Part shown: piece by piece, positions 1 to 64,000 of the stretch
Numbering within the stretch: the stretch's first letter is position 1
Layout of the letters: every line of letters starts with the position of its first letter
Assembly (NCBI GenBank): GCA_965215015.1
Contig: OZ244042.1
Coordinates: 10,768-74,767, forward strand
DNA from: Candidatus Poribacteria bacterium
GTDB lineage: Bacteria; Poribacteria; WGA-4E; PCPOR2b
Direction: 5' to 3'
Length of the DNA: 64,000 bases
Program-made: the position numbers and the translations under genes
Notes under the pieces: generated by a model
Database searches by the model: none
Seen by the model: only the letters and a program-made list of their open reading frames with translations
What the model was told of the DNA's origin: nothing

Positions 1-3000
1 TCGTGGAATCTCTAACTCAATTCCCAATCCCTCATCTCTAAGAGGTTGAGCGACGCGCCCGGTTTGGTGAAGCTCTTCGATTTCTTTTTTTCCTTTTCTC
101 TGGAGAAGCACTCGATACCGATTTGCATCAAGAAAAAGGATAGCCCATTTCCCCGTTGGCGTGAGGCTTGAATCGAGGTGAATATAGGAGGTCCGTAATT
201 TTTGAACGCTTGTGTTTTCAGCTTGTGCTGAGGTCGTAAATTTTTCGGAGACTAAGTTTCCGGTATTATCGCGTAGCACCTCGGAGGGAAGCCGTTTCCA
301 AGCGTTAATATCCGTTTGCCATTGATAGATTGCGAGATTTTCGGTCTCTCTTTGTAAGGTGGGGTCAAATTCCGCCGTTGCAGGATTCAGCCCCCAATTT
401 GTCTGCAAGCGATCTTTCAAAGCGTCCAAATCGAAACGGAACCTGAGGGCCGCAGCTTCGACCAACTGCTCGGCACTAGAATGTAATTCAACTTGGTATG
501 CTCTATTTTGTAATATTGGTAGGCGGGGAAGCGAGACAAAACGGAGATCGGGTTGAAATGAGATAGATGGCTCGATTGTATTGATGGAAAGCGTTATTAT
601 GCGTTCAGGAGCGGCTCCGATTGGGAGCACAACGTCAAATACCCGATCCAAGCTAAACGCGGTGAGTGCTTCATCAACCTTCAGGGTAAATTCGTTGACC
701 ACGAGAGATTGGGACCCTTTGTTATCAAACGAGCGGGGCTCATCGAGCTTGCCGATCACCTCATCCGTGTGGTCGTCATCGGGGGATTCCGGATCCGCAA
801 AGACATGAATCTGATGAAAGCCGGTGGACAACGGTTCTGCAAGGATTAACGTCACTATTGTTTCTTGAAGATGCGTGTCCCCCGACTGCCACGCATCAAT
901 TCTGACCAAGACACGCCCAAGCACATCTGCTTCAGGGTCAATTTGGTTATCCCCGTTCCGATCCGGATCCCCTTCTGCGAACCAAACCTCGATGACTACA
1001 TCAACTTTTTGGCCGCCATCATTGATAAGCTTGGTGGTAAGGGTATAAGCTCTTTTCTCCTTTGAAAAGGTGTAACGGAGGGGAGCGACTGCTGCCGAAG
1101 CGATGGCGATATTTGCTCCTTCCGGGACCTTGAGCGGTTTTTTGTCGGTACTGATGGTATGATTGGTCCGGTCAGTCACTACGATTTGATACTGCACCGT
1201 CTGCCCCCCTTTTGGGAGGGGAATTGCGGTTTGCAGCTTGTACCAATGCCCTCCGTTCACCGCGGGGGTGGGTGGTACCGGATGGGGTATCATCGCCACC
1301 GTACGTTCCTTGGATTCCACGGTGTCGCTCCAAACTACTTCTATCGACTTTAGCCCTGTGGGACCTTCATTGTCCACTATCAACGCGGAAAGGTTCAGTG
1401 TATTGGTGACTTGGGAGTCAATATCTTCACGGACTTCGAGGATAGCAGGTTGGTATGCCCAAAACTGCGCCCCTCCCACCGCTGTCCGCTGATCGTCGAA
1501 AGCGAGGAGGCGGACAATACCTTGTCCGGCGGGGATATCTTCTGGAATAGGAATGCGAATCGCGCCGAACTCGCCCTGCCATACTTGGATACCAGCCTTT
1601 TGTTGCTGCAAATTGTTGAGCAAATTATCGTCTAAATTGTTGGCAAACAGTGCTATTGCGGACATCGTTCCTGCGCTGAAATCGGTCGCCTTGCGAAACT
1701 CGACCGCTCCCCTAATCGGCGAAAATTGGTGCTGCCCAACAACATTATGACGAATGATCAGCTCTTTGTTCGGATCGACTGCAACGCTCTCCAACTCGAC
1801 CTGAATCTCTAGTTCTGGCACAGCGAGGCGCGTCGCTGGATCACCGAAGAGGGTATACTGCATTGCACTAGGGAGCCACAGTTGTGGTGCGGTAATCATA
1901 AACTGCGTCTTAGCATTGGTGATGATTGCGCCGAGTGTTGACGGTTTAACAGTGAAGATGGAGGTAAAGAGATTTCTATCGAACGCCGCATTGACTGTTG
2001 CAAAGGTCAAGCGGGTCGCGCTCAGGACACCGATGGCACCGGCACTGCCCATCAGAAATTGCTCGCTTAAACTACGCTGCCCAAATTGCAGGGGTTGATC
2101 AAATTGCCCATTGAGACATGTTGTGGTGATAATAAACGGCAGGTGCACATTTCGCAAGCCCTCTGCATCTGCGATGCGGAAAATGCCCTCATCCGCCCAC
2201 GTTTGGGTGCCACCGTGCCCCGAATATTCGACGACGAGAACGCCCTCATTAATTGTCGCCAGAATCGCTCGATTGGTGCGTTCTGGACTCCCAATCTGCC
2301 GTAGGTACACCTTGCGAGTATCGTAGGCGACAGGAATATATTCCTCAATGAGTTGCTTGCTGGATCGCTCAAAAATGTCGTCCCCGACGTTGTCCACCTC
2401 ATTATCTGCTACCTGCATCAGCCTGCCCTGCCATAAGCCGGGCTGTCGCTTTGCCTCATAATTGATAATCTTTTTCACCATACCGTCCAACTCGTGTGGT
2501 AGCTGTACTGGAAGTCGCCCAATAAACATATCCGGCAGTGGGTCATCGCCACTGACTGTGACAAAGCGGTGATCCATCGCAGTTTCTCCACTCGCCGGTG
2601 CCCAACCGTGAAACGTCGGCACGTAGATGGGATAGAGGTCGTAGTCCTTGTCGAGCACACTCCTATATAGCTTGACAATTGCCCCTTTATAATCATAGTG
2701 TGCATCACCGACTAACAGGACGTATGTAGGCTTGGGCGCGCGCCAATGGGTGTAGGTGTAGTGCAAAAACTTTTGGATAGCGAGGGGGTTAAAAATTCCG
2801 TGGTTGAATTGATCATACACCTCTTCGACATCAACCACCATGACTGACAAGCCCTGTGACCGCCGAAAATCTGCAAGGGACTGAATGTTATTAATAAAAT
2901 CTCCGTGAGAGATAATAATGTAATCCGCTTGATTCCCAGGATTGCTGATTACCGATGGCTTGGCAGGAGCAATGTGATTCACCTGAATATATCGCGCTTG

Positions 3001-4812
3001 CTCAACCACAAAGTAGCCGACTAGCGATGTTACATTATCCTCAAAGGTTAGCTGGAAATTCCCGTCCACCCGTTCAACCCGACCGTTGGCGAGTTTTGCA
3101 ACTATACTTCCATTGCGAATCTGATACACATCAACATCGGGACGATGAATGTTTGTTAAACGGTACTGAACTCGTCCCGTCCTTCTCGGCTCGGTTTCCG
3201 AGTTAAACCCAAGCACTCCTTCGGACACCTTAAAGGTATGCCAATAATCGATCTCAAACCAATCCAGATAGAAATCGGGTTCGCCTGCCGGTGTACCGTT
3301 GCGGGCTTCGGCACGAATTCTCAGAACATTTGTATCCTCCGAATGACTAAATCGCCACGGTTCAATTTGGCGCGCAACCAACGGTGCGGCTTGCTGCCGC
3401 CACTCAGCGACTTGCCCAAGTTGTGCGTCGTTAAATAGAATGCGCGCTTGATGTCTGGCGTTCCTTTCACGGGAGGCCCCTTGAAACTTAATTCGGATCT
3501 CGGCATTCCGATTTACCAACCCTCTCGGTGCTACATGATGGAGTTGAATCGGAAAATCCTTTTGGCTCAATCTATTGTCTACTCCACCTGTCAGGCTTTC
3601 CCAGAAATAGTGATCTGCCTGCTCAGATTTCACATCAAGCAGTCGGTCATACTTAAGGTCCTGTTCAAAGCGTACAGTTTTCTTGAAAGCAAGCGGAGTG
3701 GGCACATTTGGCGTTTTTGGAGCAGCGTCTCTAACAGCTACCTGTGAACGACCAACACCGCCCCAACTCAACCAATACACGTTAGTATCAGTAAATCTAT
3801 CCCCAATTGGGGCTTGCCCATAAAACACAATTGAGTCGTCCCGATCGAATCTACCGTCTGTATCGTGGTCAAAGATGTGAAGCCCAACCCGGCGTCCGCG
3901 GTTTTCCATTTTAAGGGTCTCAAGTTCAATATCCACAGAATTGGCACCGGCGCGTCTAAGCTGACTATATGTTACTTGATAAATCCCTGTTTGGCTGATC
4001 ACAATCTTATATCTATTTAAGGGTTTACTAGCGTGTTGCACTGCAGGGGCAGCTGGGGCACTTTGGGGTGAGCGTCGCCATGCCTTCGCCTGATCGTAAT
4101 TGAGCAGTTTTACCTGAAAGAGTTGCTCAAAAGCCTGTGATGATTCTACGACAGAGAACGGGGGAGCAAGTTGTCTTGAAGTCCGGTGGGATTGGGGAGA
4201 TGAGTGAGTCCAATTGAAGTCAATTCGGATCAGCAGCTCGTGGTAAATTTTGAGCTGCAATCTGGCAGGATTATACTGAATCGGTTGAATTTGGAGCTGT
4301 GCAACCCGCTGTCCACGGATAAGCCCGATCGGCGTGACCTCTACGAGTTTGGTCGGGTAGGGACGATCCTGTCTGTAAAAGTTCGTGTCCATGATGAGTG
4401 TTGGTTGGGGAGTGGCGAGATTCAATGGTTGGGCGGGGATAATGCGCTCGGTTTGGCGGACTTCAAGTCGTGAGTCAATCACGGTCACATGCGATGAGGC
4501 ATCAATGGGAATCCCAATTAGCTGGGAGTAAGCAGGTAGGCTAGGGCGTCCCACATCTGTCGTGAGGGTTGCCCCTGTGAAAGAAATCCTCGTGAAGGTG
4601 CGTCTATTGATTTTTTGCGAACTAAATTGCAGCGTAGGCACCTCAAATTTGACGAGGAGACTATCCGTGTCTGCTTGGATAATTTGTAACGGAGATTTCG
4701 CGGCGACAGCAGCGACAGAAAGCCAAAAAGTTAGAAGTGTGTGAAACGTGATGCGTAAGTGAACCGATGATACCGGTTCCAGCTGTTGATTTCCTCTTAA
4801 CATAGACACCAT
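1..4812 (-). CDS. Peptidase C25 (gingipain/PorU-like) family giant secreted protein; 3' end runs off window start. Absent from supplied ORF track.
   Basis: Hand translation of the minus strand is open from ATG 4812 (second ATG 4803) to nt 1. An in-frame TAA lies just upstream at 4833-4831, and only short ORFs occur on + in this span. N-terminus MVSMLRGNQ...LLTFWLSVAAVAA is signal-peptide-like. ISHGDFINN...YVLLVGDAHYDYKG, EYSGHGGTQTW (His, about nt 2215-2230) and ITTTCLNGQFDQP (Cys, about nt 2096-2120) match the C25 catalytic dyad. Confidence 0.8.
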   Translation of the reverse strand, partial: MVSMLRGNQQLEPVSSVHLRITFHTLLTFWLSVAAVAAKSPLQIIQADTDSLLVKFEVPTLQFSSQKINRRTFTRISFTGATLTTDVGRPSLPAYSQLIGIPIDASSHVTVIDSRLEVRQTERIIPAQPLNLATPQPTLIMDTNFYRQDRPYPTKLVEVTPIGLIRGQRVAQLQIQPIQYNPARLQLKIYHELLIRIDFNWTHSSPQSHRTSRQLAPPFSVVESSQAFEQLFQVKLLNYDQAKAWRRSPQSAPAAPAVQHASKPLNRYKIVISQTGIYQVTYSQLRRAGANSVDIELETLKMENRGRRVGLHIFDHDTDGRFDRDDSIVFYGQAPIGDRFTDTNVYWLSWGGVGRSQVAVRDAAPKTPNVPTPLAFKKTVRFEQDLKYDRLLDVKSEQADHYFWESLTGGVDNRLSQKDFPIQLHHVAPRGLVNRNAEIRIKFQGASRERNARHQARILFNDAQLGQVAEWRQQAAPLVARQIEPWRFSHSEDTNVLRIRAEARNGTPAGEPDFYLDWFEIDYWHTFKVSEGVLGFNSETEPRRTGRVQYRLTNIHRPDVDVYQIRNGSIVAKLANGRVERVDGNFQLTFEDNVTSLVGYFVVEQARYIQVNHIAPAKPSVISNPGNQADYIIISHGDFINNIQSLADFRRSQGLSVMVVDVEEVYDQFNHGIFNPLAIQKFLHYTYTHWRAPKPTYVLLVGDAHYDYKGAIVKLYRSVLDKDYDLYPIYVPTFHGWAPASGETAMDHRFVTVSGDDPLPDMFIGRLPVQLPHELDGMVKKIINYEAKRQPGLWQGRLMQVADNEVDNVGDDIFERSSKQLIEEYIPVAYDTRKVYLRQIGSPERTNRAILATINEGVLVVEYSGHGGTQTWADEGIFRIADAEGLRNVHLPFIITTTCLNGQFDQPLQFGQRSLSEQFLMGSAGAIGVLSATRLTFATVNAAFDRNLFTSIFTVKPSTLGAIITNAKTQFMITAPQLWLPSAMQYTLFGDPATRLAVPELEIQVELESVAVDPNKELIIRHNVVGQHQFSPIRGAVEFRKATDFSAGTMSAIALFANNLDDNLLNNLQQQKAGIQVWQGEFGAIRIPIPEDIPAGQGIVRLLAFDDQRTAVGGAQFWAYQPAILEVREDIDSQVTNTLNLSALIVDNEGPTGLKSIEVVWSDTVESKERTVAMIPHPVPPTPAVNGGHWYKLQTAIPLPKGGQTVQYQIVVTDRTNHTISTDKKPLKVPEGANIAIASAAVAPLRYTFSKEKRAYTLTTKLINDGGQKVDVVIEVWFAEGDPDRNGDNQIDPEADVLGRVLVRIDAWQSGDTHLQETIVTLILAEPLSTGFHQIHVFADPESPDDDHTDEVIGKLDEPRSFDNKGSQSLVVNEFTLKVDEALTAFSLDRVFDVVLPIGAAPERIITLSINTIEPSISFQPDLRFVSLPRLPILQNRAYQVELHSSAEQLVEAAALRFRFDLDALKDRLQTNWGLNPATAEFDPTLQRETENLAIYQWQTDINAWKRLPSEVLRDNTGNLVSEKFTTSAQAENTSVQKLRTSYIHLDSSLTPTGKWAILFLDANRYRVLLQRKGKKEIEELHQTGRVAQPLRDEGLGIELEIPR

Positions 4813-4842
4813 ACTTTTCAGTTGGAAAATTTACCCCAAATG

Positions 4843-6387
4843 TTAGTCAAGCACTTCAATCTCCAGCTGATTCAGGGTCCGCATCACCCCTTCACCAAAC
4901 TCCAGCATAGAGTCGGATTCCAACTCGCTGCCAGCGAGTTGAATATGATTAGCATCCGCCTGGATTTGACCAAGCGTTGGCTCCATTGCTACCCACTTGC
5001 CCACATATACTTCGGGCCAAAAATGGTAGTAGAAAGCGTCGCGTTGAAATACAAGCCCTGCACAAACTCGCGCGGGGATACCAACGGAGCGTGCCATTGC
5101 AATCATTAGGACTGTGTGTTCTGTACAATCTCCCTCCAGCGATTCTAATGTTTGTAATGCCGAGCCAAACCCAACCTTCAGGTTCTTGTCATAGATGCTT
5201 TCATACACCCATCGACACAATTTCTGTGCGGATCTCCAAGCATTCATCTCACCATCAAGCACTTCAACGGCTTTCGCCCGGATCGTTGGGTGTTCCGCTT
5301 GGATATACACGGTTGATTTCAAGAACTGCGCGAGTTCCTTGGCCTCATGTTGGTTCTGTATCGGCAGGTTCAAAGTTTCCGTGCGATCAATCACGGGTAC
5401 GTTGATTTCAATCTCTCCATGGCGGGGGTCATTATCCACCCGCAGCTTCTGACGAGGGTTAATCATCACTGCTTTGTCCAACCGCCCTTCGGTCAGGTAC
5501 AAATACGCTTTGAAATAGCGGGCACGAGGAGTCGGGGTGCCTCCTTGGGCAAAGATCTTTGTATTCAGAATAACGTCAACTTCTCCAGATTCACCGAGTG
5601 CCGTTTGCATATTAGTCTTCGCCAAGACCATTTTTAGCCCCATCAGTCCGACCTCCAACCGATACGTTGTGCCATCGTGTCCCAACCATTGCGTCGTCGT
5701 GAATCCTCCCATGATGTCCATTGTGTAACTGACGACGTAGACCGGCTCCACTTTGCCATCAAATTCGATCTGGGCTTCTCGAAGGACTCTGACATCTGTT
5801 TTCACGGGCTTCATGAGGTCCAAATTGAATACGTGCAAGGTATGTGCATCACCGATCCGGATGCTACGTTGCAGCAGGAAGTAACTGATTACCTGTTCAA
5901 AAATTGTATCGCCTGAAATAGACATCTGGGTGTGAGTCGTTTTTCCTGCAAGACTTGTCTCTAGGTGAGCAATACCATCCTTGATTCGCCCTTCAACCCG
6001 TTTCTCTTGTCCTGTCTCATTGGAGGTGGTGATAAAATAGCGGGGTACGAGATCCATACCGACATGTGAGATTCGTGTTGTTGTGAGTCTTAATCCGGTG
6101 CCAGTGCGCTTGAGGTCCATCACCATATCAGCACGGACCCGAATAGTCTCCTCGCCTTCAAATCTTGATTTTTCCATATAGATATGGGCGTACCCGATTT
6201 TCGTGCCCATCAGTGTTAGGTTTAACCAGTCATCTTGAGGCAACTGCATCATTTTCTCAATCTCCGCCAGATCGATTTTTACCCATTGCCCTACCACACT
6301 TCCAACTAAAATAAAAAGCAAACAACAGGCACAAAAAATCTGTTGTCTCATCAGAAAATATTCCTTCTCCAATCCATCGTGTATCAT
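4843..6387 (-). CDS. Membrane-anchored transglutaminase-like (Cys-His-Asp) domain protein with DUF3857-like N-terminal region
   Basis: 514-aa ORF with N-terminal TM helix IFCACCLLFILVGSVVGQW. C-terminal core GDCTEHTVLMIAMARSVGIPARVCAGLV...YHFWPEVYVGKWVAMEPT is typical of the TGase-like cysteine protease fold. Lies 30 nt upstream of, and co-oriented with, the C25 gene. Confidence 0.8.
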   Translation of the reverse strand: MIHDGLEKEYFLMRQQIFCACCLLFILVGSVVGQWVKIDLAEIEKMMQLPQDDWLNLTLMGTKIGYAHIYMEKSRFEGEETIRVRADMVMDLKRTGTGLRLTTTRISHVGMDLVPRYFITTSNETGQEKRVEGRIKDGIAHLETSLAGKTTHTQMSISGDTIFEQVISYFLLQRSIRIGDAHTLHVFNLDLMKPVKTDVRVLREAQIEFDGKVEPVYVVSYTMDIMGGFTTTQWLGHDGTTYRLEVGLMGLKMVLAKTNMQTALGESGEVDVILNTKIFAQGGTPTPRARYFKAYLYLTEGRLDKAVMINPRQKLRVDNDPRHGEIEINVPVIDRTETLNLPIQNQHEAKELAQFLKSTVYIQAEHPTIRAKAVEVLDGEMNAWRSAQKLCRWVYESIYDKNLKVGFGSALQTLESLEGDCTEHTVLMIAMARSVGIPARVCAGLVFQRDAFYYHFWPEVYVGKWVAMEPTLGQIQADANHIQLAGSELESDSMLEFGEGVMRTLNQLEIEVLD

Positions 6388-6572
6388 TGCATTTTCAGCT
6401 TTCCGTTATAATAGCACAAGTTAAGGTGGTGGGCAATCGAAAAGCGTCTGCCAAACTAACCTTCGGAAGGTTTCTCACATATGCTTCTTGACACCAATAA
6501 TTCAAAAATGGTATCATATCGCAACGACTTTAATCTCTTCCTATCATGAAGTAATCCCCGCAGGAGAAAAAT

Positions 6573-7337
6573 ATGAAAGTTGGCATCCGAGATAGTATGT
6601 TAGGTTTACCCTTTGAGGAGGTATTCGGCAAAGCGAAAGAGATTGGCTTTGACGGCGTTGAAATATGTATCGGTGCCAACTATCGTGAGCACCCACTTTG
6701 GAGCGAGTCCGGTGTGGACGACATCAAGGCATTATCCGAAACAGCTGGTATTGAAACGCCGGCACTCTCGCCGGGGGGTTTCACTGCATATACGTTTGCC
6801 CATCCAAACGATGCAACGCGAGCTGAAGGAATCGCAATGTTGCAACACCTCTCGGCGGTTTGCCCAAAACTTGGAGCGTCTGTCATTCTTGTGCCGTTCT
6901 TCGGCGATGGTAAGATTGAAACAGAGCATATAACATCGCCACGTTTCATTGATGGGGTGAAGGTTGCCGCGGCGACAGCAGCACAACATAACGTTTGCCT
7001 CGCGTTGGAATCAACCTTAACGGCTGATGAACACCAACAGATTCTCGATCAGGTCAACTCCCCGGCGGTTGGCGTCTATTACGATATGGGCAATGCCACG
7101 GGACTCGGATATAACGCTGCCAAGGAGATTCGTCAGCTTGGGAAGGCTATCGCGCAGATGCACATCAAAGACACTGCGAGCAGCCACGCCGGCGAGGGTG
7201 GAGTTGATTTTCCGGCGATTATCGAAGCCACCCATGCAATTGGTTATGACGGCTGGTTTGTCCTCGAAACACCAGCAAACGGCGATCCAATCGCTTCAGC
7301 CATAAAGAACCTAAATTTTGTCCGAGAGAACTACTAA
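6573..7337 (+). CDS. Sugar phosphate isomerase/epimerase (xylose isomerase-like TIM barrel)
   Basis: 254 aa; MKVGIRDSMLGLPFEEVFGKAKEIGFDGVEICIG... is characteristic of the AP-endonuclease-2/xylose-isomerase-like TIM barrel family. Confidence 0.8.
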   Translation: MKVGIRDSMLGLPFEEVFGKAKEIGFDGVEICIGANYREHPLWSESGVDDIKALSETAGIETPALSPGGFTAYTFAHPNDATRAEGIAMLQHLSAVCPKLGASVILVPFFGDGKIETEHITSPRFIDGVKVAAATAAQHNVCLALESTLTADEHQQILDQVNSPAVGVYYDMGNATGLGYNAAKEIRQLGKAIAQMHIKDTASSHAGEGGVDFPAIIEATHAIGYDGWFVLETPANGDPIASAIKNLNFVRENY

Positions 7338-7360
7338 AATTTCCAACCAATGAGAGGGAT

Positions 7361-8185
7361 ATGAGTGTGAGTAGTGCAAAGCTCATTGACCCACAGCTGG
7401 AAGCTGAGAAACTGCTAAGAATGCCGGTGACCACGGCTGAAATGCTGTTTCAAGGTTTCACAATAGATCAGCAACTGGAAGTCATCTCATCTATACGAGA
7501 CGCGAAGGCGCGAGAGGAGTTGTATTATCTTGTGCCAGACTGTACCGAGTTAATCCAGATGAGTCCAATGGAAGATGTCTTGCAAATCTTGGATACAAGG
7601 CTTGGTACGGGAACGGCGTCCGCCCTGCTGCCGTGTCTGTCGCCGGATCAGTTTGAAGAAATGATGGATTTCGTCTTGTGGCGTAACGGCAAGCTCGATG
7701 AAAAAACAATCGATTTATGGCTTTTTGAATTGTCTGAATGTGAGATAGATGAACTGGGAGAGATGCTCTCCCAAATTGATGTGGGCATTCTCGGTAGTTT
7801 GCTGCAGGGGCGCGTTGAAATGGACGAAGAATTTAAAGCACTGTTTATTGAGGAGGGACTGGTCGACCCGTCAACGCCGGGTATTGACTACTTAGATGAA
7901 CGGGCAAAGGCAATCATGGACGCAATCTGGGAAGCGGACGCAGATCTGTTCATTCGTGTACTGTATGAACTCTTTGGGCTAGATCGGGAAGATGAGTTGG
8001 GTGAAGAACTGTGGGGATCGCTTGACCGCGTGAAAGGGGAACAGGAAGAGCGAGTCAGGGAACGCGATAAAGCAGCTGGCATTGACATAATCGAAACAGA
8101 AATTCTCGAAAAGGTAGACCTCGACCAACTTGATTTAGAGGACAAGGAGGTGTCTACAGTTGACGAGGAATCAGAAGATATTTGA
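7361..8185 (+). CDS. Hypothetical highly acidic protein (first of an overlapping gene pair)
   Basis: 274-aa ORF with RBS gagggat upstream; very D/E-rich C-terminus; no recognisable catalytic motif. Confidence 0.55.
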   Translation: MSVSSAKLIDPQLEAEKLLRMPVTTAEMLFQGFTIDQQLEVISSIRDAKAREELYYLVPDCTELIQMSPMEDVLQILDTRLGTGTASALLPCLSPDQFEEMMDFVLWRNGKLDEKTIDLWLFELSECEIDELGEMLSQIDVGILGSLLQGRVEMDEEFKALFIEEGLVDPSTPGIDYLDERAKAIMDAIWEADADLFIRVLYELFGLDREDELGEELWGSLDRVKGEQEERVRERDKAAGIDIIETEILEKVDLDQLDLEDKEVSTVDEESEDI

Positions 8186-9098
8186 AGCTGACGCGCTGAC
8201 CCATTACGATAGTCGGCTGTTTCTCGCCCAAACACTTGAACATGGACAAAAGATGGGGCGAATTTCACCCGCAAATCTGGACAAAATTCATCAAGATATT
8301 GCCTCCCTCGTTCACAAGTTGATTGAGATCAAAGTGGAAGATCTCTCCTCGCGCGCGGAGGTTCGAGGACAGATTCAAGAAGCGTTTACCTTGACAAGTT
8401 TGGGGCTAGAGTACGGTTGTGCAGGAGCACTCGATAAATCGGTTCGTCTGCTGAACAGCAACCGACTGATTAAGTTCTTTCAAATCGGCAATACGCTCGT
8501 TGATAAGTTGGTGGAACATTCCCGAAATATACTTGAAAAAGCCGTCCTCATCTCACCGGCGATGCGAGCTGTCGAGCCAGAGACGATTCCCGCTTACAAT
8601 GAATGGGAAAGCGATTTTCTGGAATCAATTATCGAGCGGAAACTCGCGATTGATGCCGCACAGATTTCACTTCATCAGCTATCCGCCAATCCCCGATCCT
8701 TGACGAGCCTTGCCGATGTCAACATCGCCAATCAACAGCTAGACTATATCAACCTCCGATTCAGCTACCTCTACGCATTACCGCAAGAGAAAATTTTCGC
8801 CATTGACTATCCGCCGGACACCGATTGCGATACCGTCCGCCGAATCACGATTGCACTGATGGTGAATTTAGTCCTATATCGCGAGATTGATTTCCACCTA
8901 GATGAAGAAGATTTGGACAATTTTCGCAATATCGCCTATGATATAGAAAGCTGCACTGTCAAAAAGACATCTCAAGACCTATTACTTGGTTGGATTCGAG
9001 GTTATATGGATTTGACAGGTCAACCGGAGGAAGTCAAAAAATACGCGGTCGAATACTGGAGATATTGCTTGTCTGTTTTTAAGGATGTGGTTAGGTAA
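8160..9098 (+). CDS. Hypothetical alpha-helical protein (second of overlapping pair)
   Basis: 312-aa ORF overlapping the upstream gene by 26 nt (translational coupling); no recognisable motif. Confidence 0.55.
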   Translation: MTRNQKIFEADALTHYDSRLFLAQTLEHGQKMGRISPANLDKIHQDIASLVHKLIEIKVEDLSSRAEVRGQIQEAFTLTSLGLEYGCAGALDKSVRLLNSNRLIKFFQIGNTLVDKLVEHSRNILEKAVLISPAMRAVEPETIPAYNEWESDFLESIIERKLAIDAAQISLHQLSANPRSLTSLADVNIANQQLDYINLRFSYLYALPQEKIFAIDYPPDTDCDTVRRITIALMVNLVLYREIDFHLDEEDLDNFRNIAYDIESCTVKKTSQDLLLGWIRGYMDLTGQPEEVKKYAVEYWRYCLSVFKDVVR

Positions 9099-9121
9099 TG
9101 GCTCTGCCCGACTTGAGACCC

Positions 9122-9177
9122 CTATCTGTATCCGCGCAATCTGCTGAATCCGTGATTCAGACAATTATGATGAGCAC
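9122..9177. repeat. Right-end fragment of the MITE-like element
   Basis: ctatctgtatccgcgcaatctgctgaatccgtgattcagacaattatgatgagcac matches the right arm of the 56308-56540 copy. Confidence 0.5.
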
Positions 9178-9346
9178 CCTCATCCACAGTAGCGATTTGG
9201 GATATCTGGGTTGAGGTTGATCTTGTATGGAAAGGTCTTTCTGCTGTTTTAGCTGTCCCTGCAACTGCGCTTCCGATATTGGATTGGCCAAAAACAATAA
9301 GTAGGAGGTCGGATTTAGTAGGAAAGGGGACACGAATCGAATATGA

Positions 9347-9391
9347 ATAGGAGTTACGCACTTGAGTTTGTAGTCGCGCAATTCAACCGCC
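9347..9391 (+). repeat. Module X intergenic repeat, copy 1
   Basis: ataggagttacgcacttgagtttgtagtcgcgcaattcaacc; shares the 5' tatgaatag lead with copy 5. Confidence 0.7.
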
Positions 9392-9601
9392 TAAAAAAGA
9401 CAGGATCCACAGACCTGTCCAAAAACTTAGTGGAGGAACTTCTGGCCCTAAGCAAAATCTCAAGCAACCTCTAAAGAAGGATTGAGAGAAATGTCCTCAC
9501 AGAATGCTAAAACTACGCTTTTTGTGTAATATAACAAATGGCGTAGCGTAACTTAGACGATATTACGATAATTTTATCGCATCACCAAAATTCTATATCT
9601 A

Positions 9602-10510
9602 GTGGAGTTAGTAATGTCACAAAACGCTATCACAGAAACAAGCCTAACGAATCTTGCTCTTGCCAACAGAGGTAAAGTCCGAGATCTCTATGACCTTGGC
9701 GAGCAATTATTAATTATCTCAACAGATCGGATCTCGGCATTTGATGTTGTGCTGCCGAACGGAATTCCGTACAAAGGACACATCCTGACCGGACTTTCTG
9801 AATTTTGGTTTGATTATACAAAATCAATCGTCGATAATCACATCATCACCACTGATGTTTCGCAGTATCCTGATGTGCTACAGACAGATGTCGAAGTGCT
9901 TAAAGGGCGCTCGATGCTTGTACGGAAAGCGAATCGAATCGATATCGAGTGCGTCGTGCGAGGATACATCGCGGGCTCCGCGTGGTCGGAGTATAAACAA
10001 GATGGAACGGTATGTGGGGAGAAGCTGCCGGAAGGGCTAATGGAATCGGAGCGGTTGCCGGAGCTTATCTTTACGCCTGCCACGAAAGCAGAACAGGGGG
10101 AACACGATGAGAACATCTCAATCGCAGAGATGGAGAAGGCGATTGGAAAAGAGTTGTCAGAAAAGATTATCCAAACCAGTTTTGCATTGTTTGAAGCTGC
10201 GAGCGAACATGCCGAAAAAGCCGGAATCATCCTCTGTGACACCAAGTTTGAGTTTGGGCAGATTGACGGTCAACTGATTCTCATTGACGAGATTTTCACC
10301 CCGGATTCATCTCGCTTTTGGCCCAAGGACGAGTATCAACCCGGCAGTTCCCCACCCAGCTTCGACAAACAATATGTCCGTGATTATCTGAGTGAGATGG
10401 GTTGGAACAAGCAGCCTCCAGCACCTGAATTGCCAGCGGAGGTCATCCGCCAAACCAGCGAAAAATATCTAGAGGCTTATCGCCTGATTGTTGGTCGAGA
10501 GTTGTTGTGA
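9602..10510 (+). CDS. purC: Phosphoribosylaminoimidazole-succinocarboxamide synthase (SAICAR synthetase)
   Basis: 302 aa; GKVRDLYDLGEQLLIISTDRISAFDVVLPNGIPYKGHILT is a canonical PurC N-terminus. Confidence 0.9.
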   Translation: MELVMSQNAITETSLTNLALANRGKVRDLYDLGEQLLIISTDRISAFDVVLPNGIPYKGHILTGLSEFWFDYTKSIVDNHIITTDVSQYPDVLQTDVEVLKGRSMLVRKANRIDIECVVRGYIAGSAWSEYKQDGTVCGEKLPEGLMESERLPELIFTPATKAEQGEHDENISIAEMEKAIGKELSEKIIQTSFALFEAASEHAEKAGIILCDTKFEFGQIDGQLILIDEIFTPDSSRFWPKDEYQPGSSPPSFDKQYVRDYLSEMGWNKQPPAPELPAEVIRQTSEKYLEAYRLIVGRELL

Positions 10511-10713
10511 GTGGCAACGTGAGCGACTATTCTTGATGAACTCAAAAATTAAAAAGGAATGGACAATAGCTGAAGAACAGAGGATAGGTGATTAGCCTGC
10601 GACAATAACCCCTATTAGCTATGTTGATATTGATGAAGAAATCTGGAATGTTGCTAGCCTATTGGGATGCGTAGGTAAAACGCGATATTTATCGCCTAAA
10701 GGCAGATTGTTCG

Positions 10714-11553
10714 ATGACAGGAATAAAAACAGACCTTTATCTTGGGGATTGTCTAGAAATACTCGCCAATTTTGAGACAGATTCATTCGACCTGATTATA
10801 ACCTCTCCCCCGTATGCGGACCGCCGATCCAAAACGTATGGCGGAGTCCATCCCGATGAATATGTCAATTGGTTCATGCCTCGCGCTGAAGAACTTTTAA
10901 GAGTCCTCAAACCCTCTGGCACATTCATTCTGAACATCAAAGAAAAAGCAGCTGACGGAGAACGGCATACTTATGTTATTGAGCTGATACTTGAGATGAG
11001 AAAGCAGGGATGGTTGTGGACAGAGGAGTTTATCTGGCACAAGAAAAATTGCTATCCGGGTAAGTGGCCAAATCGATTTAGAGATGCTTGGGAAAGGTGT
11101 TTGCAGTTTAATAAGACCAAGAAGTTCAATATGTATCAAGAAGCAGTTATGGTACCGATGGGAGATTGGGCGGAGAGAAGGTTGAAGCATCTCAGTGAGA
11201 CAGATCAGAGCCGGGATACGTCGAAAGTGGGAAGTGGTTTTGGTAAGAATGTTTCAAACTGGTTAGATCGAAAAATGGCATACCCGACGAATGTTTTGCA
11301 CTTGGCAACGGAAACAGGGAATAGAAAACATAGTGCGGTCTTTCCCAAGACATTGCCCCAATGGTTTATTAAGCTGTTTACCAAAGAAAATGATTGGGTG
11401 CTTGATCCGTTTACAGGTGCCGGCACAACGTGCCAAGTCGCTCAAACGTTGTTAAGAAATTCCGCCGGTATTGAAATTTTGCCTCAGTATTATCAGTTGG
11501 CAAAGGAAAATATCAAGCCGAAACAATATTTGAAATATCTTCCTGAACTCTGA
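10714..11553 (+). CDS. Orphan beta-class amino DNA methyltransferase (N4C/N6A)
   Basis: Motif IV TSPPYADRR lies near the N-terminus and motif I DPFTGAGTT near the C-terminus (beta-class order). The gene is visibly more AT-rich than its flanks. No endonuclease partner is adjacent. Confidence 0.85.
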   Translation: MTGIKTDLYLGDCLEILANFETDSFDLIITSPPYADRRSKTYGGVHPDEYVNWFMPRAEELLRVLKPSGTFILNIKEKAADGERHTYVIELILEMRKQGWLWTEEFIWHKKNCYPGKWPNRFRDAWERCLQFNKTKKFNMYQEAVMVPMGDWAERRLKHLSETDQSRDTSKVGSGFGKNVSNWLDRKMAYPTNVLHLATETGNRKHSAVFPKTLPQWFIKLFTKENDWVLDPFTGAGTTCQVAQTLLRNSAGIEILPQYYQLAKENIKPKQYLKYLPEL

Positions 11554-11612
11554 TTCCATCAATGAAAACAATCAGCGGTTGAGGAAAGTGAAATTTTGGC
11601 GAATGTGCTGAG

Positions 11613-12077
11613 TCACCTGACATCAAACACATGGCTCCGCTCGAACAAACCATCCAGAAAAATTTCGACAAACCATTCGCCATGGGCAAAGCCACTTGAA
11701 GGAGCGTCTATAAAGAACCAAGTAATCTGATCCCCCGTTGAGGAGGTGAAGGTCTCTTGATCCTCTCGGAAGGGGGGAGCGTCTAGGGCACCCTCCGGCG
11801 AAAACCAGTTGACTTCAACCGTATGCCGTCCCTTGACGTTCACCCAAAAGATCCATAGGTAAATCCGATCGCTCGTGTCGAAAAAGGTGTCAGCAATTCC
11901 ATCCGGACGATCATCGCTGACATTAATTGCGAGGGTAGAGTCCAAAATCACAGGTTCACCCCTGAGCAGGCTTACCGATCCACTTCCACCTGAACCCGCA
12001 TCATCACACCCGCCAAAAATGATGCTAATTAGAAAGAGTTTTATAAAGAGACCGAAAAAATGAAATTTATTGTGCAT
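11613..12077 (-). CDS. Hypothetical lipoprotein
   Basis: 154 aa; N-terminal hydrophobic signal ending ...IIFGGC (lipobox-like Cys). Confidence 0.45.
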   Translation of the reverse strand: MHNKFHFFGLFIKLFLISIIFGGCDDAGSGGSGSVSLLRGEPVILDSTLAINVSDDRPDGIADTFFDTSDRIYLWIFWVNVKGRHTVEVNWFSPEGALDAPPFREDQETFTSSTGDQITWFFIDAPSSGFAHGEWFVEIFLDGLFERSHVFDVR

Positions 12078-12222
12078 TCGTGCATTTCTCCTCCCCGATC
12101 CTGCAATCGGGATTCAAAGCAACTTGTATTTATGTTGAAGCCTGATTACATCGTACCCGATCTATTTTTCCATGTCAACCGAAAATCTGCATTTATAGGG
12201 GTTAGGAATAACCAGCAAGATA

Positions 12223-13800
12223 ATGCCCCAACACAATAATGGAGAATACTTGATGCAATTTGACTATATTATTCATGGCGGAAAGGTTGTCGATGGCACA
12301 GGTGAGCGCGAGCCTTTCCCCGCGGACGTTGGTGTCATTGATGACCGGATTGCTGCTATTGGGAAATTAGATCCCACGCAAGCAAACCGGAGTATTGATG
12401 CAGCAAGACAGGTCATAAGTCCCGGTTTCATCGATGTCCATGTTCACTCGGAAATTTCGCTGTTGGGTGGCCGAGATCAGCTGGGAGCGGTCCGTCAGGG
12501 GGTGACCACCCAACTTACCGCGCCAGATGGTTTTGGGTGGGCACCACTCCCACCTGAGAAAGCGCAAGAGATGTGGAGCTATACGCAGTTTGCTATTGGG
12601 GATGTGGAACTCAAGCTCGATTGGCACACCGCTGAAGATTATCTGAGCATCTTTCCCGGCAATACTCCTGCCAACGTTTATCCACAGGTGCCGCACTGTG
12701 CAGTTCGTTTGGGGGCAATGGGGTGGGACCCCCGACCCGCTACCGATGAAGAATTGCAGACTATGGTAGAGACAACCCGCGAATGGTTGGAGGCGGGCGC
12801 AGGGTGCCTGTGCTTGGGGCTTGACTACCAGCCAAGTGCCAATGCAGATCTACGCGAACTTGTGACTTTGTGTAAGTTAGCAGCTTCATACGGTGCAATC
12901 TATGCCGCACATATCCGTTACCGAATCCTCGGACGCAAAAAAGCGTGGGAAGAAACCTTCGCGCTTGCCCAACAGTCGGGCATCCCCGTCCATATCTCTC
13001 ACGAACGGGTAGATGACGAGAGCGCAGCATTGCTTGAGCAGGTGGACCGCGAGGGCATTGATCTAACTTTCGAGTCCTATCTCTACCCTGCGGGGATGAC
13101 CCATCTCGCGTTGATGCTTCCGGCGGAGTTTCAAGCGGGAAGTCTCGCAGAAGTCTTGGTAAATTTGGAGCGGTCGGAGGTGCGGGAAAAATGCCTGCCT
13201 CATATCCGAGAACAGTTGGGACGGGGCGATCAGATTGTCGGCTATACCCGTTCTGGTCGATTCATCGGCATGACCTTATCGGAAGCCGCCGAAAGCGAGG
13301 GTAAATCCCGCGAGGACTTTGCTTACGACCTGATGCTTGAAGAGGAAGGAATAGAAACTTTCGTTTTCCCATGGCAGACACCGCCCGAAGATAACAAAGT
13401 GACAATTGACCGCACGGCTGTCCACCCGCGAATGATGATCGCTAGCGACGGTGTCTACGATATTCCTCACCCGCACCCACGGGGATATGGCTGCTTCGTG
13501 CAGTACCTTGGACGCTTCGTTAGAGACCGTCAACTGGTATCCTTACAGGAAGCGGTCTATAAAATGAGCGGGTTCCCGGCAGCGCGTTTTGGGATCAAGG
13601 ACCGGGGGCGAATCGCCGAAGGTTTGGCTGCTGATCTGGTTGTATTTGACCCAAAAACCGTTGCTGACCGTTCGACATGGCAAGATCCGGTGCAGCCGGC
13701 AGTCGGTGTAAACTGGGTACTGGTCAACGGTGTTCCCGTGATTGACGCTGGAAACCCCACAGGACAACTGCCGGGGCGCGTAGTACGACATTCTCCATGA
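12223..13800 (+). CDS. N-acyl-D-amino-acid deacylase (D-aminoacylase) family amidohydrolase
   Basis: 525 aa; MQFDYIIHGGKVVDGTG...ISPGFIDVHVHSE metal-binding motif. Start may be the ATG at 12253. Confidence 0.85.
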   Translation: MPQHNNGEYLMQFDYIIHGGKVVDGTGEREPFPADVGVIDDRIAAIGKLDPTQANRSIDAARQVISPGFIDVHVHSEISLLGGRDQLGAVRQGVTTQLTAPDGFGWAPLPPEKAQEMWSYTQFAIGDVELKLDWHTAEDYLSIFPGNTPANVYPQVPHCAVRLGAMGWDPRPATDEELQTMVETTREWLEAGAGCLCLGLDYQPSANADLRELVTLCKLAASYGAIYAAHIRYRILGRKKAWEETFALAQQSGIPVHISHERVDDESAALLEQVDREGIDLTFESYLYPAGMTHLALMLPAEFQAGSLAEVLVNLERSEVREKCLPHIREQLGRGDQIVGYTRSGRFIGMTLSEAAESEGKSREDFAYDLMLEEEGIETFVFPWQTPPEDNKVTIDRTAVHPRMMIASDGVYDIPHPHPRGYGCFVQYLGRFVRDRQLVSLQEAVYKMSGFPAARFGIKDRGRIAEGLAADLVVFDPKTVADRSTWQDPVQPAVGVNWVLVNGVPVIDAGNPTGQLPGRVVRHSP

Positions 13801-13819
13801 TGTCAAAAGGTAACAGCGA

Positions 13820-16800
13820 GTGGATATGCCAAACGTAAATTCCTATCAATCCCTTGATGAAACCATTTCCAAAAATGCCACCATCCTCGCTGGTCAACTC
13901 AACAGAGCCGCTGCTTCTACGTCGAAAGAAGAAGAAATCCGTATTGCAGCTGAGAGAGAACTCGCCTTCATCCAACGCGAAGCGGGTATTGAACTGAACG
14001 GAAAGCATGAATTCACAATCGGTACGGGCAGAGCTGACTCTGTTTATGACTGTATCATCATTGAATATAAGAACCCTGCCGGTGCGGATAAACTTTCTGC
14101 CCGAAGCGAGGAATCCGGGAATCAGCAGGTTGTTAAACAACTCAAAAGACGCTTTTACGATATGCGAACTGAGTTCGGGCAGCCGCTTAACACCATGTTT
14201 GGTGTGGGGTGCGATGGCAACTATTTTATTTTTGTCCGCTTTCGAGATGATAAATGGGAAATTCAAGATACAGTCGAAGTCAATCCCTATAGCACCGAGC
14301 GTTTTCTATGGGCATTATTTAACTTAGGGACAAAAGGGAAAGCGTTCTCACCGGAGTATTTAGCGGCTGACTTCGGTGCTGATGCCAGGCTCGCTCAAGA
14401 TGGCATTCGTGCCCTCTATGATACTATCTGTACCACGGCAGACCCAAAAAGCCAGACCTTCTTTCAGCAGTGGAAAATCCTGTTTGGTGAGGTGTGCGGA
14501 TACGATGTCAATACTCCTTCAGACAAAATGGAAAAATTGGGTGAGGCCTACGGTGTTTATGGCACCCTCAGACCGGCGGAACTGCTCTTTGCTTTCCATA
14601 CCTATTACGCTTTGTTTATGAAGTTCTTGGCAGCCGAAATCGTAACGTTTTTCCACAACTTGCCGACTCCGCTTCAAAAAATTGTCCAAGCAGAGACCTC
14701 CAACAAACTTAAACAGGAAATGGAAGATTTAGAAGCGGGGAGCCTTTTCCGTCATTTGAACATTACTAACTTTCTCGAAGACGACCTTTTCGCTTGGTAC
14801 ACAACGGCTTGGTGTAACCCTGTTGAGAAACTCATCCGGGATATGAGCGCGAAACTTGACGACTATAACCCCGGAACGTTGTCCGAAGACCCCGCCGGCA
14901 GCCGTGACTTACTCAAGAAACTGTATCAACAACTTTTCCCTCAGACGGTTCGACACGATCTCGGAGAATATTACACCCCCGATTGGCTAGCAGAGCATGT
15001 CCTTAACAAGTTGGAATACACCGGCGACCCGGAAAAACGCATACTTGACCCCGCGTGTGGTTCTGGCACCTTCCTGGTGACTGTGATAAACCGTATCCGC
15101 AAGTGGTACGATGACAATCGTGAACGCTGCCCGTATAGCGAAAGCGAGCTATGCCGAAAGATTCTCCAGAATACCATCGGCTTTGATTTGAACCCCCTTG
15201 CGGTTATGGCTGCCCGCACAAACTATCTCATCGCTATCCGAGACCTGATCAGCCATGTGGGAAGCGTAGAAATTCCCGTTTATCTCTGCGATTCCATCAT
15301 GACGCCATCGGAGTACAGCGGACTGATACTGGGAGGAAGGCTTGGCGATGTTCGGAAACTCCAAACTAGTGCCGCGGGGTTCCTTGTTCCTACCGAAATC
15401 GCAACAAGTCATGATGACTTGGCGAAGTATACCGAAAAATTAGAATTTTGCATTCGTAATAGCTACTCGCCCGAAGAATTCATCGAACAGTGTCGTGATG
15501 AATCCCTTCCTGTTACCGTTGAAAACTTCCACATAGATCTTTATAACACTTTGGTGAAACTTGACAGGGAGAATAAGAACGGTGTCTGGGCACGGATTAT
15601 CAAAAACAGTTTTGCACCATTGTTCATTGACCCGGTAGATTATGTCGCAGGAAATCCGCCGTGGGTGAATTGGGAACATCTGCCAACCGCCTACCGGGAT
15701 TCGATGGCTCCGCTGTGGCAGCAGTATGATCTATTTCGTCATAAAGGAATCAGAGCGCGGCTTGGGGGTGCGAAGGACGACCTTTCAGTTCTAATGACAT
15801 ACGTTGCACATGATGCCTACTTAAAAGAAGAAGGGAGACTCGGTTTTGTAATCACACAGACTGTTTTCAAAACCAAAGGAGGAGGAGAGGGATTCAGAGG
15901 TTTTACTTACCAAAAAGGGGGCAAGAACATTTCTCTGAAAGTTCTCTCTGTTGACGATATGAGCGATTTGCAGCCCTTTGAAGGCACTACAAATCGCACA
16001 GCCGTTTTCTTATGTGAAAAAACAGCGAAGCCTTTCGACTATCCGGCACCCTACATTCTTTGGAAAAAAACGAGAAAAGGACGGATTGATCAAGATGCGA
16101 CACTTGCGGAGGTGCGGGCAGAAACGCTGCAGCACCAATTGGGTGCGATTCCTGTGGACAAGAATGATTTAACATCGCCGTGGCTGACGATGCCGGAAGC
16201 GGCTTTGTCTGGAATCCAAAAGGCTATCGGTAGAAGTGATTACAAGGCTCATGCTGGCATTACTACATGGCTAAATGGTGTCTATTGGATTCGCATTTTA
16301 GCGTATTTACCCAATGGCGAACTGCTCATCGAAAACCGCCATGATGTAGGTAAAAAAAAGGTGAAACGCGTCCAAGTAAGCATTGAACCCGATCTAGTCT
16401 ACCCCCTCCTTCGCGGGCGAGATGTGAAGCATTGGCAAGCGGAACCGTCAACTGCTGTCATCCTTGCAAATCGGACAGATAAATTAGCGGGTATCCCTGA
16501 AGTTGAGATGAAACGCCAGTACCCAAGAACCTATGCCTACTTCAAGTTATTTGAAGAGCCGCTTCGGCAGCGTTCTGGTTACCGGAAATTTTTCAAACCG
16601 ACTGACCCATTTTGGTCAATGTATAACGTTGGACCCTATACGCTGGCACCTTGGAAGGTATTGTGGGCTGAGGTTGGACACAAAGTACAAGCAGGTGTTT
16701 ACAATCCTATTTTAGACGAGTTTAATCGCTTAGAAAAAACACCAATTCCTGATCATACTGTTATTGCTATTTCTTGTGAACGCGGAAAATCGGAAGCATA

Positions 16801-17155
16801 CTTTATAGCTGCGGGATTGAATTCCTCGCCAATCCGTTCCATCGGTCTAGGATATATCACTCTGCATCCATCGCCGCATGTTCTGGCCTACATGGCTGTC
16901 CCACGGTTCGATCCGAAGAATACTTTGCATATCCACCTCGCACAACTTTCTGAATGTTGCCATGACGCTAGGGCGAAAGGAGATAGATCAAACCTTGCCA
17001 CTTTGGAATCTGAGATAGACAAGGCAGCTACACAACTCTGGGGCATCACCGAGAATGAATTGAAGACGATACAAGATGCTCTGAAGGACATGGAGAAGCC
17101 GGGGGAAAGTCGTAGAAAAACGTCCGATGAAGCGAATCTCAAGACAAGATTTTGA
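13820..17155 (+). CDS. MmeI-like Type IIG/IIL fused restriction-modification enzyme (N-terminal PD-(D/E)xK nuclease + gamma-class N6-adenine MTase + C-terminal TRD)
   Basis: 1111 aa. N-terminal GRADSVYDCIIIEYK gives D73/D77...E82-x-K84 (about nt 14036-14071), matching MmeI D70/E80/K82 spacing. Motif I DPACGSGTFLV (about nt 15048) precedes motif IV NPPW (about nt 15655). Confidence 0.75.
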   Translation: MDMPNVNSYQSLDETISKNATILAGQLNRAAASTSKEEEIRIAAERELAFIQREAGIELNGKHEFTIGTGRADSVYDCIIIEYKNPAGADKLSARSEESGNQQVVKQLKRRFYDMRTEFGQPLNTMFGVGCDGNYFIFVRFRDDKWEIQDTVEVNPYSTERFLWALFNLGTKGKAFSPEYLAADFGADARLAQDGIRALYDTICTTADPKSQTFFQQWKILFGEVCGYDVNTPSDKMEKLGEAYGVYGTLRPAELLFAFHTYYALFMKFLAAEIVTFFHNLPTPLQKIVQAETSNKLKQEMEDLEAGSLFRHLNITNFLEDDLFAWYTTAWCNPVEKLIRDMSAKLDDYNPGTLSEDPAGSRDLLKKLYQQLFPQTVRHDLGEYYTPDWLAEHVLNKLEYTGDPEKRILDPACGSGTFLVTVINRIRKWYDDNRERCPYSESELCRKILQNTIGFDLNPLAVMAARTNYLIAIRDLISHVGSVEIPVYLCDSIMTPSEYSGLILGGRLGDVRKLQTSAAGFLVPTEIATSHDDLAKYTEKLEFCIRNSYSPEEFIEQCRDESLPVTVENFHIDLYNTLVKLDRENKNGVWARIIKNSFAPLFIDPVDYVAGNPPWVNWEHLPTAYRDSMAPLWQQYDLFRHKGIRARLGGAKDDLSVLMTYVAHDAYLKEEGRLGFVITQTVFKTKGGGEGFRGFTYQKGGKNISLKVLSVDDMSDLQPFEGTTNRTAVFLCEKTAKPFDYPAPYILWKKTRKGRIDQDATLAEVRAETLQHQLGAIPVDKNDLTSPWLTMPEAALSGIQKAIGRSDYKAHAGITTWLNGVYWIRILAYLPNGELLIENRHDVGKKKVKRVQVSIEPDLVYPLLRGRDVKHWQAEPSTAVILANRTDKLAGIPEVEMKRQYPRTYAYFKLFEEPLRQRSGYRKFFKPTDPFWSMYNVGPYTLAPWKVLWAEVGHKVQAGVYNPILDEFNRLEKTPIPDHTVIAISCERGKSEAYFIAAGLNSSPIRSIGLGYITLHPSPHVLAYMAVPRFDPKNTLHIHLAQLSECCHDARAKGDRSNLATLESEIDKAATQLWGITENELKTIQDALKDMEKPGESRRKTSDEANLKTRF

Positions 17156-17196
17156 TTCACTGACATATTGCGCCCACAATTCTCAGGAAATGATTT

Positions 17197-18744
17197 ATGG
17201 CACATCTCATCGGTATTGATGTTGGAACAACAGGGGCGAAAACAATTCTCGTTGATGAAAGCGGTCAACTGCACGCCAGCACCCTAGAAGAATATCCGCT
17301 GTATACACCTCAACCAAAATGGGCGGAACAAAACCCGGAAGATTGGTGGCTGGCAACGGTGAAATCCATCCAAAGGGTACTTGCCGAATCGCAGATAGCA
17401 CCCAAAGAAATCAAGGGAGTAGGGCTTTCCGGTCAGATGCACGGTTTGGTGCTGATGGACAACGGGCACCGTGTCCTGCGTCCGGCAATGCTATGGTGTG
17501 ATGGGCGAACGACAGAGCAGTGCCACTACATCACAGAGACTGTCGGTGAGGATTTGCTGGTGCAGCGTACGTGTAACCCCGCACTTGAGGGGTTTACTGC
17601 GCCAAAAGTGATCTGGGTGCGAGACAACGAGCCTGAGATTCTGGGAAAGACAGCCACAATGTTGCTTCCCAAAGATTACGTCCGATTCCGCTTGACAGGG
17701 GAAATCGCCGCAGAGGTTTCCGATGCGGCGGGGACACTCCTGTTCGATGTGCGGCAACGATGCTGGTCTAAGGAGGTGTTGCACAAGCTCGGTATCGATC
17801 CAACACTTCTGCCGCCCGTGTACGAGTCGGTCGATATCTGTGGAAAGATTACCGCTGAGGTCGCCGAATTGACCGGACTCCCGGTAGGGACTCCGGTCGT
17901 CGGAGGTGGGGCGGATAACGCCTGTAGCGCAGTCGGCAACGGGATTGTCAGGACGGGGCGGGTTTCGGCAAGTATTGGGACGTCGGGAGCAATCGTTGCA
18001 CATACCGATGAAGCCAAAGTAGACCCAAACCTACAAGCACATAGCTTCTGCCATTCTGCCCCGCACAAGTGGTATCTGATGGGCGTGGTCCTTTCAGCCG
18101 GCGGCGCATTCCGTTGGTTTCGCGATAATTTAGGAGATCCAGAGGTTGCGGCTGCACAAATCGAAGGCGTTGATTCATATCAGATTTTGACCCAGCGCGC
18201 AGCAGAAGCACCTGTCGGCAGCGAGGGCTTAATCTTTCTGCCATACCTCACCGGCGAGAGAACGCCACACGCGGACGCAAATGCCAAAGCGACCTTCTTC
18301 GGTATGACGTTGCGGCACGGCAAACCCCATCTGATCCGCTCGGTAATGGAAGGCATTGCCTACGCCTTGCGCGACTCGCTAGAGATTATTCGTGGATTAG
18401 GAACGCCCATTGAGCGAATCTACGCCACGGGCGGCGGCGCACGGAGTTCACTCTGGCGACAAATCCAAGCCGATGTCTACGATGCCGAACTGGTCACGAT
18501 TAACATTGCCGAAGGCCCCGCATTTGGCGCAGCAATTCTCGCGGGCGTCGGAACAGGAGTTTACCAAAGCGTTGAGAGTGCAGCAGATGAAATTATCGAA
18601 ATTACGTCAACGACGCAACCGAACTCTGACAATGTGAGAATTTATGAGGAATACTATCAGATTTACCGCGCGCTGTATCCCGCACTCAAGCCACAATTCG
18701 ATTGGGTGACAGCGGTGGTTTCGGGCGGAGGATATGATGAATAA
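17197..18744 (+). CDS. xylB: Xylulokinase (FGGY carbohydrate kinase)
   Basis: 515 aa; strong end-to-end similarity to E. coli XylB (IGIDVGTTGAK..., LRPAMLWCDGR, LPKDY..R.TGE, GGGDNA, HSFCH). Confidence 0.85.
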   Translation: MAHLIGIDVGTTGAKTILVDESGQLHASTLEEYPLYTPQPKWAEQNPEDWWLATVKSIQRVLAESQIAPKEIKGVGLSGQMHGLVLMDNGHRVLRPAMLWCDGRTTEQCHYITETVGEDLLVQRTCNPALEGFTAPKVIWVRDNEPEILGKTATMLLPKDYVRFRLTGEIAAEVSDAAGTLLFDVRQRCWSKEVLHKLGIDPTLLPPVYESVDICGKITAEVAELTGLPVGTPVVGGGADNACSAVGNGIVRTGRVSASIGTSGAIVAHTDEAKVDPNLQAHSFCHSAPHKWYLMGVVLSAGGAFRWFRDNLGDPEVAAAQIEGVDSYQILTQRAAEAPVGSEGLIFLPYLTGERTPHADANAKATFFGMTLRHGKPHLIRSVMEGIAYALRDSLEIIRGLGTPIERIYATGGGARSSLWRQIQADVYDAELVTINIAEGPAFGAAILAGVGTGVYQSVESAADEIIEITSTTQPNSDNVRIYEEYYQIYRALYPALKPQFDWVTAVVSGGGYDE

Positions 18745-19216
18745 ACTCACACATTTTGACGAAAAAGGACAAGTCCACATGGTTGATGTCACGCCGAAGG
18801 CAGAAACCCTACGCGTTGCGGTGGCACGGGGGCATGTGTTCGCAAAACCGGAGACGCTCCGATTAATCGCTGAACGTGGTTTTGAAAAAGGGGATGTCCT
18901 CGAAGTAGCTCGCCTCGCCGGCATCATGGCAACCAAGCACACTGGCAGTCTCATCCCCCTCTGTCATCCGATCGCGCTGACCTCCGTCAAAGTTGATCTG
19001 TCAATCAATGAAGCGGAACGCCGCGTCCAAATTGAGGCGGAGGTACAGACCGTCGGACGGACAGGTGTCGAGATGGAAGCCTTGACCGCTGTTTCTGTCG
19101 CCGGTTTGACGGTCTACGATATGTGCAAGTCGGTAGACAGGGGGATGGAGATTTCTGATATTCGATTGGTCAAAAAAACTGGTGGGAAAAGTGGAACATT
19201 TATCCGGGAGGAGTAA
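18734..19216 (+). CDS. moaC: Cyclic pyranopterin monophosphate synthase MoaC
   Basis: 160 aa; HFDEKGQVHMVDVTPK...GDVLEVARLAGIMATKHTGSLIPLCHP; overlaps xylB by 11 nt. Confidence 0.9.
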   Translation: MMNKLTHFDEKGQVHMVDVTPKAETLRVAVARGHVFAKPETLRLIAERGFEKGDVLEVARLAGIMATKHTGSLIPLCHPIALTSVKVDLSINEAERRVQIEAEVQTVGRTGVEMEALTAVSVAGLTVYDMCKSVDRGMEISDIRLVKKTGGKSGTFIREE

Positions 19217-19574
19217 TCATCGTCAACCACCCAACCCTAAAGGGTAGGGCTTGTCAACCGTTCCCTTAACTGGTATCTTTAGGGGCTTATCGGTCTTGGC
19301 TCGTCGCTTTACACGCGTGCGACCGAAGGTCAAAAGTGTACCTTTAGAATGCAAGTCAAGCAGAATCGGCGATTCCACGAACTCAATTTCAACGCGAACC
19401 CTCGGACAACCTTCTCTCCTTTGGCTACTACGCCAAGAGGGAAGCGAAAAGCGAGCGTTTTTCTTAAGGCGTCGAGCTACGATAATACCCCAAGACGTTT
19501 TGGAAAACAAGGCTAAAGCAGATGTTACCTCCCACCACAGAGGTGTGGGTTTCCACACCTAAAGGAGTTTTCTA

Positions 19575-22500
19575 ATGAAAAAAGAGGAACACAAAGGCAC
19601 AGAGAGGCGTAAAAATAAACACAAACGTGCAACGGCGAGAAGTTGTAAAGAATCTTTATTATTTTTTATTTTTGCGTCCTTGCGCCCAAGCATCCTTGCG
19701 TTCTTTTCAAATGCGTCTTTGCGTCCAAGCAGTAAAATAAAAAGATCGATTCAAATCTCCAGCTTGAAATCGGGACTCACAGCAGTTTACGTTTGCCTGA
19801 TTTTGAGCTGTATTCTACTCATCACACCGGACACCTCTGCCGAAGATTACGCACTTATCATTGGCGGCGTTGGCGGTGAGAAATCCTTTTATGATGAGTT
19901 TTGGAACGCGACCACACGAATGCGTGAACTGCTGATAGAGGAATACAGCTACGCATCGGAGCATGTCACCTTTCTGTTTGAAGATGACGGAGAGGTGTCG
20001 AATCTGATCGACGGGAAATCAACGAAAGCAGGAGTTGAAGCCGCTTTCACTAATCTACAGGCCCGGGTACAGCCGAGAGATCGGTTCCTCCTTTTCATGG
20101 TGGGTCATGCAACCAAAACCACAGGTGGACTAAAATTCAACTCACCCGGACGGGATATCAGGGGCATAGAATGCGCTGCGCTCATTGAGAAGATTCCCGC
20201 TGAGCAGATGATCTTAATCTTCGGATTTCCTTACAGCGAGCGCGTCGTCTCTCAAGTGAGCAAGGAGGGGCGAACAATTATAACCGCGTGCTCAGCGCGT
20301 GAAGGGTACATGCGTTCAGGATTTGGGAACATCTTCATTGACGCCTTTTCCGATGGTGCCGCTGATGCGGATGACAATGGAGCAATCTCACTGTTAGAGG
20401 CGTTTCTGTACACTCAAAAACGGGTGAAAACGTGGTACGAAAACGATGGTTCTATTCAATCGGAGCATCCCCATCTTGACGATAACGGGGATGGGAACGC
20501 TTCACGCAAAGAGTTACCAAACGCTTCAGATGGTGCCCTCGCTCAAAGCACCTACCTTGGAAAACGTCGTTCAGCACTCGTTGCCTCTGTGTCAGCCGAA
20601 GTGGACTTGAATCGTCCCAATGGTGAATTGACAGAAACGCTTAACGAGGCTGACTACCCACCATCCCAACGCACCTCAATTTCCTATAATTTCGTTTCAA
20701 AAACAGATGAAGCACAGATCGAAGGGTTGCTCGCTGATGCACCGAAGGCGGATGATCATCCCGATAGCGGCGCGGTTGTGCTTTGGGAAACAGAGGTGAT
20801 GAACGTCAACGAAGACAGCAGCTACATCTATTCGACGCGGCGGATTGTAAAGATTTTCAATGATACGGGGCATAAATTTGGTAAGGTTAGCATCCCTTAT
20901 ACCCGCGGAAACGATGACATCACGATTCATCACGCTCGAACACTCACCCCCGATGGGCGTGTAATCGATCTGGACCAGCGGAGAATCGTGAAAAATATCC
21001 CACCCCCGAGTGCGGTCGAAGCAGGGTTATTTGTAGACGCTCGCCTCATGCACTTTTCAATGCCAGAGATGTCCGATGATTGCATCATTGACTACGCCTA
21101 CTCGTCCAACAATCGAGGACATTTGATGCAGGGCGAATTTTGGCATCAGGCCTACTTTCAAGCCTCGGTGCCTGTGCTGCACTACCGTTTCACGATTCAT
21201 GCGCCGAAAAAGAAAACTGTCTATTACCAGATTAACAGTCCGCAAACCATCGGGAGTGAACCGACAATCACGGAGAATCGCTATACACGTACTTATACAT
21301 TTGAGATACATGATGTTCCCCCGCTCCGTGAAGAGGCGTTTATGCCAGCCATCGCGGACCTCGCTTACAGCATCAACATCACATCGCTTGATTCGTGGAA
21401 TAAACTTATGGAGTGGTACGGCACTCTTATTCGTGAGCAAGATTATGTGACACCAGAAATCGAGCAGAAGGCGAAGGCGTTGCTGAGAGGGGCATGGAGC
21501 CGAAAAGAGAAGATTAAACGGCTTTACGAATACGTTGCGACGAACATTGATTATGTCGGCATCGAACTCGGAATATGGGCGATAAAACCGCACTCGGCGC
21601 CCGAAATCTTTAAGGAAGGATATGGAGACTGTAAGGATAAGACAACGCTGCTCAGTACGATGCTCTCCGCGGTGGGCATCCAGTCCTATCCGGTGCTGAT
21701 TTCCGCGGGTGAATCCAGCAGGGTTGTCCGTGAAATCCCTTCACTCGCGTACTTTAATCACATGATTCTCGCTGTCGAGGAAAGTGACGAGGGGGGGCTC
21801 ATCTGGCTAGATGCGACAGCGGAGACCTGCGCGTTTGGAGATCTCCCCGCCAGCGATCAGGATCGGTGGGCACTCATCGTCAACCCTGATTTTCTCATGA
21901 AGGAACGGGAAGGGATAGACCAAGGGTTTACTTCAAATTCCGAGAAAATTGGCGGAATGCGGGAGCAATTATATCGATTCGCAAAAAGTCCAACCATTGG
22001 AGCGGCAGCAAACCTCAAAAGTGTTGAGACGCGGATACAGGTGGAAGATGATCTATCAGTAGAGGTCACTCAAACACTCACCGTAACCGGGGCGTTCAAC
22101 ACGAAACTACGAAGCCAATTGAAATATATCAATCCTAATGAGCAATCGAAGTTTCTGCATGAATACATGGAGCTGGACGATCGCGCAAAGTTGGAGAAGG
22201 TTTCGACCCCAAAACTTGATGCCATGGAGGACAAATTGAAGATTGTCCTCACATGGCGATGTGAGGATTACCTCTTTGCTATTGGACAGCAGTATGTTCT
22301 TGAGTTACCGCTTGTCAAGCATCCTTACGCTGCGCTGCTCAGTGAAGAGGATAGGACGCACCCGGTCATCCTCGGCAAAGCGATTACTTTTGTGGATGAG
22401 GTTATCGTCAATTTATCGTCTCTATTTTCGGTGGATTCTGTGCCTGAAGACCGTGAAATTCATAACCGAGTTGGGGCTATCCAACTCAAGTATACAAAAT

Positions 22501-22640
22501 CGAAACGAAAAATGGTAATGAAGCAGACACTCCGTTTCCATCGTCCAACAGTCCATGTCAATGAGATTCTCGACCTAAAGGCACTTGTCCGACAAGCCTC
22601 AAACAAGGGGACAAAGCGGGTATTGTTAGTCCACAGGTAA
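19575..22640 (+). CDS. Fusion protein: legumain-like (peptidase C13, clan CD) domain + DUF3857-like region + transglutaminase-like domain
   Basis: C13-like DYALIIGGVGG...FLLFMVGHAT (His, about nt 20095) and IITACSAREG (Cys, about nt 20285). TGase core GYGDCKDKTTLLSTMLSAVGI...YFNHMILAVEE...WLDAT (about nt 21620). The first ~63 codons are low-complexity with DNA direct repeats; an in-frame TTG at 19764 would give a clean signal peptide. Confidence 0.75.
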   Translation: MKKEEHKGTERRKNKHKRATARSCKESLLFFIFASLRPSILAFFSNASLRPSSKIKRSIQISSLKSGLTAVYVCLILSCILLITPDTSAEDYALIIGGVGGEKSFYDEFWNATTRMRELLIEEYSYASEHVTFLFEDDGEVSNLIDGKSTKAGVEAAFTNLQARVQPRDRFLLFMVGHATKTTGGLKFNSPGRDIRGIECAALIEKIPAEQMILIFGFPYSERVVSQVSKEGRTIITACSAREGYMRSGFGNIFIDAFSDGAADADDNGAISLLEAFLYTQKRVKTWYENDGSIQSEHPHLDDNGDGNASRKELPNASDGALAQSTYLGKRRSALVASVSAEVDLNRPNGELTETLNEADYPPSQRTSISYNFVSKTDEAQIEGLLADAPKADDHPDSGAVVLWETEVMNVNEDSSYIYSTRRIVKIFNDTGHKFGKVSIPYTRGNDDITIHHARTLTPDGRVIDLDQRRIVKNIPPPSAVEAGLFVDARLMHFSMPEMSDDCIIDYAYSSNNRGHLMQGEFWHQAYFQASVPVLHYRFTIHAPKKKTVYYQINSPQTIGSEPTITENRYTRTYTFEIHDVPPLREEAFMPAIADLAYSINITSLDSWNKLMEWYGTLIREQDYVTPEIEQKAKALLRGAWSRKEKIKRLYEYVATNIDYVGIELGIWAIKPHSAPEIFKEGYGDCKDKTTLLSTMLSAVGIQSYPVLISAGESSRVVREIPSLAYFNHMILAVEESDEGGLIWLDATAETCAFGDLPASDQDRWALIVNPDFLMKEREGIDQGFTSNSEKIGGMREQLYRFAKSPTIGAAANLKSVETRIQVEDDLSVEVTQTLTVTGAFNTKLRSQLKYINPNEQSKFLHEYMELDDRAKLEKVSTPKLDAMEDKLKIVLTWRCEDYLFAIGQQYVLELPLVKHPYAALLSEEDRTHPVILGKAITFVDEVIVNLSSLFSVDSVPEDREIHNRVGAIQLKYTKSKRKMVMKQTLRFHRPTVHVNEILDLKALVRQASNKGTKRVLLVHR

Positions 22641-22713
22641 ACGTGAATTTGCAATCCAATCCTAGTTAAAAGGGATTTTGACCGTTTGAGTTTAGTGGAT
22701 GTGAGGAGAGAAA

Positions 22714-23817
22714 TTGGTGAGGCAGAAAGACTACTATCAAATCCTTGGTGTGGGTCGGGATGCAACCTTCGACCAAATAAAGAAGGCTTATCGAAAAATT
22801 GCGATGCGTTATCATCCCGATAAAAATCCGGGGGATAAGCGTGCAGAGGAAAGATTCAAGGAAGCATCGATGGCTTATCAGGCATTGACCGAACTCACTC
22901 CGCAGCACATCGGCAATCAACCGCCAGGGAGGGGTCCGGGTAGTCAAGGCGGTGGAGGTTTTGGACCTTCTGGTGATAGTGTCTCCAAAATTAATGACCT
23001 CTTTGATAACCTATTCCAGCCCGGGGCGCAAACCAAACGGAAAACAAAAACGAAACGAACAGTTAAAGCGAAGGGAAGACGTGGTTCCAACATAAGAGCT
23101 AGTCTGACCCTCACGTTTACTGAAGCGATGCTGGGAACGGAGCGGCCTATCCGTGTACCCCGCCATGAGGAATGCGACAGTTGTAATGGCACAGGTGCAC
23201 AAAAGGGCTCGCCTCAATCAACTTGTCCTAATTGTATGGGAAACGGCGCGATCTTCGACCAGTTGCTACGTGGTAATGCAGCGAACAATAAACCGTGCGA
23301 ACGCTGCCGAGGAACGGGTGTCCTCATTCATCGACCGTGTCAGACCTGCCGCGGGACAGGTGCTACCCGCAAGGAGCGTTCTTTACTAGTGAAAACGCCT
23401 CCGGGGATTGAGAGTGGTAAATCATTACGCTTACCCGGTCAAGGAGAATGTGGTTTACGGGGGGGGGGTTACGGCGATCTGTTTGTGGATGTTGTTGTCA
23501 AACCGCATCCGGCTCTACAACGCGATGGATATGATTTGCGCTATCAGGTTTCAGTTGGCTTTGCGATTGCGGCACTAGGTGGAGAAATCGATGTTCCGAC
23601 ACTTACTGACCCCATAGCATTGAACCTCCCCCGAGGTACACAACCCAATCAGACGTTCCGGCTAATCGATCAAGGGATTCAAAAATCTGAAAACGAGAGG
23701 GGAGATCTCCTTGTCACTGTAGTCATTGAAATTCCTACTACCCTAACGAGGAAACAGGAACAGCTCCTGAAGAAGTATATCGAGTTGGAGAAAAAAGCGT
23801 CCTCACAGGAACCTTGA
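22714..23817 (+). CDS. dnaJ: Chaperone DnaJ (type I, with Zn-finger CxxCxGxG repeats)
   Basis: J-domain DYYQILGV...HPDKN; four CxxCxGxG motifs (CDSCNGTG, CPNCMGNG, CERCRGTG, CQTCRGTG); carries an unusual basic insert KRKTKTKRTVKAKGRRG. Confidence 0.85.
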   Translation: MVRQKDYYQILGVGRDATFDQIKKAYRKIAMRYHPDKNPGDKRAEERFKEASMAYQALTELTPQHIGNQPPGRGPGSQGGGGFGPSGDSVSKINDLFDNLFQPGAQTKRKTKTKRTVKAKGRRGSNIRASLTLTFTEAMLGTERPIRVPRHEECDSCNGTGAQKGSPQSTCPNCMGNGAIFDQLLRGNAANNKPCERCRGTGVLIHRPCQTCRGTGATRKERSLLVKTPPGIESGKSLRLPGQGECGLRGGGYGDLFVDVVVKPHPALQRDGYDLRYQVSVGFAIAALGGEIDVPTLTDPIALNLPRGTQPNQTFRLIDQGIQKSENERGDLLVTVVIEIPTTLTRKQEQLLKKYIELEKKASSQEP

Positions 23818-23965
23818 CAAACAGCTCGATACTCCCCGATGCACAGACTCAGATAGGCAGATCGGTTCTGTTCCGAGAATCCCGATTTGTCGGGATATTC
23901 AAAACAACCCCGATAAGATTGGAATTCAAAGGAACTTGATGCCTTGACTCGCTTTCTCGTTCACT

Positions 23966-24022
23966 GGTTCGTTAATGAACCCATGAACTGAAATCAGCAC
24001 ATGAACTCATGTACTAATGAAC
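23966..24022. promoter_or_regulatory. Cluster of ATGAAC/GTTCAT hexamers including the near-palindrome GTTCGTTAATGAAC, upstream of the sulfotransferase gene
   Basis: ggttcGTTAATGAACccATGAACtgaaatcagcacATGAACtcatgtactaATGAACc. Confidence 0.45.
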
Positions 24023-24585
24023 CTATCACGGTGGTGTCGGGGCTCCCCCGATCCGGCACCTCAATGCTGATGCAAATACTGGCTGCCACCGGCTACCCGT
24101 GCCTGACTGATGGAGTACGGAAGGCGGACGCCGACAACCCGCGTGGCTATTTTGAATATGAAAAGGTAAAATGGATTCGGCGAGATTATTCGTGGCTGCC
24201 TAAAGCGAAAGGCAAAGCGGTGAAAATCATCGCCCAACTGATGCCGTTTTTGCCGCCCCAATTCAGCTATCGAGTTATCTTCATGAAGCGCAATATCAAC
24301 GAAGTGCTTGCGTCTCAGGGGAAAATGCTTCAACGTCAGGGGAAAGGCGGCGGTAGCTTGTCCGACGTGCAGCTGGGCAAAATCTTTGAACGTCAGATCT
24401 GTCAGGTGAAGCAGCTGCTGACTCAACGTAATATTCCGACGCTTAATGTAGCGCATTCGGATGCCCTTCAACGCCCGATGGAAATCGCGAAGAAGATTGA
24501 AATGTTCTTCGGTGAGGATTTGGATGTGTATGCCATGGCTGCAGCGGTTGACCCTAACCTCTACCGTCAGCGATATAAACAATAG
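24001..24585 (+). CDS. Sulfotransferase family protein
   Basis: 194 aa; 5'-PSB-like motif GLPRSGTSML near the N-terminus. Confidence 0.7.
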   Translation: MNSCTNEPITVVSGLPRSGTSMLMQILAATGYPCLTDGVRKADADNPRGYFEYEKVKWIRRDYSWLPKAKGKAVKIIAQLMPFLPPQFSYRVIFMKRNINEVLASQGKMLQRQGKGGGSLSDVQLGKIFERQICQVKQLLTQRNIPTLNVAHSDALQRPMEIAKKIEMFFGEDLDVYAMAAAVDPNLYRQRYKQ

Positions 24586-24728
24586 ACTCCAACATCATTT
24601 GTATCGCATCGGCAGCATAGATCCATCTTCTGTCACGGTTCCCCTCAATCTTGGGTTCTCGAAATTACGAGAAAAGGCCTGATCGGCTTGGATAGACATA
24701 TCCAAGCCATAACCGTGTAAAAGAAAAA

Positions 24729-25907
24729 ATGCACCCTACCAACACAAAACCGCTCACGGCAGAAGAGGCAAGGGTATGTATCACCGGCTGGGATTTCAAT
24801 CGTCCGGATCCATTCCCCGGACTCGGCGACTTTATTGGATGGGCCGGGGCACTGGAGCGAATGCCTAATGGAAATTTACTGCTCGCCCACTCCGCCGGTT
24901 ACTGGCACGCCTCGTTTGCATCACCGAGATTGTTTGAGAAAGAGACCCGTGAACGCTATGCCGCTGAAGGTTGGCCCGTGGATTTTGTCGCGCCCACAGG
25001 TGGACGCTCGATGGCAGTCCATTCCACCGATGACGGTCGTACCTGGAGTAAACCTGTCGGACTGATAGACCTCCCTTTAGATGACGCTCCCGTTACGTTG
25101 TTTGTCTGTCGAGATAATACCGTACTCTGTTTCATCAATGTGCAGGCATCTTGGTATGGATTCTCAGAGGCACCCCCGGCTTTCCGCAAAGACCTGAATG
25201 GCTTGAATACCCAGCAGTGCGTGATCAGATCAACCGACAGCGGGACGACCTGGAGTGAACCGATTTGGTTGGACAGTCCCGGCTCATTTTACGAAAGGAG
25301 TCACGGTCAGGCGGTCCAACTTCCCGATGGGGGTATCCTCTGGCCCACCTACTATTCAAGTCAGAATGAAAATCATCTCTTGGGTGCGATGCGCCGCTCT
25401 GATGATGCCGGAAAGACGTGGCGCACCGTTTCCACCATCCGCCGCAAAGGGAAGGATGTGGATGAACCTGCTATCGCCCGTTTCGACAGTGGACGGCTCG
25501 TTATGGTGTCCCGACCCGATGGCGGTATCTTTTTCTCAGACGACGATGGTGTGAGTTGGCACGAGTCCGGACAAATTGTAACCCCCTCCCCCCGTAGGCG
25601 GGGAGGGGAGACGCTCAAAGCACCCCGATTGTTTGTGTTGGAAGATGGCACACTCGTCTGTGTCACAACCTACCAAGGTGGATTATATGTTTTCTTGAGC
25701 CGGGACGGAGGGGCGAATTGGACGCCGGAACTTCCCCTCGATGTGTCTTGCTACGGCTACCCCGGTGGATTCCAGATTGAGGATGGATCACTGTTGATCT
25801 CATATTGTGAAAGTGGTAAAGCACCAAACCGCGTGTATGTGATACGGTTCACGGTCAACTCCACACGAGATGGTATAGAACTATTGGGCATTGGAAATTC
25901 TCCATAG
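24729..25907 (+). CDS. BNR/Asp-box repeat protein (sialidase/GH33-like beta-propeller)
   Basis: Five SxDxGxTW Asp-boxes (STDDGRTWS, STDSGTTWS, SDDAGKTWR, SDDDGVSWH, SRDGGANWT). Confidence 0.75.
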   Translation: MHPTNTKPLTAEEARVCITGWDFNRPDPFPGLGDFIGWAGALERMPNGNLLLAHSAGYWHASFASPRLFEKETRERYAAEGWPVDFVAPTGGRSMAVHSTDDGRTWSKPVGLIDLPLDDAPVTLFVCRDNTVLCFINVQASWYGFSEAPPAFRKDLNGLNTQQCVIRSTDSGTTWSEPIWLDSPGSFYERSHGQAVQLPDGGILWPTYYSSQNENHLLGAMRRSDDAGKTWRTVSTIRRKGKDVDEPAIARFDSGRLVMVSRPDGGIFFSDDDGVSWHESGQIVTPSPRRRGGETLKAPRLFVLEDGTLVCVTTYQGGLYVFLSRDGGANWTPELPLDVSCYGYPGGFQIEDGSLLISYCESGKAPNRVYVIRFTVNSTRDGIELLGIGNSP

Positions 25908-25937
25908 TAACCTTTAGTGCGGGAGGGTGAAGATATT

Positions 25938-25961
25938 GAGTTCATCGGTTCATTAATGAAC
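25938..25961. promoter_or_regulatory. Perfect 14-bp palindrome GTTCATTAATGAAC plus an extra GTTCAT, upstream of endonuclease III
   Basis: gaGTTCATcgGTTCATTAATGAACtaa, 39 nt upstream of the ATG. Confidence 0.5.
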
Positions 25962-25999
25962 TAATACAACAATAAACCAAAAAGGATTGGAGGTATGAT

Positions 26000-26662
26000 T
26001 TGGACCTTGAGCAGAAAACAGAGTTAATTTCTAATGCTTTAGAAAAACTTTACGGTGTGCCTGAACCGGATACGGAAGAAAACGTCCTCGATTGTTTGAT
26101 ACTTACAATCTTGTCCCAGAACACAAATGATGTCAATCGCGATAGGGGATTTGCGGTCCTCAAGGAACGTTTGCCGACATGGGAGGAGGTTCTCGGTGCT
26201 GATGTAGAGGAAATCGGGGATGCAATCAAGATTGCAGGATTGAGCGGACAAAAAAGCCAAACCATCAAGAATTTCTTGACATGGCTCAAGGCAGAATATG
26301 ACGAGCTAAATCTGGAGTTCATCCGCGAAATGGAAACCAAAGATGCAATACAACTGCTGTCTCAGCACAAAGGCATCGGTATCAAGACTGTGTCCGTTAC
26401 ACTTGCTTTTGCTTGTGGGCGCGATGTGTTCCCTGTGGATACGCACGTCCTGCGGATCAGCAAACGGCTTGGATTCGTGTCATCAAATTGTACTGCGGAA
26501 AAAGCGCATGAATTGATGCCGCAGATCATCCCTAAAGGCAAAGCGTACCCGTTTCACATGAACCTTATTGCTTTTGGACGCCAGATCTGCGACGCGCGCA
26601 AGCCGAAATGCGATCAGTGTCCCATCACGGCACATTGTCTCTATTATCGGGAGGAGTTGTGA
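26000..26662 (+). CDS. nth: Endonuclease III-like DNA glycosylase (HhH-GPD, 4Fe-4S)
   Basis: LILTILSQNTNDVN...GIGIKTV...PVDTHV plus C-x6-C-x2-C-x5-C cluster CDARKPKCDQCPITAHC. Confidence 0.8.
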   Translation: MDLEQKTELISNALEKLYGVPEPDTEENVLDCLILTILSQNTNDVNRDRGFAVLKERLPTWEEVLGADVEEIGDAIKIAGLSGQKSQTIKNFLTWLKAEYDELNLEFIREMETKDAIQLLSQHKGIGIKTVSVTLAFACGRDVFPVDTHVLRISKRLGFVSSNCTAEKAHELMPQIIPKGKAYPFHMNLIAFGRQICDARKPKCDQCPITAHCLYYREEL

Positions 26663-27064
26663 AACGAAAGGGTATCCAGATTGGAAAGACGGGGATTATT
26701 CTATTAATAATCGCCCGATAGAAGCGGTGCATCCTTATCAAGGTCCCACTGAAATGTCTTTGTGTCCGACATAAAATGCTTAAATTCAACATGATTTTGG
26801 TAGGCCCTATATCGGAACTAAAAAAAAGAGACGCAAAAATGCCAATCCAATGAGAAACGAAATGAAACGACGCTGAAACATGCTAATAGCCTCCCTATTC
26901 GTTGTAGAGGCAGTAGGAAGTCCCGATTTGTGCTCCCTCCCTCCTCAAATTTGCACAAGGCGAAAAGACCTTCACCCCAACTTCAATTCGTATGATAGCA
27001 CATCGAGTTCGTGTGTATCGGTTCGATACGCTGCCTCCAACCAGTGATCCAAACTATTCCCAAC

Positions 27065-27316
27065 TCAACAATAAATGATTCCAACGATATATCGACTGGT
27101 GTAAATCCTCCGTAACTTTCCGCAGAATGGGCGGGGCTTGTTCTCATACCTAATTCGCGTGTAGCTGCTTTTTCCGGGAACCACCTCGCGTGTTTTATAA
27201 TATGAGCCGTTATGGGCAGCCCCATCATCTACCTGAAAAGCGGCTATCAGTCCCAAACCAACGCTCAATAACCCAACAATAAAAACCATCGCATTCAAAT
27301 GGCGTAAACTTAACAT
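27065..27316 (-). CDS. Possible small single-TM membrane protein
   Basis: 83-aa ORF with an aggaaaa RBS 8 nt upstream; hydrophobic segment AMVFIVGLLSVGLGLIAAF. Weak. Confidence 0.3.
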   Translation of the reverse strand: MLSLRHLNAMVFIVGLLSVGLGLIAAFQVDDGAAHNGSYYKTREVVPGKSSYTRIRYENKPRPFCGKLRRIYTSRYIVGIIYC

Positions 27317-27336
27317 AATTCATTTTCCTATGAGTT

Positions 27337-27461
27337 GTGCTCATAAAGTAGTAGGCACGACCCGCATGCCGTAAACAACACAACCGTTATGACACATTGC
27401 TGGGTTAACACGCAACTGCCATCTGTTGAATCCGTGATTCAGACAATAATTATGCACACCC
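27337..27461. mobile_element. Shorter (125 bp), degenerate copy of the same MITE-like element
   Basis: GTGCTCATAA...CACGCAACTGCCATCTGTTGAATCCGTGATTCAGACAATAATTATGCACAC; the right TIR is mutated. Confidence 0.5.
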
Positions 27462-27590
27462 CTCGCTAATATAGTATAGTCGATAAAACTCACCTTCGCT
27501 AAAAAAATAACGGAAAATAACAGCTTCGACATTGCAATCACATTATGATGTGATATACTGTATCCTAACATTTGTATCCGAGGTGATTGA

Positions 27591-28902
27591 TTGCCGAATA
27601 TAGAACATCATACCGTAATTATTGTGGGCGGGGGGGCCTGCCGGGCTGCCGCTCGCTGTGGTGTTGGGAGGTTGGCACCCTTACTTTCGTGGAAGTCGTA
27701 TGTTCAACCTGCGCTATCCACAATTGGCTGCGGGGCTGCAGCAAATCAAAGGGACCCTTTTGGGATTAGATTTCAAAGGATTGTCCAGAAACGTCCCGCC
27801 CGTGGATCTATTCCGACTCCTCCATCATCCCAGACAGCTGTTTGAAGAACTCGCGCAAATCGCGATGGAGTTTCGCCAAGAGACGCCGATAGATTATCTA
27901 CTCATTACCCAAGAGGAGGTCGGTGGACTGTGGAACAATGTTCCCCAAAATCTTTTGACCCTTTCCCCAGGACAGTGGATGGAGTTTCCGTTCTATCCAC
28001 TCGCACGACATATCCAGGAACAGGGGATTGACTTAAACGTCAACGATCTAATAATCAAAGGGGATTTACTGCGTTACTATCATAGCATTCCCGGTCGATT
28101 TGGACAAACTGACCGCATCCACACCGGCGAAACGGTTGTCCGTATTGAGCCGCATGAACGCGGCTTTCTAGTCAAGAGCAAAGATCTCGGAACGGAGATA
28201 AGCCATCAATATACCGCTAAATACCTCGTTTACGCCGTTGGGCAGCGGTGCATCTTCCGGCGACTCAATGTGCCCGGGGAAGATCTTCCGTTTGTGGCGA
28301 AAAGCTACAATCGACCGGAGGATTTCCCCGGCGAGCGAGCGATTGTCGTCGGTGGTGGCAGATCGGCGGATTGGGCAGCAACGGAGCTCTACGATGCGGG
28401 CAAACAGGTGTATTATGTGATGCGCCAACCGTTTGAAAAACACTGGCGGTTAATCAGTGAGAGCCGCTATGGTCTGCCCTATTATGCTCGACTTGCAGAG
28501 ATTATGGAGAGCCGAGACCCTCGATTTCAGACGTTGTATCAAAGCCATATCCGCAAGATTGAGGAAGGGGTTTCCATCGGTCTAGTGACAATAGACCATC
28601 AGAGTGAAAAACAAACCATCGAAGCCGAGCATGTTATCTTGGAGATTGGCGGTATCGCAGACTATTCTCCCTTTCAGGGATTTGAGCCGCTCGAACAGGT
28701 CGAAAAATATGACAACTATCGTTTCCAGTTACATCAGGTGAGGACGCATCCGCATAACTACGAAGCGGTCAATATTCCGAACCTCTATATGGGCGGTTAC
28801 CTCGCATCGGGCATCGGATTAGTGGTCATTGCCATGCACGGGACAACTTACGCGATTGCTGGGGATATCCTTCAAAAAGAGGGACTTATCAGAGAAACGT
28901 GA
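27591..28902 (+). CDS. FAD/NAD(P)-binding oxidoreductase, frameshifted at a G7 homopolymer (27630-27636)
   Basis: ORF 27591 encodes HTVIIVGGG, then frame 27622 encodes PAGLPLAVVLGG. Removing one G restores a canonical dinucleotide-binding GxGxxG (VIIVGGGPAGL). A second Rossmann motif AIVVGGGRSADWAA lies downstream. Confidence 0.7.
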
Positions 28903-28933
28903 GACGTGAAACCTAAAAAAAATGGGGGCATAG

Positions 28934-28963
28934 GTTCATGAATGAGCGCATGAACTAATGAAC
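28934..28963. promoter_or_regulatory. GTTCAT/ATGAAC hexamer cluster upstream of the Gfo/Idh/MocA gene
   Basis: agGTTCATgaatgagcgcATGAACtaATGAACcg, 22 nt upstream of the start. Confidence 0.45.
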
Positions 28964-28984
28964 CGATGCACTCTTGAATAAGGC

Positions 28985-30007
28985 TTGGAGCAAAACATGA
29001 CACGTATTGGCGTTATCGGCACAGGAGGAATGGGTAGTGGCCATTGCAATTCGCTGCCCCACGTTGAAAATTGTGAATTTGTCGGCGTTGCGGACCTCCG
29101 GTTAGAGGCGGCACAAGCAGTCGCAGAACAGCATCAAATCCGTGCATTCCAAGATTACCGTGAACTGCTAGAGATTGTGGAGGGTGTTGTGGTTGCAACG
29201 CCACCTGTAGCACATCGGGAGGTTGTCGTTGCAGCGGCGGAGGCCGGTGTTCACGCTTTTTGCGAAAAACCCCTGTCTCTCACCCTCAGCGATGCAGACG
29301 CTATGATTGCAGCTGCAGACAAAGCAGGGACGCATCTGATGGTTGGTCAAGTGCTCCGATTCTACCCTGTGCATATCCTCGGCAAGCGTTTGATCGATGA
29401 CGGTGGGATTGGGGATGTGACCTATATTGAAACGGATTATAGCGGGCCCTATCGGGGGCCGCGAGAACGTCCATCAACTTGGTACGGGAGTGTCGGTGGA
29501 CTTCTGGAAAACGGCATCCACAAATCCGATCTCATTAACTGGTATGGTGGAACCGCTCTAACGGTCGCGGCAGAAGTGGGCAGCTTTTCTGGGCACGAAG
29601 ATTGGGAGGATTACACCGTGTCGCTCATTCGGTATGATACGAAAGTTGCTTTGAATCCCAATCGAATCGGGGCAGTGGGTATATTGCGATGGGGTGGGTT
29701 CATGGGGGCACGCGGCACAAACGAGACCATCATTGATGGATCGAAAGGCTCGCTACGGCTCGATATGGGAGCCGACATGGCGTACCTCAAAAAGATTGGC
29801 GAATCGGAATGGAAGGCACTCACTCCCGATCGCACGGCACCTCACGGCGTCGTCGGTGAACTGACCCATTTTGTGGAATGTATCCGTGAAGATAAAACAC
29901 CCCTGATTGATGGCAGAGGCGGGCGTCATGCTGTTGAAATTGTCTTAGCAACTTACCGTTCAGCAAAGGAAAAGATTAAAGTTATCTTGCCGATGCAGGA
30001 TCTATAG
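28985..30007 (+). CDS. Gfo/Idh/MocA family oxidoreductase
   Basis: MTRIGVIGTGGMGSGH... NAD-binding N-terminus; probable start at the ATG at 28997. Confidence 0.85.
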   Translation: MEQNMTRIGVIGTGGMGSGHCNSLPHVENCEFVGVADLRLEAAQAVAEQHQIRAFQDYRELLEIVEGVVVATPPVAHREVVVAAAEAGVHAFCEKPLSLTLSDADAMIAAADKAGTHLMVGQVLRFYPVHILGKRLIDDGGIGDVTYIETDYSGPYRGPRERPSTWYGSVGGLLENGIHKSDLINWYGGTALTVAAEVGSFSGHEDWEDYTVSLIRYDTKVALNPNRIGAVGILRWGGFMGARGTNETIIDGSKGSLRLDMGADMAYLKKIGESEWKALTPDRTAPHGVVGELTHFVECIREDKTPLIDGRGGRHAVEIVLATYRSAKEKIKVILPMQDL

Positions 30008-30392
30008 AGAAAATAAGGGGCGGGAGCACATCAATCATTCCAGAATCGGACGATTTTCCTAACTGCTTGATATTGCCGTTCTCGCTCATCTTTTATCTTA
30101 GCTTGCAGTTACCGTTTTTCAGCATCGGTGAACTTCCTCATTGGCAATCATCCCCTTGGGTGCTTTGTCCGAGCAGGCGTACTCGACTAACTACAACGGC
30201 TAACGACTTTTTGACTGTTTCCCCACTGTTTTGAACGGGCAAATCCGTTTTTGGAGGCTTTGGTTCTTACAAGTTGGCGTAGTATCGTCTTCTATCTTTC
30301 ACTAGCGTATAAGATTGTTAGAAGAATTATATGATAAAAATATCTATTAAGACTACACCCCCATTTTTTTATAAAAACTTAATTTGATACAA

Positions 30393-30450
30393 TTAGGAGT
30401 TACGCCCTTGAGTGTGTAGTAATGCCATTCAACCCGCGTCAAGAGGATAA
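30393..30450 (+). repeat. Module X intergenic repeat, copy 2 (diverged)
   Basis: ttaggagttacgcccttgagtgtgtagtaatgccattcaacccgcgtc; followed by hairpin ggtatacgccgtatgcc and G-rich palindromes. Confidence 0.65.
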
Positions 30451-30480
30451 ATTGATCGACAGTAGTCGGTATACGCCGTA

Positions 30481-30592
30481 TGCCGTACCCCCCTTCCCCT
30501 GCAAGCAGGGGATGGGGCGTAAGTGAGGAGAAATAGACTCAATGAGTCTGTCTCCCCCTGCTTGCGGGGGGACTAAGGGGGGTCTTAGGGGA
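30481..30592. repeat. G/C-rich hairpin repeats (variant copies)
   Basis: ccccccttcccctgcaagcaggggatgggg and tctccccctgcttgcggggggactaaggggggtc, flanking the palindrome gactcaatgagtc. Confidence 0.7.
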
Positions 30593-30647
30593 TAAATCGC
30601 TGAACTACAAGGCTTCGGGTCAACTGCGTAAGGCCTAACAATTTTGA

Positions 30648-32126
30648 ATGAGGTTCAACATGCCTACGAACAGCGAACAAAACCTGCGTCCGAATATCCT
30701 CTGGATCTGTACCGACCAGCAGCGTTACGATACAATCGGTGCGCTAGGCAACCATTATGTCTCAACCCCGAACATCGATCAGCTGGTCGAAAAGGGGGTC
30801 GCTTTTACCCACGCCTACTGCCAGAGCCCAATCTGCACGCCTAGCCGGGGCAGTTTCCTCACAGGTATGTATCCGAGTGCGGTGCATGTCAACGGAAACG
30901 GCAACGAATACTTCCCGGACAATCCACCCCTTGTAACGCGCCTGCTCGCAGACGCTGGGTACGACTGTGGATTGATTGGCAAGCTACACCTCGCTAGCGC
31001 TTATGGTCGTATTGAACCCCGCGTGAACGACGGATACCGATATTGGCAGTATAGCCATGCACCCCGCGATGATTGGGAAACGGGACACGACTACGCAGAC
31101 TGGGTGCGATCCAAAGGGCATACTCTGAGGGAATTGACCAAAAGCATTAACGGTGTTCCGGCTGAACTCCATCAAACCACTTGGTGTGCGGAAAAGACGA
31201 TCGAATTTATCCGACAAGAACGGGACGCGCCGTGGTTGGCAAGTGTGAATATTTACGACCCTCACCCACCCTTCAATCCGCCCAAAACTTACAGGGATAT
31301 ATTCAATCCGGCGGATATGCCGGGCCCCCTTTTCCGAGAGAGCGATTTGGAACAGCAGCGGAAGCTCGAAGCAGTTGATTTCCAGTCAAAGGGGCACCCT
31401 CCAGAGGAATTGGATATCCGCAGCCCAATCGTGCCCCAGCCTCCGGGGACAGCGGAGCCGGCTTCAGCGGGAGGACGCGATGCCAAGACCTTGCAAGCAG
31501 CATATTACGCTATGATTAAGCTAATCGACGATGCGCTGGGGTGTATCTTGGAGACACTGGAGGAAACTGGGCAGCGTGAACGGACAGTGATTATCTTCAC
31601 CAGTGATCACGGAGAAATGCTCGGTGATCATGGATTGATTCAGAAGGGCTGTCGGTTTTACGAAGGATTGGTCCGTGTGCCGCTCATCTTTTCTTGCCCC
31701 GGATACTTTGAAAGGGGGGTGAGAAGTGATGCGTTGGTAGGGCTGCTCGATAAGGCACCAACCTTGTTGGATTTGGCTGGTTTGGAAATCCCTGATCGTA
31801 TACAAGGCATGTCGCTGCTGCCAATCCTCAAGGGGGAGGTCTCTCCCTCTCATCACCGGGATTTTGTCCGCTGCGAATTCTATGATGCCTTAGATCAGCC
31901 GGACAGTACCTTTGCCACGATGTACCGGGATAGGCGATATAAGCTGGCGATTTACCACGGGCACCAGCACGGAGAACTCTACGACCTTGAAACGGATCCG
32001 GGGGAATTTGAAAATCTGTGGGATGTGTCGAGCGTACAAAACCTCAAGTTGGAGCTGATGAAACGAAGCTATGATGCTTCAATGATGGCGATGGACCGGG
32101 GGCCTCGACGAATTGGTCCCATGTGA
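30648..32126 (+). CDS. Sulfatase (formylglycine-dependent arylsulfatase family)
   Basis: ILWICTDQQRYDT...CQSPICTPSRGSFLTGMYP (C-x-P-x-R FGly motif). Confidence 0.9.
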   Translation: MRFNMPTNSEQNLRPNILWICTDQQRYDTIGALGNHYVSTPNIDQLVEKGVAFTHAYCQSPICTPSRGSFLTGMYPSAVHVNGNGNEYFPDNPPLVTRLLADAGYDCGLIGKLHLASAYGRIEPRVNDGYRYWQYSHAPRDDWETGHDYADWVRSKGHTLRELTKSINGVPAELHQTTWCAEKTIEFIRQERDAPWLASVNIYDPHPPFNPPKTYRDIFNPADMPGPLFRESDLEQQRKLEAVDFQSKGHPPEELDIRSPIVPQPPGTAEPASAGGRDAKTLQAAYYAMIKLIDDALGCILETLEETGQRERTVIIFTSDHGEMLGDHGLIQKGCRFYEGLVRVPLIFSCPGYFERGVRSDALVGLLDKAPTLLDLAGLEIPDRIQGMSLLPILKGEVSPSHHRDFVRCEFYDALDQPDSTFATMYRDRRYKLAIYHGHQHGELYDLETDPGEFENLWDVSSVQNLKLELMKRSYDASMMAMDRGPRRIGPM

Positions 32127-32201
32127 TAAAATGGTTAAATTGAAAACGCACCGCTCACATTTCACTTACACCATTGCAACGAAGAAAAAGGGGCACAACT
32201 A

Positions 32202-33638
32202 ATGTCTGATTCCAATAATCGTCAGCCTAATATAGTCTTTATTTTAACCGATGATCAGGGACCTTGGGCGGCGGGCTGCTGTGGCAACGATGAAGTTCGC
32301 ACACCAAACATAGATCGACTTGCGGAGACGGGTGTTCTCTTCGATAACTTTTTCTGTACCTCTCCCGTCTGTTCTCCAGCTCGGGCTAGTCTGATGACCG
32401 GACGGATTCCATCAGCGCATGGTGTACACGACTGGATTCGGGATGGGAATATGCCGCCGAATTCCGCGAGGTATCTTGAAGGTCTGACGTGCTACACCGA
32501 TGTGCTCGGTGAAAACGGCTACACCGTCGGTCTCAGTGGGAAGTGGCACCTCGGCGATAGTATGACCCCACAGCACGGCTTCAGTCACTGGTTTGCGATG
32601 CCACTGGGTGGTAGTAAGTATAATGACGCAGAGATGATTCGGGACGGAGCTGTGGCAGTGCAGCCCGGCTACGTTACCGATATCATCACGAACGACGCCT
32701 TGCAGTTTATTGAGGCAAACAAAAATCAACCTTTTTACCTCAGTGTTCACTACAACGCACCCCACACGCCGTTCGACGGGCACCCACAGGATATTGTGGA
32801 TTCTTACGATGATTGTCCATTCAAAACGTGTCCCCAAGAAGCGGCACACCCGTGGGCTGTCCCCGGTGCTCGGATACATTTAGGAAACAGGGAATCGTTG
32901 AAGGGCTACTTTGCGGCGATTACAGCAATGGACTTGAACGTCGGTCACATTCTAGAGAAGCTTGAGGGGCTTGGCCTGCGAGAAGACACACTAATCATCT
33001 TCAGCAGCGACAACGGCTATTCCTGTGGACATCACGGGTTCTGGCACAAAGGAAATGGCACCTTCCCGCTGAATATGTATGAGAACTCCGTCAAGGTGCC
33101 CTTTATTATGAGCCACCCCGGAGAGCTTCCACAGGGGCGCGTTACCACAGCGATGGCAAGTCAATACGATTTCATGCCGACCCTGCTTGACTACCTCGGC
33201 TTGGAGATGCCAGCAGATCCATTGCGCCCCGGGCGGAGTTTCCGAGCAGCTTTGCTCGGTGAAACGGACGACGCACAGGATGAGGTCGTCATTTTTGACG
33301 AATACGGTCCCGTCCGAATGATTCGGACGCAGGAGTGGAAATATGTGCACCGCTACCCTTATGGGCCCCATGAACTCTATGATCTGGTGAACGATCCAGA
33401 CGAGCGGAAAAACCTCGTGGACGAGAAATCGAAGGGCGCACTGGTGAAGGAGATGCGTCAACAACTCGCCTCCTGGTTCAGCCGATATGTTTTGCCGGAG
33501 CTTGACGGGACACGATTCCAAGTTACAGGTCTGGGTCATGCTGCCAAGATTGAGCCGGGGGCCTGTGGTGAAGGTGCTTTCCATCCGCTGCCAGAGGACT
33601 GGCACGAAGTCCGACAACGGCTATTCCAGCATAGGTAG
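32202..33638 (+). CDS. Sulfatase (formylglycine-dependent)
   Basis: NIVFILTDDQG...CTSPVCSPARASLMTGRIP (C-x-P-x-R). Confidence 0.9.
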   Translation: MSDSNNRQPNIVFILTDDQGPWAAGCCGNDEVRTPNIDRLAETGVLFDNFFCTSPVCSPARASLMTGRIPSAHGVHDWIRDGNMPPNSARYLEGLTCYTDVLGENGYTVGLSGKWHLGDSMTPQHGFSHWFAMPLGGSKYNDAEMIRDGAVAVQPGYVTDIITNDALQFIEANKNQPFYLSVHYNAPHTPFDGHPQDIVDSYDDCPFKTCPQEAAHPWAVPGARIHLGNRESLKGYFAAITAMDLNVGHILEKLEGLGLREDTLIIFSSDNGYSCGHHGFWHKGNGTFPLNMYENSVKVPFIMSHPGELPQGRVTTAMASQYDFMPTLLDYLGLEMPADPLRPGRSFRAALLGETDDAQDEVVIFDEYGPVRMIRTQEWKYVHRYPYGPHELYDLVNDPDERKNLVDEKSKGALVKEMRQQLASWFSRYVLPELDGTRFQVTGLGHAAKIEPGACGEGAFHPLPEDWHEVRQRLFQHR

Positions 33639-33744
33639 GCACCGGTTAGGCAAGCGAGAATAAGTCACCCCTGCAATTGGATTAAACAGGTACTCGCTCA
33701 AAGCATCCAATAGAAGGTTTTATTTGGGTCAATTGGAGAAAATC

Positions 33745-33846
33745 TGACGAAAGAAATGAAACAGGAACCTTTCCTGGCGAATCGGAGAACGGGAAGCCGG
33801 TTCGATCGCTTTCTCGTTTTCTAACTCTCCCGTTTTCTTTTTTTTG
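33745..33846 (+). repeat. Partial module Z copy (3' half with terminator-like T-runs)
   Basis: aaatgaaacaggaacctttcctggcgaatcggagaacgggaagccggttcgatcgctttctcgttttct...cccgttttctttttttt aligns to the 3' part of Z. Confidence 0.5.
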
Positions 33847-33966
33847 CGTTCCCCTTCCCCCTGCTTGCGGGGGGATTGAGGGGGGTCCCTTCCCTCCCCC
33901 TGCTTGCGGGAGGACTGAGGGGGGTGCCTTCCCTCCCCCTGCTCGCGGGGGGACTGAGGGGGGTGT
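33847..33966 (+). repeat. Three tandem copies of a ~39-bp G/C-rich hairpin repeat
   Basis: ccttccctccccctgcttgcggggggactgaggggggtg x3, with the first and third copies slightly variant. Confidence 0.85.
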
Positions 33967-34104
33967 CCCCGCGTTTTATTAAAAGCCAGTAACTACTTAT
34001 TGCCACAAAAAATACTGCGTAACGAGTAATGCGTCAGAAGATCGTTACTATTACTTACGCATCACGGATTATGCATCCACTACGACTGCATCTGGAGTGC
34101 GTAA

Positions 34105-35478
34105 GTGCTTTCAAAACAGATTTCACAGGAGATTACAATGGAAAACAGAGTAACCGAAGATGTCACGGCTTCACTAGAGGAGAGCTATCGAGCGCGCACC
34201 CCACGGTCTCGGGAACTCTTTAAGCAGGCGCGAAAGACGATGCCCGGTGGGGCGAAAGGTGCCTATTTTCATCAACCGTATCCTCTCACAATGGCGCGCG
34301 GCGAGGGATGTTATCTGTACGATGTCGAAGGGCAGCGATATGTGGATTTCGCCAACCATCACACAGCACAGATACTGGGACACAATCACCCCGCAGTCAT
34401 AGATGCTATTGAGAAACAGATGGCGAAGGGCATTGCGTTGGGTGCACCGGTCGGCGTTGAGGCAGAGTTGTGCGAGGAGATGTGCCACCGGGTGGCATCC
34501 CTGGACCGGATTCGATTCTGTAACTCCGGCACCGAAGCGACACTGCACGCTATACGGCTAGCGCGCGGCGTCAGTGGACGGGCTAAGATCGCTAAGTTTG
34601 AGGGCGGCTACCACGGCAGTCACGATGTCGTCGAAATCAGTTCCGCCCCGTCTTTGGACAAAGTGGGCCCCGAAACAGCTCCCAACTCCGTTCCTTCAAC
34701 AGGCGGGCTATCTCCACACGCGGCAGAAGAGGTAATTGTTCTCCCCTACAACGATGAGGCTTCGGTGGAACGCCTCGTCACGCAGCACCGTGATGAGTTA
34801 GCGTGCATTATTTTCGATACCAAAGCGGGCATCGTGCCGCAACGTAGAGAATTCGTGCAATTTGTCGGGGAGATAGCACACAAAAACGACCTGCTGTTTA
34901 TTTTGGATGAAATTGTCGGTTTCCGAGTAGGGACAGGCGGATTGCAGGAATACTACGGCATTACGCCCGACTTGACCGCCTATGGCAAGATTGTTGGCGG
35001 CGGTTTTCCTGTCGGCGCGTTTGGTGGACGATCGGATATTATGGATTTGCTAGATGGTACGCGCGGCAGCTCCGGTTTCTTCCAGAGCGGCACATTCAGC
35101 GCACATCCCATCACAATGGTAGCTGGTTTGGCAACCTTGAGACAACTCACACCTGAAGCTTTCGCCCACCTGAACGGATTAGCCGCCCGGCTGCGTGTCG
35201 GCCTGAATGAACTGTTCGCCCGTGAAAATATCGCAGCGAAAGCGGTGAATACTGGCTCAGTGTTTAGCATTCACTTTACCAGCGAAGACCTCGTCAACTA
35301 TCGCAGCCTCGCTCGCACCGATAAGGCAATGGCACATCGCGTCTTCCTCGCGCTGTTAACAGAAGGCTATTTCTTGAGTCATGGGTTGTCTATGAACGCA
35401 ATCTCACTGCCGACTGAAACCAGCCATGTGGACGAATTGATAGAGACGGTAGGACGCGTTATCAAACAATCGCAGTGA
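34105..35478 (+). CDS. Class-III aminotransferase (glutamate-1-semialdehyde aminomutase-like)
   Basis: GGAKGAYFH...GEGCYLYDVEGQRYVDF...FCNSGTEATLHAIRLARG...KFEGGYHG; probable start ATG at 34138. Confidence 0.8.
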   Translation: MLSKQISQEITMENRVTEDVTASLEESYRARTPRSRELFKQARKTMPGGAKGAYFHQPYPLTMARGEGCYLYDVEGQRYVDFANHHTAQILGHNHPAVIDAIEKQMAKGIALGAPVGVEAELCEEMCHRVASLDRIRFCNSGTEATLHAIRLARGVSGRAKIAKFEGGYHGSHDVVEISSAPSLDKVGPETAPNSVPSTGGLSPHAAEEVIVLPYNDEASVERLVTQHRDELACIIFDTKAGIVPQRREFVQFVGEIAHKNDLLFILDEIVGFRVGTGGLQEYYGITPDLTAYGKIVGGGFPVGAFGGRSDIMDLLDGTRGSSGFFQSGTFSAHPITMVAGLATLRQLTPEAFAHLNGLAARLRVGLNELFARENIAAKAVNTGSVFSIHFTSEDLVNYRSLARTDKAMAHRVFLALLTEGYFLSHGLSMNAISLPTETSHVDELIETVGRVIKQSQ

Positions 35479-35506
35479 GCAACAGTGAGCAACAGGAGGA
35501 ATAGTT

Positions 35507-36694
35507 ATGCACAGTGCTGATACCCATGCCTACGATCTCCTTGTCCGCGCCGGGCGCGTTGTATGTCCGGCAACTGGACTGGATGGGCCAGGCATAGTCG
35601 CGGTTCGTGGAGATCGAATCGTCGCTGTCGGTGATCAGATTGATGGGGCCGCGCGGGAGACACTAAATTTCCCGGATGCCATGCTGCTGCCGGGATTGGT
35701 GGACATGCACGCCCACCCCGCCCGTGAAGGCTCAAAGTATGGTGTTGACCCCGATGTTCACTTCCTCCCCCGTGGAGCGACGACCGTGCTTTCCCAAGGG
35801 GATGCAGGTGCCGGCAATTGGCCCCGATACCGTGAATCGATCATCGAAGGCGCGCAGACACGCGTCCGGTTGGCTATCAATCTCTCCGTTACGGGGGAAT
35901 CGAACCCGGCGAGCGGCTGTTTCGAGAATTTGGACGATGTGGATGTAGATGCCTGTGTGGCAGCGATTGAAGATGGAGGGGAGGCAATCTGGGGTATTGC
36001 CGCCAACATAGCCAAATCCTGTGCCGGTGATAATGACCCTCGCGAGATTCTGAACCGGGCGTTGGCAGCCGGCAATCAAACAGATCGCCCACTACTCTTG
36101 GGCACGCGGCGGGATGCGGATTTTCCTTTGGACGAGCAATTAGCACTGTTACGCCCCGGAGATGTAATCACTTACTGTTTTCAGAGCGATCTGGATTGTC
36201 TCGTGATGGACGGCCGTATCAAGGATGAGGCGTGGGCAGCTCGTGAGAAAGGGATACTGTTCGATATCGGGCACGGCATGAATTCATTCCACTTTGACGT
36301 GGCAGAGATAGCAATCGCGAACGGATTCCTACCAGACACCATCTCGACAGACCAATATATCCGACATGTGAATAGCAACCCGCAACATGATTTACCCCGT
36401 ACCCTTTCTAAGTTAATCGCTGCCGGCATGTCTGAAGCGGACGCGTTGGCACGGGTGACGGTGTGTCCCGCAGAATTTCTCGGGCTGTCCGGGGAGGTTG
36501 GGACGTTGTCGCCCGGTGCTTGTGCAGACCTCGCCGTGTTGCGTTTCAATCAAGATGCGCTACCGCTGCAAGATGTCAAGGGACTGGAGCGGCCTGGAGG
36601 CTGTTGGGAACCGATTTTCACTGTGCGGGCGGGGGAGATTGTCCGCACCAAGACGACTGCCGCGACCGCTTCTACCACTCTTGGTAGATCTTAG
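35507..36694 (+). CDS. Amidohydrolase-family metallo-hydrolase
   Basis: N-terminal beta-sandwich, then PGLVDMHAHP metal-binding motif; gene visibly GC-richer than the window average. Confidence 0.75.
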   Translation: MHSADTHAYDLLVRAGRVVCPATGLDGPGIVAVRGDRIVAVGDQIDGAARETLNFPDAMLLPGLVDMHAHPAREGSKYGVDPDVHFLPRGATTVLSQGDAGAGNWPRYRESIIEGAQTRVRLAINLSVTGESNPASGCFENLDDVDVDACVAAIEDGGEAIWGIAANIAKSCAGDNDPREILNRALAAGNQTDRPLLLGTRRDADFPLDEQLALLRPGDVITYCFQSDLDCLVMDGRIKDEAWAAREKGILFDIGHGMNSFHFDVAEIAIANGFLPDTISTDQYIRHVNSNPQHDLPRTLSKLIAAGMSEADALARVTVCPAEFLGLSGEVGTLSPGACADLAVLRFNQDALPLQDVKGLERPGGCWEPIFTVRAGEIVRTKTTAATASTTLGRS

Positions 36695-37318
36695 ATGCTC
36701 ACGTAGCGGGGAATTGCCCACGACATTCTTGGCGACCGAACCGGATTACGAACCCATACGCGTGGGACGAGTCTCGTGAATCCGGTAACGAAAATGGAAA
36801 CCGACGCACAACTTGAAGTGTGAGCGCATAATCGGGGCTCCGCAGATGTTACAGCGTTGGGTAAATATTATCGCCGCATCGTGCACAACGATGGCGAAAT
36901 CATCGTTGAAACTTGCTGCCATCTTCAAAGCACCGAAACAGCGTTTCACGTCACGATTGAGCTGTATATCACCGTCAACGGCTTACCGCACCATCAACGG
37001 CGGTGGGTACGGACGTTTCCCCGCGCCTTGCTGTGAAATTCCATTAAGGTTGCCGCAGATTTGTGGATATAGTAAAATAGAGACCCAAACGGCAAACAGT
37101 ATCTTAGATAGACAGCCGAGGATATAGGATGAAGGTCACTGCCTTCATGCAATCGTCGTCATTGCATATAATGACGAGTTTGTTTACGTTAAAGATTTGA
37201 AGTTTACGAACGCGCCCCAAAAAGTCATATAGCAAGATTTTTCTGCTGCATGGGATGCGGTAGGATATTTCAGAGCAATTCTCGCAAAATAGCTATAAAC
37301 TGAAAGGAGCTACTAATT

Positions 37319-38173
37319 ATGGACCTTACACGACAGCCACCACGGCGTCCATCAAACCTGAGCCTCGCCGGCATTGTCGGCGCAGCACGAATGACCGACA
37401 AAGCCAGAGCGCATAACAACGGAACGACCGGCGATTACCTCTACGGAGAGGATTCCGGTCTAGACCAGAAAGTTCTCGAACTACTGGGAATTGCAGCCGA
37501 TGACTTTGCCAAAGCTGCTGATGAACACGATGATGAAACCTTGCAGGCGTGGGTGTTCAAAAACTCGAGCGTTACGGAGACAGAGATTGATGCGTTTAAT
37601 CAGCGGGAATTGAGCCTTGAGCCGCCGAACGAGGAGTATAAGCAACGCTTGAGAGATCGGCTTGCCAAGTACGCCCCCGGTAGGACAGATATCACAACAG
37701 TACTTCAATCGGTAGAACTAGATGATTGGGGTGGTTTCTGGCAGGTTGACTTGACGGTCGGCCCCCCGCGTAGTCCCCATTCTAAGGAGGTCGTAGGCTG
37801 CCATGGTGTCGCACGGATGGCAGATAAAGCGCGCGCAGCACGCGCCGGAAAAATCGGAGAATATCGGTATGGCGAGGATTCCGGACAGGATAGACGTATC
37901 TTGGAGTTTCTCGGTATCTCTGAGGAAGATTTCCAAGATGCCGCGGTCAACAACCCCAACGACATTGAGATTGGTACATGGGTGCTTGAAAACAGCGGTA
38001 AAGGGGCAGATGAAATCGCAGCCTTCAATGAACGTATGGCAAATTGGGGGCCTGAGGATGAGTCGTCAAGAGCCTATTTTGAAAAGCGGCGTCAAGAGGT
38101 AGATCCAAGCCGTACAGACATTAAGACTTGGGCAGACCTTCAAGACATTGACGACAAACTCAGTTTCGAGTAG
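37319..38173 (+). CDS. Hypothetical protein with tandem internal duplication of a ~110-aa domain
   Basis: GIVGAARMTDKARAHNNGTTGDYLYGEDSGLDQKVLELLGIAADDF is repeated as GCHGVARMADKARAARAGKIGEYRYGEDSGQDRRILEFLGISEEDF, each followed by ...WV..NS....EIDAFN.R. Confidence 0.65.
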   Translation: MDLTRQPPRRPSNLSLAGIVGAARMTDKARAHNNGTTGDYLYGEDSGLDQKVLELLGIAADDFAKAADEHDDETLQAWVFKNSSVTETEIDAFNQRELSLEPPNEEYKQRLRDRLAKYAPGRTDITTVLQSVELDDWGGFWQVDLTVGPPRSPHSKEVVGCHGVARMADKARAARAGKIGEYRYGEDSGQDRRILEFLGISEEDFQDAAVNNPNDIEIGTWVLENSGKGADEIAAFNERMANWGPEDESSRAYFEKRRQEVDPSRTDIKTWADLQDIDDKLSFE

Positions 38174-39248
38174 GCCGAAAATTGAGTATATCGAGGACGG
38201 TTGCGGTTTTATCATCGACAAGCACGACCCCCAGATTGCCCCAACCGTGATTGTGGTAACTGACAAACCAAGCAAACCCTTGAAATAAGGCGTATCCGTG
38301 CACACCTGTGTGCGCTGTTAGGTGTGTACGGACACGTTCATCCCTATTAGCAATCCTCAACGCTTGTGTGGATGTTAATTGTGGAGCAGGACTGATAGAT
38401 GGACGGGATAAGTCCCTCAACATAGATTCTGCTTCGGTGGGCAAGGTTTTTGTCGGTTTGCCCTCAGCGAGTTCGCGTAACAGGGCTGCCCATTGACGAT
38501 ATGCGTTTCGGACTTTTTCATACTGCGTGACACAGTTCGCCTCTACCTTTGAGAGGTCATTTGCCGCACGACGGGAAATTACCTCTCGGCCCACGCCCTC
38601 TGCTGCGCCACCGACCGCATCGCGATTCAGAGCACTCCACCGGAAATAGGCGACTGTTATCTCGTTATATTGGTCAGCACACATCTCCGCAGCATCGGCT
38701 TCGAGATAAAGAACAGCGGCAAAATTCCCCCTCCTTTTGAAAATTTCCTGTTCCACTCTAAAAAAACTAGGGTAGATACCGTAATGATAAAATCGATTCG
38801 GATAGATCTGTGCCCACGTTGAAATAAACTGCGTAATTTTCTCGTGTTCCACCTCCAGTTCGGGCGAAGTCCCCTCTATTTCTGACCTTTTCCACTTTGC
38901 CTTCGCAGCCTTTAGATGGTATTCTCGCCGTTTCTTTATATTCGCTAATTCTCTACGACTCCGCTCCACCCGTACATCTTTTCCATGACGGAGATAGTAG
39001 CGAATTTGGATTTCCGTCATCGGAATAGAGATGATTTTCAGACAGTCCGCAGCTGCTTCGTGCCACAGGGCTGCCTTGGCAAAGTTTCCCTCCCGTTCAT
39101 ACCGCTGGATCATAGCCGTAGCGTTGGCGGTGCCTTCACGAACTGCATGGCACAGTTGAACATAGCAAATCAACGCCCAAAGAACGATGAGGGAGTAGAT
39201 TATCTTCATCTTGATAGATTCAATATTTTGGGCAGGCACAAGCCCCAT
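38160..39248 (-). CDS. Hypothetical secreted protein
   Basis: 362 aa; signal peptide MKIIYSLIVLWALICYVQLCHA after an internal Met; no recognisable motif. Confidence 0.6.
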   Translation of the reverse strand: MGLVPAQNIESIKMKIIYSLIVLWALICYVQLCHAVREGTANATAMIQRYEREGNFAKAALWHEAAADCLKIISIPMTEIQIRYYLRHGKDVRVERSRRELANIKKRREYHLKAAKAKWKRSEIEGTSPELEVEHEKITQFISTWAQIYPNRFYHYGIYPSFFRVEQEIFKRRGNFAAVLYLEADAAEMCADQYNEITVAYFRWSALNRDAVGGAAEGVGREVISRRAANDLSKVEANCVTQYEKVRNAYRQWAALLRELAEGKPTKTLPTEAESMLRDLSRPSISPAPQLTSTQALRIANRDERVRTHLTAHTGVHGYALFQGFAWFVSYHNHGWGNLGVVLVDDKTATVLDILNFRPTRN

Positions 39249-39483
39249 CCCTACATTTGGTTAATTGCTATAGGGGCAACCCTTGTAGTTATCCTGCCGT
39301 AGGTCAATTTTCCAAAATCGACAATGCCTAGACTCTAGCGCGAAAGTTCGGCTAATTGAGCCAAGATTGTAGTGGGGCAGGCCGGGTATTTTGTCGAGAT
39401 ATGAACCTCGACCGACCTGCTGTGCTAGTATTTTCCACGATTTGCGTTATATCACACCCATGTGTGATTGAAATGTCGAACTG

Positions 39484-40401
39484 TCATTTTCCGTATTTGA
39501 ACCGTGCAATCGCGCCCTGCTCTACTAATTCTGCGCGGGCGTAATGCGCGGGCATCTGAGGCGATTTCCATCGCCCGGCAACCTGCATATTCACAACAGA
39601 CGCCCCGGCTTGGGCAAGCGAGACAGCAGAACCGATACGAAGGGAGTGTCCAGAAATCTTGCCTTCCACACCCGCCGCGCGTGCCCTACGCTTGATAACC
39701 TTCCTTACACCATCAATCGTTAGCCTGCCCCCAGTTATGTTATCACCCCGACGAATCCACCGAAAGAGTGGACCATCAGTGATATCCCCCGATTCACAAT
39801 ACCGCTTTATCGCCTCCCGCGTGGGATCCCCAATATACAGCGTCACACCGAGGACGCCCGCCGTACCCGGGTGGGTCTTTGACTGATAAACCCTCAACGC
39901 ACTATCAACATCCTCTACATCTACCGCGACCGCTTCACTAATGCGTAACAGACAGTCACTCATCAGTCGAATCAGGGCCGAATCTCTCAGTCCAGCAACG
40001 GTTTCCTCCGCTTCGGCAAGCGCACAGATTCTCTCTACTTCATCCCACGTTATGCCATCCATCTGTCCTCGGCCTCTGCCTTTGCCTTTACGTCGAATGC
40101 CGGCGAGTGCCTTTTCCGTAATCTCAAAGGAGAGCTCCTTTGCCCCCACGCTGTGATTCTTCACCATCCATTTGACTGCAGCAACGATTTTACTGATGGT
40201 CGATGGCGACCTTCCGTTTTGATACAACTCTGTGATATAGTTTGCGAGTAGGTTATCGCTCAGGGAATGTCCATCCAACCAAATTTCCAACTGTTGCATC
40301 GCGAGACGATACGTCTCGACGGTGCTCGGTGCAACGCTCGCTTTGACTAATTCCTCCGTTTCGTCGCTGATAACGACCTGCTTCCAAGCTGATGCATTCA
40401 T
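39484..40401 (-). CDS. Tyrosine site-specific recombinase/integrase (XerC/D-like size)
   Basis: C-terminal catalytic signature ...GHSLRIGSAVSLAQAG...VAGRWKSPQMPAHYAR (R..H.LR...GRW.S...Y). Confidence 0.85.
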   Translation of the reverse strand: MNASAWKQVVISDETEELVKASVAPSTVETYRLAMQQLEIWLDGHSLSDNLLANYITELYQNGRSPSTISKIVAAVKWMVKNHSVGAKELSFEITEKALAGIRRKGKGRGRGQMDGITWDEVERICALAEAEETVAGLRDSALIRLMSDCLLRISEAVAVDVEDVDSALRVYQSKTHPGTAGVLGVTLYIGDPTREAIKRYCESGDITDGPLFRWIRRGDNITGGRLTIDGVRKVIKRRARAAGVEGKISGHSLRIGSAVSLAQAGASVVNMQVAGRWKSPQMPAHYARAELVEQGAIARFKYGK

Positions 40402-40448
40402 GATTATCCCTCCATGACTAAGTTCCTAATCTCTCTGATAGTTCTATA

Positions 40449-40735
40449 GAATCCTGATTCTGACAAGTTACACCTCAGCCTCCAAAATCATCGCCGCATT
40501 CTGTCTGAATCGGGATTTACTGGATTTTAGGATTCACAGGATTGACTCTATCCATTGCCATTGGCTATCCTGAAAATCATTCCATCTTGAGAATCCTGAT
40601 TCTGACAAGTTACACCTCAACCTCCAAAATCATCGCGACATTTGTCTGAATCGGGATTTACTGGATTTTAGGATTCACAGGATTGACTCTATCCATTGCC
40701 ATTGGCTATCCTGAAAATCCTTCCATCTTGAGAAT
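40449..40735 (+). repeat. Two tandem copies of a 142-bp unit with four GGATT iterons each, upstream of the integrase gene
   Basis: Units 40449-40590 and 40591-40732 are about 95% identical. Each contains cGGGATTtactGGATTttaGGATTcacaGGATTgact plus an inverted AATCC. The array is bracketed by the 8-bp direct repeat TTCTATAG (40442-40449 and 40741-40748). Confidence 0.85.
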
Positions 40736-41000
40736 AGCATTTCTATAGCGTCTTATCTGTTTCTGAAGCGAATCCTCTAACGGAATGCCAACGCATTCCC
40801 TAAAACTCATGCTTTGGAGATAACGATAAGAACCGCTTTTTGGTTGATCCACTATATTTATTGTGTATAAGTAGTTACTAGCTTTTAACAAAACACAAGC
40901 GAGCAAAGACATTGTTCAAATTTTAGGAAAACGCCAGATCATATAGGGAGAAGGTTATCACACCTTTATGTGGTTTAGGGCACGCGACTCGTGCCGGCTC

Positions 41001-41121
41001 CTTTATGAGCCCCCCTCAGTTAGTTTTCGGTCATGGGATCTGCTTATGCCAGTTGTCCAGGCCGTCTTTTATCCGTGTCCTCCGTCAATCGGTGCTTATC
41101 CGTGATTCAGACAATAATATA
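41001..41121. repeat. Two degenerate right-end remnants of the MITE-like element
   Basis: ctttatgagcccccctcagttagtt (41001-41025) and cttatccgtgattcagacaataatat (41096-41121). Confidence 0.4.
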
Positions 41122-41377
41122 GGAGAATTAAAGGACCCTATTTTTACCGCTTTTTCGCTTGATTGGTGTTATTAATCTTGATATAATATCCACAACCGAA
41201 CACTTTAGAATACATAGCAGCCAATATAAGAAGGCTGCTGTTAAGAAATTGTGCAACAGACCGTGAGCTTTCAAGAAAAAACTCGGGCTCTCTTCGCGCC
41301 ATGTACTCTCTTTAAGCCTTACGCAGCTGATACCAAGCAAAGGCCTCAGAAAAACTATCTATAAGGAGACACTCCCT

Positions 41378-44300
41378 ATGTTTAAGCATCATTTCATTTC
41401 CGATTCGATGGGAATTTGCAAACAACGGCAGCACCTCATCACACTTATTAGTCTATTGATGTGCATCGTAGGTTATCAAAATGTATACCCCCAACAACAG
41501 ATTGCCCAAGATGCCTACGCTATTTTTCAACAGAGCTGCCTCATCTGCCATGGACCCGACGGTGCCTATCGAGAGACACTCCTAATGGAACACAACTCAC
41601 TCATCGAAAACGGGACAGTGGTCCCCGGAAACCCCAATGCCTCCGAACTGTATAACCGGCTCCTGACGACTGAGATAGCCAAACGGATGCCCCTTGGACA
41701 ACCCCGGCTATCCACTCAAGCGATTGCCACCATCCGAAACTGGATATTCGCTGGCGCACCCGATTGGGCGGCAACCCCCGCAGCCGATAGACGCTTTATC
41801 TCTCCCGGTGAAATACTCAATACCATCGAGACTCACGTCATGTCGCTGGCACCGTTTGACCGTGCCTTTGCCCGGTACTTCACAATGACACACCTCTATA
41901 ACGCAGGTGAGACCACGCGAGCTCTTGACAGCTATCGTAACGGCCTCTCGAAACTGGTCAATAGCCTCTCATGGGGGAGTACCGTCACCAACCCCCAACC
42001 CATTGACCGACAAGGCACCATCCTCTACATTGACCTGCGACACTACGAGTGGGATCGCAATGATGGGTGGGGGCAGATAGAAGCGGCATATCCCTATCAC
42101 ATCGGGTTTGATGCACCGACACAGACCGCGCTACGGGCCCAACTGACCCGGTTACAGACGGCGATGAAGTCTGATATACCATCGGTTCATGTCGACTGGT
42201 TTATAGCACAAGCCTCTTTACCTCCACTCTACCATGATTTACTCTCTCTCCCCTTAACGGATAAAGAGTTAGAGACCCGATTAGAAGTCGATGTTGTCCG
42301 TAACCTGCAAAATGCACCGGGGGTGCGTGTCTGGCGGGCCGGCACCAACAATTCAGGTGTCTCCAATCACAACCGAGTGATAGAACGCCACACCTCTCGC
42401 TATGGTGCCTATTGGAAAAGTTACGACTTTGGGGGGAGTGTGGGTACACAGAACATCTTCACCCATCCCCTGTCATTCACCCATGATGGTGGTGAGGTTA
42501 TCTTCAACCTACCCAACGGGTTACAGGGATACTACCTTGCCAATGGGGCCGGTTTTCGCCTAAATGAGGCACCGATAAACATTGTTTCTAATCCCGCAGC
42601 GAGTGATCCGACGGTGCGGAATGGTTTATCCTGTTTCGGTTGCCACACAGAGGGTATGAAGCCATTTGAGGACCAAGTCCGTTCGGTGATAGCGAATAAT
42701 ACCGCTCCCACTTATGACAAAGCGCAGGCGTTGCGGCTCTACGTGGCAAAATCAGAGATGAACGCGCTTGTGGGTGAAGATATGAATAGGTACAGGGTTG
42801 CCCTTGAAGCGACGGGCGGGGCGTTTGATGACATTGAACCCATCTCCCGTTTCCACGAGGCATTTCAGGAGGAGGTAGACACAGCACACGCCGCAGCCGC
42901 GGTTGGGTTAGAGCCGGAGGCGTTCTTGGAAAAGATACGTGAGAATATAGGGCTACAGGATATCGGCTTGCTGGTGTTAGACAGTGAGGCTGGAAGTATG
43001 AAACGGGACACCTGGACATCGAGTTTTCGGGATATAGTTTTTGCGTTGGATTTCCCGGAGCGTTTCACCCCTCCCACGGCGATAACCCCGCCGGTAGTGA
43101 CACCGGGTACGGTTGTGTATATCCCGGACCCAAACCTGCGTGCGGCAATAGCGGAGGCACTGGACAAGAGCCCCAATGCTCCGATTACTGCCGAGGAGAT
43201 GGCAAAGTTGAGCAGGCTCGATGTGCCGCGCAGGGGCATCCGTGATTTGACAGGGCTGCAGTATGCAACCAATCTGACACGGTTAAATATTAACGACAAT
43301 CAGGTCTCCGACATCTCACCGCTAGCGGGCTTGATCGAACTGCGCGAGCTCCGGATTCACGACAACGACAACCTCTTGTCCGATATATCGCCTGTGAGAG
43401 GCTTAACCAATCTCACTTATCTTCAGTTTGACCGCTCTACAGTCTCTGATATATCTCCCGTGAGAGGCTTAACCAATCTTACTTACCTTGAGTTTGACAA
43501 CACTTTGGTATCCGATATATCTCCCGTGAGAGGCTTAACAAATCTCATTACCCTTAAGTTTGGTCACACTTCGGTATCCGATATATCTCCGGTGAGGAAC
43601 TTAACAAATCTCACTCGCCTTGAGTTTGAGCACACTTTGGTATCTAACCTATTGCCAATTGCGAGATTAATCAATCTGGAGCGGTTACATTTGGGAAGTG
43701 ATAATATCTCCGACCTGTCGCCGGTTTCAGGATTAATCAACCTCAAACACATTAGTGGTGGTTGGGGCAGCTCTATATCCGATTTATCGCCCTTGGCAGG
43801 CTTAACAAAACTGGAGCAGATACATATGCACGGCGGAAAGATATCAGATCTCACGCCTTTAGCAGGCCTAACCGGCTTGAAGGAACTGCATTTTCGGGAC
43901 AACGACATATCGAATCTCGCCCCCCTCGCAGGGTTAACACAGCTAACTCGTCTGCAGCTCGCGAACAACAATATATCGGATCTCTCCCCCCTTGCAGGGT
44001 TAACCAACTTGAAATGGCTAGTGATCCATGACAACGAGATTTCTGACATTTCTCCGCTGCAGGGACTCCGCGAGAATATAACGACGTTCGTTTGGCATGA
44101 CAACCCGGGATTCCCAAAAGTGGGACCGTCAATCGAGGGGCCGTGGTTATGGGTTGTATTACCGGAAACAAGACCGAGTAGCAGTAAGGATTTACTGTCA
44201 GAAGTGAGCGGGGGGGCGGTAACAGAGACGGAGATTGCTACCCATGGGGCAACCGTGGGAAGTTCTGTAGGTGATGATGTATGGACCTACCGCACACTCC

Positions 44301-45649
44301 CGCCTACGGGCTGGGCTAATGTTCGCCAAATGCTTGACGGCCACATCGATGGTGCCAGCCTCTACGGCACGGTGTCCTTGCATTCACCACGACAACAGGA
44401 CACAACACTATACGTTGGCAGTCATAACGATTTTAAGGTCTGGCTCAACGGGACTTTGATTTACGAGTCTCTCCGTTACCATGCGAGTTTCGGTTACACG
44501 GATTCTCTGCCGGTCACGCTGAAGCAGGGAAGAAATGTGCTATTGGTAGCCGTTAGAGCCCAGTATAATGCCTTTTTTGGGTTTGAACCCGGCACCGAAT
44601 ATACTGTGGCGAACCCCGGTGTCGGATACACTTTTTCCAAGACACCCATTCATATAGGCGATACCTTTACCCTTAATCTTCGCGCCGAAACGGTCTCCGA
44701 CTTGGCAGGCTGGCAGTTCGATATTGCCTTTGACCCGGCTGCCCTCGAAGCCATTGACGTCAGCGAAGGCAATTTCCTGAAGGCAGATGGGGGCTCCACC
44801 TTCTTTCAGGGTAGGAGCATCGATAACGCGACAGGTAAAATCTCAGGACTCAGTGCGGCGCGATTGGCTGCCCAAGGTGTAAATGGCACCGGCACCCTGC
44901 TGCAGGTCAGGTTCAGGGCGAAATCTGCCGGTGAAACAGAGTTGGTGCTGCAAAACTTTCAGTTTGGCTCCATCACCGGCGATACTATCCCTGCAGGACC
45001 GCGTCAAATTCGCATCGCTGTCGAGGGACGCCTGGCGACCGGGGACGTGAATCGAGATGGTGTGGTCAGCATTTTGGATCTCATTCTCGTCGCACAGCAG
45101 TTGGGGAAAAAGGTGGCCCCCAACTCACCGGTAGATGTCAACCGAGATGGTGTTGTCAGCATCCTTGACCTTATCGGCATCGCGCAGGGGATCGGGAACA
45201 CCACAGCACCTGCCGCCCCGGCACCCTCCTCACTGGAGGTAAATCCTGAGACCATAGCGGCATGGATTGCACAGGCACAGGTGGCAGATGACGGTTCCCT
45301 TGCCTTCAAACAGGGTATCGCAAATCTCCAAAACCTGTTAGCCGCGTTGATTCCTGAAGAGACTGCGTTGTTGGCAAACTATCCGAATCCGTTTAACCCG
45401 GAGACGTGGATACCGTATCAGTTGGCAACCCCTGCGGAAGTTACATTGACCATCTATGATAGGAACGGGGAGGTCGTTCGCCGGTTAGCCGTGGGACATC
45501 GAGGCGCGGGTATGTATCAGAGTCAAAACCGTGCGCTATATTGGGACGGACGGAATCAGCTGGGTGAACCTGTCGCCAGTGGCCTCTATTTTTACACACT
45601 GACAGCAGGCACATTCACGGGGACGCGGCGGATGTTGATACTCAAATAA
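41378..45649 (+). CDS. Giant secreted multidomain protein: dihaem cytochrome c region + leucine-rich repeats + cohesin-like + dockerin-like + T9SS C-terminal sorting domain
   Basis: CxxCH haem motifs at about nt 41536 (SCLICHG) and about nt 42633 (CFGCHTEG). About 15 22-aa LRRs (LTNLTYLxFDxTxVSDISPVRG). Cohesin-like WQFDIAFDPAALEAIDV. Two dockerin repeats DVNRDGVVSILDL. C-terminal NYPNPFNPETWIPYQL...WDGRNQLGEPVASGLYFYTL...RMLILK. Confidence 0.85.
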   Translation: MFKHHFISDSMGICKQRQHLITLISLLMCIVGYQNVYPQQQIAQDAYAIFQQSCLICHGPDGAYRETLLMEHNSLIENGTVVPGNPNASELYNRLLTTEIAKRMPLGQPRLSTQAIATIRNWIFAGAPDWAATPAADRRFISPGEILNTIETHVMSLAPFDRAFARYFTMTHLYNAGETTRALDSYRNGLSKLVNSLSWGSTVTNPQPIDRQGTILYIDLRHYEWDRNDGWGQIEAAYPYHIGFDAPTQTALRAQLTRLQTAMKSDIPSVHVDWFIAQASLPPLYHDLLSLPLTDKELETRLEVDVVRNLQNAPGVRVWRAGTNNSGVSNHNRVIERHTSRYGAYWKSYDFGGSVGTQNIFTHPLSFTHDGGEVIFNLPNGLQGYYLANGAGFRLNEAPINIVSNPAASDPTVRNGLSCFGCHTEGMKPFEDQVRSVIANNTAPTYDKAQALRLYVAKSEMNALVGEDMNRYRVALEATGGAFDDIEPISRFHEAFQEEVDTAHAAAAVGLEPEAFLEKIRENIGLQDIGLLVLDSEAGSMKRDTWTSSFRDIVFALDFPERFTPPTAITPPVVTPGTVVYIPDPNLRAAIAEALDKSPNAPITAEEMAKLSRLDVPRRGIRDLTGLQYATNLTRLNINDNQVSDISPLAGLIELRELRIHDNDNLLSDISPVRGLTNLTYLQFDRSTVSDISPVRGLTNLTYLEFDNTLVSDISPVRGLTNLITLKFGHTSVSDISPVRNLTNLTRLEFEHTLVSNLLPIARLINLERLHLGSDNISDLSPVSGLINLKHISGGWGSSISDLSPLAGLTKLEQIHMHGGKISDLTPLAGLTGLKELHFRDNDISNLAPLAGLTQLTRLQLANNNISDLSPLAGLTNLKWLVIHDNEISDISPLQGLRENITTFVWHDNPGFPKVGPSIEGPWLWVVLPETRPSSSKDLLSEVSGGAVTETEIATHGATVGSSVGDDVWTYRTLPPTGWANVRQMLDGHIDGASLYGTVSLHSPRQQDTTLYVGSHNDFKVWLNGTLIYESLRYHASFGYTDSLPVTLKQGRNVLLVAVRAQYNAFFGFEPGTEYTVANPGVGYTFSKTPIHIGDTFTLNLRAETVSDLAGWQFDIAFDPAALEAIDVSEGNFLKADGGSTFFQGRSIDNATGKISGLSAARLAAQGVNGTGTLLQVRFRAKSAGETELVLQNFQFGSITGDTIPAGPRQIRIAVEGRLATGDVNRDGVVSILDLILVAQQLGKKVAPNSPVDVNRDGVVSILDLIGIAQGIGNTTAPAAPAPSSLEVNPETIAAWIAQAQVADDGSLAFKQGIANLQNLLAALIPEETALLANYPNPFNPETWIPYQLATPAEVTLTIYDRNGEVVRRLAVGHRGAGMYQSQNRALYWDGRNQLGEPVASGLYFYTLTAGTFTGTRRMLILK
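43300..44060 (+). repeat. Intragenic ~66-bp tandem DNA repeats encoding the LRR units of the giant protein
   Basis: Consecutive units such as gatatatctcccgtgagaggcttaaccaatctcacttatcttcagtttgacc are repeated with high nucleotide identity. Confidence 0.8.
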
Positions 45650-45740
45650 ACCAGATGGGCTTGTTTCACTTTAGCCATACGGAAATTGCTGTGGAACTAT
45701 TGTATGTAGGTCGATTTGCCAAAATCGACAATCCCTATCG

Positions 45741-45890
45741 GGGATTCACGGTTTCATCGGAAGAAGAACCAAGAAACGAAACAGCAACCTTCCCTGACGA
45801 AAGGAAAGACGGGAAGCCAGTTCTCTCGCTTTCTTTTTTTCCGCTCCCCTTCCCCCTGCTTGCGGGGGGACTGAGGGGGGTCCGTCTTAT
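45741..45890 (+). ncRNA. Module Z repeat (candidate ~150-nt structured RNA ending in an intrinsic terminator), copy 1
   Basis: ggggattcacggtttcatcgg...gacgggaagccagttctc + T-run, then G-rich palindrome; repeated in tandem at 46004-46165. Confidence 0.45.
45811..45840 (+). terminator. Intrinsic terminator-like hairpin + U-tract (inside module Z copy 1)
   Basis: gggaagccagttctc + tcgctttcttttttt, 160 nt downstream of the giant gene's stop. Confidence 0.5.
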
Positions 45891-45899
45891 AGAATACCA

Positions 45900-46165
45900 G
45901 AACCCAATGAGTGGATAGGAGCTTTTCTCTGAATTTAACGCAAAATCGCCCCCCCGCAAGGAGGAGGGGGCACCAGTCCCGATGCTGTTGCCCTCTAAAG
46001 GGAATGCTTACCGCATCGGGGATTCACGGTTTCATCGGGAGAAGACCCAAGAAACGAAACCGGAACCTGCCCTGACGAAAGGAAAGACGGGAAGCCGGTT
46101 CCCTCGTTTTCTTTTTTTTCGTTCCCCTTCCCCCTGCTTGCGGGGGGACTGAGGGGGGTCCGTCT
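45900..46165 (+). ncRNA. Module Y (45900-46000) + module Z copy 2 (46004-46165) composite
   Basis: Y: caatgagtggataggagcttttctctgaatttaacgcaaa, also at 63838. Z: as copy 1, with terminator gggaagccggttccc + T8. Confidence 0.45.
46089..46120 (+). terminator. Intrinsic terminator-like hairpin + U-tract (inside module Z copy 2)
   Basis: gggaagccggttccc + tcgttttcttttttttcg. Confidence 0.5.
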
Positions 46166-46255
46166 TTATTTCTGTTGGTCGTCGTGCTATAATGAAAGTA
46201 TTGAAATTTGGTTTCTAAACCGATTTGATGCCCCAAACGCAGAAAGGGAATTAGA

Positions 46256-46663
46256 ATGGCTATCTTTTTACACACGCGCGTTAGAGTGAGCAATCTCGAT
46301 CAATCAATCAAATGGTATTGCGACCACTTAGGTTTTGTTGTAAAAAGTCGAAGCGATAAATCTCCAGCAGGCAACCAGATCGTCCATCTGGAACTTCCGG
46401 GTAACGTACCGACGCTGGAGTTGACCTATTCGCCCGACTATAAACTAAATGTTCCAGAAGATCTGATGCACTTTGCTATCAGTGTGCCGAATCTCGTTGA
46501 CTGTTGTGACACATTGGAGAAGGCGGGACTTGAAATTTGGCCCGATGGCTGGCGAGAACAGTTCACATCGGGAGGCATGAAGATGGCATTCATCACCGAT
46601 CCAGACGGTTACGAAGTTGAACTGCTGGAAGATATCGATGAGATTCTGGCAGAGTTGGAATAG
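46256..46663 (+). CDS. VOC/glyoxalase-family protein
   Basis: 135 aa; MAIFLHTRVRVSNLDQSIKWYCDHLGF is a typical glyoxalase/bleomycin-resistance fold N-terminus. Confidence 0.8.
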   Translation: MAIFLHTRVRVSNLDQSIKWYCDHLGFVVKSRSDKSPAGNQIVHLELPGNVPTLELTYSPDYKLNVPEDLMHFAISVPNLVDCCDTLEKAGLEIWPDGWREQFTSGGMKMAFITDPDGYEVELLEDIDEILAELE

Positions 46664-46768
46664 CTAAACGCACCCAAAAAGCTGGAATCTGTCCGCCCGA
46701 CCATTCCTATTGAACCTTTGGTGATAGTTGGTGAGGGTGTCGTTATCGTTCAAGAGTTCATTAGTACA

Positions 46769-46852
46769 TAGGAGTTACGCACCTGAGTTTGTGGTAACGC
46801 CATTCAACCCACGTCTTTAAGGGTTACGGTATACAGAGTATACCGTAACCCT
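46769..46852 (+). repeat. Module X intergenic repeat, copy 3, plus downstream hairpin
   Basis: ataggagttacgcacctgagtttgtggtaacgccattcaacccacgtctttaaggg, then ggttacggtatacAGAgtataccgtaacc. Confidence 0.75.
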
Positions 46853-46905
46853 CCTGCCCCCGCTGAGCCCCCTAACCCCCAACCCCCCGCAAGCGGGGGA
46901 AGGGG
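46853..46905 (-). repeat. G/C-rich hairpin repeat in reverse orientation
   Basis: ctgcccccgctgagccccctaacccccaaccccccgcaagcgggggaagggggg. Confidence 0.7.
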
Positions 46906-46960
46906 GGATAATGAACCAATGAGCAAATGGTTTTCCCGTTTCACCTGGTTATTGAGGCCT

Positions 46961-48268
46961 CTACTCCTCCTGATAGACCTCCTTGAGTTGTGTGGTGGTG
47001 ATAAACCCCAGCAATCCCATCCCGATGGCAACGGCGAACATTCCTGCATAGTTTACAAGTCCGATGAGTTGCCCCGCGAGCATTGGCATAAAGCTGAACG
47101 GAAAGAGGATTGTGTTTATAAAACCGACATAGCTTGGACGATTCAAGCTTGGTGCAATATTTAGCAGATACGCCATGAACCCTATCGACGAACCGCTCAT
47201 TGATGCGCCGTTGAAGACAAACGTCAGAAAATAGCACGGCACCTGCCACGCCGTCGGCAAGTATTTCACCAAAATCGCAACCAACGGTGATGCACATCCC
47301 AATGCCGAGGTGCAACTGAGGATGTATCGCACACCATATCTCTCCCCTAGGTAACCCCACAGTGCATTTGACATGACACCGCTGATGGAGACAACGGCGA
47401 GAAACGTTCCAATCGTTGCGTCCGGCACTTCCAATTTGAGCAAGGCGTAAGGGACATAAAAAGGGGTGCACATCCCGGCGACGGTGGTACACATTCGATA
47501 GTAAAAGAACCAGCGATAATTCCGATCTGTCTGAAAGAAGTGTGGTCCCTGCTTCAGGTGCTGTCCAAGCGGTTGACGCGCACTTTGGACGGGACGGATG
47601 GGCTCGCGGAGCTGCAGAAAAGTCGTAAGCGACAACGCAATAGCTACCCCCGCGCACCCGAAAAGGAGCGCATAATTCGTTGGGAATACCAATCCGGATT
47701 CAGGGTTTAAGATATATCGGATAAAGAAAAAACCGATGAACACACCGAAGAACCCACCCATCAACTGGCGCAAACTGAAATATCGGGATCGCCGCTGCGG
47801 TTCAATGGATTTGGAAATAATATCCATATACGGAAGCGTGGAAACCCCCATCGCCGAAGATCTGATGAAATAACAGCAGAGAAAGCACGCGGCAAGTAAC
47901 CCGTTGTTTCCAGAACCGACCAAAAGGGTGCAGACGACCATTGTGATCCATGCGAGCAGTCGAAAGCTCATACCGAGGACATAGAAGGGCATCTTGCGTG
48001 GACGGTGTTCTAGCAGATTCGAGATCAGGAGTTGGGGCCACATCCAACCGGCTCGCGTCATCGAACCGGTCAAACCGACAAGCGTGTTTGAGGAAGTGAG
48101 TTTTAAAATAAAGGCAGGGAGAACCGTTGTTGAGTCTGCAAACGCAAAAGAAATTCGTATGAATGTGCCTTGAAGCACAGCAATCCAAAAATTACGGTTC
48201 TGTTCCCGTTCCCTGTCTGTTTCCTGTTGATGCTCGGACTCCGATGTGTTCGTCAGGGCAGCTTTCAT
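46961..48268 (-). CDS. MFS transporter
   Basis: 435 aa with about 12 predicted hydrophobic helices. Confidence 0.8.
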   Translation of the reverse strand: MKAALTNTSESEHQQETDREREQNRNFWIAVLQGTFIRISFAFADSTTVLPAFILKLTSSNTLVGLTGSMTRAGWMWPQLLISNLLEHRPRKMPFYVLGMSFRLLAWITMVVCTLLVGSGNNGLLAACFLCCYFIRSSAMGVSTLPYMDIISKSIEPQRRSRYFSLRQLMGGFFGVFIGFFFIRYILNPESGLVFPTNYALLFGCAGVAIALSLTTFLQLREPIRPVQSARQPLGQHLKQGPHFFQTDRNYRWFFYYRMCTTVAGMCTPFYVPYALLKLEVPDATIGTFLAVVSISGVMSNALWGYLGERYGVRYILSCTSALGCASPLVAILVKYLPTAWQVPCYFLTFVFNGASMSGSSIGFMAYLLNIAPSLNRPSYVGFINTILFPFSFMPMLAGQLIGLVNYAGMFAVAIGMGLLGFITTTQLKEVYQEE

Positions 48269-48423
48269 AGTCAGTTTCGTTTTCCCTCTACACCTCTATC
48301 GAACCTTGCTGACAAGACTCCATGCCTTTAGGCTAGGGACAGCTGGTTAGGTATCACCTAACATTATAGTCAGTCGAAGTGCGTTGATATATAAAAACTG
48401 GTGAATTTATAAGTAAAATAGAG

Positions 48424-48505
48424 TTAGGAGCTCCACACTTGAGTTTGTAGTAACGCCATTCGACCCACGTCTTTAAGGGAGTCAGCATACAGAGTATGCC
48501 ATCCC
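48424..48505 (+). repeat. Module X intergenic repeat, copy 4, plus hairpin
   Basis: ttaggagctccacacttgagtttgtagtaacgccattcgacccacgtctttaaggga, then gcatacAGAgtatgc. Confidence 0.75.
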
Positions 48506-48990
48506 CCCCTTCCCCCGCTAAATACCCTGTGGGTTGTCCGTCAGTTCCTGGCTCATTGAGTCTACCCCCCTCAATCCCCCCGAAAGCAGGGGGAGACAGA
48601 ACCACCCCCCTCAATCCCCCCGCAAGCAGGGGGAACGTATCGGTAGTTGGCACCTCTTTGCCCCTCCCCGCTTGCGGGGAGCTCTGTTCCGCCACGCTTA
48701 CGGCCTCTTCCCCTCCCTGCTTGCGGGGAGGGGCTAGGGGTGGGGTTCTTAGGGGGACACCCCACCGGGTTGCGGCCCCGCTTGCGCCCTTCCCCCTGCT
48801 AAACACCCTGTAGGTTGTCCGTCAGTTCCTGGCTCATTGAGTCTACCCCCCTCAATCCCCCCGAAAGCAGGGCGAAGAGATACCGTATCGGTATTTGGCA
48901 CTTCTTTTCCCATCACCCCTTGCAGCCTCTTCCCCTCCCTGCTCGCGGGGAGGGGCTAGGGGTGGGGTTCTTGCGGTTTATGAATCTCGA
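48496..48990. repeat. Complex array of G/C-rich hairpin repeats, including a ~190-bp unit duplicated at 48510-48700 and 48790-48980
   Basis: Repeated ccccctcaatccccccg(a/c)aagcaggggg and cctcttcccctccctgcttgcggggaggggctaggggtggggttctt. The sub-motif ccctgtgggttgtccgtcagttcctggctcattgagtcta also occurs at 56247-56290. Confidence 0.8.
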
Positions 48991-49038
48991 CTTACAGCGT
49001 TTGCAGAATCGGCGACAGTAAAATGCCAACACGGCATA

Positions 49039-50145
49039 TCAAGTCCGGGGGCTATACCTAGGTTGTCGAGGGGCACGGTCTCGCAGGAGCCGAATCGGAC
49101 GCCCCTGCAGCGGCAATTCGACCCGTGCCCCACCACAAAGATGTGATTCGATGGTTGCAAAGATTAGCTCTGTGCCAGCGTGTGCAACCCGCACCCCGCC
49201 GCGTGGTGGCTCGCCGGTGTCAAGTGAATGGACGAGATCTTCCACGAGTCGTAGGTTGGGACTGGCTGGTTCGTAGTCGGGAAACGCTGCGTCCACAACC
49301 GTCGGCTGCCCCCGGTAACCCGGTGGCCCCTCTGCTCGCATTCGATACACGCTGTTGGGCAAGGCGGTCAAACTCCCTTTTTCACAGTTGACTTCCCACT
49401 CAATTTCACGGCTAGGGGTTACAGCATACGCTGTCATGTTGTTCTCAAAATGAATAACCCCGTGCCCAACCGGGTCCTCGGTCAATCGGTCCCCGTCAAC
49501 CTGCCAATTGCCCTCCCTCAGATGCGCTTGCACCCAAACTGCACGGCGGTCACTATTTAGGAACAACAGGTTATCATAGTAATGACTGGCTCCATTAAAC
49601 AGCGTGCTACCGTTGAAGATAATCGTCTTTGGGGCACCAAGTTTGCCGCTGTCGATGATTTCCTTCATTTTAGTGAAGCCGGGATGCCACCGCCGTTGGG
49701 TGCCGAGGTTAAAGAAGACACCGTTCCGCTCGCAGGTTTCAACCATTGCATCAGCTTCTGCCATTGACGCTGCCATCGCCTTCTCAGCATAGATTGCTTT
49801 GGCACTGTGCTCGGCGGCATAGATGACGATTTCAGCACGATGCTCCGGCTGTGTAGCGACACTGACAATGTCGGGCCGCTCTTTGTCAATCAATTCTTTG
49901 TAGTTGGTGTACTGTTTTTCTTTTGGGATATTATACTGCACTCCAACTTCAGCCATGACCTCTGGACGGAGGTCTGAGCACGCAATCAGGTCTGTTCTAT
50001 CGCAGGCGGTAAATACTGCCGTGTGCGAATAGGGAGGCACATGCCCTGGTGCCCCAACAACCTCATTGTCGATGAACGCTCCCATGCGGCTGCATCCGAT
50101 AACCGCTGCTCGATATGTCTTCAACATCAATTCCTCCCGATACAC
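49039..50145 (-). CDS. Gfo/Idh/MocA family oxidoreductase
   Basis: MLKTYRAAVIGCSRMGAF... NAD-binding N-terminus. The 3' end reads into the G-rich repeat region, so the true stop is uncertain. Confidence 0.75.
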   Translation of the reverse strand: MYREELMLKTYRAAVIGCSRMGAFIDNEVVGAPGHVPPYSHTAVFTACDRTDLIACSDLRPEVMAEVGVQYNIPKEKQYTNYKELIDKERPDIVSVATQPEHRAEIVIYAAEHSAKAIYAEKAMAASMAEADAMVETCERNGVFFNLGTQRRWHPGFTKMKEIIDSGKLGAPKTIIFNGSTLFNGASHYYDNLLFLNSDRRAVWVQAHLREGNWQVDGDRLTEDPVGHGVIHFENNMTAYAVTPSREIEWEVNCEKGSLTALPNSVYRMRAEGPPGYRGQPTVVDAAFPDYEPASPNLRLVEDLVHSLDTGEPPRGGVRVAHAGTELIFATIESHLCGGARVELPLQGRPIRLLRDRAPRQPRYSPRT

Positions 50146-50399
50146 GAAACATATAACAACTCAAGTTGCCCCCTAAAGCCCCAGCAGAGCGACAGGTGTC
50201 AACTTGCCTACCCTTCTGAAGTTCCCACGTACGATCTATTTTTACCTTAGCATAAAATGACTAATCTGTCCAAATATTTATGTATAAGTCTTGGTTGCGG
50301 AAAGATCAATTTAGTAAAATATTAGATATCGCCCCTGTGCAACCTGTGATTCTCTTCGTGCTTGCCTTCCTGATGTTCCGACACTCCCGTAAAAAAAAG

Positions 50400-50428
50400 T
50401 TGACAACTCCTAAAATATGGGTTATCAT
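50400..50428 (+). promoter_or_regulatory. Near-consensus sigma-70 promoter with upstream A-tract
   Basis: aaaaaaaag TTGACA actcctaaaatatgggt (17 nt) TATCAT. Confidence 0.6.
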
Positions 50429-50440
50429 GTACTGATTAAG

Positions 50441-50460
50441 AATTTAGGAGTGCCTAAATC
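50441..50460 (+). promoter_or_regulatory. DtxR/MntR-type palindromic operator candidate, overlapping the +1 region
   Basis: aaTTTAGGagtgcCCTAAAtc (TTAGG-N5-CCTAA inverted repeat) lies 12 nt downstream of the -10 and upstream of the regulator and metal ABC genes. Confidence 0.5.
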
Positions 50461-50853
50461 TAATTTTTGGATGGTCAAGAATCAATAACCCCGTCCTAAA
50501 GGTCAGAGCTTGTACGAAGCGAATGCCACCCGCCGCTCCACAAGCTAAACCGTTGACTACACAGATGGTAACTTAGCTGTCTCTGCGTGGTAGCAGTCAC
50601 CAGATGATACGGATGCCTCCTTATGGAGAATTACTGATGTTCGTCCCAGTTGTAAACAAAAAATCAAAAACTGTTGATGCCTACCAAGCCCGCCCGTGCC
50701 CGGCGGTGGATTAAACAGGGCACAGTCAATCCCTTCTTTAACAAAGGTGTGTTCTGTGTTCTATTAAATATTGAGCCATCTGATAGCCAACTTGACGATA
50801 AGGAGCGCAGTTGCCTCCACACCATAGAAAGATGGGGAACTGCGAAGATCTTG

Positions 50854-51522
50854 ATGATAACCCATGCGATGGAAGATTATCTGAAGACAGTCTACTTGCT
50901 GCAAGAAGGTCGGGAGAAAGTCTCTACCTCTGCTATAGCCCAGCAAATGGATGTTTCTGCCGCATCTGTCACCGGTATGATCCGAAAGTTGGCAGCGATG
51001 GGATTCTTGAATTACGCCTCCTATCACGGCGTTGAATTGACAGAAGGTGGAAAAAAAATCGCTCAAGAAATTATTCGTCATCATCGGTTACTGGAACTTT
51101 ATCTCGTGGAAATCATGGGATTTACTTGGGACAAAGTGCACGATGAGGCGGATAAACTGGAACATGTTATCTCCGAGGAGTTTGAGGAAAGGATGAGCGA
51201 GGCGTTGGGACATCCGACAACCGACCCGCACGGACACGCTATCCCAGCCAAGGATGGTGCACTCCAAGAAGTTACTTATGAAACGCTGACAGAGGTGAAT
51301 GTGGGCAGTTCTGCTACCGTTCAGCATGTCAATGATAATAATCCCGAAATGCTGCGTTACCTCGATCAGCTGGGTTTGCTGCCGGGCACCGTTGTCCAAG
51401 TTATGGCGAAAGAACCATTTAATGGACCATTGCGTTTGAGGATTGACCAGACCGAACACTTTGTTGGTCTCGAAGTCGCAGGAAATGTGTTTGTAAGTCC
51501 TCAGACCACCTTATCTGCATGA
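50854..51522 (+). CDS. DtxR/MntR-family metal-dependent transcriptional repressor with C-terminal FeoA/SH3-like domain
   Basis: MEDYLKTVYLL...SAASVTGMIRKLAAMGFL...RHHRLLELYLVEIMGFTWDKVHDEADKLEHVIS. The ORF track starts at 50674, but homology begins at MITHAMEDYL (ATG 50854 or 50869). Confidence 0.85.
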   Translation: MITHAMEDYLKTVYLLQEGREKVSTSAIAQQMDVSAASVTGMIRKLAAMGFLNYASYHGVELTEGGKKIAQEIIRHHRLLELYLVEIMGFTWDKVHDEADKLEHVISEEFEERMSEALGHPTTDPHGHAIPAKDGALQEVTYETLTEVNVGSSATVQHVNDNNPEMLRYLDQLGLLPGTVVQVMAKEPFNGPLRLRIDQTEHFVGLEVAGNVFVSPQTTLSA

Positions 51523-51566
51523 CGTTTGCACCGATCGAAATTTGTGTGATGCCAATTTAAGAAAGG

Positions 51567-52544
51567 GTGAGGAAAAGTATGCACATAATCTATGGGTTGT
51601 TAGCTTTCGTGATGATATTATTTGTTACTTGCGACCATCAATCGGACAAGGCTAGCCAGAAGACGTCAAGCTCAACAGGTATATCCAGCCAGAAACCGAT
51701 TCGCGTAGTGACAACAATCGGCATGATTACCGATATTGTTCAGAATATTGGAGGGGACCGGGTTAATGCGACGGGATTGATGGGACCCGGCATTGATCCA
51801 CACCTATACAAAGCGAGTGAAGGCGATGTGGCTCGGCTCGCAGGTGCTGACCTCATCTTTTACAATGGTCTGCATCTAGAGGGGAAAATGGCCGGTGTGC
51901 TCGAAAGGATGCAGGACCAAGTAAAGACAGTTGCTGTAACACAGGACATTGATAGGGAGATACTGTTGGCTCCACCAGAGTTTGAAGGGGCATACGACCC
52001 GCACGTATGGTTCAATGTCACTCTTTGGATGAAAGCGGTTCAACGTATACGGGATACGCTCATTGAGGTGAATAAGAGCAGTGCAGCGTTGTACCAGACG
52101 AATACAGAAGATTACCTAGCAAAGCTAGAGGAACTGCACAATTATGTAACACAGCAAGCGGAGCGGATACCTTCTGACCGAAGAGTGCTCGTCACGGCTC
52201 ACGATGCCTTCAATTACTTTGGCCGCGCTTACGGATTTGAAGTGCGCGGTCTTCAGGGAATTAGTACCGCAACTGAAGCGGGCACAGCTGATGTGCAAGC
52301 ACTCGTGCGGTTTATCGTCGAACGCCGCATCCCTGCTATGTTTGTCGAAACATCCGTGCCCCGCCAGAGCATCGAGGCAGTACAAGCCGCTGTCAAAGCG
52401 AAGGGATTTGCTGTAGAGATTGGCGGGCAGCTTTTCTCAGATGCAATGGGAGCGACGGGAACTCCAGAAGGCACGTACATCGGGATGGTGCGTCATAACA
52501 TTGATACAATCGTCGCATCGCTTCTGCAATCGGCGACAGACTGA
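51567..52544 (+). CDS. Metal (Mn/Zn/Fe) ABC transporter substrate-binding protein, TroA/ZnuA cluster-9 family
   Basis: Signal peptide; VVTTIGMITDIVQNIGGDRV...DPHLY...DPHVWF are typical of TroA/ZnuA/MntC. Confidence 0.85.
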   Translation: MRKSMHIIYGLLAFVMILFVTCDHQSDKASQKTSSSTGISSQKPIRVVTTIGMITDIVQNIGGDRVNATGLMGPGIDPHLYKASEGDVARLAGADLIFYNGLHLEGKMAGVLERMQDQVKTVAVTQDIDREILLAPPEFEGAYDPHVWFNVTLWMKAVQRIRDTLIEVNKSSAALYQTNTEDYLAKLEELHNYVTQQAERIPSDRRVLVTAHDAFNYFGRAYGFEVRGLQGISTATEAGTADVQALVRFIVERRIPAMFVETSVPRQSIEAVQAAVKAKGFAVEIGGQLFSDAMGATGTPEGTYIGMVRHNIDTIVASLLQSATD

Positions 52545-52631
52545 TAGGGGTGTGGCCACCTTTTGTTTGTAGGGTGCAACAATCGTTGAACCCTATAACA
52601 TGTGTTCACCCAAAAATAGATAGGCGAACGA

Positions 52632-53522
52632 GTGTCGGTGTGCGAGAGGAGGACGAATGATATGGCAAAATCCCTTAATAATCCATTGGCGATTGAGGTT
52701 GCAGATTTGACCGTGGCGTACCGGGATCAACCTGTGTTGTGGGACGTAGACCTTAACGTACCATCGGGGGTCCTCATGGCAATCGTCGGGCCCAACGGTG
52801 CAGGCAAAACGACGCTCATCAAAGCAATCTTGGGGCTAGTGACACCGGCAGCCGGGCGAATATTAATCTACGGTCAACCCTACGCCGATCAGCGGCAACT
52901 TGTGGGATACGTCCCGCAACGCGGGAGCGTTGATTGGGATTTTCCGACAAGTGTATTGGACGTAGTCATGATGGGATGTTATGGTGCACTGGGATGGGGA
53001 CGTCGCCCGGGCCGTCAGGAACGTGTACGAGGAATGGAAGCCCTTGAAAATGTTGGGATGCTTGACTTTGCAGACCGGCAGATTAGTCAGCTCTCCGGCG
53101 GACAACAGCAGCGGGTCTTCTTGGCACGGGCACTAGTGCAGGACGCCCAAGTGTATTTCATGGACGAACCATTTCAAGGCGTTGATGCGACGACCGAGCG
53201 GGCAATCGTTGCGCTTCTGCAAGACCTGCGCGCTGCTGGTAAGACCGTCATTGCTGTTCATCACGACTTGCAGACAGTGGCGGATTACTTCGATTCCGTA
53301 ACGCTGCTAAACGTGCGTCGAGTTGCTAGTGGTCCAGTGAAGGAAGTATTTACAGAGCAGAATCTCCGACTGGCGTACGGTGGTCGCGTCGCTTTTCTCA
53401 GTCGAAATGATCAGGCTGATGGGACCACAGGACAACCTGATGCAACATTATCTCAACCTGTTGGCGAAACCACAACTGTACAGGTTGACAAACCGATGGA
53501 CACCTCGCTCCGTCTATCTTAG
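52632..53522 (+). CDS. Metal ABC transporter ATP-binding protein
   Basis: Walker A GPNGAGKTT, signature LSGGQQQR, Walker B VYFMDEP; probable start ATG at 52662. Confidence 0.9.
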   Translation: MSVCERRTNDMAKSLNNPLAIEVADLTVAYRDQPVLWDVDLNVPSGVLMAIVGPNGAGKTTLIKAILGLVTPAAGRILIYGQPYADQRQLVGYVPQRGSVDWDFPTSVLDVVMMGCYGALGWGRRPGRQERVRGMEALENVGMLDFADRQISQLSGGQQQRVFLARALVQDAQVYFMDEPFQGVDATTERAIVALLQDLRAAGKTVIAVHHDLQTVADYFDSVTLLNVRRVASGPVKEVFTEQNLRLAYGGRVAFLSRNDQADGTTGQPDATLSQPVGETTTVQVDKPMDTSLRLS

Positions 53523-53553
53523 AGTAAACTTACCTTAGGAGGTTATTTTTTTA

Positions 53554-56223
53554 ATGACACGAAAACTGTTGGTTGTTACTGCTACACTTTTGATTATCTT
53601 TTCTCTAAAGGTTCAAGCCAAATCTGGTGATGCACCGTATCAAAAGCTACAGGTAAACACGGCACAAGCAGTTACCTTTGAATCAACATCTACTGATGTT
53701 GGAAATCTAGTGGTTATCAACGGTAACGAGCATATCGTCCAGCCGAAGAACGCTTTCGATTTAGCGGGACACGGTTTACGTTTCACGCCTAATGACCCGG
53801 ACGGATACGATGTATCTATGCCAGAAGAGATTGAGTTTGTTAAAGCCTTTGGGGATGTATTGAATCTGAATGATGACGACAGTAAGAAGATCGATATCGG
53901 GTTTAATTTTCCATTTTTTGGTGAGGAACATACGGAGGTTTTTGTCAATTCAGACGGAAATTTAACATTCGGCAAAGGGGATGCCGCTTCGCAGGCGCGG
54001 GACTTGCAACGATTTTTGGGAGAGGCCCCTCGCATCGGTGTGTTGTACACTGATCTGAATCCGTTCTCCGGCGCAACTGTTGAGGTAAAGCAATCCTCTA
54101 GACAAGTTACCGTCACTTGGTTCAATGTTGAGGCCTTCAGCGAATACCTCTTTAGTGGAGAGGCCATTACAATGCAGGTTGTCCTGTTCAATACAGGCAT
54201 CATTGACATCGTTTTTGAAAAGTCTGATATAAGAACAGGTATTGTTGGAATATCCCCCGGCGGACTCAATGATGCCTTTCAAGTGACTTTAGTGGACTAC
54301 TCCGACAATTTGCCACTTGAAGGGACAATGGGGGCTATCGCAGAAGTCTTCGTAGAGCTACCAACCGTCAACCTACAGAATGTTGCTCGCGAGTTTTACC
54401 GGACCCATGGCGACGATTTTGATAGTTTAGTTCTCTTCACTAATTTTGAATCGAACCTAGACCAGGTCGGGGTTCTAGCATTTGCTATTTCCGTCCAGAA
54501 TGATGTGTTAGGCATTGGCAACCCAAACAGAGGCGAAATCTTTCCACAATTTGATGACACCGCCGCTTATGGCAGCCAGGGCAAACTAAGAACCTTCCTC
54601 GGTATGAAAAACTTGAAGGTGTGGGAGGACGATCCCTTGGAGAATACTTTTGGTCCAGCGACATCCACGCTGAGTGTACTCGCGCACGAATTTGGGCATC
54701 GGTGGATCGCTTACATCGATCCACCCGATTTATTAGGTCGGGATTTTGCACATTGGAGTTTTTTCCTGCATACCAGTGGGTCTGTTATGGGCGGCAATGA
54801 TATCCAAGATAACAGGGATGGCACTTTTACTACCCTGGCACCAAAAGATCTTTATAGCCCGCTCGATTTATATTTGATGGGGTTGCTAAAGCCAGAAGAG
54901 GTTCCCCCTACCTTCTTGGTGGCCAACGCCTATGATTTGGACATCCCACCTCCTTATGATGAACAGTCTATCTTTTCAAATGATTTACGATACTTGAATC
55001 CCTTGGGAGACGTTAGTTTTCGGGGGGAAAAACAAGAGATAAAAATTGAAGATATTATTTCGATAAACGGAGAGCGAATCCCCGATGCTGAATCCTCTCA
55101 GAAGGACTTTCGGACTGCGTTTATCCTGCTTGCCATGGGTGAGGAGGGACCCACTCCTGACGAGATCGACAAGGTGGAGGCTGTCAGACTGTACTGGCCC
55201 CCTTTCTTCCATCGCGCCACGAACAACTTGGCAACGATGGTGAGCACCCTCGATGGTTCACCTGAAAACGTTAGGTTGCCCAGTGGAGATGAACACGAGG
55301 AGCGCATTTTTAATTTTACACTGCATCTAAATAACGGGTTAAATATCATTTCACCGCCGCTACGCCCACCAACGCCGCTGACAGCGCGCAGCTTTATGGA
55401 AATGGTCGGATCGACGGTTATTATCGCTGCCTTGGAAAATGGAGAGTTCATATCTCATACCAACGCAACACCCGGGGATGGATTTCCGATTGAAGGTGGA
55501 CGGGGGTATATTGTCAACACGCCGGAAGGAGGGACGGTCACATTCACAGGAGAACCCTGGGACGATTCCGATTCGACCCAAGCTGCTGAATCGGCGAGTG
55601 CCCCACCTGTCAACGGAACGCTTTGGGCGTTCGTCATTGATGGGGTTCTGGGCAGAGAAGGGTTCCAAGAATCTTACCAAATTACCGTTGATAATCTCAG
55701 GATAGGTAGTCGATTGACGGAAGGATTAGCAGAAGCAGGGGGCAGATTTACTTTAGGCTATGCCGATTTGAGTCGAACCCCAATCGTCCAAGTTGGCGAT
55801 ACTTTGCGTTTGACGCTTACCGATATCACTTTAGGTAAACCTATCGGCAAGACAGACTATACCATCACAGCCAATGATATTCGGAAGGCATATACAACAC
55901 TTCACCTAACCTTCGATAGCATTGCCCCGATGCACACCCAGCTGCTTCAGAATTACCCAAATCCATTCAATCCTGAGACGTGGATTCCATATCAACTCGC
56001 CTCTGATGCGGATGTGTCTATCATCATCTACACCCCATCAGGTGAACAGATACGCACAATCTCGTTAGGTAGTCAAGCTGCTGGCTCATATCTTACCAAA
56101 GGACGCGCAGCTTATTGGGACGGGCGCAACGGACGTGGTGAGCTAGTCAGTAGTGGCCTCTATTTTTACCATCTACAGGCTAGTGACTTTACGGATGTCA
56201 AACGGATGATCATCCTAAAATAA
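53554..56223 (+). CDS. Secreted HEXXH zinc metallopeptidase with T9SS C-terminal sorting domain, inserted inside the metal ABC operon
   Basis: Signal peptide MTRKLLVVTATLLIIFSLKVQA; LAHEFGHRW (about nt 54682); C-terminus NYPNPFNPETWIPYQLAS...YWDGRNGRGELVSSGLYFYHL...KRMIILK. Confidence 0.8.
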   Translation: MTRKLLVVTATLLIIFSLKVQAKSGDAPYQKLQVNTAQAVTFESTSTDVGNLVVINGNEHIVQPKNAFDLAGHGLRFTPNDPDGYDVSMPEEIEFVKAFGDVLNLNDDDSKKIDIGFNFPFFGEEHTEVFVNSDGNLTFGKGDAASQARDLQRFLGEAPRIGVLYTDLNPFSGATVEVKQSSRQVTVTWFNVEAFSEYLFSGEAITMQVVLFNTGIIDIVFEKSDIRTGIVGISPGGLNDAFQVTLVDYSDNLPLEGTMGAIAEVFVELPTVNLQNVAREFYRTHGDDFDSLVLFTNFESNLDQVGVLAFAISVQNDVLGIGNPNRGEIFPQFDDTAAYGSQGKLRTFLGMKNLKVWEDDPLENTFGPATSTLSVLAHEFGHRWIAYIDPPDLLGRDFAHWSFFLHTSGSVMGGNDIQDNRDGTFTTLAPKDLYSPLDLYLMGLLKPEEVPPTFLVANAYDLDIPPPYDEQSIFSNDLRYLNPLGDVSFRGEKQEIKIEDIISINGERIPDAESSQKDFRTAFILLAMGEEGPTPDEIDKVEAVRLYWPPFFHRATNNLATMVSTLDGSPENVRLPSGDEHEERIFNFTLHLNNGLNIISPPLRPPTPLTARSFMEMVGSTVIIAALENGEFISHTNATPGDGFPIEGGRGYIVNTPEGGTVTFTGEPWDDSDSTQAAESASAPPVNGTLWAFVIDGVLGREGFQESYQITVDNLRIGSRLTEGLAEAGGRFTLGYADLSRTPIVQVGDTLRLTLTDITLGKPIGKTDYTITANDIRKAYTTLHLTFDSIAPMHTQLLQNYPNPFNPETWIPYQLASDADVSIIIYTPSGEQIRTISLGSQAAGSYLTKGRAAYWDGRNGRGELVSSGLYFYHLQASDFTDVKRMIILK

Positions 56224-56307
56224 CGCAAGTTGCCACTTAAAGCCCAAATGCCCGGTGGGTTGGCCGCCAATTCTTGGCTCATTGAGCCTAGAACAGTTTA
56301 GTGAGGG

Positions 56308-56540
56308 GTGCTCATAAAGGAGTCGGCACGCCCAGCGTGCCGTAAGCCCCACAATCGTTATAGTATATGGCTTGGCTAACACGCAACTGTCATTGAACTC
56401 CCAACATAATTTGAAGAACAAAGTACCTCCAACCCCGTAGGTGGGGCATCTTGCCCTATCTCCCACCTGGGGCCCATATCTGTATCCGTGCAATCTGCTG
56501 CATCTGCTAAATTCGAGATTCAGACAATTATTATGAGCAC
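56308..56540. mobile_element. MITE-like nonautonomous element (233 bp) with ~16-bp terminal inverted repeats
   Basis: Left end TGAGGGGTGCTCATAA, right end TTATGAGCACGCCTCA, with GTTTAG immediately outside both ends (possible TSD). Internally homologous to the 27337-27461 copy. Sits between the metallopeptidase and permease genes. Confidence 0.6.
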
Positions 56541-56716
56541 GCCTCAGTTTAGTGAGTGTTCGGGTATTTGCGATAAACGCACCAGATTCGTTATAGGCCC
56601 AACGGGCCAACAGGGACCAAATCGAAAAAGAGGAAACGAGGGCTTTTGTCTTTGCTCCCTTTCTCACCCTTTCACTTGCTTCCTTTCATTAATAGGTAGC
56701 CACAATAGGTCAGCGA

Positions 56717-57838
56717 ATGGAATTGCTACATAATCTCTTCTTTGATTACACCCTACGTACAGTCGCACAAGGCTCCGCCACCCTTGGAATTGTCAGCGGT
56801 GCCTTAGGGACATACGCCGTCCTGCGGAAGCAGAGCTTGTTAGGAGACGCAATTTCCCATGCAGCATGGCCCGGTATTGCCCTAGCATTTCTGTTGACAG
56901 GCAGCAAAGCCCCCCTTGTATTGGTGTTGGGTGCCGCTGCTGCCGGTTGGATAGGTACACTCGTTGTGATGGGCATTGTCAATACGACCCGCATCAAAGA
57001 TGATAGTGCATTGGGGTTGGTGCTCTCCGTGTTTTTTGGTTTCGGCCTTGTCCTGCTGACAGCGTTCATTCAGAAGATGCCCAACGCGAATCAGGCCGGA
57101 CTTGACAAATTCCTCTTTGGTCAGGCGGCGGCACTGGTAGAAAGAGACGTTAACACGATGGCGTCGCTGGGTATCATTGCACTGCTGATAATGATGGTTT
57201 TCTGGAAGGAGTTCAAACTTCTCAGTTTTGACCCCGATTTCGGAGCCAGCCTCGGTTTTCCCATGCGCTGGCTCGACGTTTTGCTGACGACACTTATTGT
57301 GATTGCTATCGTACTGGGATTGCAAACTGTCGGTGTGGTGCTGATGAGTGCTATGATTGTCGCACCGGCGGCGGCGGCCCGGCAGTGGACAGACCGTCTG
57401 GGCGTGATGGTTGCCCTATCTGCTCTGTTTGGTGCAGTTGCCGGCGTGAGCGGTGCACTCATTAGTAGTAGCATGGCCCGGATTCCCACCGGTCCAACCA
57501 TCGTACTCTGTATCAGCGCAATCGTTGTAATATCAATGACTCTCGCACCGAATCGAGGGTTGGTCTGGAATTGGATGCGACATCAACGCAACCGTCGTCA
57601 ACTCCGCGTCGAAATGGTTCTGGATGACCTCTACGCACTGACGTTGCAGCATGAAGATTTAGAACATCGGCATTCTGTAACCGTCTTAAATGCGATGAGT
57701 GCCGGGCGCGGCGGTGTTAAGCGTAGCCTCGAAGAACTAGAGACTCGTGGCTGGGCACAGCGAGACAGCACAGAATGGGCACTAACCCCGAAGGGATTGG
57801 CGGAAGCAGAACGCTTGGCGGAAAGGCGGGGAAATTAG
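56717..57838 (+). CDS. Metal ABC transporter permease (ABC-3 family) with ~90-aa C-terminal winged-helix-like extension
   Basis: 8-9 TM helices, then the hydrophilic tail ...LDDLYALTLQHED...LNAMSAGRGGVKRSLEELETRGWAQRDS. Confidence 0.85.
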   Translation: MELLHNLFFDYTLRTVAQGSATLGIVSGALGTYAVLRKQSLLGDAISHAAWPGIALAFLLTGSKAPLVLVLGAAAAGWIGTLVVMGIVNTTRIKDDSALGLVLSVFFGFGLVLLTAFIQKMPNANQAGLDKFLFGQAAALVERDVNTMASLGIIALLIMMVFWKEFKLLSFDPDFGASLGFPMRWLDVLLTTLIVIAIVLGLQTVGVVLMSAMIVAPAAAARQWTDRLGVMVALSALFGAVAGVSGALISSSMARIPTGPTIVLCISAIVVISMTLAPNRGLVWNWMRHQRNRRQLRVEMVLDDLYALTLQHEDLEHRHSVTVLNAMSAGRGGVKRSLEELETRGWAQRDSTEWALTPKGLAEAERLAERRGN

Positions 57839-59005
57839 ATGGACCTATCACCACAGGTAGAAATTCAAATTATCGCTGCAGTTGTTGCTGTTGCATGTGC
57901 TTTGCCGGGTGTCTTTCTGGTACTCCGCCGTATGGCATTGATGAGCGATGCCATCAGCCATGCAATCCTTTTGGGCATTGTTTTAGCGTTTTTCGTTATT
58001 GAGGACCTCGCATCGCCACTCCTTATTGTCGCAGCCGCAATCACCGGCGTGATTACGGTCGCGCTCGTGGAGCTCTTGCACGGTACCGGACTTGTGCGTG
58101 AGGATGCCGCCATTGGAATTGTGTTTCCGGCACTATTTAGTGGAGGTGTGATTCTCATCTCTCGCTACGCAGGGAATGTCCATCTAGATACTCATGCTGT
58201 GCTGCTGGGGGAGTTGGCCTTTGCTTGGATGGAGCGATCGACCGTTTTCGGATACGACCTACCCAAATCGCTTTGGGTGATGGGGGGTATCCTGCTAATC
58301 AACCTCATTTTCATTACACTGTTCTACAAAGAACTGAAACTGGCAACCTTTGACGCCGGACTCGCCGCCGCGCTCGGATTTTCACCTGTCCTCGTCCACT
58401 ACGGTTTGATGACGTTGGTTTCGATCACAGCCGTTGGAGCATTTGACGCGGTAGGGTCCATTTTAGTTGTTGCGCTGATGATTGCCCCCCCAGCGACCGC
58501 TTACCTGCTGACCGATCGACTATCCTATCTGCTTGGATTGAGTGGGTTGAATGGTATAGCGAGCGCTATCACAGGCTACTGGTTGGCGCGTTGGCTGGAT
58601 GCGTCTATCGCCGGGTCTATGGCAACGATGAGTGGTGTCTTCTTCCTTTTAACCTTTCTTCTTGCACCAACCCGCGGCATCATCGCTATCGCCCGGCGAC
58701 GCGTGCGGCAGCGATGGCAATTCGCTCAGACAATGCTCACCATTCACCTGCTGAATCATGAGGGGTCTCCTGAAGCCCAACGAGAACGGCGGATTGAGCA
58801 TCTAGATGAGCATCTGCGCTGGAACCCTTCTTTCGCGGGGCAGGTTGTGAGATATGCAGAGAAACACGGCACCATCCGGGCCGATGCAGGTAATCTAATG
58901 TTGACCAAGCGTGGACGACAGATTGCCCGCGAAGGTTTAAGTATGTCTGAGGCAAACCCCGATCAGAAATTGGAATTCGCGGTTTCGCCGGGTTTCAGAG
59001 ATTGA
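57839..59005 (+). CDS. Metal ABC transporter permease (ABC-3 family) with ~100-aa C-terminal extension
   Basis: ATG immediately after the upstream TAG; TM core, then the tail ...TMLTIHLLNHEGSPEAQRERRIEHLDEHL...MLTKRGRQIAREGL. Confidence 0.85.
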   Translation: MDLSPQVEIQIIAAVVAVACALPGVFLVLRRMALMSDAISHAILLGIVLAFFVIEDLASPLLIVAAAITGVITVALVELLHGTGLVREDAAIGIVFPALFSGGVILISRYAGNVHLDTHAVLLGELAFAWMERSTVFGYDLPKSLWVMGGILLINLIFITLFYKELKLATFDAGLAAALGFSPVLVHYGLMTLVSITAVGAFDAVGSILVVALMIAPPATAYLLTDRLSYLLGLSGLNGIASAITGYWLARWLDASIAGSMATMSGVFFLLTFLLAPTRGIIAIARRRVRQRWQFAQTMLTIHLLNHEGSPEAQRERRIEHLDEHLRWNPSFAGQVVRYAEKHGTIRADAGNLMLTKRGRQIAREGLSMSEANPDQKLEFAVSPGFRD

Positions 59006-59038
59006 GACTATCGAAACCGAAATTTTATACCTCTATAA

Positions 59039-60511
59039 GTGGATCGGCATGTGGACTTCTCTCCCAATCCTCCAAATCACTCTCCAAAGCGAATTATCTC
59101 ATTCCTCAATCTTATTCCAATCCAATGCCTCTGTATTGCCCTTTTCTTCCTAATTTACCACAAGCTCCTTGCCCACTGGATGCGGACGGCTTCTGTTAAT
59201 CTGGGAGCGGTCAAATTTCATCGCCATGTGGTTCCCCTCTACGCACTACCGCAAATCGATCTGAGCATCTGGCTGCTTCCTGCATTGGTTGTTTTGGTAG
59301 TGTTCCTGCTCCTTTGCCACAAGATTCTGATCCAGCGATCTGTGCCATCTACTTGGCTCTTTCTAATCTCGGCTGGGTTCTTTCTTGCCATTAGTATTAG
59401 CGTTGCGATGATTGATGGCTACCAAGAGGTAAGTGGAAGGCAGTTGCCTGCATTCCAAGAACCGTATACGCGGACAAGATATGAATATTACAATGATGTG
59501 CCAAAGGTAGATCGGGCCGGTCTCTTGTCATTCATACGAGATTACGCCAAACCGGAGTTGTTCTCAACGTTATCGGGACATGCACAAACCCATCCGCCCG
59601 GCGGTATACTGTTCCTGTGGATTGTCAGCAAACTCTTCGGATATAATCTGTTGGCTGCATCACTTGGGTCAATTGTCTTCACGAGCTTAACGGTGATACC
59701 AATCTACCTGCTTGCGAGAGAACTGTATGGTGAATTGACCGCACGATATACCCTGGTGCTGTTCCTAATTACTCCCAATTTCGTCATGTTTACGGGAACA
59801 TCAATGGATGGACCGTTCAGTGTTTTTCCAATCTTAAGTCTCTACCTCTTTTACGAGCGGAGGGGCTCGGAGAGGGCGATACTCTACGGATTCTTGACGG
59901 GAATTTCGCTTAGTTGTGGAATGCTGATGACGTACTCGACAGTGTTCATCGGTTTATTTTTTGGTGTCGTCATGCTGCTTATCTTAATTGTCGACCGAAG
60001 GAGATTCAGACATACACTGACCCTATTACTGACTATCGGCGTTACCTTCACCGCATTTTATCTGCTGATATTTCTATTTACAGGGTTTAATCTGCTGGAG
60101 GCTTTGCAGGCGTCGATAAGGAAAGACAGGGAGGGACTAGGAACAGGATATGAAACGATTGGGCTATACTTAAACTTGAGTATTGGCAATCTGTTTGCCT
60201 TTCTTATTGGGGTCGGAATACCGATGACAACTGTGTGGATTCGGCAGGTTGTGCGAACGATTCAAAACGGCCAGCGTGGTGAACCAATCGACATCTACGT
60301 CATTAGCTATCTAATCTCGTTGTTGGTGATTGCCTTTTCTGCACTTTTCACAATGGAGGTTGAACGAATCTGGATCTTTATGGCTCCTTTTGTTATTATT
60401 CCTGTGGCGAAATATCTGAGCCAGCGAGGGATAGCCGATTTTTATTGGGTCACCGGGTTGTTGTGCCTGCAATTGGTTTTGTTTGAGGTGACGCTGTATA
60501 CTTACTGGTAA
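59039..60511 (+). CDS. Polytopic membrane protein, ArnT/PMT-like (GT39/GT83-type) glycosyltransferase candidate
   Basis: 490 aa, more than 10 TM helices, HPPGG motif in an early loop; family assignment tentative. Confidence 0.55.
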   Translation: MDRHVDFSPNPPNHSPKRIISFLNLIPIQCLCIALFFLIYHKLLAHWMRTASVNLGAVKFHRHVVPLYALPQIDLSIWLLPALVVLVVFLLLCHKILIQRSVPSTWLFLISAGFFLAISISVAMIDGYQEVSGRQLPAFQEPYTRTRYEYYNDVPKVDRAGLLSFIRDYAKPELFSTLSGHAQTHPPGGILFLWIVSKLFGYNLLAASLGSIVFTSLTVIPIYLLARELYGELTARYTLVLFLITPNFVMFTGTSMDGPFSVFPILSLYLFYERRGSERAILYGFLTGISLSCGMLMTYSTVFIGLFFGVVMLLILIVDRRRFRHTLTLLLTIGVTFTAFYLLIFLFTGFNLLEALQASIRKDREGLGTGYETIGLYLNLSIGNLFAFLIGVGIPMTTVWIRQVVRTIQNGQRGEPIDIYVISYLISLLVIAFSALFTMEVERIWIFMAPFVIIPVAKYLSQRGIADFYWVTGLLCLQLVLFEVTLYTYW

Positions 60512-60667
60512 CCATAGCAATCACACCCACTTAAAAAAGTCAAGTAGACAGCTTCAATGACGACTGACCTTGCAATAGCTTAGCAAAACGGGTAAAATAT
60601 GCCAACCACGTAATAGTACAATGAAAAATGTCCCGATCAGATCGGGATTAGACGAAGGAGAGATGCC

Positions 60668-61681
60668 ATGTCAGACAAAGTTGGAGTCGGGCTTATCGGC
60701 TGCGGTGGGATGGGAGCACATCATGCACGGAATCTCGCTGAAATTGAAGGCGCACATTTACGCGGATTCGCCGATGTCCGCAGTGAAGCCGCCCAACGAT
60801 TGCAGACCGAAGTCGGCTGTGACTATTGCACAACCAATCCACAAGATATCTTCAACGACGACCTGGTTGATGTTGTGTTAATCTGTACCCACCACGACCT
60901 GCATGTACCCCTCGCGATTGCAGCTGCAGCCGCTGGTAAACAAATCTTTGTCGAAAAGCCGTTAGCACTGACGATTGAAGGATGCGAACAGATTGAGGCA
61001 GCGGTAGAACATACAGGCGTCAAATTGATGGCTGGATTTCAAGCGCGATTCTCGCCATTCATCACCAAACTCAAAGAGGTAATCCCAGTGCCGCTGGTGA
61101 TTGTCGGGCAACTCGTGGATCCGCGCTGGGGCGATGATAACTGGGCGAACGATCCGGTCGAAGGGGGCGGCAACGTTCTTTCTCAAGGCTGTCATCTATT
61201 CGACGCAATGTGTTGGCTGGCTGGAGCCGAACCTATCACCATTTATGCAGAAGGCGGTAACTTGACCCATCCAAAGATTCCCGAAATCACCGACAGTGTT
61301 GTTGCCACGATTCGATTTGCCAACGGCTGCGTGGCAAGCGCAATCAATGGGGACTTTGGTTCGCCTGCATTGGCTGGGAAAGCGTTCTACGAATTGTTTA
61401 GCGGAGCGAAGACAGCAACGCTCTACGGTTATTACGGTGAACCCGCAATCAAGTTTTGGGGTGTAGAGCCTGCCGATTTCACGATGGAAGATTTACCACC
61501 CGATTATCGCAACGGTAGTGCGGCTCACGGATATGTCGATGAGATGCAGGCGTTAATTGATTGGGTAGGGAAAGATGTCGATCCCGTGAACGCAGCAAAG
61601 GTGAAGGACGGGCTGCGAGCAACGAAAATTGGGGTCAAGGCAATCGAGTCGATTCAGACAGGTCAGCCGCAGCGTTTATAA
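60668..61681 (+). CDS. Gfo/Idh/MocA family oxidoreductase
   Basis: VGVGLIGCGGMGAHHARN... N-terminal NAD-binding motif. Confidence 0.85.
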   Translation: MSDKVGVGLIGCGGMGAHHARNLAEIEGAHLRGFADVRSEAAQRLQTEVGCDYCTTNPQDIFNDDLVDVVLICTHHDLHVPLAIAAAAAGKQIFVEKPLALTIEGCEQIEAAVEHTGVKLMAGFQARFSPFITKLKEVIPVPLVIVGQLVDPRWGDDNWANDPVEGGGNVLSQGCHLFDAMCWLAGAEPITIYAEGGNLTHPKIPEITDSVVATIRFANGCVASAINGDFGSPALAGKAFYELFSGAKTATLYGYYGEPAIKFWGVEPADFTMEDLPPDYRNGSAAHGYVDEMQALIDWVGKDVDPVNAAKVKDGLRATKIGVKAIESIQTGQPQRL

Positions 61682-61692
61682 GGGGCAACAGC

Positions 61693-62880
61693 ATGAAAAT
61701 TACAAACATTGAAACATTTATCGTGGATGCCGGCTGGCGTCCATGGACATTTGTCAAAGTTGAGACCGATGAGGGCATCACCGGTTACGGCGAGTGTAGC
61801 GACGGCAGATCCCCTCACGGAATCGTCGGGACAATCAAGGACTTAGAACGGGTGCTTATCGGTACAGATCCAAGAGCTTTCGAGATGCGATTTTGGGACA
61901 TGATTCGGGGCACGCGCCAAAGCCCCGGCGGCATCGCTGCCAAAGCCATCGCCGGAATTGAGTGCGCCCTTATAGACATCAAGGCGAAAGCACTCGGTAT
62001 CTCTGTTGTTGAATTATTCGGTGGACCAACGCGGGATAAAGTTCGACTGTACTGGTCTCATTGCGGAACAAGCCGCGCCAGACATCATGAGCTAATAGGT
62101 GTACCACCCATCAAAACGATGGACGACATTGCCGCATTGGGACGGGAAGTGGTGGAGCGCGGCTTCACTGCACTCAAGACCAACATCGTGATTCCCGGTG
62201 AACCGGCGGCTGTGTACTTCAGTGGGTTCGGCGGCGGTTCCGGCACCACAGATCAGGTGGTCACGCCCGCGCTGTTGAGACACATTGAGATGCTGATAGG
62301 GACGTTCCGGGAGGCGATTGGGCCCGATGTGGGACTCTGTCTAGACCTCAACTTCAACTTCAAAACGGAAGCGTGCCTACGGATTGCTCAGGTATTAGAA
62401 CCCTTCAATCTCCAGTGGCTCGAAATTGATATGTACGACCCAGAAGCAATCTTGCAAATCAAACAATCCACGACCACCCGCATCTGTACGGGCGAAAATC
62501 TGTTCTACATGCGGGAGTTTATCCCCTATTTTGAACTGCACGCCGCAGACGTGATGATGATTGATGTGGCATGGAATGGGTTCACGCAATCCAAGAAGAT
62601 CGGAGACCTGGCAGAGGTATACCAGACCAATATTGCGCCCCACAACTACTACAGCCACTTAGCGACATATATGAGCGCGAGCCTATGCGCCGTTCTGCCC
62701 AATGTCCGCATTATGGAAATCGACATTGACGATGTACCATGGAAAGATGACCTCGTCACCGACCCACCGGAGATCATTGAGGGCTACATGACAATTCCCA
62801 CGAAGCCGGGGTGGGGGACTGATCTGAATGAGGCGGAAGTCGAAAAACATCTATGGGAGAACCGGTCTGTGAATTGGTAA
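61693..62880 (+). CDS. Enolase-superfamily dehydratase (mandelate racemase/muconate lactonizing enzyme; D-galactonate dehydratase-like)
   Basis: MKITNIETFIVDAGWRPWTFVKVETDEGITGYGEC...; ATG 61693 follows the upstream stop, whereas the ORF-track start 61561 overlaps the previous gene. Confidence 0.85.
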   Translation: MKITNIETFIVDAGWRPWTFVKVETDEGITGYGECSDGRSPHGIVGTIKDLERVLIGTDPRAFEMRFWDMIRGTRQSPGGIAAKAIAGIECALIDIKAKALGISVVELFGGPTRDKVRLYWSHCGTSRARHHELIGVPPIKTMDDIAALGREVVERGFTALKTNIVIPGEPAAVYFSGFGGGSGTTDQVVTPALLRHIEMLIGTFREAIGPDVGLCLDLNFNFKTEACLRIAQVLEPFNLQWLEIDMYDPEAILQIKQSTTTRICTGENLFYMREFIPYFELHAADVMMIDVAWNGFTQSKKIGDLAEVYQTNIAPHNYYSHLATYMSASLCAVLPNVRIMEIDIDDVPWKDDLVTDPPEIIEGYMTIPTKPGWGTDLNEAEVEKHLWENRSVNW

Positions 62881-62900
62881 ACAACTGTCTCTATGAATAG

Positions 62901-62980
62901 ATAGGAGTTACGCACTTGGGTTTGTAATATCGCAATTCAACCCACGTCTTTAAGGGAGTCGGCATACGGCTTATACCGAT
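62901..62980 (+). repeat. Module X intergenic repeat, copy 5, plus hairpin
   Basis: ataggagttacgcacttgggtttgtaatatcgcaattcaacccacgtctttaaggga, then tcggcatacggcttataccgat. Confidence 0.75.
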
Positions 62981-62982
62981 TC

Positions 62983-63021
62983 CCCCCTTCCCCCTGCTTG
63001 CGGGGGGACTGAGGGGGGCGA
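62983..63021 (+). repeat. G/C-rich hairpin repeat
   Basis: ccccccttccccctgcttgcggggggactgaggggggcg. Confidence 0.8.
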
Positions 63022-63135
63022 GGATACCATGACTATGGCGCCATAATCCTGGCTCAACCAACCATAACCATGGCGCGACCTTTTTTGGTGTTGGCTTTGA
63101 ACGTTCAACTGCGTAAATCCTAAATAGAAATAATT

Positions 63136-63813
63136 ATGCGGTCAATAAATGAATGCAAGGCTATCATTTTTGATATGGATGGGTTGATGATCGACACCGA
63201 AAGGCTTGCGCTCAGAGCATGGCAGCTGGCGGGAGCTGATTTCGGATTTCCCATTAGCGATGATATTTTTATTACTATAGTAGGTCGAAATCGCAGAGAT
63301 TCGGACCGCACCCTAGTTGAAATTTTTGGAACCGATTTCCCAGTTGAGGCTATGCGAAACAGGTATCGCACGTACCTCGATAGCTGGATTGACGAAGGCA
63401 AGTTATCTATTAAGCCTGGACTTCTGGAGTTGTTAGGCTTCCTAGACAGGATTTCAATGCCAAAGGCGGTAGCGACCTCTACAGAATATAAGCGAGCGAT
63501 TCACAAATTATCACTCACAAATCTGTTAGACCATTTCCCTATAGTGATTGCTGGTGATCAAGTGCAAAAGGGTAAACCCGCACCGGATATTTTTCTCATC
63601 ACCGCGGCGCGACTAGAGGTTCTCCCGGAGAATTGTCTGGTCCTGGAAGACTCAGACGCCGGCATTCAGGCAGCCCACGAGGCAAGAATGACACCTGTTA
63701 TGATTCCAGACATGAAGCCCCCCTCAGAGAAAAGCCTCGCTTTTGCCTACAGAATTTTTGGAGGGTTAAGGGAGTTTCACGATTACTTTCGAGAAAGTTT
63801 AAGGTTGGTGTAA
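63136..63813 (+). CDS. HAD-IA family hydrolase (beta-phosphoglucomutase-like)
   Basis: Motif I KAIIFDMDGLMIDTE; later K/DD motifs. Confidence 0.85.
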   Translation: MRSINECKAIIFDMDGLMIDTERLALRAWQLAGADFGFPISDDIFITIVGRNRRDSDRTLVEIFGTDFPVEAMRNRYRTYLDSWIDEGKLSIKPGLLELLGFLDRISMPKAVATSTEYKRAIHKLSLTNLLDHFPIVIAGDQVQKGKPAPDIFLITAARLEVLPENCLVLEDSDAGIQAAHEARMTPVMIPDMKPPSEKSLAFAYRIFGGLREFHDYFRESLRLV

Positions 63814-63837
63814 CCGCGTTCTGCTAATCTAAATCGC

Positions 63838-64000
63838 AATGAGTAGATAGGGGCTTTTCTCTGAATTTAACGCAAAGACGCAGCGTCGCAAGTCCCGATT
63901 CCGTTGCCCTCCAATCGGAACGCCACCCCGTTTACCCCCTAACCCCCTCCCAAGTGGGGAGAGGAAGGAAATGCTTACCGCATCATGGATTCACAGTTTC
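63838..64000 (+). repeat. Module Y + G-rich element + start of module Z (truncated by window end)
   Basis: caatgagtagataggggcttttctctgaatttaacgcaaag ... atgcttaccgcatcatggattcacagtttc. Confidence 0.5.

What the first reader, a model, noticed from the sequence alone, without database searches (positions are those of the whole stretch)
1..6387. Split 'transglutaminase-like + clan-CD peptidase' operon; the C25 giant gene is invisible to the ORF track
The six-frame track shows only short ORFs for nt 1-4800, yet the minus strand is one uninterrupted frame (ATG 4812 to nt 1, more than 1600 codons) encoding a C25 gingipain/PorU-type peptidase (YSGHGG His, TTCLNGQF Cys). It directly follows, on the same strand, a membrane-anchored DUF3857-like/transglutaminase-like Cys-His-Asp protein (4843-6387). 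Both the TGase-like fold and clan CD are cysteine protease/transferase folds. Their tight pairing here, together with a fused version at 19575-22640, suggests a dedicated two-enzyme processing or cross-linking module. It may be linked to T9SS cargo, since PorU, the T9SS sortase, is a C25 protein.
Basis: partly seen in the sequence, partly recalled or inferred. Interest (0 to 1): 0.7.

Follow-up and report, generated by a model that had tools for sequence, protein, structure and literature searches.

The report
PorU-like C25 peptidase gene in Poribacteria
The window edge cuts through a real 2091-residue cysteine peptidase gene from a sponge-associated Poribacterium that most resembles PorU, the type IX secretion sortase; its tight pairing with a transglutaminase-like gene occurs in only one sub-lineage, so it is not a conserved two-enzyme module.

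Summary
The sequence-level observation holds. The minus strand is open from 4812 to nt 1 (1604 codons). It was missing from the ORF track only because the gene runs off the window edge. The full protein has 2091 aa: signal peptide, gingipain-type prodomain, PorU-like core, C25 catalytic domain (His866/Cys899, invariant in 119/119 homologs) and a T9SS type-A C-terminal sorting domain. The gene 30 nt upstream encodes a secreted DUF3108 β-barrel plus transglutaminase-like cysteine-protease core, not DUF3857.

The "dedicated module" reading fails. Among 76 scorable Poribacteria species, 16 of the 17 closest relatives have the pair and 0 of 59 divergent ones do. Elsewhere the two genes lie megabases apart. 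The "fused version" (19575-22640) carries a legumain-like (C13) clan-CD domain that lacks the catalytic Cys. It is not C25.

The T9SS link is plausible but unproven. The PorU model scores 410 bits (cutoff 420), a Chloroflexota homolog without the sorting domain scores 306, no porV is adjacent, and core T9SS genes could not be checked. Poribacteria were reported in 2014 to have many such sorting domains but no Por machinery, so this is a candidate processing enzyme. Moderate-to-low interest.

The parts
1..4812 (-). 5' 4812 nt (codons 1-1604 of 2091) of a C25 / PorU-like cysteine peptidase gene; the 3' end lies beyond nt 1
   Evidence: Open frame. 100% identical to the first 1604 aa of P0121, a 2091-aa protein on a 5.94 Mb Poribacteria contig.
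4699..4812 (-). N-terminal signal-peptide-like segment (aa 1-38, ...LLTFWLSVAAVAA)
   Evidence: Read from the sequence; no signal-peptide predictor was run, so this is an inference.
4198..4683 (-). Gingipain-type prodomain (Propeptide_C25, aa 44-205)
   Evidence: Pfam 80.5 bits against cutoff 22. Aligns to the Kgp and RgpB prodomains 5MUN and 4IEF_A.
2923..4014 (-). PorU-like N-terminal region (aa 267-630) preceding the catalytic domain
   Evidence: NCBIfam NF033707 aligns aa 267-1006 to model positions 7-742.
1825..2922 (-). Peptidase_C25 catalytic domain (aa 631-996); His866 at nt 2215-2217, Cys899 at nt 2116-2118
   Evidence: Pfam E 4e-87. Aligned to PorU 6ZA2 residues 402-795. Dyad invariant in 119/119 homologs. 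Codons verified.
1..1824 (-). Start of a roughly 870-aa region (aa 997-~1880) with no family hit; in the full protein it leads to a PorU-like penultimate domain and a type-A CTD (aa ~1883-2091, outside the window)
   Evidence: No Pfam hit in this region. PorU C-terminal alignment at aa 1883-2083. TIGR04183 scores 27.4 against cutoff 23 at aa 2004-2078.
4813..4842 (-). 30-nt spacer between the TGase stop codon and the C25 ATG; no terminator-like or promoter-like site on this strand
   Evidence: In all 16 paired relatives the C25 frame opens at or just after the TGase stop and the first ATG, where one lies nearby, is 31-40 nt downstream; in the called L001 gene the two overlap by 4 nt.
4843..6387 (-). 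Secreted DUF3108 + transglutaminase-like protein (514 aa from ATG 6387; public gene call starts at Met13, nt 6351, giving 502 aa)
5668..6219 (-). DUF3108 domain (aa 57-240): open beta-barrel resembling DUF1849, LprG, RseB and LolB
   Evidence: Pfam 37.2 bits against cutoff 26. AF2 model pLDDT 80.5. Foldseek 6NTR E 7e-8; 3MH8, 2V42, 2IN5 and LolB are weaker.
4954..5271 (-). Transglutaminase-like core (Pfam aa 373-470, extended here to Asp478): Cys421 (nt 5125-5127), His455 (5023-5025), Glu469 (4981-4983), Asp478 (4954-4956)
   Evidence: Pfam 70 bits. PDB 3ISR by sequence and by fold. Conservation. Codons verified.
6408..6436 (-). Sigma-70-like promoter match (TTGCCC-17-TATTAT, with TG) upstream of the TGase gene; possible operon promoter
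   Evidence: This is a consensus match only; 6 sites were found against 3.0 +/- 1.8 expected.
19575..22640 (+). The 'fused version': C13/legumain-like clan-CD domain (aa 86-345, nt 19830-20609; His178 kept, Pro219 at the nucleophile position) + DUF3857 (aa 414-584) + TGase core (Cys686/His729/Asp746) + DUF3858 (aa 925-1017)
41378..45649 (+). Candidate cargo: LRR + cohesin + dockerin protein ending in a type-A CTD (nt 45380-45646)
   Evidence: Pfam FlgD_ig 37.8 bits. TIGR04183 24.5 against cutoff 23. Own CTD HMM 92.8 bits, at the extreme C-terminus.
53554..56223 (+). Candidate cargo: 889-aa protein with no other family hit, ending in a type-A-like CTD (nt 55954-56220)
   Evidence: Pfam FlgD_ig 31.8 bits. 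TIGR04183 20.3, below the cutoff of 23. Own CTD HMM 98.2 bits.

Best explanation
The window starts inside a single-copy gene that is conserved across the Poribacteria I sampled. It encodes a 2091-aa exported cysteine peptidase of family C25 whose core is most like PorU, the C-terminal signal peptidase/sortase of type IX secretion.

Proposed mechanism (inferred): Sec export via the N-terminal signal peptide; a gingipain-type prodomain keeps it latent until removed; its own type-A C-terminal domain (CTD) takes it to the outer membrane or surface. There the His866/Cys899 dyad removes the type-A CTDs of the many CTD-tagged poribacterial surface proteins, for example the ORFs at 41378-45649 and 53554-56223, and possibly transfers them to a surface glycolipid as PorU does.

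In one sub-lineage, which includes this genome, a rearrangement placed the gene directly behind a gene for a periplasmic or secreted DUF3108-barrel + transglutaminase-like cysteine protease, and the two are probably co-transcribed. That adjacency is a lineage-specific gene-order feature, not a conserved functional module.

Shown: gene structure, domains, catalytic residues, CTD, distribution of the adjacency. Inferred: the sortase role, the activation route, and co-transcription.
For: Open frame and full-length identity. Propeptide_C25 and Peptidase_C25. PorU model NF033707 scores 410.3 bits over model positions 7-742, and TIGR04183 scores 27.4 against cutoff 23. The best PDB match is PorU 6ZA2 (E 2e-35), aligning both the catalytic domain and the C-terminal Ig-like + CTD region; gingipain catalytic domains match far more weakly (E 5e-9). 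His866/Cys899 are invariant in 119/119 homologs, with 33-residue spacing as for RgpB His211/Cys244.

Each large Poribacteria contig appears only once among the listed C25 hits, with orthologs at 45-100% identity. All 24 CTD matches in 1.73 Mb of Poribacteria DNA lie at the extreme C-terminus, and 6 are on non-C25 proteins. Kamke 2014 (PMC3909097) reported many TIGR04183 domains in Poribacteria but found no Por structural genes, so the pathway was left open.

A divergent PorV/PorQ-like barrel family is widespread in Poribacteria and sits next to genes for a CTD protein, an Omp85/BamA-like protein and a GT9 heptosyltransferase. Adjacency statistics: 16/17 against 0/59. Tight spacing with no terminator between the two genes.
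Against: The PorU model score is below the curated cutoff (410.3 < 420). A Chloroflexota (Ardenticatenaceae) homolog with no CTD scores 306 bits over the same model positions, so the PorU-like core is not specific to T9SS. Canonical PorU has no Propeptide_C25 prodomain, since model position 7 aligns at aa 267, and it is about 1150 aa, not 2091.

No porV gene lies next to the C25 gene in any of three Poribacteria contexts, whereas relatives from KSB1/Calditrichota-type contigs do have one. The Poribacteria PorV/Q-like barrels match only the N-terminal motif (about 40 bits, cutoff 90). T9SS core genes (Sov/SprA, PorK/L/M/N) were not seen in the window and were reported absent from poribacterial single-cell genomes. 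The literature places T9SS only in FCB phyla.
Confidence: 0.5

Rival explanations
1. The C25 protein is not the sortase. It is itself a secreted, gingipain-like degradative or adhesive protease, that is, a CTD-tagged cargo. It would be made as a zymogen with a prodomain, displayed on the cell surface through its long beta-rich region, and used to digest sponge-matrix or other proteins.
For: It has a gingipain-type prodomain that aligns to the Kgp and RgpB prodomains. It is very long, with about 870 aa of unassigned sequence between the catalytic domain and the CTD. The closest homologs outside Poribacteria (30-32% identity) include a Chloroflexota protein with no CTD. The PorU score is below cutoff and no porV is adjacent. 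NCBI names a homolog only 'C25 family cysteine peptidase'.
Against: Both the PDB and NCBIfam best matches are PorU over its specific N-terminal region and C-terminal domains, not the gingipains. The gene appears single-copy and conserved across the sampled Poribacteria, in housekeeping contexts, which fits machinery better than a variable effector. No haemagglutinin or adhesin domains were detected.
Confidence: 0.3
2. One reading: the TGase-like protein and the C25 peptidase form a dedicated two-enzyme processing or cross-linking module. For example, the DUF3108 barrel binds a lipid-linked acceptor and the pair processes or attaches CTD cargo.
For: The genes are tightly spaced or overlapping in all 17 paired genomes. 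Both proteins are exported, both families are present across Poribacteria, and several chromosomes carry both genes. The DUF3108 fold resembles lipid/lipoprotein/LPS-binding barrels, which would suit a glycolipid-anchoring step. A clan-CD-like + TGase fusion exists at 19575-22640.
Against: 0/59 divergent species have the pair. In one genome the genes are about 4.8 Mb apart, and the TGase gene sits between pth and ftsY in two divergent genomes. L017 and L020 keep the TGase context but have no C25 gene there. C25 relatives in other phyla have no TGase neighbour. The fusion involves different families and a peptidase-like domain with no nucleophile Cys.
Confidence: 0.12
3. The long open frame is a non-functional remnant or an assembly artefact.
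For: None beyond the fact that the source is a metagenome-assembled genome.
Against: The frame is intact in about 90 full-length orthologs at 45-100% identity, with an invariant catalytic dyad and a conserved CTD.
Confidence: 0.01

Closest known systems
PorU (PG0026), the T9SS C-terminal signal peptidase/sortase of Porphyromonas gingivalis (PDB 6ZA2; NCBIfam NF033707)
   Same: C25 catalytic domain with the same His/Cys motifs (YxGHGG, TxTC). PorU-type N-terminal region. PorU-like penultimate domain and a type-A CTD at the C-terminus. It is the best match in both PDB and NCBIfam.
   Different: Score 410 against the cutoff of 420. About 940 extra residues, comprising a gingipain-type prodomain at the N-terminus and about 870 aa after the catalytic domain. 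No adjacent porV. The host phylum lies outside the FCB group, and no T9SS core has been reported for it.
Gingipains RgpB/Kgp (MEROPS C25)
   Same: Propeptide_C25 prodomain, C25 catalytic dyad with 33-residue spacing, C-terminal CTD.
   Different: The catalytic domains are much more distant (E 5e-9 against 2e-35 for PorU). The PorU-type N-terminal region is present, and no adhesin or haemagglutinin domains were found.
'C25 family cysteine peptidase' proteins with prodomain + PorU-like core in Chloroflexota (e.g. P0218, Ardenticatenaceae)
   Same: Same Propeptide_C25 + PorU-like core + C25 layout; 30-32% identity over about 60% of the query.
   Different: About 1000 aa, no CTD, and a lower PorU-model score (306 bits).
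Transglutaminase-like putative cysteine protease CHU_… of Cytophaga hutchinsonii (PDB 3ISR) and BDI_1141 (PDB 3KD4)
   Same: The TGase-like core fold and the Cys/His motifs of the neighbour gene.
   Different: The neighbour has an N-terminal DUF3108 open barrel instead of DUF3857, and Glu at the canonical Asp position. None of these proteins has an experimentally defined function, to my knowledge.
Legumain / Peptidase_C13 (clan CD), for the N-terminal domain of ORF 19575-22640
   Same: 22/40 family members hit PF01650. The G-H motif is invariant and the strand order fits a caspase-like alpha/beta fold.
   Different: No Cys at the nucleophile position (Ser 26, Pro 12, Ala 2 of 40; Pro219 in the window protein). 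The window domain itself gives no Pfam hit even at E<=10.

Membership tests
Peptidase family C25 (Pfam PF01364 / MEROPS C25) | Catalytic-domain profile match above the gathering threshold | tested here: met
   293.3 bits against cutoff 23; aa 631-996 cover model positions 1-374 of 374.
Peptidase family C25 (Pfam PF01364 / MEROPS C25) | Catalytic His and Cys in their conserved motifs | tested here: met
   His866 (YSGHGG) and Cys899 (TTTCLNG) align to PorU YAGHGG/TATC and RgpB YTGHGS/VACVNG. Invariant in 119/119 homologs.
PorU, T9SS sortase (NCBIfam NF033707 equivalog) | Score at or above the curated equivalog cutoff | tested here: not met
   410.3 bits against cutoff 420. Poribacteria P0205 scores 380 and a CTD-less Chloroflexota homolog scores 306.
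PorU, T9SS sortase (NCBIfam NF033707 equivalog) | Own C-terminal type-A sorting domain (TIGR04183) | tested here: met
   27.4 bits against cutoff 23 at aa 2004-2078. Also aligns to the PorU CTD in 6ZA2.
PorU, T9SS sortase (NCBIfam NF033707 equivalog) | PorV partner: adjacent porV gene, or a PorV-family protein in the genome | tested here: inconclusive
   No porV next to the C25 gene in L001, L002 or L089, unlike L085/L086. Poribacteria have short barrels of about 280 aa that match only the PorV/PorQ N-terminal motif (about 40 bits, cutoff 90).
PorU, T9SS sortase (NCBIfam NF033707 equivalog) | Genome encodes the T9SS core (Sov/SprA translocon, PorK/L/M/N) | not testable with these tools
   Only 64 kb of the genome and selected loci were accessible, and none of these genes was seen. 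Kamke 2014 found no Por structural genes in single-cell genomes.
PorU, T9SS sortase (NCBIfam NF033707 equivalog) | CTD-tagged cargo proteins present in the same genome | tested here: met
   ORF 41378-45649 (TIGR04183 24.5 against cutoff 23). ORF 53554-56223 (20.3, but 98 bits on the own CTD HMM). All CTD hits are at the extreme C-terminus.
PorU, T9SS sortase (NCBIfam NF033707 equivalog) | CTD cleavage and transpeptidation activity | not testable with these tools
   Requires biochemistry or proteomics.
Gingipains | Propeptide_C25 prodomain | tested here: met
   80.5 bits against cutoff 22; aligns to 5MUN and 4IEF_A.
Gingipains | Catalytic domain closer to gingipains than to PorU | tested here: not met
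   RgpB E 5e-9 and Kgp E 7e-4, against PorU E 2e-35.
Transglutaminase-like superfamily (PF01841), neighbour gene | Core-domain profile match and fold | tested here: met
   70.1 bits against cutoff 23. 3ISR by profile, E 2e-10, and by Foldseek, E 6e-10.
Transglutaminase-like superfamily (PF01841), neighbour gene | Cys-His-Asp catalytic triad | tested here: inconclusive
   Cys421 and His455 are invariant. The canonical 'DPT' position is Glu469 here and is Asp in 5 of 13 aligned homologs. Asp478 is invariant but non-canonical.
DUF3857-TGase-DUF3858 (BDI_1141-like) architecture, as claimed for the neighbour | DUF3857 N-terminal domain | tested here: not met
   The neighbour has DUF3108 instead. 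ORF 19575-22640 does have DUF3857, TGase and DUF3858.
Conserved functional gene pair / operon (TGase-like + C25) | Adjacency maintained across divergent lineages or arising independently | tested here: not met
   16/17 species at >=78.5% TGase identity against 0/59 below that. The genes are 4.8 Mb apart in one genome. No TGase lies near C25 in other phyla.
Clan CD cysteine peptidase (C13-like), N-terminal domain of ORF 19575-22640 | Homology to a clan CD family | tested here: met
   Indirect only. The domain finds 1787 representatives, and 22/40 aligned members hit Peptidase_C13 and 2 hit C14. The window domain itself has no Pfam hit.
Clan CD cysteine peptidase (C13-like), N-terminal domain of ORF 19575-22640 | His-Cys catalytic dyad | tested here: not met
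   His178 is invariant. The nucleophile position is Pro219 in the window protein (family: Ser 26, Pro 12, Ala 2 of 40). Cys239 is not conserved (Thr in 35/40).

The most novel reading that the evidence does not exclude
Poribacteria, a phylum outside the FCB group and reported to lack Por/T9SS structural genes despite abundant type-A CTD proteins, run a divergent CTD-sorting pathway that has not yet been recognised. In this reading, the prodomain-bearing PorU-like giant peptidase is the CTD peptidase/sortase. The short PorV/Q-like barrels encoded next to BamA-like and LPS-heptosyltransferase genes serve as its outer-membrane partner. In one clade, the lipid-binding-barrel + TGase-like protein has been recruited as a co-expressed accessory.
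Probability: 0.25. Interest if true: 0.65.

Novelty: new member of a known kind. Interest (0 to 1): 0.33.

Why it matters

What remains of interest is narrower. Poribacteria are dominant sponge symbionts whose many leucine-rich-repeat, cohesin/dockerin and other 'eukaryote-like' surface proteins end in the T9SS type-A sorting domain, yet no Por machinery had been found for them (Kamke 2014). A phylum-wide, catalytically intact PorU-like peptidase that carries the same tag is a concrete, testable candidate for the missing processing step. The now-available closed Poribacteria chromosomes make it straightforward to check whether a T9SS-like translocon exists outside the FCB superphylum.

If the rival explanation is right and this is a secreted gingipain-like protease, the gene is an ordinary exoprotease.

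Tried and rejected
1. Exact-sequence look-ups of the window's own proteins (514-aa TGase form, P0121, P0001) found no contig on record. I used close and distant homologs instead.
2. Single-sequence AlphaFold of the N-terminal domain of ORF 19575 gave pLDDT 39.6, which is unusable for fold search. I replaced it with an exhaustive homolog search plus family scans.
3. Direct tests of the 'C25 fusion' claim were negative: BLASTP of ORF 19575 against the C25 protein (best E 6.7), Pfam at E<=10 on aa 1-413, and a PDB sequence search.
4. I looked for a PorV partner. The L021 ORF and the related Poribacteria barrels match only the N-terminal PorV/PorQ motif, far below the cutoffs, so they cannot be called PorV.
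5. I treated the near-threshold PorU score as proof of orthology only until the Chloroflexota control scored 306 bits, and then dropped that reading.
6. Literature searches for Poribacteria with T9SS, type IX secretion, gingipain, PorU2, and for Hydrogenedentes with type IX secretion, gave nothing relevant apart from Kamke 2014. The DUF3108 search gave 5 papers whose titles and abstracts did not address its function; I did not read them further.
7. The cluster look-up returned no source names for any of the window proteins.
8. Base composition shows no sign of a foreign island.
9. One search used wrong minus-strand coordinates, trimming the C-terminus; I redid it.
10. T9SS core genes could not be searched genome-wide with the available tools.

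Full report
**1. Observation**

Translating the minus strand from nt 4812 to nt 1 gives 1604 codons with no stop. The ORF lister shows only short ORFs there because, by its definition, it omits ORFs that run off the window. The 'invisible giant gene' is therefore an edge artefact of the track and not a biological oddity. The translated fragment is 100% identical to the first 1604 residues of a 2091-aa protein (P0121) encoded on a 5.94-Mb contig. Homologs that carry a source name are labelled Candidatus Poribacteria, and all 80 related genome loci are Poribacteria MAGs or closed chromosomes.

**2. The C25 protein**

- **Domains.** Pfam finds Propeptide_C25 (aa 44-205) and Peptidase_C25 (aa 631-996, E 4e-87).
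- **NCBIfam.** The best model is the T9SS sortase PorU (NF033707) at 410.3 bits over model positions 7-742, just under the curated cutoff of 420. The last ~90 residues match the T9SS type-A sorting domain TIGR04183 above its cutoff (27.4 against 23).
- **Solved structures.** P. gingivalis PorU (6ZA2) is by far the best match (E 2e-35). It aligns both the catalytic domain and the C-terminal Ig-like + CTD region. The N-terminal domain aligns to the Kgp and RgpB prodomains, and the gingipain catalytic domains match much more weakly.
- **Catalytic residues.** His866 (YSGHGG, nt 2215-2217) and Cys899 (TTTCLNG, nt 2116-2118) align to the PorU and RgpB catalytic residues. They are invariant in 119/119 aligned homologs and are spaced 33 residues apart, as in RgpB.
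- **Architecture.** The protein is a hybrid: signal peptide, gingipain-type prodomain, PorU-type core, about 870 aa with no family hit, a PorU-like penultimate domain, then the CTD.

**3. Specificity control**

A Chloroflexota (Ardenticatenaceae) homolog that lacks any CTD still scores 306 bits on the PorU model over the same positions. CTD-bearing relatives from other phyla score 300-375, and another Poribacteria ortholog scores 380. The PorU-like core is therefore shared by a wider 'prodomain + PorU-like core' C25 group. A sub-threshold score cannot by itself establish T9SS-sortase orthology.

**4. The neighbour gene**

- ORF 4843-6387 (-) has DUF3108 (aa 57-240), not DUF3857, followed by Transglut_core (aa 373-470).
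- Public gene calls start at Met13 (502 aa). The N-terminus (MRQQIFCACCLLFILVGSVVGQ) looks like a cleavable signal peptide rather than a membrane anchor.
- Cys421 (GDCTEH) and His455 (YYHFWPEVY) are invariant. The canonical Asp of the 'DPT' motif is Glu469 here, and is Asp only in distant relatives. Asp478 is invariant.
- An AlphaFold model built on 61 sequences (pLDDT 80.5) has two parts. The N-terminal part is an open β-barrel resembling DUF1849 (6NTR) and, more weakly, LprG, RseB, YmcC and LolB. The C-terminal part is a TGase-like cysteine-protease core resembling 3ISR, 3KD4 and TglA.
- From these folds I infer a periplasmic or secreted cysteine protease/transferase with a lipid- or lipoprotein-binding module. 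No experimental function is known for this family.

**5. Is the pair a module?**

- **Within the paired clade.** The C25 ATG follows the TGase stop by 30 nt with no terminator-like site. In all 16 paired relatives the C25 frame opens at or just after the TGase stop, with an ATG 31-40 nt downstream where one is nearby, and in the called L001 gene the two overlap by 4 nt. Co-transcription in these genomes is likely.
- **Across the phylum.** The adjacency is confined to one clade. I scanned one genome per species with a TGase alignment and got 80 Poribacteria loci at 46-85% identity. A tblastn search for the C25 gene found it immediately downstream in 16 of them. Among 76 scorable loci, 16 of the 17 with TGase identity >=78.5% are paired and 0 of the 59 below that are.
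- **Separation elsewhere.** In a genome with 48%/60% identical orthologs, the two genes lie at 5.72 Mb and 0.94 Mb on the same chromosome. There, and in one other divergent genome, the TGase gene sits between pth and a coiled-coil gene followed by ftsY. L017 (79%) and L020 (74%) keep the window's upstream context (a divergent AP_endonuc_2 gene) but have other genes downstream.
- **C25 contexts.** The C25 gene itself occurs in three unrelated contexts: TGase-C25-hemB; CTD proteins-C25-ribD-like; pdxA-C25-NIPSNAP.
- **Other phyla.** CTD-bearing C25 relatives from KSB1/Calditrichota-type contigs have no TGase neighbour. They are followed by a PorV/PorQ-family gene.
- **Conclusion.** The pairing reflects essentially one rearrangement inherited by one clade. 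The refutation criterion stated in the finding, no enrichment of the pairing in other genomes, is met.

**6. The 'fused version' at 19575-22640**

- Pfam shows DUF3857 + Transglut_core + DUF3858 in aa 414-1017 and nothing in aa 1-413, even at E<=10. BLASTP against the C25 protein is at noise level.
- Motifs in aa 86-345 looked caspase-like, so I searched that domain exhaustively. It has 1787 representative homologs, mostly stand-alone proteins of about 330 aa.
- 22 of 40 aligned members hit Peptidase_C13 (legumain family, clan CD) and 2 hit C14.
- Four caveats apply:
  - The domain is C13-like, not C25.
  - The family has an invariant Gly-His but no Cys at the legumain nucleophile position. 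That position is Ser 26, Pro 12, Ala 2 of 40, and Pro219 in the window protein.
  - The 'TACSA' cysteine is not conserved.
  - Only 4 of the 40 aligned family members share the DUF3857/TGase fusion.
- This is weak Rosetta-stone evidence, and it concerns different families on both sides.

**7. The T9SS link**

Evidence in favour:
- The window contains two more proteins ending in the same CTD. One is an LRR-cohesin-dockerin protein (41378-45649; TIGR04183 24.5 against cutoff 23). The other is an 889-aa protein (53554-56223; 20.3).
- An HMM built from these CTDs finds 24 matches in 1.73 Mb of Poribacteria DNA. All lie within 10 residues of the C-terminus, as expected for a sorting signal.
- Kamke et al. 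2014 noted many TIGR04183 domains in poribacterial single-cell genomes. They stated that Por structural genes were not found and that the secretion pathway 'remains to be revealed'. They placed Poribacteria near Hydrogenedentes and Aerophobetes, not in PVC.
- A recent paper states that T9SS genes are absent outside FCB phyla. I found no later work connecting Poribacteria with T9SS.
- The phylum-wide, apparently single-copy PorU-like peptidase is therefore a concrete candidate for the CTD-processing enzyme.

Evidence against or missing:
- The PorU score is below the curated cutoff and the Chloroflexota control scores 306 bits.
- The protein has an extra prodomain that canonical PorU lacks.
- No porV gene is adjacent to it in any of the three contexts.
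- The only PorV-like proteins I could find in Poribacteria are barrels of about 280 aa that match just the N-terminal PorV/PorQ motif (about 40 bits against a cutoff of 90). They do align to true family members at both ends. They sit in a conserved context: CTD protein, Omp85/BamA-like, GT9 heptosyltransferase, barrel.
- The translocon and motor genes could not be searched genome-wide with these tools, and none lies in the window.

**8. Verdict**

The sequence observation is real but ordinary in origin: the gene is simply cut by the window edge. The family assignments are right for C25 and the TGase core, and wrong in several details: DUF3857, the membrane anchor, the Asp of the triad, and the C25 fusion. 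The proposed two-enzyme module is not supported.

The best explanation is a PorU-like C25 peptidase that probably processes CTD-tagged surface proteins (confidence about 0.5). The main rival is that it is itself a gingipain-like secreted protease (about 0.3). In this one clade a secreted DUF3108-TGase-like protein is co-transcribed with it.

In novelty terms this is a new member of a known family, with a hybrid architecture, in a phylum where the corresponding secretion machinery has not been identified. That gives it some value as a lead but not high surprise.

Noticed in passing
window 19575-22640 (+), esp. nt 19830-20609: The N-terminal domain belongs to a large family (1787 representatives, mostly stand-alone proteins of about 330 aa) related to Peptidase_C13/legumain. 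The family keeps an invariant Gly-His but has Ser, Pro or Ala instead of the nucleophile Cys, plus an invariant Ser two residues later. It could be a Ser-His variant or a pseudo-peptidase branch of clan CD.
   Followed up: partly
window 10714-11553 (+) and 13820-17155 (+): A stand-alone N6/N4 DNA methyltransferase and a 1111-aa Eco57I/MmeI-like fused restriction-modification enzyme are inserted into an otherwise syntenic block (SAICAR synthase - small ORF - amidohydrolase - FGGY kinase). The 81%-identity relative L001 lacks both, so these are strain-specific R-M insertions.
   Followed up: partly
window 7361-8185 and 8160-9098 (+): Two overlapping ORFs match the N-terminal (positions 9-125) and middle (276-430) parts of the 561-position DUF6178 model. 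The same 274 + 312 aa split is present in L001, so it is a conserved split gene and not a sequencing frameshift.
   Followed up: no
window 41378-45649 (+): A 1423-aa protein with a cytochrome-c-like N-terminus, LRR, cohesin, dockerin and a type-A CTD has two paralogs at >=90% identity (1421 and 1420 aa) on the same 5.94-Mb chromosome. A phage-type integrase gene lies just upstream at 39484-40401 (-).
   Followed up: no
window 51567-59005 (+): The 889-aa CTD protein (53554-56223) sits inside what looks like a ZnuA/ABC-ATPase/ABC-3 permease metal-uptake operon, between the ATPase gene (52632-53522) and the two permease genes (56717-59005). An iron-dependent repressor gene (50674-51522) lies upstream.
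   Followed up: no
L087 10001-10852 and L088 10001-10834 (Poribacteria chromosomes): A family of outer-membrane-barrel-like proteins of about 280 aa carries the PorV/PorQ N-terminal motif. It is widespread in Poribacteria and conserved in the gene order: CTD-tagged protein - Omp85/BamA-like (604 aa) - GT9 heptosyltransferase - barrel.
   Followed up: partly
L085 15511-16530 and L086 14880-15914: In distant CTD-bearing C25 loci from other phyla, the C25 gene is followed directly by a PorV/PorQ-family gene of about 340 aa that has no precomputed Pfam hit; close relatives of the L085 gene carry KSB1 and Calditrichota source names. In L086 the pair is embedded in a polysaccharide-biosynthesis cluster (Wzy, glycosyltransferases, PMT_2).
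   Followed up: partly
window 24729-25907, 30648-33638 (+): A BNR/sialidase-like protein and two tandem sulfatases, typical of the carbohydrate-degrading repertoire of Poribacteria.
   Followed up: no

What the first reader, a model, noticed from the sequence alone, without database searches (positions are those of the whole stretch)
39484..40750. Tyrosine recombinase abutting a 2 x 142-bp tandem array rich in GGATT iterons, bracketed by TTCTATAG
Each 142-bp unit carries four direct GGATT pentamers at 8-9-bp spacing plus an inverted AATCC; the two units are about 95% identical. The array starts 48 bp upstream of the integrase start codon and is flanked by an 8-bp direct repeat (40442-40449 and 40741-40748). 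This looks like arm-type or iteron binding sites of an att region, a replicon origin or a recombinational switch, not an ordinary promoter. An integron was considered and rejected: the integrase is XerC/D-sized and there are no attC-like sites.
Basis: seen in the sequence. Interest (0 to 1): 0.6.

Follow-up and report, generated by a model that had tools for sequence, protein, structure and literature searches.

The report
Remodelled invertible promoter switch in Poribacteria
The tandem array sits where related sponge-symbiont (Poribacteria) genomes carry a roughly 305-bp flippable promoter segment next to the same recombinase gene. It is therefore best read as a remodelled, probably disabled copy of a known kind of genetic on/off switch, which in the relatives faces genes for leucine-rich-repeat surface proteins.

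Summary
The array spans 40448-40735 with two units of 142 and 141 bp that are 96.5% identical. Each unit has four GGATT pentamers, TTCTATAG lies at both ends, and the array starts 48 bp from an intact Cre-like tyrosine recombinase gene.

Comparison with about 28 related Candidatus Poribacteria loci changes the interpretation. In relatives this slot holds a conserved 303-312-bp segment bounded by inverted repeats (TAGAA plus 6 variable bases). The variable bases differ between loci but nearly always match within a locus. The segment carries an A-tract and TTGACA placed 17-18 bp from a TAGAAT that lies inside the repeat. One relative (L025) has the segment inverted exactly at the repeat. The gene on the far side is always divergent from the recombinase gene and usually encodes an LRR/Big_12/T9SS surface protein. 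This is a fimS-like invertible promoter family.

In the window that segment is replaced by an unrelated 141-bp unit that has been duplicated. TTCTATAG forms the outer arms of the two recombination sites. Their central bases no longer match (TCAGGA versus TAGCAT). No canonical promoter remains for the recombinase, and the LRR gene has its own promoter.

"Recombinational switch" is the right class. An att region, arm-type sites and a replication origin are not supported. The role of the GGATT iterons is unknown.

The parts
39484..40401 (-). Cre-like tyrosine recombinase gene, 305 aa
   Evidence: ORF. PF00589 match, E 2e-16. Best solved-structure matches are Cre, E 5e-7, aligned through the catalytic region. 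R153, K175, H252, R255, W278 and Y287 are invariant in 24 family members. dN/dS against relatives is 0.13-0.22.
40408..40413 (-). Ribosome-binding site GGAGGG of the recombinase gene, in a 5' region conserved with relatives
   Evidence: The alignment of upstream regions shows GGAGG and the flanking bases conserved in all loci.
40442..40464 (-). Near site C. Read towards the recombinase it is GTCAGAA-TCAGGA-TTCTATAG.
   Evidence: It aligns with the near inverted repeat and -10 region of relatives (ATGTAGAA-TAGCAT-TTCTGTAT), but its central 6 bases differ.
40450..40591 (.). Tandem unit 1 (142 bp)
   Evidence: No detectable similarity to the core segment of relatives: Smith-Waterman scores are at the shuffle level and nhmmer --max gives E>7.
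40592..40732 (.). Tandem unit 2 (141 bp)
   Evidence: It differs from unit 1 by 4 substitutions and 1 indel.
40513..40543 (+). Four GGATT pentamers of unit 1, spaced 9, 8 and 9 bp. The same block recurs at 40654-40684 in unit 2.
   Evidence: Function unknown.
40586..40606 (-). Junction site B. Read towards the recombinase it is GTCAGAA-TCAGGA-TTCTCAAG. It shares its left arm and centre with site C and its right arm with site A, and it lies in direct orientation to C, 142 bp away.
   Evidence: Read from the sequence; see also families D1 and D2.
40727..40748 (+). Far site A: CTTGAGAA-TAGCAT-TTCTATAG.
   Evidence: Homology with L003, L026 and L028 runs from the far flank through ...AAATGCTATTCT and stops there. 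TAGCAT is the central hexamer found in L003, L004, L024, L026 and L030.
40749..40880 (+). Conserved leader of about 130 nt between the far site and the far-side gene. It contains the hairpin GGAATGC-CAAC-GCATTCC.
   Evidence: BLAST matches to the same offset in most relatives; alignments. The window copy folds with z = -3.1, but covariation across 16 loci is weak.
41159..41187 (+). Promoter-like site TTGATT-17-TATAAT with an upstream TG, lying ahead of the LRR gene and outside the switch
   Evidence: 10 of 12 matches. This is a consensus match only.
41378..45649 (+). Far-side gene, divergent from the recombinase gene: a 1423-aa protein with an internalin-like LRR region and a T9SS sorting domain
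   Evidence: (internalin models; Por_Secre_tail scores 24.5 bits against a cut-off of 23).
38160..39248 (-). 362-aa protein gene with an N-terminal hydrophobic stretch read by eye as a signal peptide (not tested), downstream of and co-oriented with the recombinase gene. It is a conserved partner in the main orthologous locus.
39450..39469 (-). Hairpin just after the recombinase stop codon (TATCACACCCATGTGTGATT on the + strand)
   Evidence: family D10. Conserved in L003, L004, L006, L023 and L024.

Best explanation
**What the family is.** The window holds a derived member of a recombinase-plus-invertible-promoter module that is conserved in Candidatus Poribacteria. In the standard module a segment of about 305 bp lies between two inverted repeats (TAGAA plus a 6-base centre). 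The segment carries an A-rich tract and a TTGACA -35 element at one end. The -10 element (TAGAAT) lies inside the repeat itself.

**How it would work (inferred).** Inversion by the adjacent Cre-like tyrosine recombinase would move the strong upstream promoter half. It would go from the recombinase side, which often also carries a 362-aa putatively secreted protein gene, to the opposite side. There a conserved leader runs into a divergent gene, usually an LRR/Big_12/T9SS surface protein. This would be fimS-like phase variation.

**What happened in the window.** Everything between the far-site centre and the near-site outer arm has been replaced by an unrelated sequence of about 141 bp. That sequence was then duplicated in tandem at ATTCT microhomologies, which are the conserved arm motif. 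The result is three sites, A, B and C. The central bases of A and C no longer match, the canonical promoter is gone, and the LRR gene has a promoter of its own.

**Consequence.** The most likely reading is a switch that can no longer invert. Its recombinase gene is still intact and may act on paralogous switches elsewhere in the genome. The identical direct sites B and C could still allow units to be lost or gained.

**Shown:** the anatomy, the homology breakpoints, the co-variation of the repeats, one inverted allele, and the identity and orientation of the neighbouring genes.

**Inferred:** promoter activity, actual inversion by this enzyme, the disabled state of the window copy, and how the duplication arose.
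For: - **Homology breakpoints:** Relatives match the window upstream region on both sides of the array at the same offsets, but not across it. Pairwise alignments place the breakpoints at ...GCTATTCT| and |TTCTATAGAAC.
- **Inverted repeats:** In 18 of 18 standard loci in the first set, an exact inverted copy of the near 10-mer lies 350-366 bp upstream of the ATG. Seven different centres were seen, each matched within its locus. Segment length is 303-312 bp in 19 loci. An eighth centre, TAGTAG, is matched in the P0065 loci. Over the 11-bp terminal repeat, 209 of 209 cells pair and 5 columns change on both sides. The 10 outer positions pair by construction, because the boundaries were chosen from the exact matches.
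- **Natural inversion:** In L025 the core matches other loci plus/minus while the recombinase-proximal flank matches plus/plus. The two matches overlap at GTAGAATAGTAT.
- **Promoter:** TTGACA-17/18-TAGAAT (11 of 12 matches) reads across the near repeat in L003, L014 and L019. Only 9-of-12 candidates use the far TAGAAT. No equivalent site exists on the recombinase strand in the window.
- **Far-side genes:** All are divergent from the recombinase gene. LRR, Big_12 and/or T9SS-tail domains were scored in L006, L010, L014, L016, L017 and L019. L009 and L015 have a DHOR peroxidase and L002 a YtkA-like protein. Further far-side genes were seen. In L012, L019 and L029 the RBS and ATG follow about 75-80 nt after the far repeat.
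- **Recombinase:** Catalytic residues are intact and align with Cre. dN/dS is 0.13-0.22.
- **Unit origin:** The unit is not detectably related to the standard core.
Against: - Only 1 of about 28 assembled loci has the inverted orientation. Its far junction also lacks 16 bp, including the repeat. Ongoing switching is therefore inferred and has not been seen in reads.
- All promoter calls are consensus matches.
- The window recombinase ORF is intact and the family is under purifying selection, so the locus is not simply dead.
- The two units differ by 3.5%, so the array has persisted for some time. That is compatible with the array having a function.
- The GGATT block is identical in both units and remains unexplained.
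- L029 and L027 show that matching of the repeats is not absolute.
Confidence: 0.6

Rival explanations
1. The array is a working variant of the switch. The 141-bp units with their GGATT iterons would bind a regulator or nucleoid protein. Recombination between the identical direct sites B and C, or unequal sister-chromatid exchange, would change the unit copy number. That would tune expression of the recombinase operon or the LRR gene by copy number rather than by inversion.
For: Sites B and C are identical over 24 bp and lie in direct orientation 142 bp apart. The recombinase is intact. The array length of 289 bp is close to the 303-312 bp of standard segments. The iteron block is identical in both units. 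In Bacteroides fragilis, the number of repeats between the Tsr19-controlled promoter and its operon modulates expression (PMC4747536).
Against: No second example was found among about 28 loci. No promoter-like site in the array faces the recombinase gene. No DNA-binding protein gene is linked. There are no read data. The identical 77-bp stretch is not statistically remarkable for 5 differences in 142 bp (my estimate, p about 0.1).
Confidence: 0.15
2. The units are small cassettes delivered by site-specific recombination into a single ancestral palindromic site, CTATAGAA-ATGCTA-TTCTATAG. This would be an att-like insertion, so the locus would be an insertion hotspot rather than a decayed inverton.
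For: Removing the array at the ATTCT repeats leaves a perfect site with 8-bp arms and a 6-bp centre. Sites A and C are exactly the hybrids expected from a crossover at one spacer edge with a B-type site. In L025 and L027 a shared 320-bp sequence sits on opposite sides of the core, which suggests repeated rearrangement at these sites.
Against: A simple tandem duplication produces the same hybrid junction. The centres of A and of B/C share no homology, and tyrosine recombinases normally require it. A 141-bp circle is an unlikely substrate. The closest relatives (L003, L026, L028, L030) all have the standard inverted-site arrangement at this position. No free or second copy of the unit is known.
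Confidence: 0.1
3. The array is an incidental replication-slippage duplication of intergenic DNA with no relation to the recombinase, which would be an ordinary Xer-like or phage-type integrase.
For: Tandem duplications at 5-bp microhomologies are common. TTCTATAG alone is not significant.
Against: The duplication end points coincide with the conserved arm motif of two sites that are homologous to the inverted repeats of about 28 related modules. The XerC, XerD and XerA models score 56-72 bits against cut-offs of 220-335. There is no tRNA gene or island.
Confidence: 0.1
4. The array is an iteron-type replication origin or plasmid partition site.
For: Short direct repeats (GGATT x4) occur at sub-helical spacing.
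Against: No replication initiator or partition gene is adjacent. The locus lies on a multi-megabase chromosome and is syntenic between species. GC skew shows no origin-like switch confined to this spot.
Confidence: 0.01

Closest known systems
E. coli fimS switch with the FimB/FimE tyrosine recombinases
   Same: Both have a short invertible segment: 314 bp in fimS (PMC9993118) and 303-312 bp in the Poribacteria relatives. In both, short inverted repeats bound the segment, a promoter inside reads out across one repeat into a surface-structure gene, and the recombinase gene is adjacent. Expression of the recombinase depending on switch orientation is plausible here. From my own knowledge, fimE is subject to orientational control.
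   Different: The recombinase here is a 305-aa two-domain Cre-like protein rather than a FimB-sized (about 200-aa) protein, and no specific sequence relationship to FimB/E was tested. Here the -10 element lies inside the repeat and only the -35/A-tract half would move. The window copy lacks the invertible promoter segment and has mismatched site centres.
Bacteroides fragilis invertible promoters controlled by the tyrosine recombinase Tsr19 (IVp-I/IVp-II)
   Same: A tyrosine recombinase gene lies next to an invertible promoter that controls surface or outer-membrane products. More than two repeat copies can be present, and their number affects expression (PMC4747536). One recombinase can act on a local and a distant switch, which would explain an intact recombinase beside a disabled switch.
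   Different: The phylum, repeat sequences and target genes all differ (LRR/T9SS proteins here). No sequence relationship was tested. In the window the extra site arises from a tandem duplication of foreign sequence.
Cre/loxP of phage P1
   Same: Cre is the best solved-structure match, and the catalytic residues R, K, H, R, W and Y align. The site logic is similar: two arms around a short asymmetric centre that sets orientation and must match between partner sites.
   Different: The match is weak (E 5e-7) and scattered. The candidate sites have roughly 8-bp arms and a 6-bp centre rather than 13-8-13. The setting is chromosomal and regulatory, not plasmid dimer resolution. Only relatives below 36% identity occur in the phage and plasmid collections.
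Clostridioides difficile RecV switches (cwpV, flagellar)
   Same: From my own knowledge, a tyrosine recombinase inverts short segments upstream of surface-protein genes and acts at several loci.
   Different: cwpV is controlled through a terminator formed in the leader rather than by promoter orientation. No sequence comparison was made here.

Membership tests
Invertible promoter switch (inverton) with a tyrosine recombinase | A short segment bounded by inverted repeats, next to a site-specific recombinase gene | tested here: inconclusive
   In relatives the feature is met: exact inverted 10-mers lie 303-312 bp apart. In the window only AGAAT and TTCTATAG match between the two sites, and the 5 central bases differ (TCAGGA versus TAGCAT).
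Invertible promoter switch (inverton) with a tyrosine recombinase | Both orientations of the segment exist in nature | tested here: inconclusive
   One of about 28 related loci (L025) is inverted exactly at the near repeat, but its far repeat is deleted. For the window itself this cannot be tested, because no reads were available.
Invertible promoter switch (inverton) with a tyrosine recombinase | A promoter inside the segment reads out across a repeat | tested here: not met
   In the window no sigma-70-like site lies on the recombinase strand, and none in the array uses either site. Relatives do meet the feature: TTGACA-17/18-TAGAAT, 11 of 12 matches.
Invertible promoter switch (inverton) with a tyrosine recombinase | The recombinase has an intact catalytic set | tested here: met
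   R153, K175, H252, R255, W278 and Y287 align with the Cre catalytic residues and are invariant in 24 homologues.
Integron (IntI, attI, attC cassettes) | An IntI-type integrase and attC sites | tested here: not met
   NF040815 (XerA/integron integrase) scores 71.7 bits against a cut-off of 220. No IntI structure appears among the PDB matches. There is no cassette array with attC-like imperfect palindromes.
XerC/XerD-dif chromosome dimer resolution | Equivalog-level match to XerC or XerD | tested here: not met
   TIGR02225 scores 67.1 against 329.6 and TIGR02224 scores 56.3 against 335.15. Several genomes carry two or more copies of this recombinase in different contexts.
Integrase of a phage, ICE or genomic island with attL/attR | Integration next to a tRNA gene or flanking direct att repeats that bound foreign cargo | tested here: not met
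   There are no tRNA or tmRNA genes in 64 kb. Neighbouring genes are conserved in synteny across species. No phage-like relatives above 36% identity were found.
Iteron-controlled replication origin | Iterons beside a replication initiator gene on a replicon | tested here: not met
   No initiator gene is adjacent, and the contigs are chromosomal and multi-megabase.
Described RNA families (Rfam) | A covariance-model match at the gathering score | tested here: not met
   No match in the window or in 12 related loci. In 40380-41400 only chance-level miRNA matches appear.

The most novel reading that the evidence does not exclude
**Family level.** Poribacteria would use a split-promoter inverton. 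The -10 element is fixed in the inverted repeat, and the -35/UP half sits on the flippable segment. The switch would toggle between the recombinase operon and eukaryote-like LRR/T9SS surface proteins. That would be the first phase-variation system described for sponge symbionts.

**Window level.** The recombinase sites would have been re-used to build a direct-repeat array. Its 141-bp, iteron-bearing units would be gained and lost by site-specific recombination at B/C-type sites, making a copy-number switch or a natural cassette exchange rather than a dead inverton.
Probability: 0.12. Interest if true: 0.7.

Novelty: new member of a known kind. Interest (0 to 1): 0.45.

Why it matters
Leucine-rich-repeat and other eukaryote-like proteins are the main candidates for how sponge symbionts deal with their host. 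How these uncultivated bacteria regulate them is largely unknown.

A conserved recombinase-driven switch directly upstream of such genes would mean their display is phase-variable. That can be tested directly with existing long-read metagenomes. I found no paper that links Poribacteria or sponge symbionts to phase variation or invertons.

The window copy shows how such a switch can be remodelled or disabled. It also gives a natural example in which the centres of the two sites have diverged.

Tried and rejected
- **Rfam:** gathering-threshold searches of the window and 12 relatives, and an E-value search of 40380-41400, found nothing real.
- **tRNA scan:** no genes found.
- **Unit versus standard core:** the 141-bp unit is not a diverged copy of the standard core. 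Smith-Waterman scores are at the shuffle level and an nhmmer profile gives E>7. Only the 13-mer GTAAATCCCGATT is shared.
- **Unit elsewhere:** the viral contig scan found none. The metagenome scan with the protein gave only L022 (50% identity), whose upstream region I read without seeing the repeat/promoter layout. The viral scan with the family alignment gave only a 27%-identity relative.
- **Structured RNA in the core or leader:** apart from the terminal inverted repeat, RNAalifold support is weak. The unit folds no better than shuffles.
- **Second recombinase copy or fragment in the window:** none found.
- **AlphaFold model of the recombinase:** pLDDT 39, unusable, so no fold search was run.
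- **Orientation polymorphism among four contigs encoding the identical protein P0065:** all four are in the standard orientation.
- **Integron, Xer/dif, prophage/att and replication origin:** all rejected; see the membership tests.
Full report
**Observation**

- Tandem Repeats Finder reports a single array at 40448-40735 with period 141, 2.0 copies and 96% matches.
- Aligned directly, the units are 142 and 141 nt and differ by four substitutions and one indel.
- Each unit has four GGATT pentamers spaced 9, 8 and 9 bp and begins with an inverted AATCC.
- GGATTN4GGATT occurs five times in the window, four of them in the array, against 0.21 expected.
- TTCTATAG lies at 40442 and 40741. As a bare 8-mer it is not remarkable: 3 matches against 1.0 expected, reached by 9 of 100 shuffles.
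- The array starts 47-49 bp upstream of the ATG of a 305-aa ORF at 39484-40401 on the minus strand.

**The recombinase**
- It matches PF00589. Its best solved-structure relatives are Cre proteins (E 5e-7), with the alignment running through the catalytic region.
- R153, K175, H252, R255, W278 and Y287 are invariant in 24 homologues.
- The XerC, XerD and XerA/integron-integrase models score far below their cut-offs.
- Only relatives below 36% identity occur in the phage and plasmid collections.
- An AlphaFold model was unusable (pLDDT 39).

**Where the window comes from and what relatives look like**

Homologues at 75-89% identity are abundant, and the genome loci recovered are all Candidatus Poribacteria. 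Several genomes carry two copies in different contexts.

I collected about 28 loci. None has the tandem array. Instead, BLAST shows that the window matches its relatives on both sides of the array at the same offsets, but not across it.

In relatives the slot is filled by a conserved segment. Its ends are inverted repeats. In 18 of 18 standard loci in the first set, the 10-mer AGAA+N6 near the recombinase gene has an exact inverted copy 350-366 bp upstream of the ATG. This gives a segment of 303-312 bp in 19 loci.

The six variable bases take eight forms across loci: TAACAT, TAGCAT, TAGTAT, TACTAT, TAGTGT, TAACAC, TGGTAT and TAGTAG. Within a locus they match, with two exceptions. L029 has one mismatch. 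L027 has two mismatches, and its recombinase gene is separated from the switch by an 850-bp insertion.

Over the 11-bp terminal repeat, 209 of 209 cells pair and five columns change on both sides. The 10 outer positions pair by construction, because I chose the boundaries from the exact matches. The independent result is that such a match exists at the expected place in every standard locus. Matching of this kind between two sites 300 bp apart is what recurrent recombination between them would maintain.

**Evidence that the segment inverts**

L025 is syntenic with the window: recombinase gene, 361-aa gene and DUF5069 gene, with an LRR gene on the far side. In L025 the core lies in the opposite orientation. 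Positions 380-672 of its upstream region match L014, L002, L006, L024 and L001 plus/minus. Positions 661-732 match plus/plus. The overlap is GTAGAATAGTAT, which is the repeat.

The L025 far junction equals the junction expected after inversion, minus 16 bp that include the repeat (my reading). This allele therefore looks locked.

All other loci have the standard orientation. That includes four contigs encoding the identical protein P0065.

**What the segment carries**

At its recombinase-proximal end there is an A-rich tract and CTTGACA, placed 17-18 bp from TAGAAT. That TAGAAT lies inside the repeat. The promoter scan scores this site 11 of 12 in L003, L014 and L019. At the other end only 9-of-12 candidates use the far TAGAAT.

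Because the -10 element sits in both repeats, inversion would move the strong -35/A-tract half to the far side. This is an inference.

On the far side a leader of about 130 nt is conserved in most loci. In L012, L019 and L029 the ribosome-binding site and ATG of the far gene follow only about 75-80 nt after the repeat. That leaves little room for an independent promoter.

In every locus where a far-side gene was identified it is divergent from the recombinase gene.
- **LRR, Big_12 and/or T9SS-tail proteins:** the window, L006, L010, L014, L016, L017, L019, L025, L028 and L032-L035.
- **Di-haem peroxidase:** L009, L015 and L026.
- **YtkA-like protein:** L002.
- **Transposase:** L003.

The family is therefore best described as a fimS-like invertible promoter. 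fimS is 314 bp and is inverted by the FimB tyrosine integrase (PMC9993118). Here the switch is associated mainly with eukaryote-like surface proteins.

**What is different in the window**

Homology with L003, L026 and L028 runs from the leader through ...AAATGCTATTCT and stops there. It resumes at TTCTATAGAACTATCAG on the recombinase side.

The 289 bp in between is two copies of a unit with no detectable similarity to the standard core. The only shared element is a 13-mer.

Read towards the recombinase gene, the three junctions are:
- **Site A:** GCTATAGAA-ATGCTA-TTCTCAAG
- **Site B:** GTCAGAA-TCAGGA-TTCTCAAG
- **Site C:** GTCAGAA-TCAGGA-TTCTATAG

The centres of A and C (TAGCAT as reverse complement, against TCAGGA) do not match. 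In the relatives the centres nearly always match.

No sigma-70-like site faces the recombinase gene. The LRR gene, 630 bp away, has its own TTGATT-17-TATAAT.

The duplication end points fall at ATTCT, the conserved arm motif. Either slippage at this microhomology or unequal exchange at the sites could have produced site B.

The recombinase ORF is intact, and its dN/dS against relatives is 0.13-0.22. This fits a recombinase that still acts on paralogous switches, as Tsr19 does on local and distant promoters in Bacteroides fragilis (PMC4747536).

**Alternatives**
- **A functional copy-number array or a cassette insertion:** neither can be excluded, because I had no reads and could not search genomes for the unit.
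- **An att region of a mobile element:** this fits poorly. There is no tRNA gene, synteny is conserved, and no island is present.
- **An integron or Xer/dif:** the family models fail.
- **A replication origin:** there is no initiator gene and the setting is chromosomal.
- **Described RNA families:** no match was found in the window or in 12 relatives.

**Verdict**

The locus is a new member, in an uncultivated sponge-symbiont phylum, of a known kind of system. The window copy is a remodelled and probably non-inverting derivative.

I found no paper linking Poribacteria or sponge symbionts to invertons or phase variation.

Noticed in passing
window 33856-33965: A 39-bp tandem repeat (2.8 copies, 92% matches), TCCCCCTGCTTGCGGGGGGACTGAGGGGGGTGCCTTCCC, lies in an intergenic region. 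Each unit contains a G/C-rich palindrome.
   Followed up: no
window 40749-40885 (+), and the equivalent position in most related loci: A conserved leader of about 130 nt lies between the far repeat and the far-side gene. The window copy folds into a long helix enclosing the hairpin GGAATGC-CAAC-GCATTCC (z = -3.1). Covariation over 16 loci is weak.
   Followed up: partly
L025 1662-1978 and L027 1861-2179: A shared sequence of about 320 bp lies on the far side of the switch core in L025 but between the core and the recombinase gene in L027. This suggests repeated rearrangement or insertion at the recombination sites.
   Followed up: partly
L033 and L035 versus L032 and L034 (leader region, about 330-450 bp upstream of the recombinase ATG): Contigs encoding the identical recombinase differ by an insertion of about 115 bp in the leader. 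It is flanked by GGATTCGCT direct repeats and looks like a small mobile insertion.
   Followed up: no
L018, L020, L021: These are decayed copies of the recombinase gene. One is interrupted (194 aa matched over 1148 nt), and two retain only the last 50 or so codons.
   Followed up: no
window 38160-39248 (-) and 37319-38173 (+): A 362-aa protein with no Pfam family and an N-terminal hydrophobic stretch that looks like a signal peptide (by eye, not tested), and a protein with two DUF5069 matches, follow the recombinase gene here. The same pair follows it in L001, L024, L025, L028 and L030, and the 362-aa gene also follows it in L012, L014 and L019. The 362-aa gene is co-oriented with the recombinase gene and may be co-transcribed with it.
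   Followed up: partly
window 39450-39469: The hairpin TATCACACCCATGTGTGATT lies directly after the recombinase stop codon. It is conserved in L003, L004, L006, L023 and L024. A 16-of-20 similar sequence occurs at 40956-40975.
   Followed up: no
L029 near and far repeats; L027 1300-1320 and 1600-1620: These are exceptions to the perfect matching of the repeats. L029 has TAGTAT against TAGCAT. L027 has TAGAATGGAGT against TGGAATAGAGT, together with an 850-bp insertion between the switch and the recombinase gene.
   Followed up: partly

What the first reader, a model, noticed from the sequence alone, without database searches (positions are those of the whole stretch)
41378..45649. Secreted dihaem cytochrome c fused to LRR, cohesin-like and dockerin-like modules and a T9SS sorting domain
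Two CxxCH haem-binding motifs (about nt 41536 and 42633) sit in an about 600-aa N-terminal region. It is followed by about 15 leucine-rich repeats, a cohesin-like beta-sandwich (WQFDIAFDPAALEAIDV), two dockerin-type DVNRDGVVSILDL repeats and a T9SS C-terminal domain. Combining a redox haem domain with cellulosome-type assembly modules and T9SS export is highly unusual and suggests a surface-anchored electron-transfer or scaffold protein.
Basis: partly seen in the sequence, partly recalled or inferred. Interest (0 to 1): 0.65.

Follow-up and report, generated by a model that had tools for sequence, protein, structure and literature searches.

The report
Poribacterial dihaem LRR cohesin-dockerin surface protein
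This gene encodes a large secreted protein of a Poribacteria bacterium: a strongly conserved, undescribed two-haem domain joined to a hypervariable leucine-rich-repeat binding surface, cohesin and dockerin assembly modules and a surface-sorting tail, and it is one of many copies per genome of a family nobody has characterised.

Summary
ORF 41378-45649 (+) encodes 1423 aa. It has a Sec-type signal peptide and two CxxCH motifs (nt 41537 and 42632). It also has about 12-14 internalin-type 22-aa LRRs, a jelly-roll domain and a cohesin (Pfam 44 bits; Foldseek matches type II cohesins). A duplicated-segment dockerin (33.5 bits) and a C-terminal sorting domain (TIGR04183 24.5 against a cutoff of 23) follow.

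The architecture is not a one-off. The genome is Candidatus Poribacteria. At least 579 relatives occur in species-representative genomes, with at least 11 copies in one chromosome, and nearly all keep the full architecture.

Both CxxCH motifs are invariant. The first lies in a PSCyt1/class I cytochrome c domain. The second lies in a core of about 440 aa with no Pfam, NCBIfam or PDB relative, although the AlphaFold model is confident (pLDDT 92.7). This dihaem module is widespread: 1568 clusters at E<1e-30. Elsewhere it forms the extracytoplasmic part of Ser/Thr kinases or FHA proteins, or is fused to WD40 or FGE-sulfatase domains.

Within the family the head is under strong purifying selection (dN/dS 0.11). 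Variation is concentrated on the LRR concave face.

Best reading: a surface-displayed redox head targeted by a diversifying LRR receptor and assembled through cohesin-dockerin pairs. The chemistry is unknown.

The parts
41159..41187 (+). Promoter-like site (TTGATT-17-TATAAT with an upstream TG)
   Evidence: This is a consensus match only.
41363..41368 (+). Shine-Dalgarno AAGGAG, 9 nt before the ATG
   Evidence: Read directly from the sequence.
41378..41491 (+). Sec-type signal peptide (aa 1-38). It has a basic n-region, the h-region LITLISLLMCIVG, and a likely cleavage site before QQQ.
   Evidence: the pattern is conserved in paralogues, many of which have VSA|QQQ. Inferred; no signal-peptide predictor was run.
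41495..41752 (+). PSCyt1 / class I cytochrome c domain (aa 40-125). Haem 1 is bound at CLICH (aa 54-58, nt 41537-41551). Met104-Pro105 (nt 41687-41692) is the candidate distal ligand.
   Evidence: PSCyt1 scores 23.7 against a cutoff of 22. The family profile hits FoxE 5mab at 1.9e-10, Kuenenia c-552, CcoP and c6. C, C, H, M and P are invariant.
41753..43057 (+). Undescribed alpha/beta haem-binding core of about 435 aa (aa 126-560). Haem 2 is bound at CFGCH (aa 419-423, nt 42632-42646). Invariant polar residues include R166, N195, D273, Y285, S326, N332, R333, D350, E373, N380, Y385 and R543.
   Evidence: No Pfam hit even at E=10. No NCBIfam hit and no PDB sequence hit. AF2 pLDDT is 92.7, with no Foldseek PDB hit below E=2. 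There are 1568 clusters at E<1e-30. dN/dS is 0.11.
43058..43117 (+). Pro/Thr-rich linker (aa 561-580)
   Evidence: Low pLDDT and high entropy.
43118..44122 (+). LRR domain (aa 581-915): N-terminal cap, 12 units of 22-24 aa (LxxLxxLxLxxNxISDISPLxG) and a C-terminal cap. Concave-face positions are hypervariable and the number of units varies between paralogues.
   Evidence: LRR_4 127.8 bits. InlA-like at 211 bits, far below that model's cutoff. Entropy by repeat register is. dN/dS is 0.58 at variable sites against 0.16 at scaffold sites. Indels are shown.
44135..44632 (+). Beta jelly-roll domain (aa 920-1085), resembling the GH2 N-terminal / galactose-binding-like fold
   Evidence: Weak BetaGal_ABD2 hit, E=0.006. 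AF2 predicts strands. Foldseek hits GH2 enzymes.
44645..45022 (+). Cohesin module (aa 1090-1215)
   Evidence: PF00963 44 bits against 24.1. Foldseek matches type II cohesins 3l8q, 4u3s and 1qzn, and non-cellulosomal cohesins 2jh2 and 2xdh, at E 3.5e-8 to 1e-6 with TMt 0.6-0.75.
45041..45181 (+). Dockerin (aa 1222-1268) with two DVNRDGVVSILDL Ca-loop plus helix segments
   Evidence: PF00404 33.5 bits against 22.9. Motifs lie at nt 45044 and 45134. AF2 places helices after each loop.
45230..45367 (+). Conserved helical hairpin linker (aa 1285-1330) preceding the sorting domain
   Evidence: AF2 helices. It is shared, together with the CTD, with other Poribacteria proteins.
45380..45646 (+). C-terminal beta-sandwich sorting domain (aa 1335-1423, NYPNPFNPETW...), T9SS type-A-like
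   Evidence: TIGR04183 24.5 against 23. FlgD_ig 37.8 against 27, and PF18962 14.9 against 27. A 62%-identical CTD in L001 scores PF18962 29.3 against 27.

Best explanation
The gene encodes one paralogue of a Poribacteria-expanded family of modular cell-envelope proteins.

**Proposed pathway**
1. The protein is exported by Sec.
2. In the periplasm it receives two covalently bound c-type haems. Haem 1 sits in a PSCyt1/class I domain, probably with His/Met ligation. Haem 2 sits in a large, undescribed, strongly conserved core.
3. It is then sorted to the cell surface through its C-terminal beta-sandwich domain.

**Proposed roles of the parts**
- The conserved dihaem head supplies a fixed redox activity, either catalytic or sensing. 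Its many invariant polar residues favour an active or ligand site over simple electron shuttling.
- The LRR solenoid has a hypervariable concave face and a variable repeat number between paralogues. It supplies target recognition, so each paralogue would direct the same chemistry to a different ligand.
- The single cohesin and single dockerin allow paralogues to dock to each other or to cohesin-bearing anchor proteins.

**Shown versus inferred**
- Shown: domain identities, their conservation, the family expansion and the pattern of variability.
- Inferred: haem loading, surface location, the binding role of the LRR, cohesin-dockerin pairing and any redox chemistry.
For: **Domains**
- Both CxxCH motifs, and Met104-Pro105, are invariant across close and distant relatives.
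- The mature protein has no cysteines other than the four in the two CxxCH motifs.
- The signal peptide is conserved.

**Extracytoplasmic location of the head module**
- In distant relatives the module always follows a signal peptide or a transmembrane segment. Examples are Pkinase-TM-module in P0189 and P0203, and FHA-TM-module in P0178.
- This fits periplasmic haem c attachment.

**Selection pattern**
- The head is the most conserved part, with entropy of about 0.2 bits and dN/dS 0.11.
- LRR register positions 5, 6, 8, 10, 11 and 13 carry 1.4-2.6 bits, against 0.1-0.8 at scaffold positions.
- dN/dS at those variable positions is 0.58 against 0.16 at scaffold positions, and 22% of pairs exceed 1.
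- Same-genome paralogues at 93-94% identity differ mainly at these positions.

**Family expansion**
- At least 579 genomic relatives, all of the best 78 in Candidatus Poribacteria, with at least 11 in one chromosome.

**Sorting and docking partners**
- The CTD and helical linker are shared with unrelated Poribacteria proteins.
- A cohesin-plus-CTD protein lies directly upstream of a family member in L001 and L021. It is a candidate anchor.
Against: - No experiment or operon context gives the head a chemistry. Neighbours are not conserved.
- The core has no structural or sequence relative of known function.
- T9SS machinery in Poribacteria was not examined, and Pfam's own Por_Secre_tail model is below threshold for this protein.
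- dN/dS at the LRR variable sites averages below 1 and dS is near saturation. Positive selection is suggested, not shown.
- Use of the module in kinases suggests it could be a sensor or binding domain rather than an enzyme.
- Cohesin-dockerin pairing specificity is unknown.
Confidence: 0.55

Rival explanations
1. Haem-based sensor or receptor. The dihaem module would be a ligand- or redox-sensing domain (O2, NO, H2O2 or redox state), not an enzyme. In Poribacteria it would be tethered to the surface as part of an adhesin or receptor complex, with the LRR, cohesin and dockerin doing the main adhesion or assembly work.
For: In distant relatives the module is the extracytoplasmic domain of transmembrane Ser/Thr kinases and FHA proteins. 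That is the typical position of a sensor domain. It also co-occurs with other sensor- or binding-type domains such as WD40 and FGE-sulfatase.
Against: The Poribacteria proteins have no transmembrane segment and no output domain, so a sensed signal has no obvious route into the cell. About 30 invariant polar or aromatic residues across more than 100 divergent sequences suit a catalytic site at least as well.
Confidence: 0.2
2. Extracellular electron-transfer component. On this reading, surface-anchored cytochromes would be chained by cohesin-dockerin contacts to carry respiratory electrons to or from external acceptors or donors.
For: There are two conserved c-type haem motifs, a surface-sorting domain and self-assembly modules. 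The best PDB hit for haem domain 1 is FoxE, an Fe(II) oxidoreductase.
Against: There are only two haems in 1423 aa, 365 residues apart in sequence. Known conduits pack many haems closely. No porin or multihaem partner is nearby. Hypervariable LRRs and more than 10 paralogues per genome are hard to explain for a respiratory wire. The FoxE similarity covers only about 50 residues of the class I domain.
Confidence: 0.08
3. Periplasmic PSCyt-type protein acting on imported oligomers. Here the C-terminal domain would be a structural Ig-like module rather than an export signal, and the cohesin and dockerin would be non-functional relics.
For: Published analysis of PSCyt proteins predicted periplasmic or cytoplasmic locations and a possible link to carbohydrate and sulfatase metabolism (PMC5615132). 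The window carries sulfatases. PF18962 is below threshold for this protein.
Against: The CTD, helical linker, cohesin and dockerin are all under purifying selection, with dN/dS 0.13-0.16. They are retained in 76-77 of 78 loci. The same CTD ends unrelated secreted proteins, which is how a sorting signal behaves.
Confidence: 0.12

Closest known systems
Planctomycete-specific cytochrome c (PSCyt1-containing) modular proteins of the PVC superphylum (PSCyt1-PSCyt2/DUF1549-PSD1/DUF1553 and related groups)
   Same: Both have an N-terminal PSCyt1 class I haem domain followed by a large conserved domain of unknown function. Both are fused to carbohydrate- or protein-binding modules, occur in many copies per genome, and have unknown function (PMC5615132).
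   Different: The large domain here is not PSCyt2, PSCyt3 or any PSD family (no Pfam hit), and it carries its own invariant CxxCH. No partner gene is conserved next to it. The LRR-cohesin-dockerin-CTD tail is not part of the described PSCyt architectures.
Internalins and other bacterial 22-residue LRR surface proteins (InlA, InlH)
   Same: Both have a 22-aa LRR unit with conserved LxxLxLxxN and a capped solenoid (NCBIfam InlA model 211 bits). Variation is concentrated on the concave face.
   Different: Scores are far below the internalin cutoffs (211 against 1600). There is no inter-repeat Ig region and no LPXTG or GW anchor. The organism is a diderm, and a haem head is attached.
Non-cellulosomal cohesin- and dockerin-bearing proteins and cellulosomal scaffoldins
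   Same: A bona fide cohesin fold and a duplicated-segment dockerin. There is also a candidate anchoring protein with cohesin plus a surface-sorting domain.
   Different: There is no glycoside hydrolase or CBM catalytic cargo. One cohesin and one dockerin sit in the same polypeptide. Anchoring would be through a CTD rather than an SLH domain or sortase.
T9SS type A cargo proteins of Bacteroidota (for example gingipains)
   Same: An extreme C-terminal beta-sandwich of about 85 aa matches TIGR04183. The cargo would be folded and cofactor-loaded in the periplasm before export.
   Different: The phylum is Poribacteria, where the machinery was not verified here. The Pfam model is below threshold for this copy. 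A conserved helical hairpin precedes the CTD. From my own knowledge, I know of no c-type cytochrome described as T9SS cargo.
Dihaem enzymes with an electron-relay haem plus an active-site haem (bacterial cytochrome c peroxidase/MauG, TsdA)
   Same: This is a resemblance in how it may work only: a class I His/Met-type haem domain sits next to a second haem in a domain rich in invariant polar residues.
   Different: No sequence or fold similarity was detected to any of them.

Membership tests
PSCyt1 / class I cytochrome c (PF07635) | Profile score at or above the Pfam gathering threshold | tested here: met
   23.7 bits against 22. 36 of 45 distant relatives also match, with a best E-value of 2.9e-17. 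The family profile hits PDB class I cytochromes, including FoxE at 1.9e-10.
PSCyt1 / class I cytochrome c (PF07635) | CxxCH haem-attachment motif with a downstream conserved Met as distal ligand | tested here: met
   C54, C57, H58, M104 and P105 are invariant in 111 and 65 sequences.
PSCyt1 / class I cytochrome c (PF07635) | Covalently bound haem in the protein | not testable with these tools
   Needs haem staining or mass spectrometry.
PSCyt1-PSCyt2-PSD1 (DUF1549/DUF1553) planctomycetal proteins | Presence of PSCyt2, PSD1 or another PSD domain after PSCyt1 | tested here: not met
   No Pfam hit in aa 125-581 at E up to 10. None of these families appears among the 25 most frequently matched families listed for the 45 relatives.
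Cohesin (PF00963) | Profile score at or above the gathering threshold | tested here: met
   44 bits against 24.1, at aa 1093-1192.
Cohesin (PF00963) | Nine-stranded beta-sandwich fold matching solved cohesins | tested here: met
   Foldseek E 3.5e-8 to 1e-6, probability 1.00 and TMt 0.6-0.75 to type II and non-cellulosomal cohesins. The model's pLDDT is 82-93 in this region.
Cohesin (PF00963) | Binds a dockerin | not testable with these tools
   Needs a binding assay.
Dockerin type I (PF00404) | Profile score at or above the gathering threshold, and two Ca-binding loop-helix segments | tested here: met
   33.5 bits against 22.9. DVNRDGVVSILDL occurs twice, 30 aa apart. Helices follow each loop in the model, at moderate pLDDT of 64-74.
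T9SS type A C-terminal sorting domain (TIGR04183 / PF18962) | Profile score at or above the curated cutoff | tested here: inconclusive
   TIGR04183 24.5 against 23 passes. PF18962 14.9 against 27 fails. The 62%-identical CTD of the L001 protein passes PF18962 at 29.3.
T9SS type A C-terminal sorting domain (TIGR04183 / PF18962) | Located at the extreme C-terminus with a beta-sandwich fold | tested here: met
   aa 1335-1423. The model's last 80 residues are all strands at pLDDT 76-87.
T9SS type A C-terminal sorting domain (TIGR04183 / PF18962) | The genome encodes T9SS machinery (SprA/Sov, PorV, PorU, GldKLMN) | not tested
   None was seen among the window ORFs scanned. The whole genome was not available.
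Class 1 internalins (NF033189 and related models) | Full-length model score at or above the cutoff | tested here: not met
   211 bits against a cutoff of 1600. Only the LRR type is shared.
Multihaem extracellular electron-transfer cytochromes | Many closely spaced CxxCH motifs | tested here: not met
   Only two motifs, 365 residues apart.

The most novel reading that the evidence does not exclude
Poribacteria may build a cellulosome-like surface assembly whose 'enzymes' are not glycoside hydrolases. Instead they would be paralogous dihaem redox heads of a previously undescribed fold, each aimed by its own hypervariable LRR at a different target. The paralogues would chain or anchor through cohesin-dockerin contacts and be exported as haem-loaded cargo by a CTD-dependent pathway. 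This would amount to a combinatorial recognition-plus-oxidation system for external macromolecules or for other cells.
Probability: 0.15. Interest if true: 0.85.

Novelty: new variant of a known kind. Interest (0 to 1): 0.6.

Why it matters
**The undescribed haem domain**
- PSCyt-type cytochromes are among the most abundant uncharacterised protein classes in PVC-related bacteria. Published work states that nothing is known about their function (PMC5615132).
- This locus points to a separate haem-binding domain of about 440 aa. It has no Pfam or NCBIfam model and no detectable solved relative.
- The domain has more than 1500 sequence clusters, a confident predicted structure and a set of invariant residues that can be mutated.

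**What the Poribacteria family offers**
- It is a natural experiment: one conserved head and many LRR specificities.
- It includes cohesin-dockerin parts whose pairing can be tested in vitro.
- If the head is catalytic, the family would be a new way of targeting redox chemistry at the cell surface.
- If the head is a sensor, it would define a new extracytoplasmic haem sensor shared with Ser/Thr kinases.

Tried and rejected
1. **Mobile-element association.**
   - A tyrosine recombinase gene (39484-40401, minus strand) and two 141-bp tandem repeats (40443-40735) lie upstream.
   - Neither recurs next to family members in the loci. The recombinase has no tblastn hit in the 78 Poribacteria loci, and the repeat core has no exact match in any of the 83 loci fetched.
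   - I treat them as coincidental neighbours.
2. **Conserved operon partners.**
   - None was found around the 78 Poribacteria copies.
   - None was found around four distant module-only relatives.
3. **Identity of the core.**
   - Pfam at E up to 10, NCBIfam, a PDB sequence-profile search and Foldseek against PDB all gave nothing beyond the class I haem domain.
4. **Unavailable fold libraries.**
   - More distant fold relationships were therefore not tested.
5. **Exact-sequence contig look-ups.**
   - Look-ups for the window protein and for P0001 returned nothing.
   - The cluster look-up did show the window protein is identical to P0271, on a 5.94-Mb contig.
6. **Literature.**
   - Searches for Poribacteria with cohesin/dockerin, with LRR plus cytochrome c, and with T9SS found no description of this family.
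7. **Lipoprotein reading of Cys29.**
   - Rejected. That cysteine is not conserved among paralogues and no lipobox is present.

Full report
**1. The observation**

The region 41378-45649 is a single ATG-initiated ORF of 1423 codons on the + strand. An AAGGAG ribosome-binding site lies 9 nt upstream. A promoter-like site lies at 41159-41187.

CLICH is at aa 54-58 (nt 41537) and CFGCH is at aa 419-423 (nt 42632). They contain the only four cysteines downstream of the signal peptide.

- PSCyt1: 23.7 bits against a cutoff of 22.
- LRR_4: 127.8 bits.
- Cohesin: 44 bits against 24.1.
- Dockerin_1: 33.5 bits against 22.9.
- FlgD_ig: 37.8 bits against 27.
- TIGR04183: 24.5 bits against 23.
- Pfam's own Por_Secre_tail model is below threshold, at 14.9 against 27.

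I count 12 canonical LRR units of 22-24 aa plus caps, not 15. The N-terminus has the features of a Sec signal peptide, and many paralogues show VSA|QQQ at the likely cleavage site. No signal-peptide predictor was run.

**2. Organism and family**

The protein is 100% identical to P0271, a database protein on a 5.94-Mb contig. That contig carries two further paralogues at 93-94% identity.

A protein search returned more than 120 clusters at 68-94% identity. Nearly all cover the full length and share the same Pfam architecture.

A scan of one genome per species found at least 579 stretches encoding a relative of the N-terminal 581 aa. The best 78 loci are all from Candidatus Poribacteria MAGs, many of them closed 5-7-Mb chromosomes. 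At least 11 copies lie in OZ242335.1, 9 in OZ242036.1 and 7 in OY282444.1.
- All 78 loci keep both CxxCH motifs.
- 76-77 of the 78 keep the dockerin motif and the C-terminal domain.
- Copies are dispersed, with no conserved neighbours.
- Occasional tandem pairs occur (L010, L061).
- A 'headless' variant that jumps from the signal peptide to the LRR occurs in L069.

So the architecture is unusual against described proteins, but it is a standard and heavily amplified gene type in this phylum.

**3. The haem head**

A profile of the head hits solved structures only over aa 30-120. The hits are class I cytochromes c: FoxE at 1.9e-10, Kuenenia c-552, CcoP and c6. Cys54, Cys57, His58 and Met104-Pro105 are invariant. 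This is the pattern of a His/Met class I haem.

The remaining 435 aa or so (126-560) have no Pfam hit even at E=10. They have no NCBIfam hit and no PDB sequence relative.

AlphaFold2, run with a 65-sequence alignment, gives a confident model (pLDDT 92.7, pTM 0.83).
- It has a helical N-terminal haem domain.
- It has an alpha/beta middle with a five-stranded antiparallel sheet.
- The second CxxCH lies at the start of a helical C-terminal part.
- Foldseek against PDB finds nothing better than E=2.

An exhaustive HMMER search shows that the whole 520-aa module is a widespread unit. It found 6002 cluster representatives at E<1e-3 and 1568 at E<1e-30. Across 111 divergent members, about 30 positions are invariant. 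They include both CxxCH motifs and many polar residues: R166, N195, D273, Y285, S326, N332, R333, D350, E373, N380, Y385 and R543 in window numbering. His338 and His286 are nearly invariant.

**4. What the module is attached to elsewhere**

In other bacteria the module is fused to the following.
- WD40 propellers.
- FGE-sulfatase domains.
- LRRs.
- Cytoplasmic Ser/Thr kinase domains, across a predicted transmembrane helix (P0189, P0203).
- FHA domains, across a predicted transmembrane helix (P0178).
- A TPM domain.
- An 8-TM TM7S3/TM198-like domain.

Hydropathy places a transmembrane segment between the kinase or FHA domain and the module. In the relatives examined where topology could be judged, the module follows a signal peptide or a transmembrane segment. 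This fits periplasmic haem c maturation.

The position is the one sensor domains usually occupy. That is why a sensor reading is kept as the main rival to an enzymatic one. No conserved neighbouring gene was found around four module-only relatives.

**5. The variable part**

Within the Poribacteria family, entropy is lowest in the head. It is about 0.2 bits over aa 276-450. It is highest in the LRR region, which also varies in repeat number.

Folding the LRR onto its 22-residue register shows where the variation sits.
- Positions 5, 6, 8, 10, 11 and 13 carry 1.4-2.6 bits. These are the x positions of LxxLxxLxLxxNxI, which form the concave beta-face in known LRR structures.
- Scaffold positions carry 0.1-0.8 bits.

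Nei-Gojobori estimates over 274 gene pairs give the following dN/dS values.

| Region | dN/dS |
|---|---|
| Dihaem head | 0.11 |
| LRR scaffold positions | 0.16 |
| LRR variable positions | 0.58 |
| Jelly-roll | 0.26 |
| Cohesin | 0.16 |
| Dockerin + CTD | 0.13 |

At the LRR variable positions, 22% of pairs exceed 1. dS is high (0.7-1.3), so this suggests diversification and does not prove it. The two 93-94% paralogues in the window's own genome differ mostly at these same positions.

**6. The C-terminal half**

The AF2 model of aa 895-1423 (pLDDT 76) contains these elements in order:
- a jelly-roll;
- a cohesin sandwich;
- two loop-helix dockerin segments;
- a helical hairpin;
- a terminal beta-sandwich.

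Foldseek matches type II and non-cellulosomal cohesins at E 3.5e-8 to 1e-6, with TMt 0.6-0.75. It also matches GH2 enzymes. I attribute the GH2 matches to the jelly-roll, which fits the weak BetaGal_ABD2 hit.

The helical hairpin plus terminal domain (aa 1311-1423) recurs at 52-62% identity at the ends of unrelated Poribacteria proteins.
- One is the 889-aa ORF at 53554-56223 in this window.
- One is an FG-GAP repeat protein.
- One is a 585-aa protein that has an N-terminal cohesin (52 bits) and passes Pfam Por_Secre_tail at 29.3 against 27.

The 585-aa protein sits directly upstream of a family member in L001 and L021. It is a plausible surface anchor for the family's dockerin. A tail that recurs on unrelated cargo is how a general sorting signal behaves. 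Whether the machinery is a T9SS was not tested.

**7. Mechanism**

The best-supported account has four steps.
1. Sec export.
2. Periplasmic attachment of two haems.
3. CTD-dependent delivery to the surface.
4. Target binding by the diversified LRR face, with the conserved dihaem head acting on or sensing what is bound, and with cohesin-dockerin contacts linking paralogues to each other or to anchor proteins.

The domain identities, conservation, expansion and variability pattern are shown. Haem loading, location, binding, pairing and chemistry are inferred.

An extracellular electron conduit is unlikely. The protein has only two haems, 365 residues apart, and the hypervariable LRRs and high paralogue number do not fit a respiratory wire. 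A purely periplasmic role is disfavoured, because selection maintains the CTD, cohesin and dockerin.

**8. Comparison and novelty**

The closest described class is the PSCyt-domain proteins of the PVC superphylum. Their function is explicitly unknown (PMC5615132). This protein shares PSCyt1 with them but not PSCyt2, PSCyt3 or the PSD domains.

It borrows an internalin-type LRR, a genuine cohesin and dockerin, and a type-A-like CTD. Literature searches found no description of this family or of cohesin-dockerin systems in Poribacteria.

I rate it a new variant of known kinds that contains an undescribed, widespread haem domain. It is not categorically new, because no new mechanism has been demonstrated.

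Noticed in passing
window 39484-40401 (-) and 40443-40735: A tyrosine recombinase gene (Phage_integrase, 60.6 bits) is followed by two near-identical 141-bp tandem repeats in the 976-bp gap before the cytochrome gene. Neither recurs near family members in the other loci examined.
   Followed up: partly
window 50674-59005: An 889-aa protein (53554-56223) carries the same helical-linker plus CTD tail, 52% identical over aa 1311-1423, and has no other Pfam domain. It sits inside a ZnuA/ABC-3 metal-uptake cluster: ZnuA 51567-52544, ATPase 52632-53522, permeases 56717-59005. The cluster lies downstream of a DtxR-FeoA-type regulator (50674-51522).
   Followed up: partly
L001 about 2359-4116 and L021 about 1768-3528 (+): A 585-aa secreted protein with an N-terminal cohesin (52 bits) and a Por_Secre_tail CTD (29.3 bits) lies directly upstream of a family member. 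It is a candidate anchoring scaffoldin for the family's dockerin.
   Followed up: partly
L069 5285-7966 (+); L010 and L061: L069 holds a 'headless' family variant in which the signal peptide joins straight to the LRR-cohesin-dockerin-CTD part. L010 and L061 hold tandem duplicates of full-length family genes.
   Followed up: no
P0189, P0203, P0178, P0172 (distant relatives): The dihaem module forms the extracytoplasmic part of transmembrane Ser/Thr kinases, an FHA protein and an 8-TM TM7S3/TM198-like protein. This suggests use as a sensor domain outside Poribacteria.
   Followed up: partly
family codon alignment (loci L001-L078): Synonymous divergence is lower in the N-terminal module (mean dS 0.66) than in the rest of the gene (0.9-1.3) for the same gene pairs. 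This could reflect gene conversion among paralogues or a codon or RNA-level constraint.
   Followed up: no
window 30648-33638, 13820-17155, 4843-6387 and 19575-22640: The window also holds two adjacent sulfatases, a 1111-aa N6-methylase/Eco57I-like protein (a possible type IIG restriction-modification enzyme) and two transglutaminase-like proteins. The sulfatases fit the sulfatase-rich gene content reported for Poribacteria (my own knowledge, not tested here).
   Followed up: no
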